Translations under genes and position numbers: made by a program | The notes under the pieces: generated by a model | What the model saw: only the letters and a program-made list of their open reading frames with translations | Told to the model about the DNA's origin: nothing | Databases searched by the model: none | Assembly: GCA_035250975.1 (NCBI GenBank) | Contig: DATFEP010000059.1 | Span: forward strand, 1 to 53,298 | Source of the DNA: Nitrososphaeraceae archaeon | Lineage (GTDB): Archaea; Thermoproteota; Nitrososphaeria; Nitrososphaerales; Nitrososphaeraceae | Reading direction: 5' to 3' | Length of the DNA: 53,298 nt | Part shown: positions 1 through 53,298 of the stretch, in pieces | Position numbering within the stretch: the first letter of the stretch is position 1 | How the letters are laid out: each line of letters starts with the position of its first letter

Positions 1-622
1 TTTCATCCTCTGTTGTTCTAATTCTATCTCCTAATTTGAAAGGTCTAGATGATAATAACAATATTCCTGCTATTGCATTACTTATTGTATTTCTTGAAGA
101 AAAACCAATGATTGTACCAGCGGTTACACTTATTGCACCAGTAGCAACCCCACTAAGTGATGAAAATTGGAAAAGAATTATTGTAATCGTAATGACAATT
201 ATTACTAATTTTGTAATTGAATTAATTCCCTTTAATTGTCTTTTATCAAGGCCTAAAGAATCTGCAGCTCTTTTAATCAAGTGTTTTATCAAAAAGTATA
301 GAGATACTGCAACACCAATGCCTACGACTAATATAATAATATTATTCCAAAAGTTTTGAGATTCAATTTCAGGTGAGGAAGATGTCATATTTAATTTAAT
401 TGGTCTCTCTTCATGTTGATTAACTTCATCAATAGTAGCACTATCTTCACCAGTTTCACTTATTACTTCATCTTCATTTACCAAAATCTCCATTTCTTCT
501 TGTGCTATAACTGTTAAAGTTTCTAAAATAGAAAAACTAGTTATTGATAATAGAAGTAATAAAATAATAAAATCTAAAAAATAATATTGCTTTTGTAATC
601 TATTTTTGATTAACAAATACAT
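1..622 (-). CDS. mscS: Small-conductance mechanosensitive channel family protein, 5' part (runs off window start)
   Basis: Not in the ORF track. Manual translation from ATG at 622 is open to base 1: MYLLIKNRLQKQ...three hydrophobic segments...TAGTIIGFSSRNTISNAIAGILLLSSRPFKLGDRI, matching the MscS TM3 plus RPFxxGDxI motif. Confidence 0.8.
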   Translation of the reverse strand, partial: MYLLIKNRLQKQYYFLDFIILLLLLSITSFSILETLTVIAQEEMEILVNEDEVISETGEDSATIDEVNQHEERPIKLNMTSSSPEIESQNFWNNIIILVVGIGVAVSLYFLIKHLIKRAADSLGLDKRQLKGINSITKLVIIVITITIILFQFSSLSGVATGAISVTAGTIIGFSSRNTISNAIAGILLLSSRPFKLGDRIRTTEDE

Positions 623-765
623 ATAAACACTTAGAAATGGTTGTTATTATATTATAAAGAGGGGAAACTTTAGTCTCAAAGATTAGTAAGTTTCATATTC
701 TATTTTCTATACATAATTTATTATTATTCAAAATCCTTTCTTCTTTATGATAACAGTGACAATAT

Positions 766-789
766 CAAGTAACAAGTAACAAGTAACAA
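766..789. repeat. Short tandem repeat (CAAGTAA)x3
   Basis: caagtaa at 766, 773 and 780 plus a partial caa, just past the stop of the TPP-enzyme gene. Confidence 0.8.
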
Positions 790-793
790 TTAA

Positions 794-2500
794 TTAATCG
801 TTAAAGTCATCATTCAACAAAATTTGGTTTTTAGAATAATCTACATCAATAGCTATTATTACTGGGACAGATGTTGACTCTTTTGCTTTTTTCAGGATTT
901 TGGGAAATTCTTCAGTGGTTTTAACATAGTATCCAATGGCTCCAAAACTTTGAGCAAGTGTAACAAAGTTAGGATTAGTAAATCGAGTAAATACACTCTT
1001 TCCAAATTCATGAATTTGTTTTAAAGAGATCATACCAAAATCTGAGTCACACCAGACAATGACTATTATTGGTAACTGTAAACGAACAGCAGTTTCCAAT
1101 TCCTGAACATTCATTAAAAAGCCACCATCACCACACATGACAACAACTTTTTGATTAGGTCTGACAAGTTGCGCTGCAATAGCACCTGGAAGCGCAAAGC
1201 CCATGGAACAAAAACCATTAGTAATTAGACAGGTATTTGGATTAAAAGTTTCATAAGTTTTCGCTATCCACAATTTATGAGCTCCAACATCTGAGATAAC
1301 TATATCATTTTCATCTAACGCATTCCTTACATCAATGACTAATTTTGTGGGTTTTATTGGATAACCAAAATCACCTCTGAATTTTTCAATTCTCTCTGCA
1401 ATTTGTTTCTTAACTTTCATAAATAAATCTGGCATTTCAAAATATGGCATGTCTGTAGAATCTAGATTGTTGCTTTTGCTGTTGCTGATTTTTTTCTCTT
1501 TTTTTACTTTTATTTTTTTCTCAGTCAGTTCAAGTAAAATCGCATTTATCGTGTAACCGATATCTGCGACAATCTCAATGTCTGGAGGATAATATGTTTC
1601 CACTTCAGCTGGAGCAGAATCAATATGAATGATTTTCTTGTCTAAATTTCCATTCCAATTTTTTGGGCTATATTCTACTAGATCGTATCCTATCGAAATG
1701 ACCAAATCAGCTTCTTTCAATGCAATGAGGGCATGATCTGCATCCTTAATTCCAATTGTTTGCAGATGTCTTTCAGATTTATCTGAAATTACACCCTTTG
1801 CCATAAATGTGTTCATTGAAGATATCCCAGTTCTTTCTACGAACTTTCTTATGTATGAGCTAGCATTACCTCGTATACATCCATTTCCTATCAAAATGAT
1901 CGGCATTTTAGCACACGATATCATTTTAACTACGTTTTTTATCAAATCGTTATGTGGTCTTGATTTTGAGGTTCTATGGGGCTTTTTTATTGGTTTAATA
2001 TACGATTTCTCTTTGGCTACATCCTCAGGTAATTCTAGATGTACTGCTCCAGCTTTGTCCTCAATTGAAATTTTGAATGCCCTTCTTACTATCTCTGGAA
2101 TAACATCAGCATTATGGATTGACCATCTCCATTTTGTTATGGGCCTAAACATGGATACAACGTCCATATTTTGATGAGATTCTTTATGGCGTAGACTTGA
2201 ATCTGTTTGTCCTGTAATAGCCAATATAGGAGACCTATCCATATTTGCATTTGCCACACCTGTAATCAAGTTTGTTGCACCAGGACCCAACGTAGATAGA
2301 CATACTCCAACGTTTTGCGTCAGTCTACCATAAACATCAGCCATAAAAGCCGCTCCTTGTTCGTGTCTTACTAAGATAAACTTAATCTGTGAATTTAATA
2401 CCGAAAACATTAAATCGTTAGTTTCTTCGCCAGGCAAACCAAATATATACTCCACTCCTTCTGATTCTAAGCACCTTATGAATAGATCTGACGCCTTCAT
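794..2500 (-). CDS. Acetolactate synthase large-subunit-like thiamine diphosphate enzyme
   Basis: IFGLPGEE, RHEQGAAFMAD, TLGPGATN and the TPP-binding GDGGFLMN motif; 568 aa; no regulatory small subunit adjacent. Confidence 0.9.
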   Translation of the reverse strand: MKASDLFIRCLESEGVEYIFGLPGEETNDLMFSVLNSQIKFILVRHEQGAAFMADVYGRLTQNVGVCLSTLGPGATNLITGVANANMDRSPILAITGQTDSSLRHKESHQNMDVVSMFRPITKWRWSIHNADVIPEIVRRAFKISIEDKAGAVHLELPEDVAKEKSYIKPIKKPHRTSKSRPHNDLIKNVVKMISCAKMPIILIGNGCIRGNASSYIRKFVERTGISSMNTFMAKGVISDKSERHLQTIGIKDADHALIALKEADLVISIGYDLVEYSPKNWNGNLDKKIIHIDSAPAEVETYYPPDIEIVADIGYTINAILLELTEKKIKVKKEKKISNSKSNNLDSTDMPYFEMPDLFMKVKKQIAERIEKFRGDFGYPIKPTKLVIDVRNALDENDIVISDVGAHKLWIAKTYETFNPNTCLITNGFCSMGFALPGAIAAQLVRPNQKVVVMCGDGGFLMNVQELETAVRLQLPIIVIVWCDSDFGMISLKQIHEFGKSVFTRFTNPNFVTLAQSFGAIGYYVKTTEEFPKILKKAKESTSVPVIIAIDVDYSKNQILLNDDFND

Positions 2501-3001
2501 AATTACCTGATAATAATATTTAATAATATAGTATTTGATTATTTTATCGCATAATCAGCACCAGCTAACAAGCCGACCGTACAAATATGTGGTATTTGGT
2601 TGCTTTATAATTTTGAATATTCATTAATCATTTTACCTGCCCCCGGTCCATTCTTGCGTATCGAGAGATTTCGTTAATGCTAACAGAATTTATAAAAGTT
2701 GGCCAACCTTTAAGAACAAGAGAATTTCTAAAGAACTATCTCATTTATCCTAGACATAAGCATTTCAAGGGGGAATAATGTGATTATTCATCTTTTGGCG
2801 CTGCAACTGCTGTGATGTTGAGACCGTAAAAAAATGACTTTAATAATAGGATTTTAGTGAGATGTATTTTACAACAAATGTTGTCACGTAAAATCGTGGT
2901 TAGGGTCTCAGCAGCATATAATTTCCTAGTAAGAAGTGAAATAATACAAAAGTCAAGTGTATACTATATGTACTATAGTTTTTTATTTAATACTTAGATT
3001 T

Positions 3002-5458
3002 ATGATTGAAGATTATGAAAAATTAGGAGTTTTTTATATAGGTAAAAAGTATAATTTAGAGGCAAGAAAAAGGGAAGAATCATCATTAGTTTTGTATGAT
3101 TCTAAAGATTTGCTTACCCATGCTGTCTGCTTAGGTATGACTGGAAGTGGAAAAACTGGATTATGTACGGTTTTGCTTGAAGAAGCTATCATCGATGGTA
3201 TTCCATTGATAATAATTGATCCAAAAGGAGATATCCCTAATCTATTACTGAACTTTCCACAACTAACTGGAGAAAATTTCTTACCATGGATAAGTGAAGA
3301 AGATGCAAGGAAAAAAGGATTTACTTTAGATGAATATGCACATAGTCAAGCGGAAACATGGAGAAATGGGCTAACGGAGTGGGGACAGCAAGAAGAACGG
3401 ATACAACGTCTACGAAATGCAGCAAATTTTGTCATATATACTCCGGGTAGCAATGCAGGTATTCCAATTTCAATCCTAAAGTCATTTGCCGTACCACCAA
3501 AGGAAATAGTACAAGATTCTGAATTATTTAGGGAAACGATAACAAATACAGTAAATAGTTTGCTAACCTTGGCGGGAATACAAGCAAATCCATTAGAGGA
3601 TCGGGAACATATTCTTATTTCTACAATTTTAGACAAATTATGGAAAGAGGGGAAGGATCTCGATCTTGTTGGTCTAATAAATGCTATTCAAAATCCACCT
3701 ATGAACAAAGTCGGAGTTTTGGATATTGAATCTTTCTTTCCATCCAATGATAGATTCAATCTTGTCATGTCATTGAATAATCTAGTAGCATCGCCTAGTT
3801 TTTCCTCATGGATGGAAGGTGTGGATTTGAATATCGAAAAAATGTTGTACGACAAGACGGGAAAACCAAATGTCTCGATTTTCTCCATAGCACATTTAAA
3901 TGATAATGAACGTATGTTCTTTGTTACTTTACTTTTAAATCAGATTTTATACTGGGTTAGAACCCAATCTGGTACTACAAGTCTTAGGACCATCTTATAC
4001 ATGGACGAGATTTTTGGTTATTTACCGCCCGTGGCAAATCCTCCATCTAAACAACCATTCATTACGTTATTAAAACAGGCTCGAGCTTTTGGATTAGGTC
4101 TATTACTAGCTACACAAAATCCCGTAGATTTAGACTACAAGGGACTGTCTAACATAGGAACGTGGTTTATTGGACGACTGCAAACAGATAGAGACAAAGC
4201 AAGATTATTGGATGGTTTAGAGGGATCATCGCAAAATAGTAATAAAGAATTTGATAGGAAAAAAATAGAGCAAATAATTTCGAACCTAGAAAATAGGGTT
4301 TTTGTTATGAGCAATGCACATGAAGACGGTTTAGAAATCTTTCAAACCAGATGGGCATTATCATATTTACGAGGACCGCTTACGAGGGATCAAATTAAAA
4401 AACTAATGACCCAAGTAAAAGCATTACCTGACTTCTTGATGAATGGTACAAAATCGGGTGTAAAAGAAATTGTTTCCAAAAACACGATCAATAAAGATCA
4501 AATATCTAGCAACAATATTATCAATCATAATAGGAAACAACCTACGCTTCATCCTGAAATAACTCAATATTTTATTCCTGTCTCTCACATAGGAACAAAT
4601 AAAATGAGTGAATTTTATTATAGACCAGTAATACTGGGAGCTGCATCACTAAATTTCGTTAACTCCAAATTGGGCATAGATACAATAAAAGATTTAAAGG
4701 TTATTACACCAATTGTGGACGACCCAATTTCAGTTGATTGGAGGAATTCACAAGAAATAGATATAGACATAAAAAACCTCCAACAAAAACCTGAATTTGA
4801 AAATTTCACAGAATTACCTTCTATCGCATCAAAACCAGAAAAATATGATATTTGGAAAAAGGAGTTTATTGATTGGTTATATAGAAATCAAAAACTGAAC
4901 CTATTTAAATTTAAAAATTCGAAAGAAGTCTCGAAGCTTGGGGAGTCTGAAGGTAATTTTAGAAATAGAATTAGAACATTAATGAGAGAAAATAGAGACA
5001 ATATGATTGAAAAATTACGTCAAAAATATGCTCCCAAAATACGCAATTTGCAAGATAAAATTCAAAGAGCTCAATATGATGTTGAAATACAACAAGAACA
5101 AGCAAATCAACAAAAGATGCATACTGCTATTTCGTTCGGAAGTACATTGATTGGAGCATTTATGGGAAGAAAAGTTTCCAGATATTCTTCAGACAATGCT
5201 TCACGTGTAATGAGGGGAATAGCAAGAACTAGGAAAGAAAAGAAAGATATTGAAAGAGCTATTCAGACCAGAGAGTTATATGAACAACAGCTCGTAGATG
5301 TAGAGAATGATTTTAAAGCAGAGATTGCCGAATTAGATTATAAAATAAAGAATAATATCGAAGAATTAGAAACAATCGGTATCAAACTGCATAAGAAAGA
5401 TATTTCAGTTAAATTAATATCTCTTACATGGATCCCAACATTTGATAATACGGTCTGA
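3002..5458 (+). CDS. HerA/FtsK-superfamily P-loop ATPase (DUF87/DUF853-like) with C-terminal coiled coil
   Basis: Walker A GMTGSGKT, IIDPKGD, Walker B LYMDE, ARAFGLGLLLATQNP (HerA-type ATQ motif). ATG at 3002 preferred over the GTG at 2957. Confidence 0.85.
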   Translation: MIEDYEKLGVFYIGKKYNLEARKREESSLVLYDSKDLLTHAVCLGMTGSGKTGLCTVLLEEAIIDGIPLIIIDPKGDIPNLLLNFPQLTGENFLPWISEEDARKKGFTLDEYAHSQAETWRNGLTEWGQQEERIQRLRNAANFVIYTPGSNAGIPISILKSFAVPPKEIVQDSELFRETITNTVNSLLTLAGIQANPLEDREHILISTILDKLWKEGKDLDLVGLINAIQNPPMNKVGVLDIESFFPSNDRFNLVMSLNNLVASPSFSSWMEGVDLNIEKMLYDKTGKPNVSIFSIAHLNDNERMFFVTLLLNQILYWVRTQSGTTSLRTILYMDEIFGYLPPVANPPSKQPFITLLKQARAFGLGLLLATQNPVDLDYKGLSNIGTWFIGRLQTDRDKARLLDGLEGSSQNSNKEFDRKKIEQIISNLENRVFVMSNAHEDGLEIFQTRWALSYLRGPLTRDQIKKLMTQVKALPDFLMNGTKSGVKEIVSKNTINKDQISSNNIINHNRKQPTLHPEITQYFIPVSHIGTNKMSEFYYRPVILGAASLNFVNSKLGIDTIKDLKVITPIVDDPISVDWRNSQEIDIDIKNLQQKPEFENFTELPSIASKPEKYDIWKKEFIDWLYRNQKLNLFKFKNSKEVSKLGESEGNFRNRIRTLMRENRDNMIEKLRQKYAPKIRNLQDKIQRAQYDVEIQQEQANQQKMHTAISFGSTLIGAFMGRKVSRYSSDNASRVMRGIARTRKEKKDIERAIQTRELYEQQLVDVENDFKAEIAELDYKIKNNIEELETIGIKLHKKDISVKLISLTWIPTFDNTV

Positions 5459-5609
5459 CATTGATTTTCATTATTAGCATTTAATTCAGAAAAGCAAAGT
5501 AATGGATATGATGATTTAATATTTCCCTTAATATAGCACTGCTAGTATATAGGATTCATTTCTTTTAACGCAAAATTGTTATTATATATAGTCACATCAT
5601 CATAAATAA

Positions 5610-5960
5610 TAGAATCAAAGATTTGTATCCAATTATATCCATGTAATAGATTACAATCCCATGTTCCTTTTTGCATAGAATGACAGTGTACCTCCGTCTG
5701 AATATGAATATACACTATTTTCCATTCTTTACAAGAGATCTGATAATATGCTCAGCTACAAACATCTATCTCTCTTTTGAAATCCATATTCCAACTGCAG
5801 ATTTTTGAACATTGATGTCTAACAATTTCAATTATAGTTTCATATATGATGAATGCTGGTACTCTTTTTCTTTTCTTTTGAAAATGGGATATTCTGCAAA
5901 TCTTTGAATCCAATTACATACATACAACCATGTAACTTGCATTATATTCATTTTTTAATG
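5610..5960 (-). mobile_element. Degraded IS6-family (DDE) transposase remnant
   Basis: Broken minus-strand frames give WIQRFAEY, PAFIIYET, GIWISKER*MFVAEHIIRSLV, SDGGT and CNLLHGYNWIQIF, which align with the better-preserved copy at 25870-26215. Confidence 0.7.
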
Positions 5961-6131
5961 GTTCCAATGCTTTGGTTGTATTATGTAAACTAACACCAGG
6001 CACGTACAAATAAAAAAAGAATATATTACTACAATAAGAGATATTCTTTCTTCGTTGAATAATCTAATGATCAGCATGGATTAGAAATAAGACATTAACA
6101 GCTAAATCTATATTTTAACTTCACAATCCAT

Positions 6132-6845
6132 CTAATGCTTTAGTAAATTTAAAATTTTATTATTTATCCAAAATCTATTAGTTATAGAAATTTGAATCTT
6201 GTCAGCATTTTCTGTTTCTATCTCATAATCATTTTGAGTAAGAGGATCGACTTTTATATGTTGTCTACTTTTTTCATTTACGGAAGGAATCGATATTTTA
6301 ATAATTTTTGACTCTTTGTTCTTATCAGATAAATGGTCCGATATTGATATATCTAATTCATGTTCAAAATTAGGAGCTTTTGATAAAAAGTGAGATAGAT
6401 GCCAGTCAGAATTTGTTCCGAAAAGATAGTATTCAAGATTTTCAGGGTAATCAGGACTATTTTTATTCAATTGTTTAAATAACAATATTTTCTTTATATT
6501 TACTCTAGTTTCACTTATTGGATTACCCGCAGGATCACCATTTTTATTAGCAAAATGAATTGGTCCAAAAAATGAACTAGAATTAGCAAGTTCTTCTAAA
6601 ATCATTGGTGATTTGTTTAATACAATAATGGGTTTAGCAGGATTTTTATTTTTTATCTTAAGGTAATTCTTCATTGCAGGTCCTTCAATTTCAGCTTCTA
6701 ATATTGTTTGAAAGGAATGGGCCGCCATATGATACATTGGCAAATGACACAAGTATAAATTCTTTGTACCCAACATTAGAAAGCCATGGGTAGCAACAAG
6801 ATTTTCATGTGAATGATGAGACATTAATTCAATTAAAGATTCCAA
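6132..6845 (-). CDS. Hypothetical protein (His-containing N-terminal motif)
   Basis: 237-aa ORF with HGFLMLG..LYLCHLPMYHMAAHSFQ; probable ATG start at 6824; no family recognised. Confidence 0.7.
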   Translation of the reverse strand: MESLIELMSHHSHENLVATHGFLMLGTKNLYLCHLPMYHMAAHSFQTILEAEIEGPAMKNYLKIKNKNPAKPIIVLNKSPMILEELANSSSFFGPIHFANKNGDPAGNPISETRVNIKKILLFKQLNKNSPDYPENLEYYLFGTNSDWHLSHFLSKAPNFEHELDISISDHLSDKNKESKIIKISIPSVNEKSRQHIKVDPLTQNDYEIETENADKIQISITNRFWINNKILNLLKH

Positions 6846-7239
6846 TTATAAAATATTTTTGGTTTGTAAATTTGTATTCAAAACACAAATACAAAAAATA
6901 CATTCCACCAAAGACGGATGATCTATTTCTTTCAAATCTAATTTTCATAAAATGAATACAATGTTCTTAGCTATATCTTTTACTGCTTAAATTAACAGAG
7001 CCCAAAAATGTAGATAATTCTTGTATTCTTTTTTGGCCGTATTTAACTACTTAGATTTATAAAATCTTTATAAATGTCATTATCCAAAAAAATTTATCAG
7101 AAATCAAATATCAAGTCATTTCAGTCAAATGTATTACTTGTAATGTTAATGAAATCAAATCATGAAGAAAATTTTTCTTTTCTAGTATAATGTACAACAA
7201 AAATATTCATGAATATGAGCTAGTAAATTATATAAGTTA

Positions 7240-8310
7240 ATGAAACAGGAATGTAACAAAGACTTGCCCAAAGATGAATCGCATATTGATCTAGAAAGAT
7301 CCTTTATGTCCGATCAAGTACGCTATTTACTTGTTATATATTTTATCTTATTAATATCAATATCAATTATTCTTTTAGTCTTAATTTGGAATCCTGTACA
7401 AGGTTCATTAACTGCAGTCAATTTTACTAATAGAACTATAATTGAACCTGATGGTAATACTACTACAATAACAACTAAAAATAGTAGTTCAAGCTCAGAA
7501 ATTAAAGAAATTAAATCAGTTAGAATAACTGCAGATAATAAGACCATTAGAGACGTGAATATGACGATCAAACCACTAACAGGTCAAGCATTTAAGACAG
7601 ATCCTGAAATTGTATTTTCAAATCCAGAGGTAAGACTAGTGATATTCGCTTCATTTTTCGGAATAATAGGAGCATCGATTCATGGAATAGGATCATTGAC
7701 TGAATGGATGAGTACAAGGAAGTTAGAAAGTGGATGGGCGATTTGGTATTTAACACGTCCAGCAATAGGAGCAGCTCTTGCCCTTATAACGTATATACTA
7801 CTGAGAGCAGGATTTGTGACTGGTGGCCCTACAGCAATCAGCGATTTTGGAGTAGCTGGACTTAGTGCTCTAGTAGGTTTAATGACAGATGAAATGACTA
7901 AAAAGTTAAGGGATGTTTTTGATACCTTATTTGGTATCCAAAAACCGGCAGAAGAAAAAGGAGAAGAGAAAGTTAAAAAGAATCTCTCAAGTATTTCATT
8001 TGCTAAAGATCAAAACACTCAGATAAAGGTCAATGAAGAAATAGAATTGAAGGCTAATGTAACTGACATTGATGGAAAACCTGCAGCTCAATCTAAGGTA
8101 CATTTTGTAAACAGTGATACAGATACATTGGAATTTATTGGTGTTACAGATAAAGGTACTGCCGATGTAACTACTACTCATGCAGGTGTTGCAAGTATCA
8201 AAATTAAAGGTATAAAACCAGGTATGTCTACAATTACTGCTTCTCACAAGGTAGTAGCCGGTGAAGAAGAAAAAGAAACTACTAAGAACATTACAATAGA
8301 AGTTATTTAA
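7240..8310 (+). CDS. Multi-pass membrane protein with C-terminal Ig-like (Big_1-type) domain
   Basis: About four hydrophobic segments, including GIIGASIHGIGS and WAIWYLTRPAIGAALA; the C-terminus ELKANVTDIDGKPAAQSKVHF..TTTHAGVASI..GMSTITAS resembles a bacterial Ig-like fold. Confidence 0.7.
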   Translation: MKQECNKDLPKDESHIDLERSFMSDQVRYLLVIYFILLISISIILLVLIWNPVQGSLTAVNFTNRTIIEPDGNTTTITTKNSSSSSEIKEIKSVRITADNKTIRDVNMTIKPLTGQAFKTDPEIVFSNPEVRLVIFASFFGIIGASIHGIGSLTEWMSTRKLESGWAIWYLTRPAIGAALALITYILLRAGFVTGGPTAISDFGVAGLSALVGLMTDEMTKKLRDVFDTLFGIQKPAEEKGEEKVKKNLSSISFAKDQNTQIKVNEEIELKANVTDIDGKPAAQSKVHFVNSDTDTLEFIGVTDKGTADVTTTHAGVASIKIKGIKPGMSTITASHKVVAGEEEKETTKNITIEVI

Positions 8311-8792
8311 AAAATAATTATTATAGTTAATATCTCTGATTAAAAGGATAAATCGTTACAGGAAAGTTTATAGAATATAATACATTTTGTTTATAAAAAA
8401 TCAATCAATTCTTTGGTTCATTTAAATAGTCAAATAATAATATAAAATTAATTTCTAATATTTTAGACAATGAAAAAACTAAAGTTACAATATACTACAT
8501 TTTCAAATTAAACTGGTCCCACTTTATAGAAGGGTTCAAATCCCACAGATTTAGCTGAATAACAATATTAAACCCATTTGATATTAGCTGGTCCCATGTC
8601 CAATCCTTATAATATTTTGATTTGAGTAACGTATTCAATATGTCTATTTAAGTATTGAGTCTATTTATTCAAATGGAGTAAACAGCTATTATTCCTTCAC
8701 AATAAACCGAACTTAAATTCCTAAAAAAATGATAATTGTTATTTTAGTTTTTATAACTTAAGAGCTAGAAAAGTTACAAAAAAATGAAGTAA

Positions 8793-10733
8793 TTATTTCT
8801 GCTTTTCGAGAACTAGAATGAGATTTTCAATTAACGGTAGTACTTTTTGTTGTGCTTGAGGATCTGTTATTAGATCATCTGCTGCCAATCCACCTAGCCT
8901 AGAATCCATTTTAGCCTTTAATTCATTTAATTGTATTATAGCTTCGTCTAATTTATCTGATTGAAGTAAATTTGCTAGGCTATCTGTTTTATTTTGTGGA
9001 TCTAAGATTAAACTATCTTTTAGTTTTTGTGCTTCTTGTGGCTGGTTAAATGCAGTATTTGGAAGAGAATTGATAGTATAGCTTATGCCTCTCAATAATT
9101 CCATTCTATGTTGTCTGATATCTTCTACAGTTAACTCTTCTATGATCTCAGATTGATTAGCTATTTTGGTTGGAGTTAAAGTAGTAACATTTCCAATTGT
9201 TAACTCTTGTGTCGGAATAGATTGATTAGCAATATTATTAGTAGTATTCTGAATCAATGAAGAATATACTTCTGACGAATTAATTAATGTAGGGGAGACG
9301 AAAGGTCCCGCTGGAGTAGATATATACACCAATTTCATCCAATCATCAAAACCCGTATATATTTGGTCTGGAGTAGGAGGACAATTATCGAGATTATTGA
9401 TATCTGACCTAACTGTATCTAAAGTATCTCCATCTAAGTTCCAATCTATTGGGTTTCCAGATATACCAAATCCTATGATAGGTGATGGACCATACACTGT
9501 TCTTAATTCTAATGGAATACTGGCTCCGATTCCCTTACTCTCAACTAAATTGCCTTCAAATAGGTTAAAAAAGTTTAGATATCGCGAATAATCTAAAGGT
9601 CTATCTCCAATGTAACTTGAAAACTGTCTCGTATAACTCATAACACTCAAATAATTCGGTTTACAATTTGTATGCTCATATCCGCCATGACGTAGGTTGA
9701 AATTATGTCCTAATTCATGCATAAATGTTCCTGCTTGTTGGTCTAGACTACCTACCGTATGACCAGTCATAGGATCTGTTCCCCATCCGGGGGAACCTAA
9801 TGTAACTAGAAATTCCATTGCTCCAAAACCGTTTGATACACCCGATGAACTAGTACCCGGTTGACTATGAGCAAAAACTCCATAATGATATACCAGCTGT
9901 TTTGCTTTAAGAATATTAATACGATCAATATTTAACTTCTCTTCAAGAGTACCAAAATTTGAACTTTTTATAGCTACAAGATTTGCAAGATTGGTGGTAT
10001 CTTGATGTGAAATTGTTTCGTCCACATCGACATGCAGATTAATTCCATTAATACCATCGGGGTTTGATACTGGTGAATTAGCAAAACTATCTACAACATC
10101 GGCAATAGCTCTTTTCTGTGGTTCGTGAAGAGACATAAAATCGACTTCTACATAGATATCTTTATGAAGAGGATTGGCATCACGAAGAATAAAATCAATC
10201 TTATTGTCATTATTTACGTCAATTCCATTCTGTTCCCATTTATTTAATAACCTATCTCCATCTTCATCACCATCAGGACGTAGTACAATTTTTCTCTCTA
10301 TACATAAGATTGTATAGTCTACATCAATGATTTCTAATGCAGCTCTATGTTCAGAAGTTATTGACAGTCCTAAGAAATTTAAAATGTTCTTCTTAATATC
10401 AGATACTTGTCTAGGGTTATCTAATACCTTTATATCCATTTCTGTATTAAATGGCTGTTGTATTTTGTTCGCGACCTGTTGGTTTATTATTTTGAAAATT
10501 ATTTTGTCCCAATGTTTAGTAGCGTCGTAATTATCACAGACACCTATCTCATTTGTTGCAGGTTGGCCATAACTATATGAAATATAGGTACACATTACTA
10601 TTAAGAATGCTAATAAAAGGATAAAAAATGGTACTTCATAATTAAATGCAATAACAGTTATATTTATCATTTTTGATTGATATTTAGGTAGTATCAAGTT
10701 ATGGAAATGACAGAGATATGGTCTGGAATTCAA
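8793..10733 (-). CDS. Exported zinc-metalloprotease-like protein with Ca-binding DxDxDG motifs
   Basis: N-terminal hydrophobic segment (probable ATG at 10670), DGDEDGDRLLNKWE, DANPLHKDIYVEVD, zinc motif FMHELGHNFNLRHGG and downstream NYLSVMSY (Met-turn-like). Confidence 0.75.
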   Translation of the reverse strand: MNSRPYLCHFHNLILPKYQSKMINITVIAFNYEVPFFILLLAFLIVMCTYISYSYGQPATNEIGVCDNYDATKHWDKIIFKIINQQVANKIQQPFNTEMDIKVLDNPRQVSDIKKNILNFLGLSITSEHRAALEIIDVDYTILCIERKIVLRPDGDEDGDRLLNKWEQNGIDVNNDNKIDFILRDANPLHKDIYVEVDFMSLHEPQKRAIADVVDSFANSPVSNPDGINGINLHVDVDETISHQDTTNLANLVAIKSSNFGTLEEKLNIDRINILKAKQLVYHYGVFAHSQPGTSSSGVSNGFGAMEFLVTLGSPGWGTDPMTGHTVGSLDQQAGTFMHELGHNFNLRHGGYEHTNCKPNYLSVMSYTRQFSSYIGDRPLDYSRYLNFFNLFEGNLVESKGIGASIPLELRTVYGPSPIIGFGISGNPIDWNLDGDTLDTVRSDINNLDNCPPTPDQIYTGFDDWMKLVYISTPAGPFVSPTLINSSEVYSSLIQNTTNNIANQSIPTQELTIGNVTTLTPTKIANQSEIIEELTVEDIRQHRMELLRGISYTINSLPNTAFNQPQEAQKLKDSLILDPQNKTDSLANLLQSDKLDEAIIQLNELKAKMDSRLGGLAADDLITDPQAQQKVLPLIENLILVLEKQK

Positions 10734-11462
10734 TTTTCGTAATGTATCAAGAGCAATATTACCATTTGTACAAAGTCATTTTGCAGTTTGGGAGTGATAT
10801 AAAGGTTCAATCCCAAACAAATCTATCTGTGTAAAAGAACATATGCATTTCTTATAGATAAAATTTTTGTAGACATGTTATCATCTATGATGACATTAAT
10901 TATAACTTTTGCTTTGTTGGATACATGTAAAAGTCTTTTCCTGTTATCTATTCTCTTGTCCAACTAGCAAACCCCTTCTTATGCAAAACATGTCTTACTA
11001 CCGCAGGTCTTGCCTCTTGAATGGGTGATATGTGTTAGCTGCTGTATATGTAGGCCCCAGAGCTCTAATACAAGTTTGCGGCTTTGTCTGGCTGACTGGT
11101 TGGTTGGGTGTTTACTGCAGTAATATTATCATAACAAAAAGAAAGTGAAACGGGCAATAAAAATAGTAGAATCAAAAAATAAAGTGAAAATAATAGAATA
11201 GAGTTATGAGCAATCTAATACATACTCTTTACTTGTATATAGCCTGTAGTCTAAATTGTTTTTATTATCTATTTCCATTTACAATATGATGTTTAGTCAC
11301 AAATGGTGTCGAACCTTTCTCAAACCCACTTGCAAAAACCTCATTAGATTTTAATCCAGTAGCTGAAATGATAATCATACGAATTCCTTTCTTTTTATTG
11401 TCATCAAATATGTCTTAATACTTTTTTGCTGTCTTACCATGAAAAGATGAAGGATAATATTT

Positions 11463-12737
11463 TTATGAAGTTTCTAATACCATTAAAGGATTTGAAATTT
11501 TTAATGAACCATTTAACTGTAAATAAAAATATCCAATTCCAGCCAATCCCAACATTAAACTAGGAGTTTCTCCTCCTTTCCTTATACCGCACGGCCATGG
11601 CAAACCCTTACTTACATATTTTTCAATTCCATAAAGTCCCACTTTCTCGGCCACCGATTTATATGCGCCATCTTTAAAGATACTATCTGCATAGAGTAAT
11701 GTTTCAGATATGCCCGATAAACCATGACACAAGGAAAAATCTATAAAATTGGGATTACTATTGCTATTTAATATTTGTTCTAGGTTCATAACTGATGTTT
11801 TTAAAGCAGCCTGAGAATCAACAAGATACTTTGTATCCTTTATCAAATCATATGCTCTTATGCGCGAAAGACCAATACCAGGTGCACCATGACACCAGGC
11901 GACAGCATAAGATAATTCCGACTTATTTGCAGCACCCTGACCATCTGAACGAAAATCAGGCCAATTGTTATTTTGTTCACTAAACCAATGATTTTCGTAT
12001 GAGAATGCATTATTAACGGCCTCAAGATATTTTGTATCTTTAGTAATATTGAATAATTCTAAGAGTGAATACCCAATCCCGGCTGCACCATGAGAAAATC
12101 CTGCTAGATTGTGGGAACATAATTTTACACCATTTGCTCTATAGTCCCATGACCATCCGTACGAATCTTTGGTTGCAGTTTCTATTAATTCATCTCCAAG
12201 CAGTACAGATAAATTCAGTATCTTCTCATCTTTATAGAAATCGTACAAATTAAGAAGAGCAGGAATACCACTTGCATTTCCTGATATAAAATCCATAAGG
12301 TGTTCCTTTTCAAAGTTGTCTTGTAACTCTCTTAAAATATCTAATGCTTTTTCAATGAAGATATTTCTATCGAGATTGTTTCCAATTTGTGTGCATACAT
12401 ATGCTATACCCAATTTTCCAGTAAAGACACTAAATCTAGAAGTACTAGATAACTCATTTACTTTTGATAATGCATGAATAATTGCACCTTCTGTAGTTTC
12501 TCGATAATCATCATTTTTTGTATAACGATAAAGTGTCGACAAGAAAAAAGCGATTCCAGCCGTACCATCATAAACATTGCAGCCAAGTGATTTGAGGTAT
12601 ATACTATGAACCATAGGTGCAATCTCTTGTATGGCCTTTCCAATCCAATTACATCTTTTTTCATGCCAAAAGGCAGTTTTACAAAGATGTATTCCGATTT
12701 TTTCAGCAGTATCTAAAAATATGTTATCGTAATTCAT
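11463..12737 (-). CDS. lanC: Lanthionine synthetase C-like cyclase (stand-alone LanC)
   Basis: Repeated GxxG motifs (YDGTAGI, FTGKLGI, ISGNASGI), GFSHGAAGIG (catalytic His), WCHGAPGIG and LCHGLSGI (Cys/Cys/His zinc ligands), LMLGLAGIG. ATG at 12737 lies 1 nt after the upstream stop (TAAAATG). Confidence 0.92.
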   Translation of the reverse strand: MNYDNIFLDTAEKIGIHLCKTAFWHEKRCNWIGKAIQEIAPMVHSIYLKSLGCNVYDGTAGIAFFLSTLYRYTKNDDYRETTEGAIIHALSKVNELSSTSRFSVFTGKLGIAYVCTQIGNNLDRNIFIEKALDILRELQDNFEKEHLMDFISGNASGIPALLNLYDFYKDEKILNLSVLLGDELIETATKDSYGWSWDYRANGVKLCSHNLAGFSHGAAGIGYSLLELFNITKDTKYLEAVNNAFSYENHWFSEQNNNWPDFRSDGQGAANKSELSYAVAWCHGAPGIGLSRIRAYDLIKDTKYLVDSQAALKTSVMNLEQILNSNSNPNFIDFSLCHGLSGISETLLYADSIFKDGAYKSVAEKVGLYGIEKYVSKGLPWPCGIRKGGETPSLMLGLAGIGYFYLQLNGSLKISNPLMVLETS

Positions 12738-12738
12738 T

Positions 12739-13797
12739 TTACTTACCAAAAACTGCATGTAAACTTTCATAATCATCTTTGGAATCCATATTTTTCAAAT
12801 ATGGCTTGTTAAAGTCGACATATTGAGTTTTAAAATACTTTTCCACTTGCTTAAATTTTTCTTCAGATGCAAAAACATTTTTTATATAAATATCGTATAT
12901 AGATTCTGCAAAAATTCTACATCGATTCTGTCCAAAACTCTCACTATTACTTGGATCTTCTGCTAACGATATTCCAGATGCAAGTTTCTTTGCAAAAAGA
13001 GGCACACTTGGTTTCAAGAATGATTTGATATTGTCATAAATTACCGAAAGTGATTTGCTCGCTTTTTTAACATCATTTTTATCTATATATAATACACCAG
13101 CATCCGCACGTGTATAAAGGTTCTCATCTTTTAAAATTTTAAATTGAAAAGGAATATTTTTGTTGTTTAGTTCGGTTGTTAAATACTTTACTAATGACAC
13201 AGCACCATCTGATGTTATATTCCAATATATCCTCACAACAAGAGACTCATAATTCATAGATATGTTACCATTAGCCATATAAAAACCGGGAAGTAATTCT
13301 CTGTATTCTTTTACCATAGCAGCATACCCTTTATCTCCCACACAGATTTGTTTACTATTTTGGGTTGCAAATTGATAAGGCATTACCCAAATTATTAGAT
13401 CATTTTTTTTAATTGCAATTTTACCATTCTTTTCCATCTTATGCACTATCCATCCTGGCTCCCAGGTCCCTATACCAGTATTTGCTTTAGAAAGTAATTC
13501 TATAAAATTTTCATCTCGATTTCCGTCATAAAAATTATTTCTATATGTTGACATCTGATCATCAAAAAATGTTTGGCGGCAATGAATTAGTTGATATAAA
13601 TAATTTCCAAGATGTGTGATTAAATTATTTTTCAAGTTTTTATTACTTTGATGCAAATTTTCTTCAGTAGTTTTTGATGTCTCATAAATTCGATCATTGA
13701 AAACAAATGAAGTATCGGATTTGATTTTAATATTCTTCAAAAGAAGTTCTATTTCTTTCACATAAGAAATCTGATTTTGAGGCATGAGTCTTCCCAT
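12739..13797 (-). CDS. HopA1-like protein, putative phosphoSer/Thr lyase (LanY-like)
   Basis: VRIYWNI, FQFKIL, YTRADAGVLY, PLFAKKLASGISLAEDP and ESFGQNRC match HopA1-family motifs; the start overlaps the kinase stop (TAATG at 13799-13795). Confidence 0.82.
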   Translation of the reverse strand: MGRLMPQNQISYVKEIELLLKNIKIKSDTSFVFNDRIYETSKTTEENLHQSNKNLKNNLITHLGNYLYQLIHCRQTFFDDQMSTYRNNFYDGNRDENFIELLSKANTGIGTWEPGWIVHKMEKNGKIAIKKNDLIIWVMPYQFATQNSKQICVGDKGYAAMVKEYRELLPGFYMANGNISMNYESLVVRIYWNITSDGAVSLVKYLTTELNNKNIPFQFKILKDENLYTRADAGVLYIDKNDVKKASKSLSVIYDNIKSFLKPSVPLFAKKLASGISLAEDPSNSESFGQNRCRIFAESIYDIYIKNVFASEEKFKQVEKYFKTQYVDFNKPYLKNMDSKDDYESLHAVFGK

Positions 13798-14939
13798 TAA
13801 AGCACAAGTTTAAAGGGAATTCCAAGTAAATGAATCGTAGCATTGTTGACGTTTAAAAATATGTTTAAGGCAATTTGTATCATATATACAGCTATATTAT
13901 TTAGTTCAGTTTGTGAATGCAGCATTTCGTAAGCACTTTGTATTAATCTTGCTGCGCAAAATTTTGTGGATTTTATTAACAAGTCATTAGTCTCTTTCGG
14001 ATTTCTTTGAATCACACGAATATATTCATTCCAAAAAATTCTCAATGCTGATTGCATGTTTTGTAAAGAATTCTTCGATAGATCTAATAATTTGTGAGGT
14101 GTTTCAGTTCCCGTTAACGGTAGAGTGTATAACCAGCATCTGATGAATTCTTGAAAGATTGATCCAATGTCCCATCCCGGGTCTCCGATACTTGCCATTT
14201 CCCAATCCGTGATTATATTTTCTTTTCTATTGTTCTTTAAATTGACTATAATATTGTCAAACTTTATGTCCCCATGAATCAAAGTTTTTGGATCCCAATT
14301 TGCAAAAAGCTCTTGAAGATTATCGTATATTTTTGGATCTTGTTGGACAATTTTTAATAGTTTCATATTTGCTTGACTAAGATTCACAAAAACTTCTGGT
14401 CCAGGATGAATTAACAGTTTTTCGAAGGTGAATGTTTTTGGTAAAAAATTTAATTTCTTATTTGTTATACACATTTTTTCAAAAACTTGATGATAAGTTG
14501 CGATTTTATTTCCTAAGGATGTTACTATGTCCTTATCAATTTTCATAGCTGGTTCTGTAAATATATATTGATTCCATGAATCTCCGGGCACAAATTCTGT
14601 CACCATTATATTATTATTTTCATCAAAATCACGTATTTTGGGTGCGATATGTGATATAGGACCAAATTCAGTTTCAGTTTGCATCATTGCATAAAGTAGC
14701 GATTCTCTTTTTATTGTAACACTGCTATGATTATCAGAAGGATTGGATTGTTTTAGAAAAAGATTCCAACCCGATTTGCTTAAGATTTTAATATTTTTAT
14801 TTTTTCTCGAAATGTCAAATATTTGCAAATCTCCATCAACAATTGATTCAACCTCTATTAACCCTTTATCTAAAAGATAATCAACTATATTATCCATGCC
14901 TATGATATGAATTCTAGCATCATTAGAAGCAATATTCAT
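13797..14939 (-). CDS. Aminoglycoside-phosphotransferase-fold kinase, putative peptide Ser/Thr kinase (LanK-like)
   Basis: LFLKQ (catalytic Lys), LIHGDIKFDNII (HGDxxxxN), ITDWEMASIGDPGWDIG. ATG at 14939 is 23-29 nt downstream of a TATA-like box. Confidence 0.88.
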   Translation of the reverse strand: MNIASNDARIHIIGMDNIVDYLLDKGLIEVESIVDGDLQIFDISRKNKNIKILSKSGWNLFLKQSNPSDNHSSVTIKRESLLYAMMQTETEFGPISHIAPKIRDFDENNNIMVTEFVPGDSWNQYIFTEPAMKIDKDIVTSLGNKIATYHQVFEKMCITNKKLNFLPKTFTFEKLLIHPGPEVFVNLSQANMKLLKIVQQDPKIYDNLQELFANWDPKTLIHGDIKFDNIIVNLKNNRKENIITDWEMASIGDPGWDIGSIFQEFIRCWLYTLPLTGTETPHKLLDLSKNSLQNMQSALRIFWNEYIRVIQRNPKETNDLLIKSTKFCAARLIQSAYEMLHSQTELNNIAVYMIQIALNIFLNVNNATIHLLGIPFKLVL

Positions 14940-14961
14940 GTTATAACACAAACTTTAATCG

Positions 14962-14968
14962 CAATATT
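14962..14968 (-). promoter_or_regulatory. Putative TATA box for the kinase-lyase-lanC transcript
   Basis: TTTAAAA on the minus strand 23-29 nt before ATG 14939 (leaderless archaeal spacing). Confidence 0.5.
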
Positions 14969-14984
14969 CACTTTTAAATAATCC

Positions 14985-14996
14985 AAAAAAAAGAAA
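14985..14996 (-). terminator. Putative oligo-T terminator after the precursor gene
   Basis: Minus strand reads TTTCTTTTTTTT about 45 nt after the precursor stop. Confidence 0.45.
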
Positions 14997-15038
14997 TGGT
15001 GTCATCGTAGTACGAATGAAATAACAATTATATCGAAT

Positions 15039-15821
15039 TTATTCTGCTTTCTCTTCCTCTAGTTTCTTTATTTTCTGTTTCAGTTTTTCCATCTGAGACC
15101 TTAGTTGCGTTATCGGATCAGTTCCTAAATCTGTTTCGACAGGACACTTTGGAGTAGTAGGGGGACAGTTGGCTTGGATAGTACAAATAATAATTGGTGT
15201 TGGACAGAATGGATTATTTCTTGATGGGCATTGTGGAGTTTCAGGTGGACATCGTGCTGTGACAGGACACTTTGGAGTAGTAGGGGGACAGTTGGCTTGG
15301 ATAGTACAAATAACAATTTGTGATGGACAGAATGGATCATATCTTGTTGGGCATTGTGGAGTGCATTGTGGAGTACAAATGACTGATGCGTGGTCGTCCG
15401 TCGGACAATATATTAGAGTTACTGGTATTAGTCCACGTTCAATAGCTTTTGAAACATATTCTGGGCTTAACTGCGCTCTTGCAATTTCTCCTTCCATAAA
15501 CCTCGCCTGTTGTTTTTCAGAATCTATCTTTACTTTGGTCAGTTCAGCATCCTTTCTTACCCAAATACAAGTCCCACCAAATTCTAATTCTTCTTCTGAT
15601 AGTTCTTCTGCATGTAATATGTCGTTCTTTTTGACCTGTATATACTCATTAAATTGTTTATTTAGATATAATCGTACCACTTCATCGGAGTCTGATTTGC
15701 CTACATATCCTTTAATACATAAATAGTCTACGGGCTGTCCATCTTTTACTAATTTTTTTGATAACTCATGTTCTCGCAAAGGATCTTTATCTGATGGTTT
15801 TTGATCCTTGTTTGTCGACAT
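15039..15821 (-). CDS. Putative RiPP (lanthipeptide-like) precursor: about 130-aa leader, Cys/Thr/Pro-rich repetitive core, coiled-coil tail
   Basis: aa 135-228 contain 14 Cys and 17 Ser/Thr in (S/T)x2-5C units; lies directly upstream of kinase, lyase and LanC on the same strand. Confidence 0.8.
   Translation of the reverse strand: MSTNKDQKPSDKDPLREHELSKKLVKDGQPVDYLCIKGYVGKSDSDEVVRLYLNKQFNEYIQVKKNDILHAEELSEEELEFGGTCIWVRKDAELTKVKIDSEKQQARFMEGEIARAQLSPEYVSKAIERGLIPVTLIYCPTDDHASVICTPQCTPQCPTRYDPFCPSQIVICTIQANCPPTTPKCPVTARCPPETPQCPSRNNPFCPTPIIICTIQANCPPTTPKCPVETDLGTDPITQLRSQMEKLKQKIKKLEEEKAE
15138..15362 (-). repeat. Intragenic duplication in the precursor core (123-bp period)
   Basis: aa 154-187 and aa 195-228 are near-identical; 53 bp are identical at 15138-15190 and 15261-15313. 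Confidence 0.95.
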
Positions 15822-15841
15822 TATATTTTAATGCAACCAGC

Positions 15842-15850
15842 TATTTAAAA
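15842..15850 (-). promoter_or_regulatory. Putative TATA box of the precursor gene
   Basis: TTTTAAATA on the minus strand 21-29 nt upstream of ATG 15821. Confidence 0.55.
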
Positions 15851-15927
15851 GGATATTGATTGTAATATATTGATCATTACCATGTAGGTTTGCTCTTTAT
15901 ACGTATGACGTAATCTATTTCTAATTT

Positions 15928-15950
15928 TTTGAAATATCAGATATTTCAAA
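15928..15950. promoter_or_regulatory. Perfect 11-bp inverted repeat with 1-nt spacer, candidate operator
   Basis: TTTGAAATATC-A-GATATTTCAAA, about 80 nt upstream of the precursor TATA box. Confidence 0.4.
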
Positions 15951-16479
15951 CAATAATTTAATTGCTTTAAGATATTTAATTAGAGTTTTACCAGAAAAAT
16001 CTTTTTTTATCTAGTATTTATCAATAAAACAATTTTAAAATGTTTTAAATGTCCAATTTCATTGATTTTTTTTTCATTAGTATGTTAAATATTGTTCTAT
16101 TCTGTCCCGACTTATTTTTAAAAAGTCAAAAAAACATTTCAGACTTTTACTTTATTTCTAAGTGGCAGGAGACTACATAGTATACAAAATCAAAGATATA
16201 AGCGACATTATTCAGATTATTATTTACTTGAAAATCATGAATGTACTATTATCATTTTTCATTTTTTATTACAAGTCAGCTAAATGATTTTTCATTCTTC
16301 AGTTTAATTATTTTTATATTCTAAAATGTTACCACAAACTATAAAAATTTACACTTAACCACATTAAAGTAGTTTTGTTGATAAATAATTATTTTTTTAA
16401 ATAATATTAAATCATTAATAAAGTTTTAAATGTATAAAAATTAATTCTAATTTTCTATTTTATGGCAAGAACAAACAAG

Positions 16480-16600
16480 TGACTTGTTATTGTATTGTTA
16501 TACATAAAAACAAATATTTGTATTCAGTTATGTACATGAAATAAATTACATTTATCTTGTATACATGGATAGTAGTCATGAAAGCTTTAGATTCTGATTT
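16480..16600 (-). mobile_element. IS6-family transposase 3' fragment
   Basis: Minus strand reads SFHDYYPCIQDKCNLFHVHN*IQIFVFMYNNTI, matching the C-terminus of the 25870-26215 copy. Confidence 0.7.
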
Positions 16601-17145
16601 AGATTCGTTAAATTTTCAAAATTTATTAAATAAAAATTCGTTGAATAGTCTCTTCAAGTTATTCCCCCAATTGGGGGCATGCTTCATCTTCATCTTCAAG
16701 TTGGTCAAATTTTTTTATTCGTAAATAAATAAATACGGTGCAGAAAACCTAAATAAATTTATTTTTTTTAGAGGAGTAATTCGGTTTAACACATGGTAAA
16801 TAGAATTTCATTATTTTGTTTTAGCTTAGAAAGGGTATGTATGTTCCATGGTGAGAGTCAAACACAAGAGAAAAGATGGTTATTGGTTGTATTACCATCC
16901 AGCATATACTCTATCTAGAACGTGATACGGTCATTGGAAATATAGATTATGATGTTAAGGAAAATCCTACTATATGTTCAAAGAATGTCAGGAACAGCAG
17001 CGGCAGAGAAAGAAAATCAGTTTATTCAATGGAGAAATTCGATTGTCCCTGTATTTTGATGGTTTTATTTGGTTTGACCTACCGTGATATGAGGAATACA
17101 GTATCATCATGATCGACTGTTCTTAATCATTTAATTTTTATTTAG

Positions 17146-18051
17146 TCAGTTAGGTGCGCTAATTTTTATAAAATTTTTAAAATCATATTCTTCACTATTT
17201 CCGTTATTTGTAATATATAATACATGATTTTCAGGAGAAAAATTATCTATTCCTGTTATATCCAATTCGGTTTCAAATTTTTTTAGTACAGATAAAATAA
17301 CTTGATAGTCTATTCTAGTCATATCTCGAATTGTTGCACCTTCGCCAACGGTAGTACCTTGAGGAGAATAAATAGCGCCACCAACCATCCCAGGACCAAA
17401 GGATTTTCCTGGTGCTCCCAAATTTAATAATACTCCGCCTGACATGTACAAACCTGAATTATATCCTGCGCCAAACGTTACCAAGCTCCCTCCTCTAGCT
17501 TGACCCATAGCTCTTTCCATACATCCCTTTCTGACCAGAATATCAACACCATCACTATCTTCTCTCGCCTGATTGTTCTGTCCTGCTAGCTCTGTAGCAA
17601 AACCATCAACAACAATTTTACCAGCATAACCCTTATCAGCCAATCCATTTTCAGAATGACCTTGTACTGTCCACGTTCCATCAAAATTACAACCAGCTGC
17701 AAAAAAATTTCCAACGCTCCCCTCGACAATTAAATCTAGTTTTATTGGTTCTCTGAAACTGAGAATTCCAATTCTATAAAGTGCTTTAGGATTTTTTATA
17801 GTAATTTTATTTTCGCCTTCGATTATTTTCCGTTTTAGAATAGAATTTACTGCTCTTTCGTATACCAATGGCGAACTTATAATATCCTTAAACTTTTCTA
17901 AAGACGCCTTCTTTAGTCCTTTAGGGAGATCTATTCTATATTTTTTATATAACATAAGATTTAGCCGTTCAAATTGTTCATCTGGATTTGATGTCTTAGA
18001 CCCTATAGAGTCCGCAATGGATCTTATTTCATCAATATCTAGAATATACAA
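17146..18051 (-). CDS. Glutamate synthase GXGXG beta-helix domain subunit (GltB3-like)
   Basis: Gly-rich repeats VEGSVGNFFAAG, GQARGG, AGYNSGLYMSGG and FGPGMVGGAIY; lies downstream of the other gltB pieces. Confidence 0.8.
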   Translation of the reverse strand: MYILDIDEIRSIADSIGSKTSNPDEQFERLNLMLYKKYRIDLPKGLKKASLEKFKDIISSPLVYERAVNSILKRKIIEGENKITIKNPKALYRIGILSFREPIKLDLIVEGSVGNFFAAGCNFDGTWTVQGHSENGLADKGYAGKIVVDGFATELAGQNNQAREDSDGVDILVRKGCMERAMGQARGGSLVTFGAGYNSGLYMSGGVLLNLGAPGKSFGPGMVGGAIYSPQGTTVGEGATIRDMTRIDYQVILSVLKKFETELDITGIDNFSPENHVLYITNNGNSEEYDFKNFIKISAPN

Positions 18052-18264
18052 TATATTTTATCTCGAATATTTAGCAAGGTTACTGATATATCTTTTATTC
18101 TATTAACACAAAATGATAAAGTCGTATATGCACACATTTTTAAAAAGTGTAGAAAATTGATATTTTTTATTCATCATAAATAAATCAAAATAGATTTTAA
18201 AAGAGCATCAATATTTTATTAATAATTTAATTAAAAATTTGAATTTGAAAAATAAATTATTGAT

Positions 18265-19170
18265 TTAATTAGCAATAGATCTGATTTTCATCTGGTTGTA
18301 AAATATTTTTGGTTTTCCAGGTTGCGGAGTTTCTACGTAATATGTTGCTCCCACAGAATCCAAAGCAGATAAATCAGTCGCCATCGCCCAGAAAGATGGA
18401 TAGTCTTTACTGCCTGGATTATATCCGAAAATAGCTTTTCTTGCTCCAAATTTGTCTCTAACCAAGGCAAGAGAATCCGGTGTAGCAACTATATATGTAA
18501 AAGGGCCATCTGCTTTCTTTATAAATTCATAATTTGCCTTTTCTATATTGCCATGTCTCAAAATTTGATCTGCAATAAATACAGCAATGACCTCCGAGTC
18601 ACATCTAGTAAAGAAACGATATCCTTTAAGCTCAAGTGAAGATCTTAATCTGGAATAATTTGTTATTTCCCCATTATGTACCACAGCAATATCAGGCATC
18701 ACTGTAGTACTGAATGGATGTGCATGGTCTGGAGTGACTCTACTGCTTGTGGCTATCCTCAAATGACCTATCCCATGTGTTCCCTGAATTGACTTGATGT
18801 CATATTTTGAATCAAGATCTCTTACGAGTCCCACATCTTTTAAAAGGTTCATATCTTTTGCAAAACTTGCTATTACGGCTTTGGGATCTTGATTTAATTC
18901 ATGCAAAGTTTCAGCTAATCTCTCGCTAGGTACTTTTTGTGTAAAGAGATTGAATATACTGTCATTATGTCTCACAGGGAACTTTGTCCCTGTAATTTTT
19001 CTATAGTAATCTATTCTGTAATACTCTTTGTTTGTTTCTTTATTGAAGATGGCTACACCTGTACTATCCTGAGCTCTTATCTGCTGGCTCTCCATCATTT
19101 TATATAGAAGACAGCCAATAGGAAAATCATTTTTGCAATTTTCCAACATAACGGCACATATTCCACACAT
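18265..19170 (-). CDS. Class II glutamine amidotransferase, glutamate synthase domain 1 (GltB1-like)
   Basis: N-terminal MCGI (Ntn nucleophile Cys), GIGHLRIAT, HAHPF, VHNGEITNY, CDSEV. Confidence 0.88.
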   Translation of the reverse strand: MCGICAVMLENCKNDFPIGCLLYKMMESQQIRAQDSTGVAIFNKETNKEYYRIDYYRKITGTKFPVRHNDSIFNLFTQKVPSERLAETLHELNQDPKAVIASFAKDMNLLKDVGLVRDLDSKYDIKSIQGTHGIGHLRIATSSRVTPDHAHPFSTTVMPDIAVVHNGEITNYSRLRSSLELKGYRFFTRCDSEVIAVFIADQILRHGNIEKANYEFIKKADGPFTYIVATPDSLALVRDKFGARKAIFGYNPGSKDYPSFWAMATDLSALDSVGATYYVETPQPGKPKIFYNQMKIRSIAN

Positions 19171-19173
19171 ATT

Positions 19174-20364
19174 TTATTCTCCTACCACCGACTTGATAAT
19201 CTCTTGAGTTTCTGACGAATTCATGTGCATTCCGTTTTCACTAACATACTCATCAATTACTTCCTCTATTATCTCCAGATAAGTTCTATCGATTCCCTCA
19301 AGTAGTATATTTCCTTGCAAGCTTGCATCTATACTGGATGTACGCAAATCGGATGGAGATAGATTATGAAAATCACTATATCCCAAGGCAGCAGGGATTC
19401 CCCTAATTTCTCCCTTTGTTCCTATCATATGACGGTAAACATTTTCTGCAATCGAGATGACGTCCAAAGGCTTTTCCGAGTAAATATGAGAATTTGCTAT
19501 CAACATGCTTGTAGAATATCCTACAACATCTGCACCAAGTGCTGCTGCCTTTACGATCTTGCCGGCACTGTTTACATCACCTGCAATCACTAATATTGCA
19601 TTATCACCACTTTCCTCTTTCCCTTTATAATAATGATTTATAGCATTCCTTGCATCACAAATTACTGCTATTGCATGTTTTCCCTTGTATCTTACACTTT
19701 TCGTTACCTTTTCTGTATCAAGTATAATTCCATCTGCTTTTGAATCCAATATTGAATTAAAACACAATGGAAAAACATCACTGACATCTACCAATATAGG
19801 GCCGTCAAAATCCTCTCGTAGACTCTTGAGTATCTTCAAAGAAGATTCATCTTTATATTCTAACACCAGTCCTTCTGCTGCAGAGAGTTGTTTATAATCC
19901 ATTAAACTATCTTGCAAAGAAGATTCTGGATAGAACGATATTTTTTTGAATAAGGGATATTTTCTTTTATCTCGCTGTATATTTACTTCTGTTTCTAAAT
20001 CTAAAATTAACCCCAATACATTCCCTTCTTCAGCTAGCCGGTTTAAGGCAAGATGTACAGATTCGAGGGAATGAGAATCCATAGTAATATTTCCATAAAT
20101 TATCAAAGGTATGTTCAAAACAACTTTTCTAGACTTTCCTCTTCCTATAGATATGTCTAGGTTTACAGTTTCTCTGTAAGGATCATATGGCGGTCTTGAA
20201 AGTTGTGCTCCTATCGCAGTTACATAATCCCATAGATTTATTGCTTTGAAATTTATTTCATGAGTCTTTCTAACCTCATCATCTATTGAAGTAGAACGTG
20301 GCTTACCTGTCTTTGCAAGCTCCAACACAGCTTTTCTAATGATAAATTTATCTGCATCATTCAA
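19174..20364 (-). CDS. Degenerate glutamate synthase FMN-barrel paralogue (GltB2-like, no Fe-S motif)
   Basis: AQLSRPPYDPYRE, LVIAGDV..AGKIVKAAALGADVVG and LSPSDLR resemble the GltB FMN domain, but the CX5CX4C and KIGQGAK motifs are absent. Confidence 0.7.
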   Translation of the reverse strand: MNDADKFIIRKAVLELAKTGKPRSTSIDDEVRKTHEINFKAINLWDYVTAIGAQLSRPPYDPYRETVNLDISIGRGKSRKVVLNIPLIIYGNITMDSHSLESVHLALNRLAEEGNVLGLILDLETEVNIQRDKRKYPLFKKISFYPESSLQDSLMDYKQLSAAEGLVLEYKDESSLKILKSLREDFDGPILVDVSDVFPLCFNSILDSKADGIILDTEKVTKSVRYKGKHAIAVICDARNAINHYYKGKEESGDNAILVIAGDVNSAGKIVKAAALGADVVGYSTSMLIANSHIYSEKPLDVISIAENVYRHMIGTKGEIRGIPAALGYSDFHNLSPSDLRTSSIDASLQGNILLEGIDRTYLEIIEEVIDEYVSENGMHMNSSETQEIIKSVVGE

Positions 20365-20406
20365 GACGATTTATCCTCCAACAATTATTGTCGGGTCCAA
20401 AACCTC

Positions 20407-21897
20407 TCAATTACTTTCTCTCCTTCCTTCTATTCTACTATCAATAGCTGTTTTTACCCTTGCCTTTACCAAATCTTTAAAAGTTTCGCCGCCAGCTAAT
20501 GGCAATCCGCTAATCATGCCGGACAACTCGTCTGTTGCAACAAGATCCTCTTTCCTAAGATCATGAATACTTTTTCTTCCTAGGGAACCAGCAATGTTTT
20601 TTAGTTCAAATAAAGTTCCTTTAACATAATTTACTATTCCAGTTACACTTGTCTCTATGTCCAATTTTTCATATGATCCAGTCAAGCCTGCTGGACATGA
20701 ATTTGTATAACAATCTTGCACAAGAGTACATCCCATTGAAAGGAGAAAACCTGTTCCTATACCTACACCATTAGCACCTAATGCAATACATTTAGCAATT
20801 CTTTCTGAATCCCATACACTACCATGAACGATTAATCTGAATTGATCCCTTTCTTCAGGTAAATAATAATCTTCAATCGCTTCTCTCGAAGGCACAAGAG
20901 ATGGTATTATATTTATTCCAATGGTATCTCGAAGTTCCCAAGGAGCAGCACCAGTTCCTCCTACAAAACCATCAATGGAAGCTGCATCTGCATATGATTT
21001 GAGAATTATTTCAATATCATCATATACGCGAGAACATCCAACCTTTACAATTATAGGCTTTTGCCAATCCGTAATTTCTCGAAGCTCCAGAACCTTTGCC
21101 ACCAAGTCTTCAGGTCCCAAAATATCAAGATGTCTTGATGGTGAATGTGCTGCCTTGTAAGATGGAATTCCCCTATTCTCTGCAACCAGATCTGTTACCT
21201 TTGGACCCGGTAATAATCCCCCATGACCTATCTTTGCGCCCTGACCAATCTTTATTTCTATGGCGTCGGCGTTCAATAGATAACTTGGATCTTTCCAGAA
21301 TCTTCCCGAAGCATACTGAGTAACCAATGGATATAAACGAGAAAAAAGGAGATCCCTGTCTATTGACTCTAGATTGTGCTCTTTCAATAATCGATCAGCA
21401 TAGTCCAGGATACTCTCACGTCTTTTTTTGGAAACATATGACCAAGATTCTTCGGAGCCGTACAGTTCCCACGGTAACGCTCCACCCTCTCCAGTATTCA
21501 TTATCATGTTTATCCCTTCTTTAGCAAGCCTGTTTAACGCAAGATGCAGTGCTATTTTAGCAGGAAGTTTTAATGAGCCATAGCTCATCCCAGAAACAAA
21601 AAATGGCACATTAGTAGTTATAACATTGCTAGAATATCTTCCTCCCAATGTGAAGGTAGTATCAATGTCATTGTATCTGACATCATCTCCTTTGGGTCTT
21701 ATCTCTGCTCCAATTATCTTGATAGAAGGAAAATAATCGTTCGGAGAACGTGCTCCTAGACCAGAATATGGAATCTCTGAATCGGTTACTTTTCTTACCT
21801 CAACAATCAGTTTATTTAGATCAAAATAGCTGCTGGATGATTCTGCAGCTTTCAAAATGTGTCTTTTTAGATCTAGAACATCTTTTGAATATGGCAT
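20407..21897 (-). CDS. gltB: FMN-binding glutamate synthase subunit (GltB2)
   Basis: SGMSYGSL, NTGEGG, QYASGRF, IEIKIGQGAKIGHGGLLPGPKV, HSPSRHLDI, GGTGAAP, and the [3Fe-4S] motif CTLVQDCYTNSCPAG. Confidence 0.92.
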   Translation of the reverse strand: MPYSKDVLDLKRHILKAAESSSSYFDLNKLIVEVRKVTDSEIPYSGLGARSPNDYFPSIKIIGAEIRPKGDDVRYNDIDTTFTLGGRYSSNVITTNVPFFVSGMSYGSLKLPAKIALHLALNRLAKEGINMIMNTGEGGALPWELYGSEESWSYVSKKRRESILDYADRLLKEHNLESIDRDLLFSRLYPLVTQYASGRFWKDPSYLLNADAIEIKIGQGAKIGHGGLLPGPKVTDLVAENRGIPSYKAAHSPSRHLDILGPEDLVAKVLELREITDWQKPIIVKVGCSRVYDDIEIILKSYADAASIDGFVGGTGAAPWELRDTIGINIIPSLVPSREAIEDYYLPEERDQFRLIVHGSVWDSERIAKCIALGANGVGIGTGFLLSMGCTLVQDCYTNSCPAGLTGSYEKLDIETSVTGIVNYVKGTLFELKNIAGSLGRKSIHDLRKEDLVATDELSGMISGLPLAGGETFKDLVKARVKTAIDSRIEGRRESN

Positions 21898-21937
21898 GAT
21901 AATTATCCAACTCTAAATGAAATATAGCAAGTGACTA

Positions 21938-23452
21938 TCAGACGTTGCCATACATATAGAATTCTCTTGGCGATGGAATCGATGCAACTTTTGTATGTTC
22001 ATCTTTTTTAATATCACAATACATTTCTAGAAAATCACTTGTAAATGCCGGCTTTAGAAAATCCATATCACTCTCTAATGACTCTATGGCATCCTGCAAA
22101 GATGTTGGCAATTTTTTAATTCCATATTCCATTTTTTTCTGTTCGGATAGTTTGTAGATATCTTCATCTACTGGTTCTGGAACTGAAGATTTTTTGTTGA
22201 TACCATCCAGACCTGCAAGTAACAATGCCGCCTCAACAAGATATATATTAGAACTAGGATCTGGTGTTCTATACTCTATCCTCTTTCTTTTTTCCATTTT
22301 TCTAAAGTGAGCAGGAATCCTTATACTTACTGACCTGTTCATCTTGCTCCATGCAACATTTATTGGAGCCTCATATCCTGGCACTAATCTTCTATAAGAA
22401 TTCGTTGTAGGATTAGTAATGGCACATAATGCCTCAGCATGTTCTATCAACCCTCCTATATAGTAAAATGCAGTTTGACTCAACTCTGCATATTCATCAG
22501 CAGGGTCATAAAACAAATTTACTTCCTCATTTTTTTTCTTTCCCCACAGACTCTGGCTAACATGCATTCCTGATCCATTATCTTGGGCAACAGGTTTTGG
22601 CATAAAATTTGCGACCATTCCACGTTTTGCAGCAGTTTCCTTTACAGTTTTCTTGTATGTGACTACCTTATCAGCCATAGAAACAAGACTATCAAACGAC
22701 ATTTGTATTTCACATTGTCCTGCCGTAGCTACCTCGTGATGATGAGCTTCAACCGTGATTCCAAAATATTGGCGTAGCATGTCGGATACTTCATCCCTAA
22801 AGTCCGTCAAACTATCTGCAGGCGGCGCGGGGAAATACCCACTTCTGAAAGGAATTGTGTATCCTCCACTTCCATTACCATTCCCCCACGGTGCCTCAGC
22901 AGATTCGATAGAATATCCCGTGCCTCCAGAGCAATTAACTGCTGACATGGGATTTGGCAACAGTGTTATCTTGTTGAATACAAAAAATTCCAATTCTGGA
23001 CCCCAATAGCTGTTTTCAAAACCTTTATCCTTTGCAACTTGAGCAGCTTTCTGTGCAATAAATCTAGGATCTCGAGTGTAACGGCTACCATTAAAGCCCT
23101 CATATATATCCACAAACATACGGGCAGCTGTTGATCTGTAAGTATTATTATAATTGTGATGATCTTTATCAAAATAATTTGGTAAAACAGCAAAAGTAGC
23201 TGGATCTGGTTTTAGTATCATATCAGATTCCTGAATCTCTCTGAACCCTCTGATCGAACTTCCATCTAGCCTAGGAATACCATTTTTAAACGCATCTTCT
23301 GTTATCTCATCACCTTGGACACTTATTTGTTGTAAAAAACCAAACGGATCACAAAAATTCAATCGAACCCATTTTATATTCGATTGTTCTATTTCATTCA
23401 TTATCTCCATGCATTTCTTGTTTACATCTAAATCTGTTCGAGCTAATTGCAT
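21938..23452 (-). CDS. glnA: Glutamine synthetase type I
   Basis: LDGSSIRGF, GPELEFF, HHHEVATAGQCEI, FMPKP..DNGSGMH, NSYRRLVPGYEAP, IEYRTPDP. Confidence 0.97.
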   Translation of the reverse strand: MQLARTDLDVNKKCMEIMNEIEQSNIKWVRLNFCDPFGFLQQISVQGDEITEDAFKNGIPRLDGSSIRGFREIQESDMILKPDPATFAVLPNYFDKDHHNYNNTYRSTAARMFVDIYEGFNGSRYTRDPRFIAQKAAQVAKDKGFENSYWGPELEFFVFNKITLLPNPMSAVNCSGGTGYSIESAEAPWGNGNGSGGYTIPFRSGYFPAPPADSLTDFRDEVSDMLRQYFGITVEAHHHEVATAGQCEIQMSFDSLVSMADKVVTYKKTVKETAAKRGMVANFMPKPVAQDNGSGMHVSQSLWGKKKNEEVNLFYDPADEYAELSQTAFYYIGGLIEHAEALCAITNPTTNSYRRLVPGYEAPINVAWSKMNRSVSIRIPAHFRKMEKRKRIEYRTPDPSSNIYLVEAALLLAGLDGINKKSSVPEPVDEDIYKLSEQKKMEYGIKKLPTSLQDAIESLESDMDFLKPAFTSDFLEMYCDIKKDEHTKVASIPSPREFYMYGNV

Positions 23453-23474
23453 ATACTATTCTAAACTAACCTAC

Positions 23475-23481
23475 ATATAAA
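23475..23481 (-). promoter_or_regulatory. Putative TATA box of glnA
   Basis: TTTATAT 23-29 nt upstream of ATG 23452. Confidence 0.55.
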
Positions 23482-23498
23482 GCATATTATATTTTTGG

Positions 23499-23543
23499 TT
23501 AACATATGATAAATAAACCATCCGATCAGTTAACGTACGTTAA
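23499..23543. promoter_or_regulatory. Two semi-palindromic boxes 31 bp apart, candidate Lrp-type operator
   Basis: TTAACATATGATAA (23499-23512) and the perfect palindrome TTAACGTACGTTAA (23530-23543), between glnA and the divergent Lrp gene. Confidence 0.55.
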
Positions 23544-23843
23544 GTAAACTATATGATATTGCCATAAAAAATATTTAAATTGAATTTAGATACATTATTC
23601 AAGAACATATATAAAAAAAGTATATATATGTAATATAGTCCAGAAGCTTCTGTAATTTTTGCAATTGGCATATTAGAAAATACAACGAAAATTCTTTTTT
23701 ATTACTTTATATGTAAATAATCTTTCTCTGAAATAATTTTAAATGCATTATGAAATTCACGGGGGATTATCACACATAACCATAAATATCAAATACTTTC
23801 TATTTGCAAAGTATAAAAATAGTCAGCAAGAACAATAATAATA

Positions 23844-24296
23844 GTGGCTACTATTTCTTTGGATGATTTAGACATAAAGATACTTAAAAAATTGATTTCT
23901 GATGCTAGGTTATCATATCGTGCGATTGCTGATCAAATTGGAGTTTCCCCTCCTACTGTACTTTCGAGAGTAGAAAAGCTTGAAAATAATAGCATTATAA
24001 AATCATATTCAGCAATACTCGATCATGAAAAATTAGGGTATGATCTAACAGCAATAATTGAAGTTACTGCTGTTAAAAATAAGGTCGTCGAAGTAGAAAA
24101 GTTCCTATCAAAATACCAAAACGTATGTGCAATCTATGACATTACTGGTTTAACTGACATGGTAATTGTTGCAAAGTTTAAAAATAGAAAGGAACTCAGT
24201 AATTTCGTAAAAAAAGATTTATCATTGCCTTATGTAGAAAGGACTAATACACATATTGTATTTATAACTGTAAAAGAAGATTTTCGGATAGTATAA
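23844..24296 (+). CDS. Lrp/AsnC family transcriptional regulator
   Basis: LDDLDIKILKKLISDARLSYRAIADQIGVSPPTVLSRVEKLE (HTH) plus a C-terminal RAM domain (YDITGLTD). Confidence 0.95.
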   Translation: MATISLDDLDIKILKKLISDARLSYRAIADQIGVSPPTVLSRVEKLENNSIIKSYSAILDHEKLGYDLTAIIEVTAVKNKVVEVEKFLSKYQNVCAIYDITGLTDMVIVAKFKNRKELSNFVKKDLSLPYVERTNTHIVFITVKEDFRIV

Positions 24297-24682
24297 AGAC
24301 ATATCTGATTAAATACTGACAGAATTTTTGTCCATATTTGAGTATTAATTTTTGACATATGGAATTTCTAATTCATCATGAAAAATATGATCCGTTTTTC
24401 AATTTTGATATTTAATTACAGGAATTCTGTCACCACAGAAAGTGGATTTAATTCGTAATTAAAGATTGTTTATATCTAGGCCTTTTGAAAATAGGAAAAG
24501 CATAAGGGGAACCATTGGAACCTTATTTTGCCATACTTGTTTTCCTAGAATAAAGATAAAGAATAAAGTAAAATAAAAAATAAAAAATTTTTCAAATTCC
24601 ATTAATCTTTACTATAACATAATTAATAACATGTATTTATAATTTTTAATAGAATTATAATATTTTAATTGCTATTTTTTAT

Positions 24683-24870
24683 TAAAATCTATCTTTATGT
24701 TTCCAACGCTATAAGTGATTCTTGTTTTTAATGCTTCTCGTATATTATCCTCTAATTTCTTGCTGATATTTTCTTTATGAGCTTTAGTTAGTTCGACAAA
24801 AGATACATCTTCTATCTCTATATCGATTGAATAATTTTTACTCAATATTTCTAATTCTATGTTTTATTAT
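24683..24870 (-). pseudogene. Coding-like remnant of an unknown gene
   Basis: Start-less open stretch NIELEILSKNYSIDIEIEDVSFVELTKAHKENISKKLEDNIREALKTRITYSVGNIKIDF*; the upstream frame is broken. Confidence 0.3.
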
Positions 24871-25484
24871 TTAAGACTTTTTGAAATAATTGATATAGTT
24901 GAATAATTATAGATACTTTTAAAAAAACATTGTATGCTGATAATATAGTCTTCTTTATGGTATCAACGATAGAACGTTATAATTTCTCTAATGCAATATG
25001 ATACTAACAACCTTCTATAAAATCATGTTTCTATAAATTATGATATCATTAGCTAATTGTACAGGGTAGTTTACTTGTTATTCATCAATATTAAGAATGT
25101 GAAGGAGAAAGATCTAAAAATTGAAAATAACAAATAATAAAAGAGAATTAAAGTGCTAATTCCTAAAACTCAAAAAATATGCGAGTCCATTTTACACAAT
25201 AATATTTTATCTATAATTATAATATCAGATTCATAAATTGCTTCATCGGATAATCTTTATTTTTATCCTCTTTTAAGTTTTAGAACTGTAGGAAAATCTA
25301 TCTTGTACGCGCTTACAAACATTGGCTACATTTTCTATTACACGATGCTGGCATAGCTCATAAGATGGTCAATCACCAAGAAAAGCAAGTCGCAAATAAC
25401 CATTGTTATTAAACCATGCAATCTCTTTTACGTGAGTTATAACATTAATAATTAGCTATTAGAGAAAACAAATATATTTTTTGA

Positions 25485-25817
25485 ATGTTTTTTGAAAATA
25501 AATTGTCTTTTTATATTGTTTTGTGGAATTTCACGGAACAAGGCATTAAAAGTTTAAAGGATTGTTTAAGAAATATTGTGATTTTCAAGACCAATGTAGA
25601 AAGAAGAGGGCATCCCTATCACGGCACTTTTTATCCGGCAGGACAATATGACGCTGCTTCATTGATAGAGGCTGATGATGATAATGCTGTGAAGGAATGT
25701 GTGTTACAAGCTGAAGAACAGGTGAATGTGCGTTCAACAACTCTTAAACCGATATCAAAGGAAGAAGGTCTGGAATTTGAAGATACGATAAGGGAACTTT
25801 TCAGGGTCATCGATTAA
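25485..25817 (+). CDS. GYD-domain protein
   Basis: YIVLWNFTEQGIK, YPAGQYDAASLIEADDD and NVRSTTLK fit the GYD family pattern. Confidence 0.7.
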   Translation: MFFENKLSFYIVLWNFTEQGIKSLKDCLRNIVIFKTNVERRGHPYHGTFYPAGQYDAASLIEADDDNAVKECVLQAEEQVNVRSTTLKPISKEEGLEFEDTIRELFRVID

Positions 25818-25868
25818 TTGAGACATGGCAAAAAAATCTTTGTTTCTATATAACCTGTAGCCTAAATT

Positions 25869-26215
25869 GGGTGTGTTAACTTAAGACTATTTCACCTCCA
25901 ATTTTGGATAGAAATTGTATTACTGATTCTTGTATTGTATAGATAAATGAATAGTTTGATCCAATTGTATACATGTGAAAGATCACAATTGTTATTATTC
26001 TTGGCACATGGATAGTAATCATCAAAGGATTCTGTCCTTTCTTTAAAATACTGCATTACTCTCTATAAGACTTTTCTCTAAAGGTGAATGTAATCTATGT
26101 TTTAGACTCAAAAAGTTACATGCTTGCGGATACCATGTACCACCATCTGTGTATACAGTATGTTTTCCATATTTGGATACAAGAGATCGGATAAAATTCT
26201 CTCCTACAAACATGT
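25869..26215 (-). mobile_element. IS6-family transposase remnant (C-terminal half, frameshifted) with possible right end
   Basis: MFVGENFIRSLVSKYGKHTVYTDGGTWYPQACNFLSLKHRLHSPLEKSLIE, frameshift near 26060, then VMQYFKERTESFDDYYPCAKNNNNCDLSHVYNWIKLF; GGGTGTGTTAAC at 25869 resembles a terminal repeat. Confidence 0.8.
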
Positions 26216-26724
26216 TTTATTTTATTCATATTATATTCATTATTTTATTAAAATTTTAACTCATTTGTGCTCAATATTTCTAATTTTATATACGTCACAT
26301 TTTTTATTTATCCCGCCCAGTCCATCGCTTTGATGCCGACAGGTTTTGATAGCTTTTTACCTATAAAACAAACAAAATGTTAACAAATTTTGTCTAACTG
26401 ATTTAATTACAAATTCATTATTCTTGAATAAAATGGATGATCGAGAAACTGCAACAGCAAATCACCTTCCTAGAATTTATGAATATGAAGAAAACATTGA
26501 AGTTTTGATTACAAATTCAAAATCTGAAGGTAAAAACATGAATATTGAAAATTAAAAATCAATCAAATATATTTTTGTTTTAGATAAGTATAGAGAAAAG
26601 AATTCATATTATAAATACAAATAAACTACCTAGTCAATTTTAATTTTATTTTTTATTCTTTATTCTTTTTTCAACAATCATCCCAATAATAAATTTAGGC
26701 CATAAAAAAGAATTAAGAAAAATT

Positions 26725-27021
26725 CTATATTCTTCTTGCTACTATAGTATGAGTTTTATCAACATACCACCGAATCGAATCTTTGAAGTCTGACCACCAA
26801 TCCAAAAATGAATCACTTGTTTCTGCCTGAAATAATAGGAACCCATTATATTCTGTTCCCCAAGCATGACCGTATTCTCCTATGAGCTCTATTCCTTGAG
26901 GAAGACTATTTTTTAGTTCGTTCCATTCATTCTTTGATTTTTCTTTTTCGTCGCGTGTCATTGATCGAAATTTATAAAATACCAAAAAAACTGTACCACG
27001 TTGACTTACATTATGAGCCAT
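26725..27021 (-). CDS. Conserved hypothetical protein (possible ferredoxin-like/GYD-like fold)
   Basis: 98-aa ORF with GIELIGEYGHAWGTEYNGFLLF; normal coding composition. Confidence 0.7.
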   Translation of the reverse strand: MAHNVSQRGTVFLVFYKFRSMTRDEKEKSKNEWNELKNSLPQGIELIGEYGHAWGTEYNGFLLFQAETSDSFLDWWSDFKDSIRWYVDKTHTIVARRI

Positions 27022-27226
27022 ATTTTATTATAATTATAGTAACAGAATTTAATAAACATTTTATTTCATTTTTTTTACCAAAACGTAATATTAAACCAAT
27101 TAATGTATTTATCTAACTAATATCAGAACACCAAAATCAAAATTGAGACCCACAAAAAATCAAGAAATTCATACACAATGTATGTAGATTAGAAAATAAT
27201 ATTTGTAGACTGTTTTACAAAGTATT

Positions 27227-27885
27227 TTGCCTGCACATCCTCTAATTAAAGGAAAAGTTGAAGTAATGAGACTAGAGGCTGGAAAGATTATTTATGGCCC
27301 TGCTTGTGGTACTGGTGGTTTTCTTTTAGGAGCTTACAACTACATTACAAATAATTATCATCCAGATAAAGAACAAACGAGATTTCTTAAATTTAATGCC
27401 TTTAAGGTAAAGGATATTGATGATCCTGTATCTAGAGTCTGTGTTATAAATATGAATCTACATGGTATAGGTGGTGCAGATAGACTATAGCTGTTGGTGA
27501 TTCACTCATACCAGATACTTGACAAAGATTCGATATGCTTCTAACAAATCCTCCTTTTGGCAAAAAGAGCAGTATTACAGTTTTTGGTGGAGATGGTAAC
27601 GGCAAGACAGACAAATAAGCCATAATCTATTCTATGAGAGACAGGACTTTTAGGCTGCTACATCTAACAAACAACTTATTTCCCCAGGATTTTAAAACTA
27701 TTTTCAAAATAAATGGAAGAGCTGCTGTAGTCGTTCCAGATAACATTCTTTTTGAGGGTGGCGCTGGTGAAAAAGCTAGAAGAAAATTACTCAATCATTT
27801 TGATGTCCACATTGTTTGAGACTGCCAACCGGAATCTTTTATGCTTACTGTGTTAAGACAAATGTCCTATTCTTTGACAAAAAGT
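27227..27885 (+). pseudogene. hsdM: Type I restriction-modification N6-adenine methyltransferase pseudogene
   Basis: Successive broken frames give IYGPACGTGGFL, NMNLHGIG, GDSL, LTNPPFGKKSS, GRAAVVVPDNILFEGGAGEK, RLPTGIFYA and VKTNVLFFDKK. Confidence 0.88.
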
Positions 27886-28042
27886 ATGCAAGCGATAGAA
27901 ATTGCACAGAGAAGGTATGAATATATTTGTTTTTAATAAACCAGACTGTAGAAGCATAGTAATAATAATGACAAGATGATTAAAAAATACTAAGAATATA
28001 TTATATAAAATAATAATATTATGCACTGATTGATTAAGAATC

Positions 28043-28234
28043 ATGAGAAAAGGTCAAAAATTAATAAAAACAGTTTTTCATAAATTCTATTCGGGTAGTG
28101 GAGAAGATGCATCACAATTATTCAATCCGTTCAATCTCAAAACGTTAGATGATGAAGTTATAAGATCGGTAATTGGTAATATTCATGATATGTCAGATGA
28201 AGAATTTGATAAAATAATAACAACTCCAAACTGA
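28043..28234 (+). CDS. Small hypothetical protein or gene fragment
   Basis: 63-aa ATG ORF with protein-like composition. Confidence 0.35.
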   Translation: MRKGQKLIKTVFHKFYSGSGEDASQLFNPFNLKTLDDEVIRSVIGNIHDMSDEEFDKIITTPN

Positions 28235-28739
28235 CCCAAATAATTTTATTTTATTACACTAGCACTTACGTATTTGAGAATAAAATCAAAAATATAAATA
28301 AAAAGAAGGATTTCAGGCATCCCTACATGTTTTTGATTCATATACTGACGAAGTTTATGTTCAGAATTAAATGATTTACCAGACTCAGCATTTGTTGGCT
28401 TTAGTGATTTATGACGGCATTAAAATACGATATACATTCATCCGTTTATTAATTTCTAATGTTTTTGTATGGCTGATTCATCCAGGTACATTTTGATTAA
28501 ATATCAAAATTTTGGAGATTTGCTTTTGGCTCACTAAGAAATAGAGGTTTAGGTCACTGAATAAAATTCTTAATAGGAACTTAAATCCATTCCCACGGCA
28601 TTAAAGATTTTGGGTAATCTCGAGGTCTTTTGGTTTCTTTATTGAATAAAAAGCATATAACCATTCTCCTTCCTTTGGATTGACTTCTTTTATTTTAATT
28701 TACTTTTTATATTATTTTAGTTTATTAGGCATTATTAAC

Positions 28740-29159
28740 ATGCTAGGAGATTTATTTTATGAAGCAAAAGGAAGAATTACGTCTAAAAGAGTATTAGATT
28801 TGGAAGCACCTATAATAGAAAGTTCATATTTTTTAGAAGGAAAAATGAGAGAAATTGAAGTTGAGGAAATAGGAACCTTTACGAGTACTGCAATCTCGCA
28901 TGGGGTTTTCTATGTAGAAGGCAAGGATATTATAACTGTTAAAGGAAGCGATGATGAAATGGCAACTGTCAAAACACAAAGTATTAGTAAACTTGTTAGA
29001 GATTCATCAAAAATAGTTACTGGCTCTAATTTCTATCATTCTTCAAATACAGGAAAATTATCATTCTTGAATAACTTTGTAGGAGTTCATGAAGCCTCAG
29101 TAGACAAGGATGGTCATATTACGTATAAAGTATGGGAATGGAAACCACGTAATCTCTAA
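28740..29159 (+). CDS. Hypothetical protein (beta-rich, ends VWEWK)
   Basis: Probable start MLGDLFYEAKG at 28740; ORF track start is 28680. Confidence 0.7.
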   Translation: MLGDLFYEAKGRITSKRVLDLEAPIIESSYFLEGKMREIEVEEIGTFTSTAISHGVFYVEGKDIITVKGSDDEMATVKTQSISKLVRDSSKIVTGSNFYHSSNTGKLSFLNNFVGVHEASVDKDGHITYKVWEWKPRNL

Positions 29160-29510
29160 TTCTAAACGGAATAATAAATAGAATACTTTAGGACTTTCTC
29201 AAACTTAATTTCTCAAATTTAAAACTATAGAATAATAGAAACATTAATAATATATAACTATATTGAAGTATCAAAAAAATATGACATATTAATTCCCAGT
29301 TTAAATATCGTTGGTCTAACTGATCTTAACAGGAGTGGAGATCCATCCTTGTCTAACTATCAACATTTGATAATTTAATCCTTGGCATAATAATAAAAAT
29401 TGGTCTTTGATTGGATCTAAATATAACCAAGTTAAAAAAAAATGAAGATCGATTTTAATTAGAATATTTGTAAATTAAAAATTTCAATCCTATTTTGAAA
29501 AAATAATATT

Positions 29511-29924
29511 TTATTTGTTGTTGTAAGCTCTTTCCAATTCTTTTACATAGTTGAAATAATTTTGATAATTAAAATAATTTTGAGTTGTATCATTGAAATA
29601 TCTTTGAGCAAATTCAATATTTCTGCCAAATTTTTCTATATTTTCCAACATCATTTCATTTATGAAATTTGTTCGGTTAGTAATATTATCTACAACATTT
29701 TTGTTAATTGTATTGTATGCTTCAATAAATCTTTCCGGAATCCGTGAAGTATTCCAGTAAAACTTTGGTATATTTTCAAGAAATTGGCCATATGCTGATT
29801 GACAGGAATAAAATACGTTTTTTTGTAATTGAATATTATTTTCATATAATCTTCTAGTTTCATCTTGAAATTTACTAATTGCTTTTGTAGCCTCATTTGT
29901 AATTGTAGACATCAACATTAGCAC
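29511..29924 (-). CDS. Hypothetical helical Asn/Gln-rich protein (phasin-like composition)
   Basis: 137-aa amphipathic helical sequence; no motif recognised with certainty. Confidence 0.6.
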   Translation of the reverse strand: MLMLMSTITNEATKAISKFQDETRRLYENNIQLQKNVFYSCQSAYGQFLENIPKFYWNTSRIPERFIEAYNTINKNVVDNITNRTNFINEMMLENIEKFGRNIEFAQRYFNDTTQNYFNYQNYFNYVKELERAYNNK

Positions 29925-30189
29925 GTAATTTAGTGATATTAAGATTAATACTACTATCTATTTATTTTTGCTTTAACTATGTACAATAAAGATCGCTTTT
30001 AATTTAAGAAAATAGATTTAGCTACGAATGTTCTATTTCTAAATCTATGATCAGTAGATTTCTTGAAAGAAACTGAACGCCCACTGCAACAATTATGTAC
30101 TCTATTTATTAGCACATGCTTGGCCTCGATCTTTGAAAGAATTGGAATGTATTAGAATAGGAAGGAAGGATCAAACCTGGGCCAGGTTG

Positions 30190-30300
30190 TTAATGAACTG
30201 GTTCCTCAATATGTTTTGTTCTTGGATTCTTGAATGTCCAGTATTCTTTTTTGTATCCATCCTGAAAGTTACGAGCACCATCACAAATCGAAACATTGAT
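30190..30300 (-). mobile_element. Possible DDE transposase fragment
   Basis: Minus strand reads ICDGARNFQDGYKKEYWTFKNPRTKHI, resembling the xxDG segment of IS6-like transposases. Confidence 0.35.
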
Positions 30301-30355
30301 TTTTTTTAAAGAAATAATTGATATTGTACTGGATAATATATTTAAAAGAATAGTC

Positions 30356-30655
30356 ATGACAGCATTAAAAGATGATTTGGATAAAGTAGTATCAATATTA
30401 CATGCAACTTTTGAATTACCAGGAATACAAAGAAAATATGATGAATCATTTGGTCAGATTTCTAATATTTTAAGTCGATACGGCATCAATGAAAATCCAA
30501 AAAATCTACGTGTTGTGTATACTTTATGCATGCAACAATTTTTTGAATCTATACCTGAAGATAAATGGAGATTAAATGACCCTTCATTTATTAAAGAATC
30601 AGAAGAATTTGGAATTATAAAATTCAAAGAATGGATAATAGAACAAATAACTTGA
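30356..30655 (+). CDS. Hypothetical protein
   Basis: ORF track 30296..30655; probable ATG (MTALKDD) at 30356. Confidence 0.6.
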   Translation: MTALKDDLDKVVSILHATFELPGIQRKYDESFGQISNILSRYGINENPKNLRVVYTLCMQQFFESIPEDKWRLNDPSFIKESEEFGIIKFKEWIIEQIT

Positions 30656-31017
30656 TATATTTAAAAACCTCATAGATTTCAGTGTAGCCAACCAGATGTT
30701 TTATTATTTAAAATTCTTTTGGAAAAGGAAAGACGTTATTATTGTGTGACACATAAATTAAATAAAAAAAATAAATTTGATTGTAACCTTTGCGTTGTTG
30801 TACAATTACAAAAATCAATAATTGGTCATAACCTAATTATTGAATTTAATCTCGTTTTTATTATGACACGAGATAATTTAAGCAGTATACTAAAGAGCAA
30901 TACGAATTTTATTTGAAATCTATACTGTGTTTGTAGTATACTATATGTTTAGCGAAATCATTTTAGTTGCTATAGTTATGCAAAAACAAAATATCTAGCC
31001 ATAAAGTTTCATTATAT

Positions 31018-31341
31018 CTATTTGTTGAATTTACGATAGTGGGCTATTGTATTATTACAAATCATGCATTTGTATTCTCCCTTTTCTAGTAAAATAACAT
31101 CTTCTGTAATATCCTCATTTGGATTCTCATAGGTTATCAGAGGAGATCCAAGATATTCTTTTCCACATTTGTTACAATAATACCTTGTTAATCTTTTTTT
31201 GTCTAGTCTACCTATATTTCCCAAGAATAAATGTGGTACTCCTATACTGAACTTTAGTTCTTCATCTTCTGTTAGGTATGCGAAAGCATAACCACCTGAG
31301 CCTAACAGTTTCTTCTCTTCTAAATCCTCATTTTTATGCAA
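31018..31341 (-). CDS. Small zinc-ribbon protein
   Basis: Two CxxC pairs (YCNKCGK, YKCMICN). Confidence 0.75.
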   Translation of the reverse strand: MHKNEDLEEKKLLGSGGYAFAYLTEDEELKFSIGVPHLFLGNIGRLDKKRLTRYYCNKCGKEYLGSPLITYENPNEDITEDVILLEKGEYKCMICNNTIAHYRKFNK

Positions 31342-31520
31342 ACGTATTATCTATTCATAAATAATAAATTGTAAGATTAAAGCTTTAACTTAAGTAGAAT
31401 CCAAATAGAAGGACATAAGAGAACGTTAATGGATAAATCATTTTGTTATTGTTTCAGATGGGAGTTATGATAAAGTCATAACTGTTTCGCAATGTTCCGA
31501 TAATCCATCTTGTAATAAGC

Positions 31521-31575
31521 ATATGACAGAATAAGTCGTCTGTCGAAACGAGCGTGTCAATCCCGCCCAGTCCAT
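31521..31575 (+). repeat. Dispersed repeat copy A (inverted arms plus tRNA-3'-like tail)
   Basis: ATATGACAGAAT-aagtcg-TCTGTCGAAaCGAgcGTGTCAAT matches 33594-33634 at 34/41 nt; ATCCCGCCCAGTCCAT matches 26310-26325 exactly. Confidence 0.75.
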
Positions 31576-31691
31576 TGAATGATAATCTTTTCCTGTGCTA
31601 ACAAAAAGACACAAACATAAATGAAAGTGTCAATCTTCTGAAAATTAATTTATATAGAAGCTACTAATGAAAATTGAGTATAATACTACTT

Positions 31692-32006
31692 TCATCGGAG
31701 TTCCTGAAGTGGTTCTGTCGAATTGAAGGATTCCAATGTGTTCTTTAATTGCTCGTCTAATTCTTGTTGCTGCATTTTCAAATCTCTTTCGAATTCATCT
31801 GTCACATTATAGGATTGCGTTGTTTCCGTTGTTTGCTTTAATTGCTCGTCTAATTCTTGTTGCTGCATTTTCAAAATGCTTTCGAATTCATCTGAAGCGT
31901 TTGAAGTTTGGGCTTGAATATTCTGACTGGATAATCCTATGAAGAGAACAAAAAAAATGGCCAAAATACTAAACTTGTTAAAATTTAAAAATATTGCCGG
32001 TAGCAT
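31692..32006 (-). CDS. Small exported protein with 31-aa tandem duplication
   Basis: Signal peptide ending IQAQ; DEFExxLKMQQQELDEQLK occurs twice; DNA repeat at 31743 and 31836 (93-bp period). Confidence 0.75.
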   Translation of the reverse strand: MLPAIFLNFNKFSILAIFFVLFIGLSSQNIQAQTSNASDEFESILKMQQQELDEQLKQTTETTQSYNVTDEFERDLKMQQQELDEQLKNTLESFNSTEPLQELR

Positions 32007-32367
32007 TACTCTTTTTCTAGCATTGATATATTATAATAACCATTTAAATTTTGATTATAAATCCACTAGAAGGTAGATGATTTAGTTTTCATATGTATCT
32101 AGGTTTATAATCAGACAGAATAAACTCGCTTTATAGCCTTTATTGGAAGCGATATTAACATCATCTCTAATGGTTCTAAACCCACCAGTAGTTTCGACTG
32201 CAGAAGCACAAGCGTACTGTCATGAATACGGCTATGATAATTATTAGAAAGGTGATATAGATAGACGGATACGATAAAGGATATTAAGAAAGATATAAAA
32301 AACTCAATTTTCGTATTTAATAAAAGTTTAACCACGTAGTGAAATTATCATTCCGTCACCTGCATTT

Positions 32368-33336
32368 TTACTCGGACAATACTTGTTTAAGTGTATGAGA
32401 TGCCTGGTCTATTGCACCCCTTGCTGCAGGAGTATCGGTAATTGAATTTAGCATCACAAAGTCATGAATAGTGCCAAGATAGCGGGTTGCAGTGGTTACA
32501 ACTCCAGCCTGCATCAGTTTATGAGCATAGGCCTCACCTTCATCACGAAGTACGTCATTCTCTCCGACTATGATAAGTGTAGGCGGTAATCCACTAAGCT
32601 GCTCAACTGATGCTTGCAGGGGACAAACAGTTGGCTCTTTTAAATCAGTATCATTTGAAAGGTAATTATCCCAAAACCATTTCATTGCTTCACGGGTAAG
32701 AAAGTAACCTTCTTCATATTTCAAATATGATGGAGTGTCAAAATTCGCATCTGTGACTGGGTAAAAGAGTAATTGGAACGTGATAGGATTTCCACCCCGT
32801 TCTTTGGCAAGTAGTGCAACTGCAGTAGCGATGTTGCCACCTGCACTATCACCTGCTACGGCTATCCGTGAAGGATCTACATTGATAGTTTGACCATTTT
32901 CTGCAATCCATTTTGTAGCAGCATATCCTTCTACTACAGGTATTGGATACTTAGCCTCGGGGGACCGAGTATAATTTACAAATATAATGGCTGCATGTGC
33001 CCCGTTAGCAAGTTCCCTTAATAGTCTCTCATGAGTATCAAAACCACCCAGGACCCATCCACCACCATGGAAGTACACTACAACAGGTAGAGTCTCGTTT
33101 CTGCTACCTTGGGGTCTGACTATCTGAATAGATATTTCACCGCTAGGACCCCCTGGAATAGTTTTGTTTTCGATTTCAGCGGCAAGTTTTTGTATTTGAC
33201 CAGACTGAAGACCAGAGAGTATATTACGAGCTTCATTGGGTGTCAAAGTATAGAGTGGAGGACCGGCGTTCTTTTGTAGACTTTCTAGAAATATTCGAGT
33301 ACTACTTTCTACAGTAGAATAATTGTACTTATCCAC
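32368..33336 (-). CDS. Alpha/beta hydrolase, hormone-sensitive-lipase family esterase
   Basis: YFHGGGW, GDSAGG nucleophile elbow, ENDVLRDEG, IHDF. Confidence 0.93.
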   Translation of the reverse strand: MDKYNYSTVESSTRIFLESLQKNAGPPLYTLTPNEARNILSGLQSGQIQKLAAEIENKTIPGGPSGEISIQIVRPQGSRNETLPVVVYFHGGGWVLGGFDTHERLLRELANGAHAAIIFVNYTRSPEAKYPIPVVEGYAATKWIAENGQTINVDPSRIAVAGDSAGGNIATAVALLAKERGGNPITFQLLFYPVTDANFDTPSYLKYEEGYFLTREAMKWFWDNYLSNDTDLKEPTVCPLQASVEQLSGLPPTLIIVGENDVLRDEGEAYAHKLMQAGVVTTATRYLGTIHDFVMLNSITDTPAARGAIDQASHTLKQVLSE

Positions 33337-33593
33337 TGCATATACTAATGGATTGGTATTATTTAAAAACGATGAAATGCTAATTCCAATTGTTATTGAT
33401 ATTACGATAATTGATGAAAAATACTAAGCAAGTTTGTTTTTCATCTTATTATGATATAGATTTTCGTATTTATTATTTTATTTACTTATTAACAGTCAAT
33501 AATAAAGATAAAGACTCGATAAACTAACAGTTTCTAATTTGAAATGATTCATATAAAAAAAAATAAATATACTTTAAACTACATAGCATGAGA

Positions 33594-33634
33594 ATATGAC
33601 AGAATCATTATTCTGTCGAACCGATTGTGTCAAT
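33594..33634 (+). repeat. Dispersed repeat copy B
   Basis: ATATGACAGAAT-cattat-TCTGTCGAAcCGAttGTGTCAAT, an ungapped match to 31521-31561. Confidence 0.75.
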
Positions 33635-33854
33635 GCCCATCAATTTGTATTCCACTACCAAAATCTTTTTTCTTACCAAATGCCATATCGATAAAGCAAG
33701 ATTTTGCAAAAGAAAAGCGATTACCCTCTCTTTCATTCATAATAAATTGAATGTAACAATAAGAAAGTATGAAGTATTTCATAATGGGAAGAACTGTTAA
33801 TTTAAGATTAATTCAACTCCTTTTTTAACAAGGATAATAAAATAATTTTTCTTA

Positions 33855-33972
33855 GATGTCATAACATTATTGTACATGAAAATAAAGAATTGTATCCAGT
33901 TATACAGATGAAATAGATTACATTCATTTTGCATACATGGTCACTAGTTATCAAAATTCTATATTGTGTCCT
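33855..33972 (-). mobile_element. IS6-family transposase 3' fragment
   Basis: Minus strand reads NFDN**PCMQNECNLFHLYNWIQFFIFMYNNVMT. Confidence 0.7.
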
Positions 33973-33989
33973 GACTCATTGTAATGATC

Positions 33990-34380
33990 ACTTAGTCTCA
34001 TCATGAGTCAGTCCTATTTGGTACTACAAGTTTGGAAGTAAAACATACCTGTTTAAGCAGTTTGACTGCTTTGATTCATGAAAATACTTTTTGTATTATC
34101 TGAAACAGATACAGAAAGATTCCAAAATGTTACCTATACTTGATAAAGCAAAGAACATTACAATTCAAAAATACTGTAATATTTTGATGAATACAAGCAT
34201 AATCTGATTCCAGTATATATTTTCAATGCGTCTTCAGAGTTTATGGTATTGGAAGAAATATCGAATATGACCAAAAAATGATCTTCTTGTCCTACAGAAT
34301 TATTCATCCTTCAGAGAGTTCATAATTAAAATATCTAGATATTTTAGAACAAAAAGATTCAATCTGAATACGAGGAATCC
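33990..34380 (+). mobile_element. IS630-family transposase remnant
   Basis: Broken frames give LFGTTSL, LFKQFDCFD, ILDKAK, LIPVYIFNASSEFMVLEE and NDLLVLQNYSSFREFIIKISRYFRTKRFNLN (IS630-type DDE C-terminus with an SPE-like motif). Confidence 0.6.
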
Positions 34381-34432
34381 CCTCATCTGAGGTGAATAAG
34401 CATATTTATCTTAATTGCTAAAATATCTAGTT

Positions 34433-34630
34433 TCATATGTACAGATTTAGTTCTGTTATGATTGTAGATACCGTTTGCAAGTTATATTTCTCTTCCTCTA
34501 TGTAAGAACAACAGTAATATTGAATATTTTTGACATTTTCGTTTTGTGCTAGTACTCCAGACATGGGTATCGCAAGTAGTGCAATAACCATTCCTGAAAT
34601 TAGGAAAACTAATGGGTATTTTTTTTCCAT
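34433..34630 (-). pseudogene. Signal-peptide-bearing short ORF, probably a truncated exported-protein gene
   Basis: Clear signal peptide (MEKKYPLVFLISGMVIALLAIPMSGVLAQ) followed by only about 35 residues. Confidence 0.4.
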
Positions 34631-34929
34631 ATTTATTTCTGTAATTGTATACTGAATTCTTATTCTTAAAGATATCGATAAATAGACTGACAGCTTTACG
34701 AAAAAAAGATATTGTATGTTACTAACTAGCCATATACTAGCTTAGATTATAATAAAATTTAAGAAAATCAATTATTATAGTCTATTAAGCATATACAATG
34801 TGTTTAGCCCTGTATATCTTGTTGTTCCGAAGATTAATATTAATCATGTTTACAAGAAACAAAAAACATTCAACACTTATTCTAGTAAATTTTGTATTTG
34901 TTCTACAATAAATCAAAGGTCCTAGTAAT

Positions 34930-35505
34930 ATTTAGAGATGAGAAATGGAATCATGTTTCTGTTTGCAATTTGATTTAGGAATTTTTTTCATATCAAATAT
35001 ATAGTAAAAGAAAAAAAGTATCGCATTTATTATAGATGAAACTCCTATTCAGATTGGAAAACAATATTACTACCTGCTATGGATTTATGTTGAACCAGTA
35101 TTCATCCCTTGCTTAGTATTCTTATTTTATATGATAGAAACGTGCTTGTTGATGAAAATTAATTTGATCTGGTTGAAAGGTGTGTAATACATATTGTCTA
35201 CTAGGAAGGTGGTATCAAATGACATTCACAGAAATTTAAATTTAAACATTTAAAATATAGACAAAATTCCCCACTGGAAAGGTGATCAATTGAGATTTAC
35301 GGATTAGATAAATAAGAGAAACGAAATTTTGATCATCACATCATTAATAGATAACAGAGTACATCATTAACATATAACAGAGAAGTGATCTATCACAAGT
35401 ATACATTGGATGAAAATTTCCATGTACGGGTCCAACATTATAATAAAAAATAAAATTTCATTCCTAAAAAGAGATGAGTTACCCTAAAAGTTTACAGGAC
35501 CGTTA
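34930..35505 (+). mobile_element. Highly degraded IS6-family element
   Basis: AFIIDETPIQIGKQYYYLLWIYVEPV, DRNVLVDEN, VY*EGG and SPLE in broken plus-strand frames. Confidence 0.65.
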
Positions 35506-35777
35506 TCAACTAATAATGAAATTTATTGACAAATACATCATGCTACATTGTACTAACATTACTCTTTTGAATTATCGAATTTCCCTATACTAAAAATTAT
35601 ATGGTTTTAGAAGCATTCCTTAGTATTGAATTAGCATTAAAACAAGATAGGGAAAATTTAAAATGTCTTAAGGCATTTTCTCCTAATAAATAGATGAATA
35701 CATTGATAAATTGAGTATCCATTATTTTTTGATAATGGAATTAATTCTGACAGCCTGAATTCTTTCTACGAAATCAA

Positions 35778-35803
35778 AATATTTTTCGGCGCCGAAAAAT
35801 ATT
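35778..35803. repeat. Perfect 26-bp palindrome
   Basis: AATATTTTTCGGCGCCGAAAAATATT; degenerate second copy at 42832-42855. Confidence 0.85.
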
Positions 35804-36029
35804 CATAATTATATTTCAGATATCGTATCTGGTCTTATGCATCAAAGAATAACGAAGGATAGTGTATTACAATAATTCGATATATCAGGATTATAATAAG
35901 ATGTAGATCTAGTGTAATTGCGCAATAGATCTATTTTATATTTATACTTGACATCACTGACACGGTCTATCACTAACTGACCAGCTAGTAATTTTATAAC
36001 TTAATTAGACGTCTTCCGTAATTGAAAAA

Positions 36030-36728
36030 GTTTTACTATCTACTGTTACCCTCATCTTTTCTGAATTCTTACTATTATTATGATAAGTTATTGCTATTCT
36101 TCCTGATGATCCCGTAATTCACAAGACCAAGTACAGTATCTGTTCCTGTATCTTACGCATTATACAGAATTTCTTTATCCTGCAGACGATAAGTTCTATA
36201 ATGATTCGCTGTCTGCAATGATTATTTTTGTTATACTCTTTTTTCTTCCTTAGTCAATTCAATATTTCTTTTCTTCTTTACTACTAATGCTACTTTCAGA
36301 TTGGGAAAGTCTTTTCTATTCCTTGCTATCCAAGATCAAAATTGTGTTAGCTTGTTGTGGTGTTATCGGATGTTCATCCTTGTAAATGTTATAGTCATGC
36401 CGTATTGACTAGGCGTTCTATGTATGTGTCTTATATCTCTGAACACGTCGCTGTGGTCCAGATCGAACAGAAATCCTGAAGGTGTATTTGTTATGTCAAG
36501 TCTGTAGTACACCAAAATTACTAGAAATCTTTCTCTTAATTTCAGTTCCAAATGATTTCCTGCACCCACTTCTCTTGTTCTATTCTTTCTTTTACATAGA
36601 CATTTTATTTCGTATTGCGGATATCTGTATTCTATTACCTTGCAAATTAAATCAAATTCAGATAATTCCAGACCTGTTAATCACCTGAATAGTTGTGCTT
36701 TTCTTGATAAACGAGTGTAATTTAACAA
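36030..36728 (-). mobile_element. IS5-superfamily (HTH_Tnp_4/DDE_Tnp_4-type) transposase pseudogene
   Basis: LLNYTRLSRKAQLFR*LTGLELSEFD...GAGNHLELKLRERFLVILVYYRLDIT...GFLFDLDHSDVFRDI, later DLG*QGIEK; internal stops and frameshifts. Confidence 0.75.
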
Positions 36729-36897
36729 ATCTATAAGTAATTATGCTTTACAAGAGTGAAATAGGTGCAAGCTATCTAATCTTCCAAACCATCTAAATAT
36801 CAATATTGCTTAACAATATTACAATTACAAAAATTGGTCTAAGAAGTAGTCAAAAAACTTTAAAAGTTAATGAAGAATTAAACATTATATTGAAATA

Positions 36898-38292
36898 ATG
36901 AGTACAAATAATGACCTAAAATATCCAGATCAAAAGCAACAGCAAATTTTCATTAGTTATGCGCATGAGGACTTAGATGCTGCTAATCGTCTTTTTCATG
37001 ATCTGAAAGAGTTTGAAAAAGAATTTAAATTAAAATTTTGGTTAGATAAAGACAGTCTTTTACCTGGTCAAAATTGGTCAGAAGTCATACAAAATGTTAT
37101 TACAGAAAGTAAATACTTTATTTTGTTATTATCTAAAAATGCGATTGAAAAAAATACGTATGTACAAGAAGAATTAAGAATGGCCCTAGAAAAGGCTGAA
37201 AACCATCAACAAGCTGAAATCTATATAATACCCATACGTTTAGATGATTGTCAAATATCAGAATCGATCCAAAAGCTTCATGTTGTCGATTTATTTCCCG
37301 ATTGGAAACATGGATTTGAAAAAATATTATTGGCGATGAAAATTGGAGCAAAACCTAAAAAATTAACTGATGTTTATTGGGAGAATTTATTAGATGCTAT
37401 TGATAGAAAAAACTGCATTCCCTTTATTGGAAGCTCGGCCCTTGAATTTTTTAATCAAGTAGATGATAATGCTTTTCTTACCAACGACGAATTAGCAAAG
37501 GAATGGGCAAAAAAATATGACTATCCCTTTGAAGCTCCATATCAATTACCAAAAGTAGCCCAATATGTGGCAATAAATGAACTAGGTAACGAGATGGAAG
37601 CTAAGCAGAATGTCAGTACCAGATTTAGAAGAATGAAACCACCTAATTTTTTATCAAACAAATTTAATAAATCTCCACATGCAATTCTTGCCGAACTAAA
37701 TTTACCTATTTACATCACAACAAATTATGATTTTTTTATGGAAGAGGCATTAAAAAGTCAAGAAAAGAAACCGGTCAGTGGATTGTGTAGATGGAACGAT
37801 GAATTGAAAAACTCTATTGAAGAGAGAACAGAACAAGATCAATATCGACCTACAAAAGATGAACCATTGGTATTTCATTTCCATGGTTGCATAGATTATC
37901 CTGAATCATTGGTTTTAACTGAAAGAGATCATTTTGAATTTGTTATTTATACCAATAAAGAAAGTGAGAAAGATATGTTACCAACATTTTTGAGAAAAGC
38001 ATTGCCTACTTCAACATTATTATTTATCGGATACAGCCTAGATGACATTAATTTCCGCTCGATATTTCAGGGGGCTCTCAGCTTCATGGCTAGTGTCCGT
38101 AAACGCAGAAATAGCATAGCAGTCATACAAATCCCGGTAGAAAATGATTCTGTAAAAAAGGAAAAAGTTACTAAATATTTGGATCGCTACACAAAAGAGA
38201 TGTTTGAAATAGTAATTTACTGGGGAGAACCAAATGATTTTATCGAAGAATTACAGACAAGATGGAAAGAATTTAAGGAAAACAAGAGTTAA
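36898..38292 (+). CDS. TIR domain plus SIR2-like (SIR2_2) domain fusion protein
   Basis: TIR: IFISYAHED, WLDKDSLLPGQNW, YVQEEL (Glu retained), IIPIRLDDC. SIR2-like: CIPFIGS, YITTNYD, FHFHG, LVLTERD, LLFIGYSLDDINFR. Confidence 0.9.
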   Translation: MSTNNDLKYPDQKQQQIFISYAHEDLDAANRLFHDLKEFEKEFKLKFWLDKDSLLPGQNWSEVIQNVITESKYFILLLSKNAIEKNTYVQEELRMALEKAENHQQAEIYIIPIRLDDCQISESIQKLHVVDLFPDWKHGFEKILLAMKIGAKPKKLTDVYWENLLDAIDRKNCIPFIGSSALEFFNQVDDNAFLTNDELAKEWAKKYDYPFEAPYQLPKVAQYVAINELGNEMEAKQNVSTRFRRMKPPNFLSNKFNKSPHAILAELNLPIYITTNYDFFMEEALKSQEKKPVSGLCRWNDELKNSIEERTEQDQYRPTKDEPLVFHFHGCIDYPESLVLTERDHFEFVIYTNKESEKDMLPTFLRKALPTSTLLFIGYSLDDINFRSIFQGALSFMASVRKRRNSIAVIQIPVENDSVKKEKVTKYLDRYTKEMFEIVIYWGEPNDFIEELQTRWKEFKENKS

Positions 38293-38306
38293 GGGTTGAC
38301 CTATAT

Positions 38307-41300
38307 ATGGACCGTATAGAGAATTACTTTAAACACATCCAGGCTTCTAACTCATTGAATAGGATTGATAAAAAAAGCCTCGAACCTTACATTGGTCCTC
38401 GCCCATTTAATAGGGATCCAGAGGATCAAAAAAGATTTTTTGGTAGAGATTATGAAACCGAGGAAATTGTATCTCTAATTTCTAGCCATAAACTTGTCTT
38501 AATATATGCTCAATCTGGAGCGGGAAAGACATCTATATTTAATGCACAAGTAATTCCCACTTTAGAACAAGATGGATTTGAGGTCTTACCTGTTATCAGA
38601 TTAAAATCATCCAATATTAGTACTAACTTGGACACCAATGATGTTAAAAATATATGCATATTTAATAGCTTACAGAGCCTAAGGCCAGATCTTGATCCAA
38701 ATACACTAAAGGATAAATCACTGACAGAATTCTTACAAGAATATTTTCCAATAAAGAAAGATAAAAACGATAGGGAAATGCAACAAATATTAATATATGA
38801 TCAATTGGAAGAAATCTTTGACATCCTTCCAAGAAATTGGAAAGAACAAAGAAAGGAATTCTTTAATGAAATTGTTAAAGTCTTGAATGATATTATTCCG
38901 CTTCAAATCGTCTTTATCATTAGAGAAGACTATTTGGCACAATTAGATCCCTATACCAATAACCTGCCTGAAAAATTAAGACCTCGTTTTAGACTTGAAC
39001 GATTACGAGCAGATTCGGCTTTGTTAGCAATAAAAGGTCCACTAAAAGATGTTCCTAGAGATGTTATTCAAAATTATAAAGGAGATATAGATAAAGATAT
39101 AAATGATATAGTTCACGAATTGATGAAAATTCAAATAGAATATATGCCCGGGAAAACTCAACAAATAGAAGGCGAATTCATAGAACCTATTCAGCTTCAA
39201 GTCGTTCTTAAAAGATGGTGGGAAAAAATAACTAATCCTAACAGTAAAATCGTTAAACAAAATTTAATTTATGTTTCTGACGTAGATACTGCTTTGGAAG
39301 AATTCTATGAAGATGCTATAAATGATGTCATTAACAAAGACAAGATAAAAGAAAGCGAAATCAGAAAATGGTGTGAAGAAAATTTAATTACGCAAACAGG
39401 TACTAGAGGTATTGTTCATAAAGGTTCGGATTCAACCGCAGGCCTTAGAAATGATTTAATTGATATTTTAGAAAAGAAATATTTTATCAAGGAAAATCGT
39501 CGAGCTGGTGCGAGATGGTGTGAGTTAACTCATGATAGGTTAATCAAACCAATAATATCATCTAATCAAAAATGGAGAAAAGAACAGCAAAAAAGAAACA
39601 AATTAAAATTTGTAAAAATTTCAATACCCGTGGTAATTTCCGTTATTGTGATATTTGTAATTTATGAGTCTTTGTATCTAATACCTGTAGTTGAATCATT
39701 TCCTGCAGGCTATTTACCCTACGTTCTATCAGTTGATCAAAGTTCAGGATTAGTATATGTAACCAATCCCACATCAGACACGATCTCAGTTATAAATGGG
39801 AAAAAAAATGAACTAGTTAAGACTATAAACGTCCCAGATAATCCGCTTGATATTGCCGTGAATTCACAAAATAATTTAGTTTATGCTTCCATTCCAAAGA
39901 ACCAAAGTATATCAGTGATACAAAGAGATAATTTAATGCACGTTTTAAATCCATTCATCAAAAAGATACCAATAATTCAGGGAGTTTTTGATTACGATGT
40001 AACTAATATACCCTTAAATTATTCACCCCTTTCGTTGGGACTCGACTCTGTTCATTCCAAATTATATGTGAGCTCCCAGAATCTTGTATCTGTGATTGAC
40101 ACAAATACTAATAAAATCAATGAAACTATAAAAATAGCATATACTCCATACGAGGTTTCCGTTGATACGAAATCCAATAAAGTATATGTTGCTAATTATA
40201 AAGGTAATAAAGTATCTATTATTGATGGAACTGATTACAAGATATTAAAAACAATTACTGTTGGAAATAATCCAAGTAGCATAGTATTTAATCCTAATGA
40301 TAATAAAGTATATGTTGCTAATAGTGGAGATGATACTGTATCTGTTATAGATGGAACTGATTACAAGATATTAAAAACAATTACTGTTGGAAAAAGCCCA
40401 AGTAGCATGATATTTAATCCTAATGATAATAAAGTATATGTTGCTAATAAAGGAGATAACACAGTATCTGTTATAGATGAAAGAAATAATAACGATATAG
40501 TAGTAGCTATTTTCGAAGTTGGAAATAATCCTACGAGTATCAATATCAATGAAGGTCAAAATATACTTTACATAGTCAACAATTTGGACAATAAACTAAA
40601 AGCAATAGATAGGGGTAACAATTTAATGAAAAATTTCATTAGTTTCTTTAATAGTGGTAACCAACCAACAGAATTTGTTATAAATAAAATTCCTGTTGGT
40701 ATTCACCCATCAGGAATAGCCACAGATGCTGAAACCAAAATGGTATATGTGGCTAATACTGATTCCAATACTGTATCTGTTATAGATGGAACAAAAAATG
40801 AAATAAAAGAACAATTTAATGTAGGAGAAAAACCTCGAGACATCGATAGTATAAATGATACGATATATGTATCCAATTCTCTTTCTAACACAGTATCAGT
40901 TATAGACCGAGAAGAAGGATCTATTAAAAATATCACCACTGAAGGTAAATATCCTACAGGTTTGGCAGCTAACGAAAAGACCAATCTAGTATATGTTGCT
41001 AATACTGACTCAGACGATATATCAGTAATAAATGGTACAACCAAGAAAGTTGATTCAATAATAAACGTTGGAAATGCTCCAACTAGTATAGTAGTTGATG
41101 AAAGTAATAATTTTATATACGTAACTAATTATGAAAATGATAATGTATCAGTAATAAATGGTACAACCAAGAAAGTTGATCCAATAATAAAAGTTGGAAA
41201 TGGTCCAACCAGTATAGCATTTGATTCTGAAAAAAATTTAGTATACGTGGCGAATTATCTAGATGATACTATATCCGTAATAAATGCCACCGACAAGGTG

Positions 41301-41612
41301 AATTATGGAAGTATAAACATTAGTAGAGATTATCCAGGGAACGGTCCCACAGCAATAGCTGTTGATTCAAAAAATAATAAAATTTATGTATTAAACGTGT
41401 TCAGTGACAATATATCAGTTATAGATACAGGTTTCATAACAGATTCATTAAAAGATAGTAAAACTATTAATCAGGAGCAGAAATATGTACTATATGTTAT
41501 TCTTGCAGGAGATTCCCCAAGTGATATATCGATTAGTTCTGAAAAATTATATGTACCCAATCGCGGTCATAATATAGCACACATATTGAATGTTGCAGTT
41601 TCTAACGAGTAA
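38307..41612 (+). CDS. nSTAND1-type NTPase, single TM helix, YVTN/YncE beta-propeller repeats
   Basis: PYIGPRPF..FFGRD, Walker A AQSGAGKTS, Walker B LIYDQLEE, IIREDY, ELTHDRL; basic patch then TM ISIPVVISVIVIFVIY; about 14 YVTN/YVAN..SVID repeats. Confidence 0.9.
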   Translation: MDRIENYFKHIQASNSLNRIDKKSLEPYIGPRPFNRDPEDQKRFFGRDYETEEIVSLISSHKLVLIYAQSGAGKTSIFNAQVIPTLEQDGFEVLPVIRLKSSNISTNLDTNDVKNICIFNSLQSLRPDLDPNTLKDKSLTEFLQEYFPIKKDKNDREMQQILIYDQLEEIFDILPRNWKEQRKEFFNEIVKVLNDIIPLQIVFIIREDYLAQLDPYTNNLPEKLRPRFRLERLRADSALLAIKGPLKDVPRDVIQNYKGDIDKDINDIVHELMKIQIEYMPGKTQQIEGEFIEPIQLQVVLKRWWEKITNPNSKIVKQNLIYVSDVDTALEEFYEDAINDVINKDKIKESEIRKWCEENLITQTGTRGIVHKGSDSTAGLRNDLIDILEKKYFIKENRRAGARWCELTHDRLIKPIISSNQKWRKEQQKRNKLKFVKISIPVVISVIVIFVIYESLYLIPVVESFPAGYLPYVLSVDQSSGLVYVTNPTSDTISVINGKKNELVKTINVPDNPLDIAVNSQNNLVYASIPKNQSISVIQRDNLMHVLNPFIKKIPIIQGVFDYDVTNIPLNYSPLSLGLDSVHSKLYVSSQNLVSVIDTNTNKINETIKIAYTPYEVSVDTKSNKVYVANYKGNKVSIIDGTDYKILKTITVGNNPSSIVFNPNDNKVYVANSGDDTVSVIDGTDYKILKTITVGKSPSSMIFNPNDNKVYVANKGDNTVSVIDERNNNDIVVAIFEVGNNPTSININEGQNILYIVNNLDNKLKAIDRGNNLMKNFISFFNSGNQPTEFVINKIPVGIHPSGIATDAETKMVYVANTDSNTVSVIDGTKNEIKEQFNVGEKPRDIDSINDTIYVSNSLSNTVSVIDREEGSIKNITTEGKYPTGLAANEKTNLVYVANTDSDDISVINGTTKKVDSIINVGNAPTSIVVDESNNFIYVTNYENDNVSVINGTTKKVDPIIKVGNGPTSIAFDSEKNLVYVANYLDDTISVINATDKVNYGSINISRDYPGNGPTAIAVDSKNNKIYVLNVFSDNISVIDTGFITDSLKDSKTINQEQKYVLYVILAGDSPSDISISSEKLYVPNRGHNIAHILNVAVSNE
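40176..40480 (+). repeat. Near-identical 126-bp propeller-blade repeats
   Basis: AATAAAGTATATGTTGCTAAT at 40176, 40302 and 40428; a second duplicated pair starts at 41021 and 41147. Confidence 0.9.
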
Positions 41613-41685
41613 TATTTTTATAGTTTTAAAAAAATGAACGCTAATATCATGGAAATAGTTTAATAATATAGATCTCCAGATAAGT

Positions 41686-42639
41686 ATGATGCAAATTATC
41701 ATAGTGTTAATTATCATTTTCCTATCTTTTGTAATATCATTTGAATCTAGTTTCATATACGAATTATATGCTGAAAAAGATTTAGTTATTGATGAAAAAG
41801 TACATATTACAATATCTAAAGATAATGAGACTCTAATTGTTCCTGCGAAAATAGGAATTGATCCAAAGTTATGGAAAGACCATTCATTAGACTATTATAG
41901 TTTTGACCCTAATGCTAACAATACTTCTCCTTTAAACACAAAAAATTATAATGGAACTATTTACATGGAATCAATTTACGATAGAGAGTTTACTCTACAA
42001 AATTTTTTAGATGTATGGGGCTTTGACAAAAGTAAAATAAAAAATATTTTTTGTAGTGAAAAACAATTATGCGATCTTGATTTAACTTTAACTGATGGTC
42101 AAAATTTAAGATTAGAGCTCGAAAATGATAAAACTCTAAATAATTTTACCAAATATATCCATCCAAAAATAACTTTTGAATATCCTTCTCAATGGAAAAT
42201 AACTAATTCGATATTAGGCAATGAAACATTCTATGATGAGTTGATTAAAGTATTCCCAAAGGAAGCAGAATATATGACTACTCCTTTCTTTTCTATACAA
42301 ATCAAAAAATTAGATTCGAATATGACAACATTAGACGAATATTATATGAATAATTTACCCAGTTTATTACAGGCAGATGAAAATATTTTTCCTCACTTTA
42401 TATATTATAATAAAACTGAATTCGATGGTAATCTTGCATACCTTATATTGTTAGATACTACTTTAGTTGCAGAACCTGGTTCATCTGAAAAAGGCAACGA
42501 GATTACACAAAAAGAATCTCATATTTGGACCATAAAAGGTGGTTATTTTTATGATATATCCTATAAAGCTTTGAATGCAGTTTACAACGACTATTGGTCT
42601 ATGCAAAAAAAAATCATCAATTCAATACGAATACAATAA
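41686..42639 (+). CDS. Exported protein with C-terminal PsbP/Mog1-like domain
   Basis: N-terminal signal or TM segment; VPAKIGIDP..REFTLQNFLDVWG domain; FTKYIHPKITFEYPSQW...FDGNLAY...YDISY..IINSIRI (PsbP-like). Confidence 0.7.
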   Translation: MMQIIIVLIIIFLSFVISFESSFIYELYAEKDLVIDEKVHITISKDNETLIVPAKIGIDPKLWKDHSLDYYSFDPNANNTSPLNTKNYNGTIYMESIYDREFTLQNFLDVWGFDKSKIKNIFCSEKQLCDLDLTLTDGQNLRLELENDKTLNNFTKYIHPKITFEYPSQWKITNSILGNETFYDELIKVFPKEAEYMTTPFFSIQIKKLDSNMTTLDEYYMNNLPSLLQADENIFPHFIYYNKTEFDGNLAYLILLDTTLVAEPGSSEKGNEITQKESHIWTIKGGYFYDISYKALNAVYNDYWSMQKKIINSIRIQ

Positions 42640-42831
42640 TAAATAACATTATACATGCTACAAAATATATTCCATTGAATCTATTGCAAGGTCAAAAACG
42701 TAGTTGATTTGTTTGCCTCAATACCAAATTTTGGCAGTTGTCGATGATAGAGATTCAATATTTGATGTAAATTTTGATCTGGAATTATTCCTCATCTATT
42801 AGAAACAATTTTTTATTGATATCAATGAAAA

Positions 42832-42855
42832 AAATTTTTCGGTGCGGAAAAATTT
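42832..42855. repeat. Degenerate copy of the 35778 palindrome
   Basis: AAATTTTTCGGTGCGGAAAAATTT; two substitutions in the CGGCGCCG core. Confidence 0.7.
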
Positions 42856-43033
42856 GACAGATGATGTATACTGATTTTAGTATATTATTATGAAATCTCT
42901 TTTTTAATATTATCTCCCTATGGATAATATTTAAATCTGAGCCTCTAGTTATCCTGAGTGTGTTTTTTTCTGCTTAATAATTCTCTGCTTTGGAAAATTA
43001 ATAGATATATTCTTAAAACATGGAATATTTTTT

Positions 43034-43462
43034 GTGAAGGATAAACCATTTGATTTTCATGGTGCAAAATTTACTATCAAGGTTCTTACTTCTGAGACTA
43101 ATGGTACCTATACCATCCTAGATATAATTCATCCACCTAATCTAGGACCTGCGTTACATATACATCCCAAAGGTTCAGAAAGCTTTTACATAGTTGATGG
43201 AGATTATGAATTCATTTTAGATGGGAAATCAGTGACGGGTAAACCTGGAGATGTAATTTTTGTTCCTAAAGGAGTCCCACATAGATTTATCGTAGGGTAC
43301 AAAGGTGGACATGCACTTGTAATAAGTCCCCCAGATCTTGAGTTTTATTTTTTTAAAGTAAGTGAATTACTTGCCAAAGGTGAGGTCTCATATGAAACAG
43401 AATCAAGTATAGGAAAACAGTATAGTCAGGTTTTCTTAGACAACACAAAATACTGGAAATAG
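43034..43462 (+). CDS. Cupin domain protein
   Basis: GPALHIHPKGSESFYIVDG and GDVIFVPKGVPHRF cupin motifs. Confidence 0.9.
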   Translation: MKDKPFDFHGAKFTIKVLTSETNGTYTILDIIHPPNLGPALHIHPKGSESFYIVDGDYEFILDGKSVTGKPGDVIFVPKGVPHRFIVGYKGGHALVISPPDLEFYFFKVSELLAKGEVSYETESSIGKQYSQVFLDNTKYWK

Positions 43463-43783
43463 TCAAAATCTAGAACCTTACCTTTTACAAACTAACTGAA
43501 AACAATCTACAATTTTGTTGTAGGTTGCAATAGTTATACTAGTGGTTTTATTTTTAAATCAAAAGATCAAGATAAAAGACATACTCGTTAAAAAGTGATG
43601 CTATCAAAACTAAGACACATATTTCAAGTACTTTTTATAGAATGAAAGTAATCAATACAGGAACAAAGTCTCTTTTATGGCTGGTTTTGGTTATAAAATT
43701 TAGAATCTCTCATTGCTAAACCACTAAATTAGATTAAAAATGTTAGGTAGTTCTAAAAAATTGATTTAGGTTCATTATAATTA

Positions 43784-44338
<555 letters not shown>

Positions 44339-45083
44339 TCATCATCATATTTAACAATTAGAGTGTATAGTCTTTATAGAAAACATCAGAGGTATGAGGA
44401 TATTTCTTAGGTAAATTTTGATAGAAATAGGATTTTGCTTTAAATATTTCTAACGTATACTTTACTTTTTCCACAGACAACACATTTGTTAATATCATAT
44501 ACAGCTTTTAAATTAGTTGCACACCAATAACATGAATTACAGAATACGAATTTACAGTTATTTCTATCATAAAAATTTTTATTCAAAACAATAGTTTTAT
44601 TATTATACATTCTTATTCAGTAATTACTTTTAAGTTTAATTATATATTGATTAGTTAATTACGTTAACAGACCAGATTATCTAGAATTTTAGAACACTTA
44701 ATCATCTTAAACTTCATTGATTTTTGAAGACACTTCAAAAGAAGGTTCTGATTTACAAAAATACATTTCCTTTGGAATTCTTTGTTGAGCGCTATTCCAA
44801 TAGCTATTGTAAGCATTGACACCGTTCTCTTGGAAACCTAATTTTACCCCTAGAGATAAATGTACTGCATGTTTCGTCTATTGCTAATCGTAGCAGTCAT
44901 GGTTATCATGACGCGATACGATGGGGTTTGTATAATTATACTTTCTATTATACTATAACTCTTGTTTTTAACGCAGCCAGAATATGTCTCTGTTGGTGCT
45001 CTCTTCTCGTCTTTAATATTTTTATGTTTTAATTTTTTTATTTGATAAAATAATAAATTGATGACTTAAATAATATCTTATAT

Positions 45084-46130
45084 TTGGTGTTAAACACATT
45101 TTTTTGTATGATTATTAATTATAGTAAATTTTTTACAATGTTACTTGGAGTTGTTCTTTCAATACTAATTGGTTCTAATTTGTTTGATCCACTCGACAAA
45201 ATATATGGACATGGTATTAGCACCGATAAATCTCTTCCTTTCGATATTTCCGGAAGACAAATTGCTGTTGAAGGAAAACTCGAACCTCCATTTTTAAACG
45301 AAAGCAGTCAAAAACCTACTCTAATCATTAGAACTTTTGACGAAAAAACTAATGAAACTATAGATGATATCAACTACAGAATAATTGTCAAAATTAAGAA
45401 TGAAACAATAATTGATCAACGATTTCATTCGATTGATGGAATCATTTCATCAGATCTTATCGCTTTGAATAATTCAAATACATACCAAATCGTAACTAAA
45501 GATAAAGGAGAACAAAATTTATCAAAGGATGATCTAGTAGAAGTGAGTTTAAGGAACCCTGTTATTATAAAAAGTAGATTACTTGCAGATGGTGGATTAT
45601 ATGAAATATCTGTTGTCCTTGAAAAATCAAGCAAAGGTTTGAAATTAGACTCGGATAAAAAAGTAGATCTATTTATTAGTATTGGGAAAACCTTTACCTA
45701 TGTAATAACAAAATTGCAGAGTAGCAGCGAGACTAATAATGGCAGTAGCGAGGGTAGTTTGACATTGAAAGTTAAGACTTTTTATGACGAAATTACTAAT
45801 TTTACGTACGACAAAGAGACGTCAAGGATTTCATTTGAAATGCCATTTAGATGGAATTTAGATTATGTAAGTCAGGTTGTTAATTTACATGAAGAACTTA
45901 TTATACCTAAATCTTACGTACCCTTATCTACAGTTTCATCATTTACCGGTAAGGTAAATGGTATAGAAATTCCAAGTAATTTTATTTTAATTGATGATTT
46001 TTCAGATCAAAATGACAGAATTGTACATATAGTGATTCCAAATTTTAAATTAAAAGAACTTACTAATCAAATTATAAAAGATGGCGAACATTCTTCTGCA
46101 ACATTTGAACTACAACCGGTTAAAACCTAA
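45084..46130 (+). CDS. Exported hypothetical protein (thaumarchaeal surface-protein-like)
   Basis: N-terminal hydrophobic segment; YDEITNF..ISFEMPFRW..LHEELIIPK..IDDFS..RIVHIV; start uncertain. Confidence 0.7.
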   Translation: MVLNTFFCMIINYSKFFTMLLGVVLSILIGSNLFDPLDKIYGHGISTDKSLPFDISGRQIAVEGKLEPPFLNESSQKPTLIIRTFDEKTNETIDDINYRIIVKIKNETIIDQRFHSIDGIISSDLIALNNSNTYQIVTKDKGEQNLSKDDLVEVSLRNPVIIKSRLLADGGLYEISVVLEKSSKGLKLDSDKKVDLFISIGKTFTYVITKLQSSSETNNGSSEGSLTLKVKTFYDEITNFTYDKETSRISFEMPFRWNLDYVSQVVNLHEELIIPKSYVPLSTVSSFTGKVNGIEIPSNFILIDDFSDQNDRIVHIVIPNFKLKELTNQIIKDGEHSSATFELQPVKT

Positions 46131-46613
46131 TTTTTGTAAAAGGTCATGAGATAATATTATAATGATAAGTTCCCTTGCTAAAATAATTTATTAGTAAATC
46201 ATGTACTAGTGTTTGTTTGTCCTGGTTACATACCTTGTAACGTTCCATGATAAAGGTGAAAGTCTGACTCACAAAGGGCAGAGGAAGTAACACACAAAAT
46301 AATATCTTCTTTTTCTTTTATTTCTGGTTTCGGTTTATCATCTATTCTTACGTCTTTTGCACCATGATAAACTAATGCTTTCATAAATGTACATGTATAC
46401 AACATAGATTATAGATATTATTAGTAGTAGAAAGAATGAAGGAGGTAAGAATATTTTAAATAAAAAGTATCATGAAAAAATTAAAAAAGAAGAATTTTGC
46501 AATAAGACTGTTAGCAAATTTTTACTGGTATTGCTTACTTTATGATGACAATTAACAAATATGTTCTAGATTAGCAACCGTACGCTTAAATTTCTTGCTT
46601 GTGTGTATAAAAT

Positions 46614-47870
46614 ATGGATATATATCCCCCGATAGACCAAAGATTTTCACCTTTTGACTTCTATTGATCGATGAGAAAAAATAATCCTGTTGTATATGAT
46701 GATAAAAATGAACAATGGGGATTATATCGCTATAGTGATATTGAAAAAATATTAAGAGATCCTATAAAATTTTCATCTAAATTCGGGCCATTTCAAGTAC
46801 CTCAAGAATTTCAAAAAAATCTTAATCGGCCAAGCCTTTTAAATTCCGATCTTCCATATCACAGGAAACTTCGTAGTATTGTTGATACATTATTTGTTCC
46901 CATAGAAATATCCAAGTTAGAGCCACGTATTGAAGACGTTGCAAATGGATTGGTCGAAAACATTGTTGAAAAAGGTAATACTACAATGGATTCAATAACA
47001 GATTTTGCCTATCCGTTACCTGCAACCGTAATCGCAGAACTATTGAGGGTACCGTCTGAAGACCAGGATACTTTTCGTCAATGGGCAGATAATATAGTGA
47101 GCCTTGAATTTACTACTGGTAATAGTGGTATTGATTCCATTAGAAAGGCAGACCAAACTGTAGCTGATATGGACACTTATTTTAGTAAATTAATAGAGAA
47201 AAAAAGGAAAATACCAACCAATGATCTTATTAGCCATATTATTAGAGCTAAAGTAGACGGACAATCTTTATCTGAAAAAGAAATACTTAGTTTCTGTAGC
47301 CTTCTTCTCAATGCAGGACACATTACCACAGTGAATCTGATAGGAAACTTGATATTCTCATTACTTGAAGATCCTGAAGAGTTTAAACGATTGCAAGGAA
47401 ACAAAAATTCCTTAATTAAGCCTGCAATAGAAGAAACTCTACGTTATAGGTCGCCGGCACAATTAGTAACTCGTGTAGCAAATGCGGATGTAACTTTATC
47501 TGAAGGAGGAGGACATGGAGAAAGAAAACATACACGAGAGATAAAGAAAGATCAAAAGATTACATTATTTCTGGGATCTGCTAATCATGACGAGACTGTA
47601 TTTACGGATCCTGAACGATTTGATATTACTCGTAAAAACTTACGTCATTTGGGTTTTGGAACTGGAATTCATTTTTGTTTGGGAGCTCCTTTAGCTAGAC
47701 TTGAAGGACAAATAGCACTAAGAGTAATTCTTGAAAGATTTGAGAATTTTCAATTTAATTTTGATTATAGTGGTAGGCAAGATATATATAGAAAAGTTAG
47801 TCCACTCAAAAGTTCTTTTTTACTTGGATTATCGCATCTGCCTTTGCGTTTCCAAGCTAAAAATAGATGA
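46614..47870 (+). CDS. Cytochrome P450, N-terminus interrupted by an in-frame TGA (possible pseudogene; intact ORF 46671..47870)
   Basis: AGHITT I-helix, EETLR, FTDPERFD, heme motif FGTGIHFCLG; the upstream in-frame sequence reads MDIYPPIDQRFSPFDFY*SMRKNNPV. Confidence 0.85.
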
Positions 47871-48011
47871 TAGAGTTTGCACATATTCATTTAGCCCGGG
47901 CATCCTCTACAGATTACAATATAGAACCAATCAATCAATCAAGCCTTACTTTACAATAATAAAATTCACACATAAGCAAATTCATTTAACTTCATTTCTA
48001 CAAGGTTATAC

Positions 48012-49055
48012 ATGGTTGCAACAAGGATTAGCCGAGAGATTTGTTTAACCGAATATCCGGTAGGAATGCCTACAGATAACAATTTCAAACTTGTCCAAGT
48101 AGAGATTCCAGAACCAACAAAAGAGGGAGAATTCCTGGTACGAAACATTTGGATGTCTGTAGACCCATATATGCGGGGCCGCATGAGGAATGAAGAAGAA
48201 GTCGTTAAAAGCTTTATACCTTCTTTCAACTTAGGTCGGCCTTTAGAAGGAGGATGTATAGGTCAGGTTATAGCATCAAAAAACAGTCAGTTTGCTGTAG
48301 GTGAATATGTGCTAGGGATGTGTGGATGGCGTGAATATTGGTTGTCAAATGGTTCAAATGTTATGAAGGTCGATCAAAAGATAGCTCCAATTCAATCATT
48401 TCTTGGAACATTTGGTATGCCGGGTCTTACGGCTTATGTTGGGCTTTTAAAGATTGGCGAGCTCAAGGATAATGACACAGTATTTGTTTCAGCAGCATCG
48501 GGGGCAGTGGGATCTGTTGCATGTCAAATCGCAAAGACCAAGGGCTGTCATGTTATAGGAAGCGCTGGATCAGATGAGAAAGTAAATTGGCTACTTGACC
48601 AAGCAGGTATAGATTATGCATTTAATTACAGAAAGGTAGAAGATATCTCAGCTGAACTCCTAAAGGTCTGTCCTGATAAAATTGATATCTACTTTGATAA
48701 TGTAGGTGGAAAACACTTAGAAGCGGCCCTTGATAACATGAAAACATTTGGTAGAATTGTACTTTGTGGCATGATATCGCAATATAACTCTAGTTCTCCA
48801 ACTCCTGGCCCATCTAATCTGTTGTTGGCTATAACTAATCGATTCAAACTTCAAGGCTTTATTGTAGGTGATCATTATGATATGCTAAACGAGTTTCATG
48901 TCTCTATGGCCAAATGGGTTTCCGAAGGAAGAATGAAGTGGAACGAGACAGTGATAGAAGGTATAGAGAATGCACCAAAGGCCTTCATTTCTCTTTTTAA
49001 GGGAGAAAATTTTGGTAAAATGCTAATAAAGGTTGGACCAGACCCGGCTGTATAA
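48012..49055 (+). CDS. NADP-dependent oxidoreductase (MDR, prostaglandin-reductase/CurA-like)
   Basis: SVDPYMRGRM, GMPGLTAY, VSAASGAVGS, YFDNVGG, CGMISQYN. Confidence 0.93.
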   Translation: MVATRISREICLTEYPVGMPTDNNFKLVQVEIPEPTKEGEFLVRNIWMSVDPYMRGRMRNEEEVVKSFIPSFNLGRPLEGGCIGQVIASKNSQFAVGEYVLGMCGWREYWLSNGSNVMKVDQKIAPIQSFLGTFGMPGLTAYVGLLKIGELKDNDTVFVSAASGAVGSVACQIAKTKGCHVIGSAGSDEKVNWLLDQAGIDYAFNYRKVEDISAELLKVCPDKIDIYFDNVGGKHLEAALDNMKTFGRIVLCGMISQYNSSSPTPGPSNLLLAITNRFKLQGFIVGDHYDMLNEFHVSMAKWVSEGRMKWNETVIEGIENAPKAFISLFKGENFGKMLIKVGPDPAV

Positions 49056-49484
49056 GATAGGGCAATTGTATAGTGATGCATTATTACATTAAAGAGCAAC
49101 CATTCTTTATTTTTGGAAATTATGAAATAGTTTCGAGCATTTCTAGTTATTAAAAGTATAATTATTTACCTACACACGGTAAAAAATACTATGAAACGGA
49201 TATTTGTTCATTATCGTCAGGTTAAAAGATATCTGATATCTAAATTATTACTGATTTTCTTAATTATTATTTAAATCATTTTCAACCATGTCTATCTGAG
49301 ATCGAGGAATCCCTAAATCTAATCCATGTTTTCGGAATATATTATAAATATTTTCCTAAAATCAGATTGAACTTTCCATATTCGTTTGGGCCTATTTGTA
49401 TATGCTCTTAATTCATATCTGCATGTATAATTGCCAGATGTCTTAACAATTACATATGGCTCTAGCGATTGTGGTGACAAAATA

Positions 49485-49975
49485 ATGTTTAAACAAAACG
49501 CCGATGGTGTTTGAATTAAAAAATCTGGGGACTATTACTTTAGAAAATATAATAATAGAGAAGTCATTCGACTCATAAATCAAATAATAGGGAGATATGA
49601 ACTAAATAAGAAATTGGAACATAAAAGATACGATTTATTCAAGTCCCACTTTACAGAAGTTCGCATGAGTGTTATTGGTATCAATGGTCAAGAGGAAACA
49701 AAAAGCATTAGCTTCAATATTGCCAACTCTACTGATATAAACCTTGTAAAATGCAGAAATTTAATTATTATGACCTTGCAACAGCTTACAAATTAATGAA
49801 ACGAGATTTAGGAATCACATATATTGCAATGACAAAAATTCATTACAATGTGACGAGGTTTAACTATGTCCTAGCTCTTGACGAAGCAGAAGATCTAGCA
49901 GGGAGATTTAAGTTAAAAAGCGGAAGAGATTGTGTGTTACATGACCAACAAAAAAGTATCAGAAATGTATGTTAA
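49485..49975 (+). pseudogene. Disrupted gene of unknown function
   Basis: ATG 49485 is in frame with ORF 49614..49796 across one TGA; overlapping ORF 49751..49975 suggests a frameshift. Confidence 0.45.
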
Positions 49976-50148
49976 TGGATGAAATAACCTTAGAATCGTC
50001 CCTAAAGAATAACAATATACATTTTTCTTCTTTACCTCAACTATTTCTTGCACTAAAATAAATTAAGCGTAAATTACATCATTGTTGGTCAGCATAGTTT
50101 TGCTCTTTGTTCTCAAAAAACGAGAGTCCGTGTTAGTTTTTTTATGTT

Positions 50149-51476
50149 CTATTTAGACAACCAATTAATACCAACACTAATTCCATTTTTTGGAGTTATC
50201 AAACGTTGTTCATTATCATTGGTCATTTTCTGTATTTTCACTGATTCAAATTCAGATCCAAAGGTTTGAATGAACTTCTTTTTCCTGCTTGTATTGTTCT
50301 CCTCTAATATATCAATAAATTTTTTAACAAGTAATATGTCAACTTCATTTAATCCTTTGTTCAGTAAATTCTGCAATGTTATTCCTATCGTAGCCTGAGA
50401 GAAAAGTATCGATCTGTTTGCTTTGATTGCATGGTGAAGTTCGGATATCGAATATTTTAATATTTTTAATTCTTTTTCTGACTCAACATTTTTTTCGTAC
50501 CTTGAAAGGATCTCGAAAAATCTTTTTTTTACTTCTAGTGGACTCATTTGGTCTTCAGTCGAAATCTTATTTAAAACATATCTTATTTTTTTTAGATCGT
50601 TAAGATCAAATCCTAGTTTTTTAATTTCATCTAAAGAATCCAGCAATAATGTTTTCGAATTTAGAGAATCTGAATATTCCGAATTAATTTTTAACATTGT
50701 TTGATTGTCAATTACTAAACTATCACGTATTCGTTTTATAGATTCGATCTCTTTTTCCAAATTTTCTTTATCGTTAATTCTTTCTAACGTTTTAACTAAA
50801 TCCTTATTTCGATATTTTTTTATTTTTGCTATAGTTGTACATTGTACACAATAAAGATATATCGTCTATTGGTATTGCTTCCTTTTCTAGAGCATCTTTA
50901 ATATTTGTATACCAGGCAAGTTCTGCAGAGGATATGCCAATTTTATCTTTGGTCAATAAAAAATTTTTTCTGCATCTGATTTAGCTTTTTCAATTTTCTT
51001 AATCTCCTCTTTCAAATTTCTAATTTGGCTCTCTAATGTCTTTTTTTTCCGCTATTTGTCTTTTAATGTGGTCTTTTAATTGTGACGGTAAAATCTCTTT
51101 AGAAATATTTATCAGCTCGAACAAGCAATCATGCATAATCGTTAAATTCACATCCAATCGTGTGCATAACTGATATGCGTTTTTTAAGAAGACTTCCAGT
51201 TTTTCCTCATCGGATATACCCAACTTGACAAGAATCGATTGGATTCGGTATCCATATGCACATTCTTTCACTGTAAGATTTGCTTTTCTAACCTGCACTA
51301 CAAAGTCTCTACTGGCGTCAATATCGTATTGGTCAAGAGAATCGATGAAAGATTTGATAATGTTAGATACAGAACCTGTACTTATTCCCAAATCAGATGC
51401 TATTTCGTCTCGACTCTGCCTGTAACCATCTATGAATCACTTCTGATGGAATATAACGTGAAATTTTTTCCGTCAT
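50149..51476 (-). pseudogene. Frameshifted HTH plus coiled-coil protein gene
   Basis: ATG 51476 MTEKISRYIPSEVIHRWLQ, frameshift, SRDEIASDLGISTGSVSNII (HTH), then ORFs 51020..51391 and 50149..50760 of coiled-coil character. Confidence 0.7.
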
Positions 51477-51509
51477 AAATAAATTATATTCAAAAAATTA
51501 TTTAAAATT

Positions 51510-51585
51510 TTGACTGACGTCAAGATATCGGTAAGTTAGTCAAGATAACGGTCAATTCGGCCAAGAAATTCGTCAAGTTGTTGAC
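51510..51585. repeat. Helically phased GTCAAG array (three 20-21-bp units)
   Basis: GTCAAG-like hexamers at 51519, 51530, 51539, 51551, 51560 and 51572; inverted TTGAC at 51510 and 51581. Confidence 0.7.
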
Positions 51586-52154
51586 TGCTTACAATAAAGG
51601 GTATGTACAGATTATTTTTGAAAGAAGAATTCAATCCGATAGTGGTTCGATCAAGTCAACGAATCTTTTAGATATTGCGGATCGATGTTACCTTCCTAAT
51701 TCCGCTCAAAAAACTATTTTGTTAGCAGATAGGGTCACTGTTCAGTAAAGGTAGCAAGTGGATCTACTGGAAATTATATGAATTGGTAATCAATTTGTGC
51801 AACTACACAATTGTAGGATAAATACAGTATTTTTGAAATTCTGCTCATAAAAGAATACATTACAATACATGTGGATGTTCTATTTCTGGCAAATCTTAAC
51901 AACATATATTTGTTAGAATAGAACATTCAAAGCTATAGATCTTTCGTTAACTTACAGGGCCCAATATCTATATTAAATATTATAATTACTATTATAAAAT
52001 TAAGAACTGGTAACGGTTTGTTTTTAGTTTCCAACGATCTTTATACTTCGTCTGTGTTGTGGTCATTCTTTTCAATTATGTTAATGGTATAATAAGACAT
52101 ATTTAAAAAATATATTTGAACAATCTAAAGTCTGATTGCAGACTAAAAGATATT

Positions 52155-53298
52155 CTATTTTTTTGTAGTAGTATTATTCATCAATTTATTAAACACAGTT
52201 AATTCTTTTTCAGTTAGTAATTCAGTTAAATTTGCATTTATTTGCAGGGCTTTTTCAAAATAAGATTTGGCGTCATCATAATTTCCTACATTATACATTA
52301 TTAAGGCAGCAGTATTAAGATGATATTCATTATTTGAATCAGATTCAAGCGCTTTTTGAACAAGTGGTAAAGCCTCTTCATTTTTATTAAGGTTTGCTAA
52401 AACATTCGCTTTGTTATTTAGTGCATTAACATGTGCTGGTTCTATAGCTAGGGCTTTGTCATAGTACTGTAGAGCTTCATTATATCTTTTTAAATCTTTT
52501 AAAACGTTGGCTTTGTTATTTAGTGCATTAAAATATGTAGGATCTATAGATAGGGCTTTATCATAATACTGTAACGCTTCATCATATCTATGTTGTTGTT
52601 GTAAAGCATATGCTTTGCCATTTAATACATTAACATTTGAAGAATCTATAGATAGAGCCTTTTCATAGTACTGCAATGCCTCATCATATCTTTGTAAGTA
52701 TTGTAAAGTATTGGCTTTGTTATAGAGTGCATAAATAAACTTTGGATCTATAGATAGAGCCTTTTCATAGTACTGCAATGCCTCATCATATCTTTGAAGA
52801 TCTTGTAAAACAAGAGCTTTGTTATTCAATGCATAACTAGCTGATGGATCAATTTTCAGTACTTTATCAAAGTACTGTATAGCTTCATCATTCCTATGTA
52901 AATTTTTCAAAGTATTGGCTTTTCCATTTAACAAATTGAGATTTGTGGGATCTATAGATAGGGCTTTATTATAGTACTTTAATGCGTCATCATTTTCCTT
53001 TAGAATTTCGAAAATATTGGCTTTGTTATATAATGCATTTACATCATTTGTTCCTATAGCGAGCACTTTATCATAGTACTGTAGAGCTTCATCATATCTT
53101 TTTAAATCTTTTAAAACAATAGCTTTGTTTTTCAGTGCATCAACATATTTGGGATCTATTGCTAGTGCTTTGTCATAGTACTGAATAGCTTCATCATATT
53201 TTTTTAAATCATATAAAACAACTGCTCTATTATTTAGTGCATAAATATATGTAGGATCTATAGCCAGTACTTTGTCAATGTACTCCAATGCCTCATCA
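52155..53298 (-). CDS. Tetratricopeptide repeat protein (5' end outside the window)
   Basis: About 10 tandem 34-aa repeats of the form ALNNKAxxLxxLxRYDEALQYYDKALxIDP. Confidence 0.95.
   Translation of the reverse strand, partial: DEALEYIDKVLAIDPTYIYALNNRAVVLYDLKKYDEAIQYYDKALAIDPKYVDALKNKAIVLKDLKRYDEALQYYDKVLAIGTNDVNALYNKANIFEILKENDDALKYYNKALSIDPTNLNLLNGKANTLKNLHRNDEAIQYFDKVLKIDPSASYALNNKALVLQDLQRYDEALQYYEKALSIDPKFIYALYNKANTLQYLQRYDEALQYYEKALSIDSSNVNVLNGKAYALQQQHRYDEALQYYDKALSIDPTYFNALNNKANVLKDLKRYNEALQYYDKALAIEPAHVNALNNKANVLANLNKNEEALPLVQKALESDSNNEYHLNTAALIMYNVGNYDDAKSYFEKALQINANLTELLTEKELTVFNKLMNNTTTKK

Follow-up and report, generated by a model that had tools for sequence, protein, structure and literature searches.

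A candidate class Vb-type lanthionine synthetase cassette with a protein-sized precursor in an ammonia-oxidizing archaeon

Introduction

What would enzymes of the kinds that build lanthionine (kinase, lyase, and cyclase) be modifying in an archaeon that oxidizes ammonia? The question is raised by positions 11463-15821 of a 53,298-nt stretch of DNA (the window) from a Nitrososphaeraceae genome (G000) that carries amoA. Four genes lie there on the minus strand in the same orientation and encode a Cys/Pro/Thr-rich protein, an APH-type kinase, a HopA1-type lyase, and a LanC protein (Table 1). As the initial annotation of this DNA had stated, the archaeal lanthipeptides described in two literature sources are haloarchaeal LanM products (PMC12144867, PMC10105419).

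We consider it probable that the four genes form a class Vb-type lanthionine synthetase cassette that acts on a protein-sized precursor in ammonia-oxidizing Nitrososphaeraceae. Neither the cassette in this archaeal group nor the large precursor family to which its first gene belongs was found described in the literature searched. The locus brings LanK/LanY/LanC into soil ammonia oxidizers, which matter for nitrification worldwide, and exposes a big precursor family that lacks a Pfam or NCBIfam match.

Table 1. Positions of the cassette genes and associated features in the window
Feature	Position	Strand	Description
Precursor/substrate protein gene	15039..15821	-	ORF, 260 aa; without Pfam or NCBIfam family
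LanK-type Ser/Thr kinase, aminoglycoside-phosphotransferase fold	13797..14951	-	384 aa from TTG; PF01636
LanY-type phospho-Ser/Thr lyase, HopA1 family	12739..13797	-	352 aa; PF17914
Standalone Zn-type LanC cyclase	11463..12737	-	424 aa; PF05147
T-rich run TTTCTTTTTTTT	14985..14996	-	Between precursor stop and kinase start
Internal core duplication	15138..15362	-	Repeat search; two 102-nt copies
Variable island, 11.4 kb	5688..17108	.	Cassette and three other ORFs; blastn

A compact cassette with intact enzymes

The three enzyme genes are tightly coupled. The kinase stop and the lyase start overlap as TAATG, with base 13797 common to both, and the lyase stop is joined to the LanC start as TAAAATG, with one base between them. 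Because of this second junction, we place the LanC start at the ATG at 12737 (424 aa) rather than at the beginning of the listed ORF (12776..11463, 437 aa). The likely start of the kinase is the ATG at 14939, which gives 380 aa. The T-rich run that precedes the kinase gene may, on our assumption, terminate or attenuate transcription as archaeal oligo-T signals do.

All three enzyme families that had been proposed initially were recovered above their Pfam cut-offs, with matches of the kinase to APH (PF01636, E 2.2e-12, 47.7 bits, cut-off 23.2), the lyase to HopA1 (PF17914, E 2.9e-40, 138.4 bits, cut-off 22.7), and the cyclase to LANC_like (PF05147, E 3.7e-66, 223.6 bits, cut-off 23.2). Kinase residues K63, D224, and D245 (of DWE) are invariant in 28 aligned kinases, and H222 and N229, which form HGDxxxxN with D224, are nearly so. 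The kinase also matches the NCBIfam model LxmK (NF038156) with E 1.1e-26. Because its 93.8 bits stand under the curated cut-off of 315 bits, the kinase is, as judged by these scores, a distant relative of the characterized class V kinases and not an LxmK equivalog.

Lyase residues R189, K220, R230, and Y237 are invariant in 5/5 sequences. Their spacing lies within one residue of that of R187/K219/R229/Y236 in CaoY, which suggests, by spacing rather than by direct alignment, that they correspond to the CaoY catalytic residues. In LanC, the sole LANC_like match in the genome, the His of SHG, the Cys of WCHG, and the Cys-His of CHG are invariant in 24/24 aligned cyclase domains and align with those of LicM2 (PDB 6st5). 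The ORFs, their junctions, and the conserved residues therefore bear out the original description of four co-oriented, tightly coupled genes that keep their catalytic motifs.

The gene set recurs in bacteria, archaea, and metagenomes

A search with the lyase as query located the same gene set at 26 loci in bacteria, and it is also present at four loci of other Nitrososphaeraceae genomes. Because it recurs in bacteria, in other Nitrososphaeraceae, and in metagenomes, the four-gene cassette is, judged by gene content, more than a chance association. In 23/26 bacterial loci, a homolog of the precursor is encoded upstream of the kinase at a distance of 7-172 nt. Two of the three loci that lack an upstream precursor end at a contig edge (L017 and L037); the third (L036) does not. 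LanC is present in 29/29 complete loci, as a separate protein in 18 and fused to the lyase in 11. An all-against-all comparison of 31 loci revealed no further conserved family and no conserved protease or transporter, and so a classical lantibiotic that is cleaved from its leader and secreted is unsupported.

The association also holds largely in reverse. In three bacterial genomes, every match to the leader domain of the precursor sits at the cassette. Among 201 genomes of one bacterial order, a leader-domain match occurs in six; four of these are beside LanK/LanY, three of the four also with LanC, and the two weakest have no detectable LanK, LanY, or LanC nearby. These last two mean that the leader domain is not exclusive to the cassette context. 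Four metagenome contigs were also recovered, one with all four genes, two with the precursor and enzymes up to the contig ends, and one with the precursor only.

Three other Nitrososphaeraceae genomes (G012, G015, and G035) carry a fused lyase-LanC gene with a kinase gene immediately upstream. Their precursors are 51-67 aa long, have a common leader motif, and contain 1-5 Cys residues, and their enzymes are about 29-39% identical to those of the window. A single archaeal family holds two architectures, one in which the enzymes are fused and the peptides small, and one in which the enzymes are split and the precursor is giant. The latter precursor type is unique to the source genome among 238 Nitrososphaeraceae species representatives.

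A precursor with a conserved domain and a hypervariable core

The 260-aa protein is tripartite, with a conserved N-terminal domain (residues ~1-130), a hypervariable core (131-235), and a conserved Lys/Glu-rich helix (236-259). The pairing of conserved domain and hypervariable core is seen across 21 close relatives, and a scan of 21 family members against Pfam and NCBIfam gave 0/21 with a match (E <= 0.01), so that none joins a curated long-leader precursor family such as the NHLP or Nif11 type. Residues ~1-130 are a putative recognition (“leader”) domain of ~120 aa. In having a conserved recognition region, a variable core rich in modifiable residues, and adjoining enzyme genes, the locus follows the pattern of a RiPP precursor.

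The core contains 14 Cys, 19 Ser/Thr, and 22 Pro residues. It has grown by duplication, as a direct repeat of 102 nt with 94% identity attests (15138-15239 and 15261-15362, 123 nt apart). Each of the 14 core Cys residues is preceded, at a distance of 3-6 residues and inside the same inter-Cys segment, by a Ser/Thr, and because of this the simplest and most likely product would be a chain of as many as 14 consecutive (Me)Lan rings in the Pro-rich segment.

The protein belongs to a family of 3,146 clusters (E <= 0.001), whose putative substrates range from 112 to 614 aa and carry up to 58 Cys. Among the top 150 representatives, 143 have at least two Cys after the domain, 128 at least four, and 60 at least 10, with a maximum of 58. 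Their cores favor a C-P-[S/T] repeat, with Pro at position +1 from Cys 39% of the time and Ser/Thr at position +2 in 44%, and Cys-Cys spacing peaks at 7. At least one Ser/Thr is present in 1,407/1,485 inter-Cys segments (95%), compared with 68.0 ± 0.9% in shuffles that keep the Cys positions (maximum 70.4% in 500). The lanthipeptide precursors described in the literature we consulted are short peptides, far below the 112-614 aa of this family. Surveys confined to short peptides would probably overlook the precursor family. RiPPER, for example, looks for short ORFs.

An AF2 model gives residues 31-105 a pLDDT above 90, the core about 41, and the C-terminal helix 95. The N-terminal domain is thus confidently modeled as folded, making the family leader, on the model, a domain rather than a short peptide. 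The core is modeled as disordered, and the model is silent on ring pattern. Matches of the N-terminal domain to the PDB are weak, the best having a VIA-align Z of 3.5 and rmsd 5.4 over 65 aligned residues; among them are small-beta-barrel (Hfq/SH3-like) entries with Z of about 3.

When kinase, lyase, and N-terminal domain were modeled together, the complex scored 0.75, a mark reached by 58/80 solved complexes and 2/110 mismatched pairs, and the best of three controls scored 0.00. This calibration holds only roughly because the model used our own alignments and three chains. Agreement between runs covered at least 73% of contacts, and partner pLDDT was at least 73. The predicted contacts join precursor residues 38-42 and 101-120, which comprise the most conserved motifs of the family, to kinase residues 276-304 and 345-380. 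The model supports binding of the N-terminal domain to the kinase without showing it.

Is the large protein the substrate?

The most durable alternative is that the 260-aa protein is a co-conserved accessory, such as a metal-binding, disulfide-rich, or scaffold protein, and that the enzymes act on some other, unrecognized peptide. Cys/Pro-rich repeats do occur in metal-binding proteins as well, modification of the 260-aa protein is itself a prediction from its sequence, and the 51-67 aa precursors of other Nitrososphaeraceae indicate that such enzymes can serve short peptides. However, small precursors like those of the relatives did not turn up in a regular-expression search of the source genome, and the best HMM match there had an E value of 1.4. 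A metal binder would not need a Ser/Thr in 95% of inter-Cys segments, against 68% after shuffling, and the position upstream of the kinase in 23/26 bacterial loci is typical of a RiPP precursor. The complex model, which places the N-terminal domain on the kinase, also speaks against an accessory role. We consider this alternative unlikely.

A proposed pathway to thioether rings

With the 260-aa protein as the likely substrate, a pathway can be proposed, of which we infer all of the chemical steps. The folded ~120-aa N-terminal domain would first dock on the APH-type LanK at its C-terminal lobe, and LanK would then phosphorylate Ser and Thr in the C-P-[S/T]-rich core. The HopA1-type LanY, probably in complex with LanK, would eliminate the phosphate to leave Dha/Dhb, and the Zn-dependent LanC would add each Cys thiol to a dehydro residue. 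Precedents are described for both halves of this route: dehydration by CaoK/CaoY has been reconstituted in vitro (PMC9486802), and LanC-directed cyclization is reported for class Vb (PMC11186320, PMC12291118, PMC12328550). The initial proposal of a complete kinase, lyase, and Zn-cyclase pathway, with the upstream protein as its likely substrate, appears sound in the light of the protein families, residues, and gene neighborhoods.

The pathway might instead stop short of lanthionine or diverge from it, with Dha/Dhb retained, an external thiol added by LanC, or other cross-links formed. The solved relatives of LanC include the glutathione transferases LANCL1/2 (E 1e-9 to 3e-12), and external-thiol addition would follow such eukaryotic LanC-like proteins. 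At one bacterial locus (L056), a leader-domain gene accompanies the kinase and lyase genes but LanC is not detectable, and class Va rings are reported to form spontaneously without LanC (PMC11186320). Yet the best solved relative is the cyclase domain of a LanM protein, LicM2 (E 7.7e-25), and the LanM model TIGR03897 matches the 424-aa LanC over its C-terminal positions (543-930 of 932) at 285.9 bits, under a cut-off of 304. The number and spacing of core Cys residues also fit the Ser/Thr supply, and LanC is kept in all 29 complete loci. A non-lanthionine outcome is therefore, in our estimate, quite improbable, and (Me)Lan formation remains the favored one.

Origin and integrity of the locus

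The cassette lies in an island that blastn finds absent from the syntenic site of a same-genus genome (G016). Window positions 2675-5687 correspond to 10860-7856 of locus L041 (90%) and positions 17109-19503 to 7679-5230 (93%), and these flanking blocks are separated in G016 by 177 nt. Such an island could have been acquired horizontally and now be an inactive relic. Its absence from G016, a precursor type that is unique among the 238 species representatives, and the long stem branch of the kinase clade in the tree (1.79) are all in keeping with that idea. Against it, the four ORFs are intact and their catalytic residues invariant, and the GC content of the cassette (0.326) resembles that of the rest of the window (0.316) and not that of the bacterial loci (0.55-0.72). 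Low-GC metagenome contigs keep the split cassette without internal stops at 59-68% enzyme identity. Two contigs from one soil metatranscriptome run are 95-99% alike to precursor positions 15185-15810, which places the gene in an RNA library, although transcription is not thereby proven. We regard the relic as highly improbable.

That the contig is a bacterial contaminant or chimeric assembly, and the system not archaeal, is hardly credible: the genome does consist of 91 contigs with 2.62% estimated contamination and most homologs found are bacterial, but both island flanks are collinear with one G016 locus at 90-94% nucleotide identity, a neighboring GXGXG gene has 94% protein identity in G016 and 73-87% full-length in 12 other same-genus genomes, the cassette is as low in GC as the genome, and related LanK/LanY-LanC loci occur in other Nitrososphaeraceae MAGs.

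A possible thioether ladder

We tentatively raise a further proposal, which is possible but on balance doubtful. The product may be a protein-sized “thioether ladder” and not a small secreted lantibiotic, in which the N-terminal beta domain and C-terminal helix stay on a Pro-rich rod with ~14 consecutive (Me)Lan rings (~58 at most in bacterial relatives), and which would have a structural, adhesive, or protective role in or on the cell. If this were true, the role of LanK/LanY/LanC would be to cross-link proteins and not to make an antibiotic, the system would be widespread, with 3,146 precursor clusters, and hypervariable cores would diversify through repeat duplication.

Relationship to known lanthipeptide systems

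Class V is described as being defined by standalone LanK (PF01636) and LanY (PF17914), with class Vb adding a dedicated LanC and mSmoA/SmoC as its characterized case (PMC11186320, PMC12291118, PMC12328550). The window has a standalone PF01636 kinase adjoining a standalone PF17914 lyase through the TAATG overlap, and a dedicated PF05147 LanC in the same cluster with motifs conserved in 24/24 domains.

Pfam and NCBIfam scans found no LanB, LanM, LanKC/LanL, LanD, or methyltransferase in the 11.4-kb island, and the absences noted initially hold within that interval. The island also has no LanX or reductase and only one APH-family gene. Class Va was set aside since LanD and LanX, the latter a second kinase-fold protein, are missing there, and class I since no island ORF scanned matches a LanB family. 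A class II LanM is contradicted by the lack of an N-terminal dehydratase domain, the 424-aa length, and the subthreshold TIGR03897 score. For classes III and IV there is no trifunctional polypeptide, and LanKC (67 vs 575 bits) and LanL (NF038150, 108.6 vs 650 bits) match LanC through their cyclase part only.

The initial annotation had held that the locus fits none of classes I-V and is a split synthetase. The first claim fails because LanK, LanY, and LanC together are class Vb as already described in the sources above, and the second because separate proteins are the normal class V state and not the division of a fused enzyme. Its accompanying caution, that the architecture might already be reported in bacteria, was justified by class Vb SmoA and by HopA1-LanC (PMC8153245).

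Class Vb is described as having a single characterized member, SmoA from Streptomyces, with Pei et al., JACS 2022, cited for it (PMC11186320, PMC12291118, PMC12328550). As described, SmoA shares with our locus a standalone LanK, LanY, and dedicated LanC (SmoC in Streptomyces) and the lack of LanD, LanX, LanB, and LanM, and its type of product carries (Me)Lan only, as we predict here. It differs in that our host is an ammonia-oxidizing archaeon and the precursor has 260 aa, with an N-terminal domain of ~120 aa modeled as folded, 14 Cys in repeats, and a conserved C-terminal helix. mSmoA is reported to have two overlapping (Me)Lan rings and one C-terminal Lan (PMC11186320). Should rings form as predicted, the products of this precursor family would be far more cross-linked than mSmoA and would provide a test bed for kinase, lyase, and cyclase processivity over tens of sites.

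Eyles et al. (2021) reported that 20% of 1,340 bacterial HopA1 proteins are near or fused to LanC, in RiPP-like clusters with the same enzyme trio, and proposed HopA1-LanC as an uncharacterized lanthionine synthetase; as described, their survey was one of bacterial phyla, and its peptides (Families 11/20 and 22) were short (PMC8153245). Class Va systems (cacaoidin CaoK/CaoY, lexapeptide, and pristinin) share LanK/LanY phosphorylation-elimination and a kinase that recognizes the leader (PMC9486802), but are described with LanD, LanX, and AviMeCys and no LanC (PMC12291118). Class IV LanL uses kinase, phospho-lyase, and Zn-type LanC chemistry too, but as a single chain whose kinase belongs to PF00069 and whose lyase is of the OspF type; the enzymes of the window are three separate proteins from other families.

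Haloarchaeal class II systems (archalans and others) have an archaeal host and a LanC-fold cyclase in common with this locus. They are described as LanM systems with short precursors, in Halobacteria only (PMC12144867, PMC10105419), in contrast to LanK/LanY/LanC in Nitrososphaeraceae. Nearest in host are the fused LanY-LanC loci of the same archaeal family, which agree with it in their three catalytic domains and in the kinase gene immediately upstream; they pair these with precursors of 51-67 aa and 1-5 Cys, whereas the window pairs split enzymes with a 260-aa precursor.

A coupled four-gene cassette

The cassette comprises genes for a 260-aa protein, a kinase (LanK), a lyase (LanY) and a cyclase (LanC). 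The initial annotation had described a co-oriented set with tightly coupled enzyme genes and intact catalytic motifs, and gene set, coupling and motifs were all found as said when open reading frames, junction sequences and Pfam matches were inspected. The stop codon of the kinase gene overlaps the lyase start (TAATG), the cyclase start lies one base from the lyase stop (TAAAATG), and a run of eight T residues separates the 260-aa protein gene from the kinase gene. In profile searches for the three proposed enzyme families, the kinase matches APH (PF01636), the lyase HopA1 (PF17914) and the cyclase LANC_like (PF05147), all well over the cut-offs; the Pfam scan matched no family to the 260-aa protein. 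Among NCBIfam models, the kinase is nearest to LxmK and the cyclase to the C-terminal part of LanM, both with scores under the curated cut-offs.

Features of the window and small peptide genes of related archaeal loci
Feature	Sequence	Position	Strand	Remarks
260-aa protein gene	window	15821-15039	-	ORF, first of four co-oriented genes
Kinase gene	window	14951 or 14939 to 13797	-	ORF, co-oriented with 260-aa protein gene
Lyase gene	window	13797-12739	-	ORF, co-oriented with kinase gene
Cyclase gene	window	12737-11463	-	ORF, co-oriented with lyase gene
Metalloprotease-like protein, 646 aa	window	8793-10733	-	HExxH zinc-protease motif, N-terminal hydrophobic segment, weak sub-cut-off Reprolysin-type matches
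Island ORF pair	window	6132-6845; 7240-8310	-; +	one without family, the other with weak sub-cut-off Big_1 (bacterial Ig-like) match
HerA/DUF87 ATPase-domain protein, 833 aa	window	2957-5458	+	directly left of island; conserved in same-genus genome G016
Island	window	5688-17108		11.4 kb
Short repeated element	window	5609-5683; 16498-16583		core of ~45 nt, copies about 85% identical
Neighbour gene	window	17146-18051		94% identity in same-genus genome
Glutamate-synthase-like gene run	window	17146-23452		GXGXG, GATase, Glu_synthase
Stretch without counterpart at collinear G016 site	window	19504-21900		~2.4 kb, within the gene run
Small peptide	L006	6625-6828	-	archaeal fused locus
Small peptide	L007	12566-12736	+	archaeal fused locus
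Small peptide	L008	4698-4868	+	archaeal fused locus
Small peptides	L009	3707-3862; 5306-5506	+; +	archaeal fused locus

Alignments indicate that the catalytic residues are retained. K63, HGDxxxxN and DWE are kept in the kinase (28 sequences), and the His, Cys and Cys-His motifs of the cyclase, which can be aligned with LicM2, are invariant in 24 of 24 sequences. The presumed zinc ligands of the cyclase are named after NisC structures, and what we take to be the APH motif of the kinase after APH structures. R189, K220, R230 and Y237 of the lyase are likewise invariant. Their spacing matches that of residues of CaoY, the lyase of the class Va cacaoidin system, whose importance is backed by mutagenesis, and by this matching spacing, rather than by direct alignment, the two sets would correspond.

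Distribution of the enzymes

Genes for HopA1 proteins are rare in Nitrososphaeraceae: 4 of 61 relatives have them, as do 6 of the 238 species representatives, the source assembly included. In three other genomes of the family (G012, G015 and G035) the gene after the kinase encodes lyase and cyclase as one fused protein of 764-797 aa, and near these enzymes lie peptides of 51-67 aa with a common leader motif (FLKG..VS..L.GT) and Cys-bearing C-terminal cores. These peptides are probably conventional small precursors of the class Vb type. A regular expression for such peptides found no match in the source assembly, and the best E value of a five-peptide HMM among its 47,102 ORFs was 1.4. All four of the archaeal loci L006-L009 also keep a gene for a secreted SnoaL-like protein of 166-185 aa.

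Scanning species-representative genomes with the lyase alignment yielded 30 loci, namely the same four archaeal loci and 26 from bacteria, mostly Solirubrobacterales and other Actinomycetota but also Chloroflexota, Acidobacteriota, Latescibacterota and one alphaproteobacterial bin. Of the 29 loci that escape truncation, 18 encode lyase and cyclase as separate proteins and 11 as a fusion. A fused example from a Chloroflexia MAG (L028, 7539-10106) has a broken cyclase whose LanC part is spread over three reading frames, which may reflect a frameshifted gene or assembly errors. When 31 loci were clustered all against all, only the kinase, lyase/LanC and precursor families proved conserved, the other clusters being shadow ORFs of high-GC genes; no protease, transporter or immunity gene is kept with the cassette in this set.

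A family of proposed protein-sized precursors

In the neighbourhood survey, a homologue of the 260-aa protein detected by BLASTP adjoins the enzymes in 23 of the 26 bacterial loci, 7-172 nt upstream of the kinase gene and as tandem double copies in three loci. The exceptions are L017 and L037, both cut by contig ends, and L036, which is not cut. Homology is limited to the N-terminal ~115 residues, behind which lies a variable stretch rich in Cys, Pro, Ser and Thr. None of 21 family members matches any Pfam or NCBIfam model. A profile of the N-terminal domain nonetheless retrieves 3,146 clusters at E <= 0.001, and 1,986 at E <= 1e-10, counted as representatives at 50% identity.

In these representatives the domain is almost always N-terminal, and total length ranges from 112 to 614 aa among the best 150 of the 3,146. 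Behind the domain, 143 of the 150 carry at least 2 Cys, 128 at least 4 and 60 at least 10, with a maximum of 58 and none in 6. In the same 150, Pro follows Cys in 39% of cases, Ser or Thr stands two positions past Cys in 44%, and Cys-Cys spacing peaks at 7. Ser or Thr occurs in 95% of their 1,485 inter-Cys segments, versus 68.0 ± 0.9% in 500 shuffles that kept the Cys positions. In the core of the window protein, each of the 14 Cys has a Ser or Thr 3-6 residues upstream in its own segment, and a module of 102 nt occurs twice, the copies being 94% identical.

The search was also run in reverse, from leader domain to enzymes. Three bacterial genomes have leader-domain matches only at the cassette. 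Across 201 genomes of one bacterial order, 6 have a match: two are known cassettes, one (L059, G795:C30) has kinase, lyase and LanC genes, one (L056, G840:C14) has kinase and lyase genes with no LanC detected, and the two weakest matches have no cassette enzyme within 6-7 kb. The association between leader domain and enzymes is thus strong but not absolute. The leader-domain genes of L056 and L059, both from Solirubrobacterales-order genomes, are distant members and stand downstream, not upstream, of the enzymes.

Close relatives in environmental sequences

A large protein database holds 27 proteins, all unnamed, with 37-98% identity to the 260-aa protein. Their alignment falls into three parts: a strongly conserved N-terminal domain, a hypervariable core whose length and repeats differ between members, and a strongly conserved Lys/Glu-rich C-terminal helix, which is missing from the bacterial members. 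The subfamily occurs on four low-GC metagenome contigs. All four genes are present on L042, where lyase and cyclase are not fused; L043 and L044 carry the precursor and enzymes as far as the contig ends. The enzymes of these three contigs are 59-68% identical to those of the window, so the three-protein form is conserved and not an artefact. A 348-aa protein flanking the L042 cassette has no relative in 41 genomes except one weak match. The N-terminal domain profile found no further member in 238 Nitrososphaeraceae genomes or in a 401-genome sample of the phylum.

DNA runs from three further studies, namely two soil metagenomes and one with a coded organism label, contain contigs that have at least 85% likeness and cover most of the cassette. 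In one soil metatranscriptome run, two contigs with 95-99% likeness cover 15185-15810 of the precursor gene, a hint that this gene may be transcribed. No contigs from RNA run X20 cover the three enzyme genes, from which nothing is concluded, because contigs cannot show absence or expression level.

Predicted structure and docking of the leader domain

AlphaFold2 models based on the family alignment predict a six-stranded beta domain with following helices, with pLDDT above 90 for residues 31-105, about 41 for the core and 95 for the C-terminal helix. A PDB-wide VIA search gave no clear match to a solved fold, the best Z being 3.5 with weak Hfq/SH3-like rows, and the neighbours in the ESM Atlas are hypothetical proteins without names. 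Complex prediction for kinase, lyase and N-terminal domain scored 0.75, versus 0.00 for the best of 3 controls. In calibration, 58 of 80 solved complexes and 2 of 110 mismatched pairs attained that mark; the counts apply to this run only roughly because it used its own alignments and three chains. Contact agreement between runs was at least 73%, with partner pLDDT of at least 73. In the model, the most conserved motifs of the family touch the kinase at its C-terminal lobe, which agrees with the recognition of leader by kinase proposed for CaoA and CaoK (PMC9486802). The model thus favours, as a prediction rather than a demonstration, binding of the N-terminal domain to the kinase.

Genomic setting

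Several observations lead us to regard the cassette as archaeal and as part of a variable region, rather than as a recent import that has yet to ameliorate. Archaeal amoA is present on another contig of the source assembly (E 1.1e-118), the neighbour gene beyond the right border is highly similar in a same-genus genome, and related loci exist in Nitrososphaeraceae archaeon genomes. Alignment with the same-genus genome G016 shows that the island is absent from that site, which is otherwise collinear at 90-94% identity. The GC content of the cassette (0.326) is close to that of the rest of the window (0.316), compared with 0.55-0.72 in homologous bacterial loci. In kinase trees, the window and three metagenome contigs form one clade with 100% support and a stem of 1.79. 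Its sister is the fused archaeal clade, placed weakly (89), and composition bias was flagged in all low-GC rows. We propose neither a donor nor a direction for any transfer.

No tRNA genes or Rfam families were found in the island and its surroundings. The metalloprotease-like gene lies in the island downstream of LanC in the same orientation. It probably does not belong to the cassette, because a homologue occurs in only 1 of 30 relatives (41% identity); nothing similar appears among the ORFs of L042.

One copy of the short repeated element lies just outside the left island border and the other about 525 nt inside the right border. Further copies at 77-81% identity are on at least 5 other contigs of the source assembly, and in three other DNA runs the stretch has a depth of 89-184, versus about 5 elsewhere. 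It has no tRNA or Rfam match and may represent a MITE-like element or a site of recombination for the island. The stretch missing from G016 within the glutamate-synthase-like genes may reflect an indel, or else paralogues that collapsed in the alignment.

Proposed pathway and comparison with known classes

In the pathway that we propose, LanK would phosphorylate Ser and Thr residues of the core, LanY would then eliminate the phosphate, and LanC would add Cys thiols, so that as many as 14 rings, mostly methyllanthionine, would form in series. Computation shows which genes are present and how they are coupled, that catalytic residues and neighbourhood are conserved, that the precursor sequences have substrate-like statistics, and that the docking can be modelled. 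Judged from sequence, the initial annotation therefore appears to have been right to propose a thioether-forming pathway.

Three aspects appear undescribed as far as our literature searches reach: an ammonia-oxidising archaeal host, two architectures within one archaeal family, and a protein-sized precursor family with a predicted folded leader domain, on which supplements may bear. Archaeal RiPP surveys, in the portions available, report class II lanthipeptides in Haloarchaea only and mention neither class V nor Nitroso- taxa. A search of titles for lanthipeptide with Thaumarchaeota or Nitrososphaer- returned none on such a cluster, and the supplements of the archaeal surveys and of Eyles et al. 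may list such clusters or precursors.

Pei et al., in 2022, is said to be the primary class Vb paper. LanK and LanY are the defining enzymes of class V (PMC10604976), and class Vb adds a dedicated LanC (PMC11186320, PMC12291118, PMC12328550), with mSmoA its sole member as described in 2024 (PMC11186320; also PMC12291118, PMC12328550). The bacterial survey of Eyles et al. (2021), the only source in our literature search to use the term HopA1-LanC, reports that 20% of 1,340 HopA1 proteins are neighbours of LanC or fused to it. The claim that the cassette falls outside the known classes was therefore mistaken as far as these texts go: its enzyme architecture is already known, because class Vb and the HopA1-LanC pairs of Eyles et al. 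precede it, and LanK and LanY with a dedicated LanC constitute class Vb.

Follow-up and report, generated by a model that had tools for sequence, protein, structure and literature searches.

Can a prokaryotic receptor of the STAND type read a signal outside the cell and pass it to an NAD+-consuming partner encoded by a separate gene? The question is raised by three adjoining ORFs in a 53,298-nt stretch of a Nitrososphaeraceae archaeon genome (contig DATFEP010000059.1 of assembly GCA_035250975.1; "the window" below), which a sequence-only reading had taken for a TIR-SIR2 effector, a membrane-spanning STAND receptor with an external propeller, and an exported PsbP-like protein.

The three genes and their products

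The ORFs are all present and co-oriented as that reading had them, with gaps of 14 nt (P0001-P0002) and 73 nt (P0002-P0003). Their features are:

36898..38292, + strand: TIR-SIR2 gene (P0001, 464 aa), with TIR_2 and SIR2_2 above Pfam cutoffs; predicted cytoplasmic effector/partner
36946..37329, + strand: TIR domain, P0001 residues 17-144 (Pfam TIR_2)
37171-37173, + strand: candidate catalytic Glu of the TIR domain, E92 (alignment to solved TIR chains)
37345..38289, + strand: SIR2 module, P0001 residues 150-464 (alignment A2 of 75 partners; solved ThsA and KomC SIR2 chains)
37723-37725, + strand: SIR2 N276, in TTNYD
37882-37884, + strand: SIR2 H329, in FHFHG
38307..41612, + strand: nSTAND1-TM-propeller gene (P0002, 1101 aa; Pfam nSTAND1, TIGR02276)
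38385..39566, + strand: nSTAND1 NTPase module, predicted cytoplasmic, P0002 residues 27-420 (Pfam PF20703, AF2 model)
38508-38531, + strand: Walker A, P0002 A68-T75 (invariant columns of alignment A1)
38784-38813, + strand: Walker B region, P0002 160-169 (invariant columns of alignment A1)
P0002 residues 406-411: conserved ELTHDR motif
39609..39665, + strand: single TM helix, P0002 residues 435-453 (hydrophobicity, family conservation, preceding basic stretch)
39666..41609, + strand: 14 blades of YVTN/NHL type, predicted to lie outside the cell (motif count, TIGR02276)
41686..42639, + strand: P0003 gene (317 aa), exported-looking; accessory, in one subclade only

All three are under purifying selection (dN/dS of 0.093 for P0001, 0.227 for P0002, and 0.139 for P0003, computed against the orthologous locus of a congener, G048), and are therefore real genes rather than chance ORFs. 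The fastest-evolving part of P0002 is its ectodomain, at 0.279.

In P0001, TIR_2 matches residues 17-144 (84.1 bits, Pfam cutoff 28) and SIR2_2 residues 271-417 (99.5 bits, cutoff 24.5). In alignments to solved TIR chains (Cat1, TIR-STING, and PdTIR), E92 falls on their conserved Glu, which we take to be the catalytic residue; in those to ThsA and KomC, N276 falls in the TTNYD motif and H329 in the HG motif, and the KomC His aligned to H329 is the position of a deposited mutant, H146N. The Glu of the TIR domain and both SIR2 residues, Asn and His, are intact. By its family match and its catalytic Asn and His, P0001 is a predicted member of the defence-type SIR2_2 NADases; its TIR domain, by fold match and conserved Glu, is a putative TIR NADase or signal-making enzyme.

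P0002 matches nSTAND1 (PF20703) at 86.2 bits (cutoff 27.1), and its paralogues in this genome at 98.5 and 90.3 bits. Residues S70, G71, A72, G73, K74, T75, D165, E168, and E169 are invariant across alignment A1. An AF2 model of the NTPase module (pLDDT 81) has the nucleotide-binding domain (NBD), helical domain, and winged-helix arrangement, and Foldseek matches it with probability 1.0, though with TM-scores of only 0.3-0.4, to Cdc6/Orc1, archaeal ATPases, ZAR1, Apaf-1, and NRC3. Only about 26 residues precede the module, with no Pfam domain among them; the protein has no N-terminal effector in the same chain, as had been proposed, and so does not have the classical tripartite NLR/Avs architecture. 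There is no signal sequence at the N-terminus. The hydrophobic segment at 435-453 (Kyte-Doolittle 2.6) is preceded by a basic stretch ending KRNKLK, and in the AF2 model one continuous helix, 410-457, spans it. As for the propeller, a motif count gives 14 YVTN-type blades, the number previously estimated (TIGR02276 scores 239 bits over 9 stretches); these would suffice for two propellers of seven blades each. P0002 matches none of the Avs models in PADLOC, its sole match being mad8 (E 0.018), and the expectation that PADLOC would yield no full match was borne out for both the STAND protein and P0003.

A conserved pair, and a third gene

The first two genes do travel together. In 76 of 78 related loci, which come from archaea and at least six bacterial phyla, the STAND gene is directly preceded on its own strand by a gene for a SIR2 homologue (phmmer E ≤ 1e-3, mostly 1e-35 to 1e-78); in one of the two exceptions the STAND gene begins its contig, and in the other the upstream ORF has no match. 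The junctions are mostly overlaps of 4-22 nt. This genome has two further pairs, with overlaps of 8 and 4 nt; the co-occurrence anticipated for the effector and STAND genes is found both elsewhere and at both paralogous loci. The three STAND paralogues of this genome each have a different sensor. The gene was found in 5 of 61 Nitrososphaeraceae genomes searched, this one included, and at least 543 relatives were confirmed among representative genomes of 185,579 species. The sequence-only reading had the system in an archaeon, and it is present here; the loci kept are mainly bacterial, with archaea, by record title, accounting for 8 of 78. A SIR2 gene followed by an nSTAND1-TM-sensor gene is a conserved, widespread, and previously unnamed two-gene module. 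In the literature we found no description of this pair; transmembrane STANDs are mentioned in passing, and ParA receptor systems are analogous.

The constant partner is the SIR2 domain rather than TIR-SIR2. Every one of the 75 partners scanned matches SIR2_2, and just three have a TIR domain; TIR, CHAT, and EAD7 are N-terminal additions fused to some SIR2 partners, and the SIR2 module of P0001 is the counterpart of the stand-alone partners of ~300 aa. The TIR-SIR2 effector originally proposed therefore holds for this locus, but family-wide the conserved element is SIR2. When partners in alignment A2 are divided into those with an N-terminal extension of at least 90 aa (n = 20) and those with none (n = 55), the catalytic His is kept in 4/20 vs. 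46/55, and Asn and His are both present in 2/20 vs. 38/55. Since the His is mostly lost where an N-terminal domain is fused, SIR2 probably serves also as a docking module for the system, although a small number of clades, perhaps a single one, may account for the association instead of repeated independent events. The domain is usually viewed only as an NADase; that it stays the constant partner even without its catalytic His suggests a structural adaptor role.

The third gene is a different matter. P0003 begins with a hydrophobic anchor or signal (residues 1-19), followed by an N-domain (about 35-150) and a weakly PsbP-like C-domain (148-313); its Pfam match to PsbP_2 is below threshold (18.6 bits, cutoff 27; E 0.002). 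Among 29 family members, nine match PsbP and five PsbP_2 at E ≤ 0.01, the best at 3.6e-5. The Atlas lead scores 0.79, under the useful range, and the AF2 model (pLDDT 47) is too poor for comparison. A homologue is absent from all 78 related loci and, there being no second copy in this genome, from both paralogous loci. Of the exported, PsbP-like third member described earlier, the N-terminal hydrophobic segment stands; the PsbP assignment is sub-threshold, and membership does not extend to the related loci. P0003 is outside the general system, and is linked to it only within one Nitrososphaeraceae subclade.

It might even be a mere neighbour, co-inherited with the pair and not a functional component of it. 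Besides its absence from the related and paralogous loci, the 73-nt spacer preceding it contains, read by eye, a T-run and a TATA-like box, so that it may have its own promoter. Against this, the gene is rare (29 homologues among 5.8 billion clusters), and in metagenome loci each of its five full-length homologues (50-94% identity) is the next gene downstream of one for a STAND-propeller protein. Five further homologues have longest contigs of exactly the same size as those of STAND homologues, and P0003 is also, as noted, under purifying selection. On balance we consider the neighbour explanation unlikely, if the least so of the alternatives treated here.

What the pair might sense, and from which side

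The architecture of the pair suggests an immune-type receptor for signals from outside the cell. In the reading we prefer, to which we would give a probability of about 0.6, the ectodomain would bind an extracytoplasmic ligand (a virion, envelope damage, or the surface of another cell); binding or clustering would be transmitted across the rigid winged-helix domain (WHD)-TM helix to NTP-dependent oligomerisation of the cytoplasmic modules; and the docked SIR2 partner, drawn into the active assembly, would hydrolyse NAD+, ending in growth arrest or death of the cell. What we observe is the gene architecture, the co-occurrence, the conserved TM segment with its charge bias, the intact catalytic motifs, and the purifying selection; binding, oligomerisation, NADase activity, trigger, and immune role are things we infer here. 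SIR2 would be the constant docking element, carrying TIR, CHAT caspase, or EAD7 on its N-terminus; at this locus the fused TIR might provide a second NAD+-consuming or signal-making activity, and one Nitrososphaeraceae subclade may add the exported P0003, possibly as a co-receptor. A more specific version, possible but tentative, would make this an outside-in NLR-like receptor family of archaea and bacteria, in which a propeller, TPR, or Ig ectodomain reads virions or surface damage before or in the course of entry, the single helix running on from the winged-helix domain across the membrane turns ligand-driven clustering into STAND oligomerisation, SIR2 is a universal adaptor carrying NADase, TIR, or caspase outputs, and P0003, in Nitrososphaeraceae, is a co-receptor or a guarded bait.

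The 138 flanking ORFs of related loci are heterogeneous and of housekeeping type: the commonest Pfam families have at most four members each (raw counts) and are mostly metabolic or transport, and restriction, CRISPR, Abi, and transposase families do not appear among the top 25 of 148. On these 25 families, the usual defence-island argument is inapplicable. The mobile-element scars said to surround the locus come down to one sub-threshold transposase HTH fragment and dispersed short repeats.

Several conflict-type signs can be listed separately: the SIR2_2 family and ThsA matches, the fused TIR, CHAT, and EAD7 domains, the patchy distribution (5/61), the multiple paralogues, and the fast ectodomain.

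The same architecture could answer to a non-viral trigger, as a death switch at the cell surface, serving development or self/non-self recognition in prokaryotes that grow as filaments or aggregates, like the allorecognition NLRs of fungi. The loci lie outside defence-gene neighbourhoods, an outward sensor fits the sensing of neighbouring cells, and, by record title, the hosts include many Anaerolineae, Caldilineae, Methanosarcina, or Nitrososphaeraceae, which form filaments or aggregates. Kaur et al. (PMC7159879) connect NTPase-based conflict systems of this kind with multicellular life. The same effector domains, however, work in proven antiphage systems (the ThsA and KomC SIR2 chains), and we regard a death switch as rather improbable.

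Both the preferred reading and the death switch place the sensor outside. Of 120 database homologues, 117 keep the TM segment, as do 71 of the 74 loci that could be judged. Over 15 residues, K+R in the homologues averages 6.48 before it and 0.60 after, and the count before exceeds that after in 108 of 108 homologues and 55 of 61 loci. The inside NTPase and outside propeller originally deduced from the basic patch of a single protein thus agree with the charge bias of the whole family, and the STAND protein is predicted to be a type-II single-pass protein, its NTPase module in the cytoplasm, its TM helix starting straight from the module's winged-helix end, and its repeats outside. The sensor repeats are YVTN blades in P0002 and WD40, TPR, or Ig elsewhere. 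WD40 and TPR, usually cytoplasmic domains, are the commonest in bacterial members, and a few close relatives without a TM segment exist (P0063, P0079, P0117, L037), so that the clade does not strictly require a sensor outside the membrane. Both points would suit a segment that is a tether or non-spanning, with cytoplasmic repeats, making the protein a membrane-localised intracellular NLR-like sensor. One argument against this is that the two flanks of one helix cannot share a side of the membrane; the segment is single, with a Kyte-Doolittle value typically of 2.0-3.1, the positive-inside bias has no exception among the homologues, and Ig-type Big_9 domains, extracellular in type, directly follow the TM in P0075 and P0115. 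We consider a cytoplasmic sensor very unlikely.

Slimmer still is the chance of housekeeping envelope signalling with SIR2 deacylating proteins or acting as a regulator instead of depleting NAD+ as an effector: flanking genes are of housekeeping type and canonical sirtuins are deacylases, but the partner fits SIR2_2 and ThsA-type models and not classical sirtuins, bears TIR, CHAT, or EAD7 fusions, and belongs to a system patchy in its distribution and present as several paralogues with different sensors in one genome.

Likeness to known systems and significance

Avs and other bacterial NLR-like STANDs, including Avs5 (which we take to be the SIR2-bearing Avs), share with the present pair a STAND NTPase, a repeat sensor, an NAD+-type effector, and presumed ligand-driven oligomerisation. 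Toll-like receptors, by analogy only, also sense with repeats outside the cell, cross the membrane with one TM helix, and have TIR in their cytoplasmic output; they differ in that here there is no homology of sensor or transducer, the TIR domain is on a separate protein (and in 3/75 partners), and an NTPase switch lies between. Thoeris type I (ThsA SIR2-SLOG plus ThsB TIR) also combines TIR with SIR2, and the SIR2 part of P0001 matches PADLOC ThsA models at E 1.7e-19, covering only model positions 40-236 of 478. Unlike Thoeris, the locus has TIR and SIR2 in a single protein and includes a STAND receptor, and most family members have no TIR; a Pfam scan of P0001 found no signal-binding domain of the SLOG or Macro kind. 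By these features the locus is not a Thoeris system.

Avs sensors (Avs is treated in PMC13581612) work in the cytoplasm, where they bind phage proteins, with the effector in cis, in contrast to a sensor predicted outside and an effector in trans. The nSTAND1 clade (PF20703) shares the NTPase module, C-terminal repeat sensors, and a link to conflict effectors (TIR, caspase, EAD). Kaur et al. 2021 (PMC8195603), who named it, describe N-terminal fusions to effectors or EADs, and FGS sensors; by that description the present proteins differ in having no N-terminal domain, an effector that is always SIR2 and is encoded by its own gene, and a TM between NTPase and sensor. The PCTM and receptor-like TIR-ParA systems have a comparable layout, as outlined in a preprint (bioRxiv 10.64898/2026.10.19.760177): an NTPase in the cytoplasm is joined through one TM to an extracellular domain that varies (TPR included), the effector gene lies upstream, and in some cases an exported protein that binds a ligand is encoded downstream; its authors likewise predict sensing in the periplasm. 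Their NTPase is ParA (SIMIBI class) and not STAND AAA+, and the upstream effectors named there are SLATT, caspase, and CPPC-4h, not SIR2.

If the outside-in version is true, it would place the logic of a Toll-like receptor and that of an NLR in one prokaryotic system.

To our knowledge, every characterised prokaryotic STAND or NLR-like immune sensor responds to intracellular ligands. A large family whose sensor lies outside the membrane would show that NLR-type switches are also used by prokaryotes for cell-surface surveillance, and would offer a tractable model in which a single TM helix controls STAND oligomerisation. For the ammonia-oxidising archaea, whose defence against viruses is little known, it would supply a candidate, with three or four copies in the genome of one soil archaeon.

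The conserved SIR2-STAND pair

The three co-oriented ORFs proposed in the sequence-only reading were recovered with the same spacing, the intervals between them being 14 and 73 nt.

Genes of the locus (window coordinates)
36898-38292, + strand: P0001, TIR-SIR2 protein, 464 aa; Pfam TIR_2 at residues 17-144, SIR2_2 at 271-417
38307-41612, + strand: P0002, STAND protein, 1101 aa; nSTAND1 from residue 27, transmembrane (TM) segment 435-453, YVTN-type blades
41686-42639, + strand: P0003, third gene, 317 aa; hydrophobic segment at its start

Both P0001 domains score far over their Pfam cutoffs. As had been proposed, P0002 carries no N-terminal effector: nSTAND1 begins at residue 27, and Pfam recognises nothing ahead of it. 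The basic patch, single TM segment, and roughly 14 blades of that description were also found, the one hydrophobic segment (435-453) directly following a basic patch, and the motif count giving 14 YVTN-type blades (TIGR02276, 239 bits). Near-identical adjacent blade pairs at 40182-40433 and 40989-41240 (residues 626-709 and 895-978) suggest recent tandem duplication of blades. A DNA contig from sequencing run X4 omits exactly 126 nt here (41012 to 41139), one blade length; either blade number is polymorphic, or the repeat was collapsed during assembly.

The same genome encodes two paralogous pairs on other contigs: C44 pairs a TIR-SIR2 gene of 466 aa with an nSTAND1-TM-propeller gene (1045 aa), the two overlapping by 8 nt, and C32 pairs a bare 302-aa SIR2 gene with an nSTAND1-TM-TPR gene (888 aa), with an overlap of 4 nt. 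A scan with the NTPase module, using one genome per species, confirmed at least 543 relatives among 599 pattern matches; 78 loci were kept, a set biased towards the query. A SIR2 homologue lies upstream on the same strand in 76 of these 78 (by our own ORF caller and phmmer), which together with the two paralogous pairs bears out conservation of the gene pair; in the two misses, the STAND gene is at a contig end (L086) or is preceded by a 293-aa ORF without a match (L077). Most junctions are overlaps of 4-22 nt, larger apparent ones arising because the first start codon was always taken; in three loci (L031, L065, and L085) the two genes are separated by 223 to 4179 nt. L012, L039, L060, L076, L081, and L083 have two tandem SIR2 genes ahead of one STAND gene; L048, L050, and L078 have a second STAND-like gene directly downstream, the only such cases among the 39 loci with a downstream ORF.

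The effector had been read as TIR-SIR2, of which the SIR2 half is general and the TIR half is not. In an alignment of 75 SIR2 partners (72 of the 76 from the loci, after four fragments under 200 aa were dropped, plus P0001 and both paralogous partners), Pfam finds SIR2_2 in all 75, CHAT in 15, EAD7 in 6, Peptidase_C25 in 5, and TIR in just 3, so that SIR2 is the constant partner and TIR a rare add-on. The archaeal setting likewise holds for a minority of a mostly bacterial family: by our own reading of names in this query-biased set, 8 of the 78 kept loci are archaeal (5 Nitrososphaeraceae or Nitrosocosmicus, 3 Methanosarcinaceae), 16 are from Acidobacteriota, and about 44 have Chloroflexota-type names, with one or two each from Planctomycetota, Verrucomicrobiae, Bacteroidota, Actinomycetota, and Pseudomonadota.

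Membrane topology of the STAND proteins

A hydrophobic segment (Kyte-Doolittle at least 1.6) is found in 117 of the best 120 of 1994 NTPase-module database homologues (E ≤ 1e-3, among 8000 candidates scored), nearly always at positions 400-490. It is also found in 71 of the 74 loci judged among the 78 kept, the exceptions being L023 (weaker, 1.36), L058 (1.45), and L037 (none). Lysines and arginines were counted over 15 residues to either side of this segment, anchored on the conserved HD motif that ends the NTPase module. Database homologues average 6.48 before and 0.60 after, with more before than after in 108 of 108 (13 of 121 database rows, where the anchor pattern or the TM is absent, are uncounted); the genome loci average 5.25 and 2.33, with more before than after in 55 of 61, four ties, and two reversed. 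Since the NTPase has no signal sequence at its N-terminus and needs cytoplasmic NTP, a membrane-spanning segment would place the repeats outside. In an AF2 model of P0002 residues 1-470 (pLDDT 81), a single helix (410-457) runs from the end of the winged helix through the basic stretch into the TM segment; Foldseek matches to the model include Cdc6/Orc1, archaeal ATPases, ZAR1, Apaf-1, and NRC3, all with low TM-scores. N-glycosylation sequons were considered as topology evidence and rejected: the ectodomain has 11, against about 14 expected from N and S/T content, and the cytoplasmic part has 1, against about 2.5.

The predicted ectodomains vary. Among 56 scanned (the window, its two paralogues, and 53 of 57 loci, four truncated ones having been dropped), 35 have WD40 after the TM; Lactonase/YVTN/NHL blades are found in P0002 and most Nitrososphaeraceae homologues, and TPR in others. 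Two database homologues, P0075 and P0115, have an Ig-type Big_9 domain immediately past the TM. Close relatives without a TM segment (database homologues P0117, P0063, and P0079, and locus L037) comprise an nSTAND1-patatin fusion, an nSTAND1 with a C25 peptidase, an nSTAND1-TPR, and a Scalindua protein; soluble forms thus exist inside the same clade.

The SIR2 partner and the third gene

P0001 retains two SIR2 motif residues that can be aligned with ThsA and KomC, N276 (TTNYD) and H329 (FHFHG), as well as TIR residue E92, aligned to the conserved Glu of solved TIRs. Among the 55 partners with an N-terminal extension under 90 aa, 38 have both Asn and His, and 46 have His; among the 20 with an extension of 90 aa or more, the corresponding numbers are 2 (P0001 and L058) and 4. 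The His is replaced by F or L in all 13 partners of 670-770 aa, the CHAT-carrying size class, and the C44 paralogue's partner has T where Asn is expected. That the SIR2 domain persists without its catalytic His whenever a further effector is fused to it is most readily explained if the domain has a structural role, of which docking to the nSTAND1 module would be the simplest, with the caveat that the His-less fused partners may form few clades. A complex prediction for STAND residues 1-432 and SIR2 residues 150-464, from our own alignments, gave a score of 0.01 and a mark of 0.32 and is uninformative either way.

The third gene had been read as an exported PsbP-like protein belonging to the system. 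P0003 does begin with a hydrophobic segment, but its PsbP_2 match is under the Pfam cutoff; an AF2 model from 29 sequences has a pLDDT of 47, and Atlas leads are all sub-threshold (best score 0.79). The window is contig C54 of a 2.49-Mb assembly, 94.6% complete, and the names of the nearest database proteins assign the organism to Nitrososphaeraceae. There is no second copy of the third gene in this assembly, no homologue in the 78 loci kept from the matches listed, and no conserved downstream gene of any other kind in the 39 bacterial and archaeal loci with a downstream ORF. The family has 29 clusters among 5.8 billion. In a metagenome scan, each of the five full-length homologues (50-94% identity) immediately follows a STAND-propeller homologue. 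Judged by this distribution, P0003 is an accessory gene restricted to one subclade. For five further homologues there is indirect evidence of the same linkage, the longest contig being equal in size to that of the STAND homologues (15637, 5030, 8658, 35514, 5325).

The other 34 metagenome loci (L106-L139) match P0003 residues ~35-180 only, with no STAND gene nearby, and encode Zn-ribbon-TM-ectodomain proteins with a His-rich motif missing from P0003. The P0003 N-domain (residues 35-150) is part of a wider uncharacterised domain in these proteins, with conserved motifs IGI..LW.DHSLD and HTHD.SG.IH.E; the His residues are lost in P0003 and its close family. In metagenome locus L103, positions 3670-5919, beside a P0003 homologue, hold a divergent second set: a + strand TIR ORF, a SIR2 ORF in the reverse orientation, and then the start of another STAND gene. 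In the 73-nt spacer ahead of P0003 (41613-41685), a T-run comes right after the STAND stop, and a TATA-like TTTAATAATATA lies ~15-25 nt ahead of the ATG; picked out by eye in a genome of 30% GC, these may indicate that P0003 has its own promoter.

Genomic setting and relation to described systems

Distribution within the Nitrososphaeraceae is patchy: 5 of 61 genomes, this one included, have the gene at E ≤ 1e-20. Of the mobile-element scars proposed around the locus, there are possible traces upstream. The 3.5 kb upstream (33400-36890) have no ORF of 80 aa or more, and contain dispersed short stretches that share 67-85% identity with many contigs elsewhere in this genome; a transposase search found an HTH_Tnp_4 fragment at 36366-36680 (- strand), below cutoff (E 6.7e-5 to 1.5e-4), and no family match in nine other stop-to-stop frames. 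These contents lend weak support to decayed mobile or repeat elements. The window flanks are ordinary genes (esterase, cupin, ferredoxin, P450, ADH), and a Pfam scan of 138 flanking ORFs of related loci gave no defence-island picture. At 52155-53297 (- strand), a TPR protein runs off the contig end; it aligns end to end, at 44-47% identity, to the last residue of nSTAND1-TM-TPR C-termini, including that of the C32 paralogue, and may belong to a fourth system with its 5′ half missing from the assembly, in which only three STAND N-terminal modules are found.

Compared with the orthologous locus of a congener (G048; ~91% nucleotide identity across window positions 29466-42947), dN/dS is 0.093 for P0001, 0.227 for P0002, and 0.139 for P0003: all three are under purifying selection. 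By part, the value is highest for the ectodomain (0.279), followed by the cytoplasmic module (0.145) and the SIR2 part (0.054). A soil metatranscriptome (run X20) yielded six short contigs (151-267 nt) that cover 37146-38862 only and may be DNA carry-over; parts without contigs carry no weight. One runs through the end of P0001 and 20 nt into the STAND gene, short of the 31 nt taken to count as bridging.

No published description of the SIR2 + nSTAND1-TM pair was found, although the supplementary clade tables of a 2026 survey of 589 STAND clades (PMC13581612), whose available text treats STANDs as intracellular sensors, may list the clade. The name nSTAND1 was given, in the available text of Kaur et al. 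(2021; PMC8195603), to STAND-FGS proteins that carry EADs or effectors at the N-terminus. One NACHT protein targeted by a diversity-generating retroelement has been predicted to have a periplasmic lectin sensor (PMC10907252, in part), and "Transmembrane STAND ATPases" appear once, as protease-fused sensors, in the accessible portion of 10.1101/2025.11.14.688446. Analogous systems are the PCTM and receptor-like TIR-ParA systems of an October 2026 preprint (10.64898/2026.10.19.760177), in which, in the part available, an effector is likewise encoded upstream and an exported binding protein is sometimes encoded downstream.

The sequence-only reading is thus amended as to the constant partner (SIR2), the breadth of the family (mostly bacteria), and the status of the third gene. 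Its core stands: the SIR2-STAND module would function with an effector in trans and a membrane-spanning STAND whose sensor is predicted, from the hydrophobic segment and charge bias of the homologues, to lie outside.
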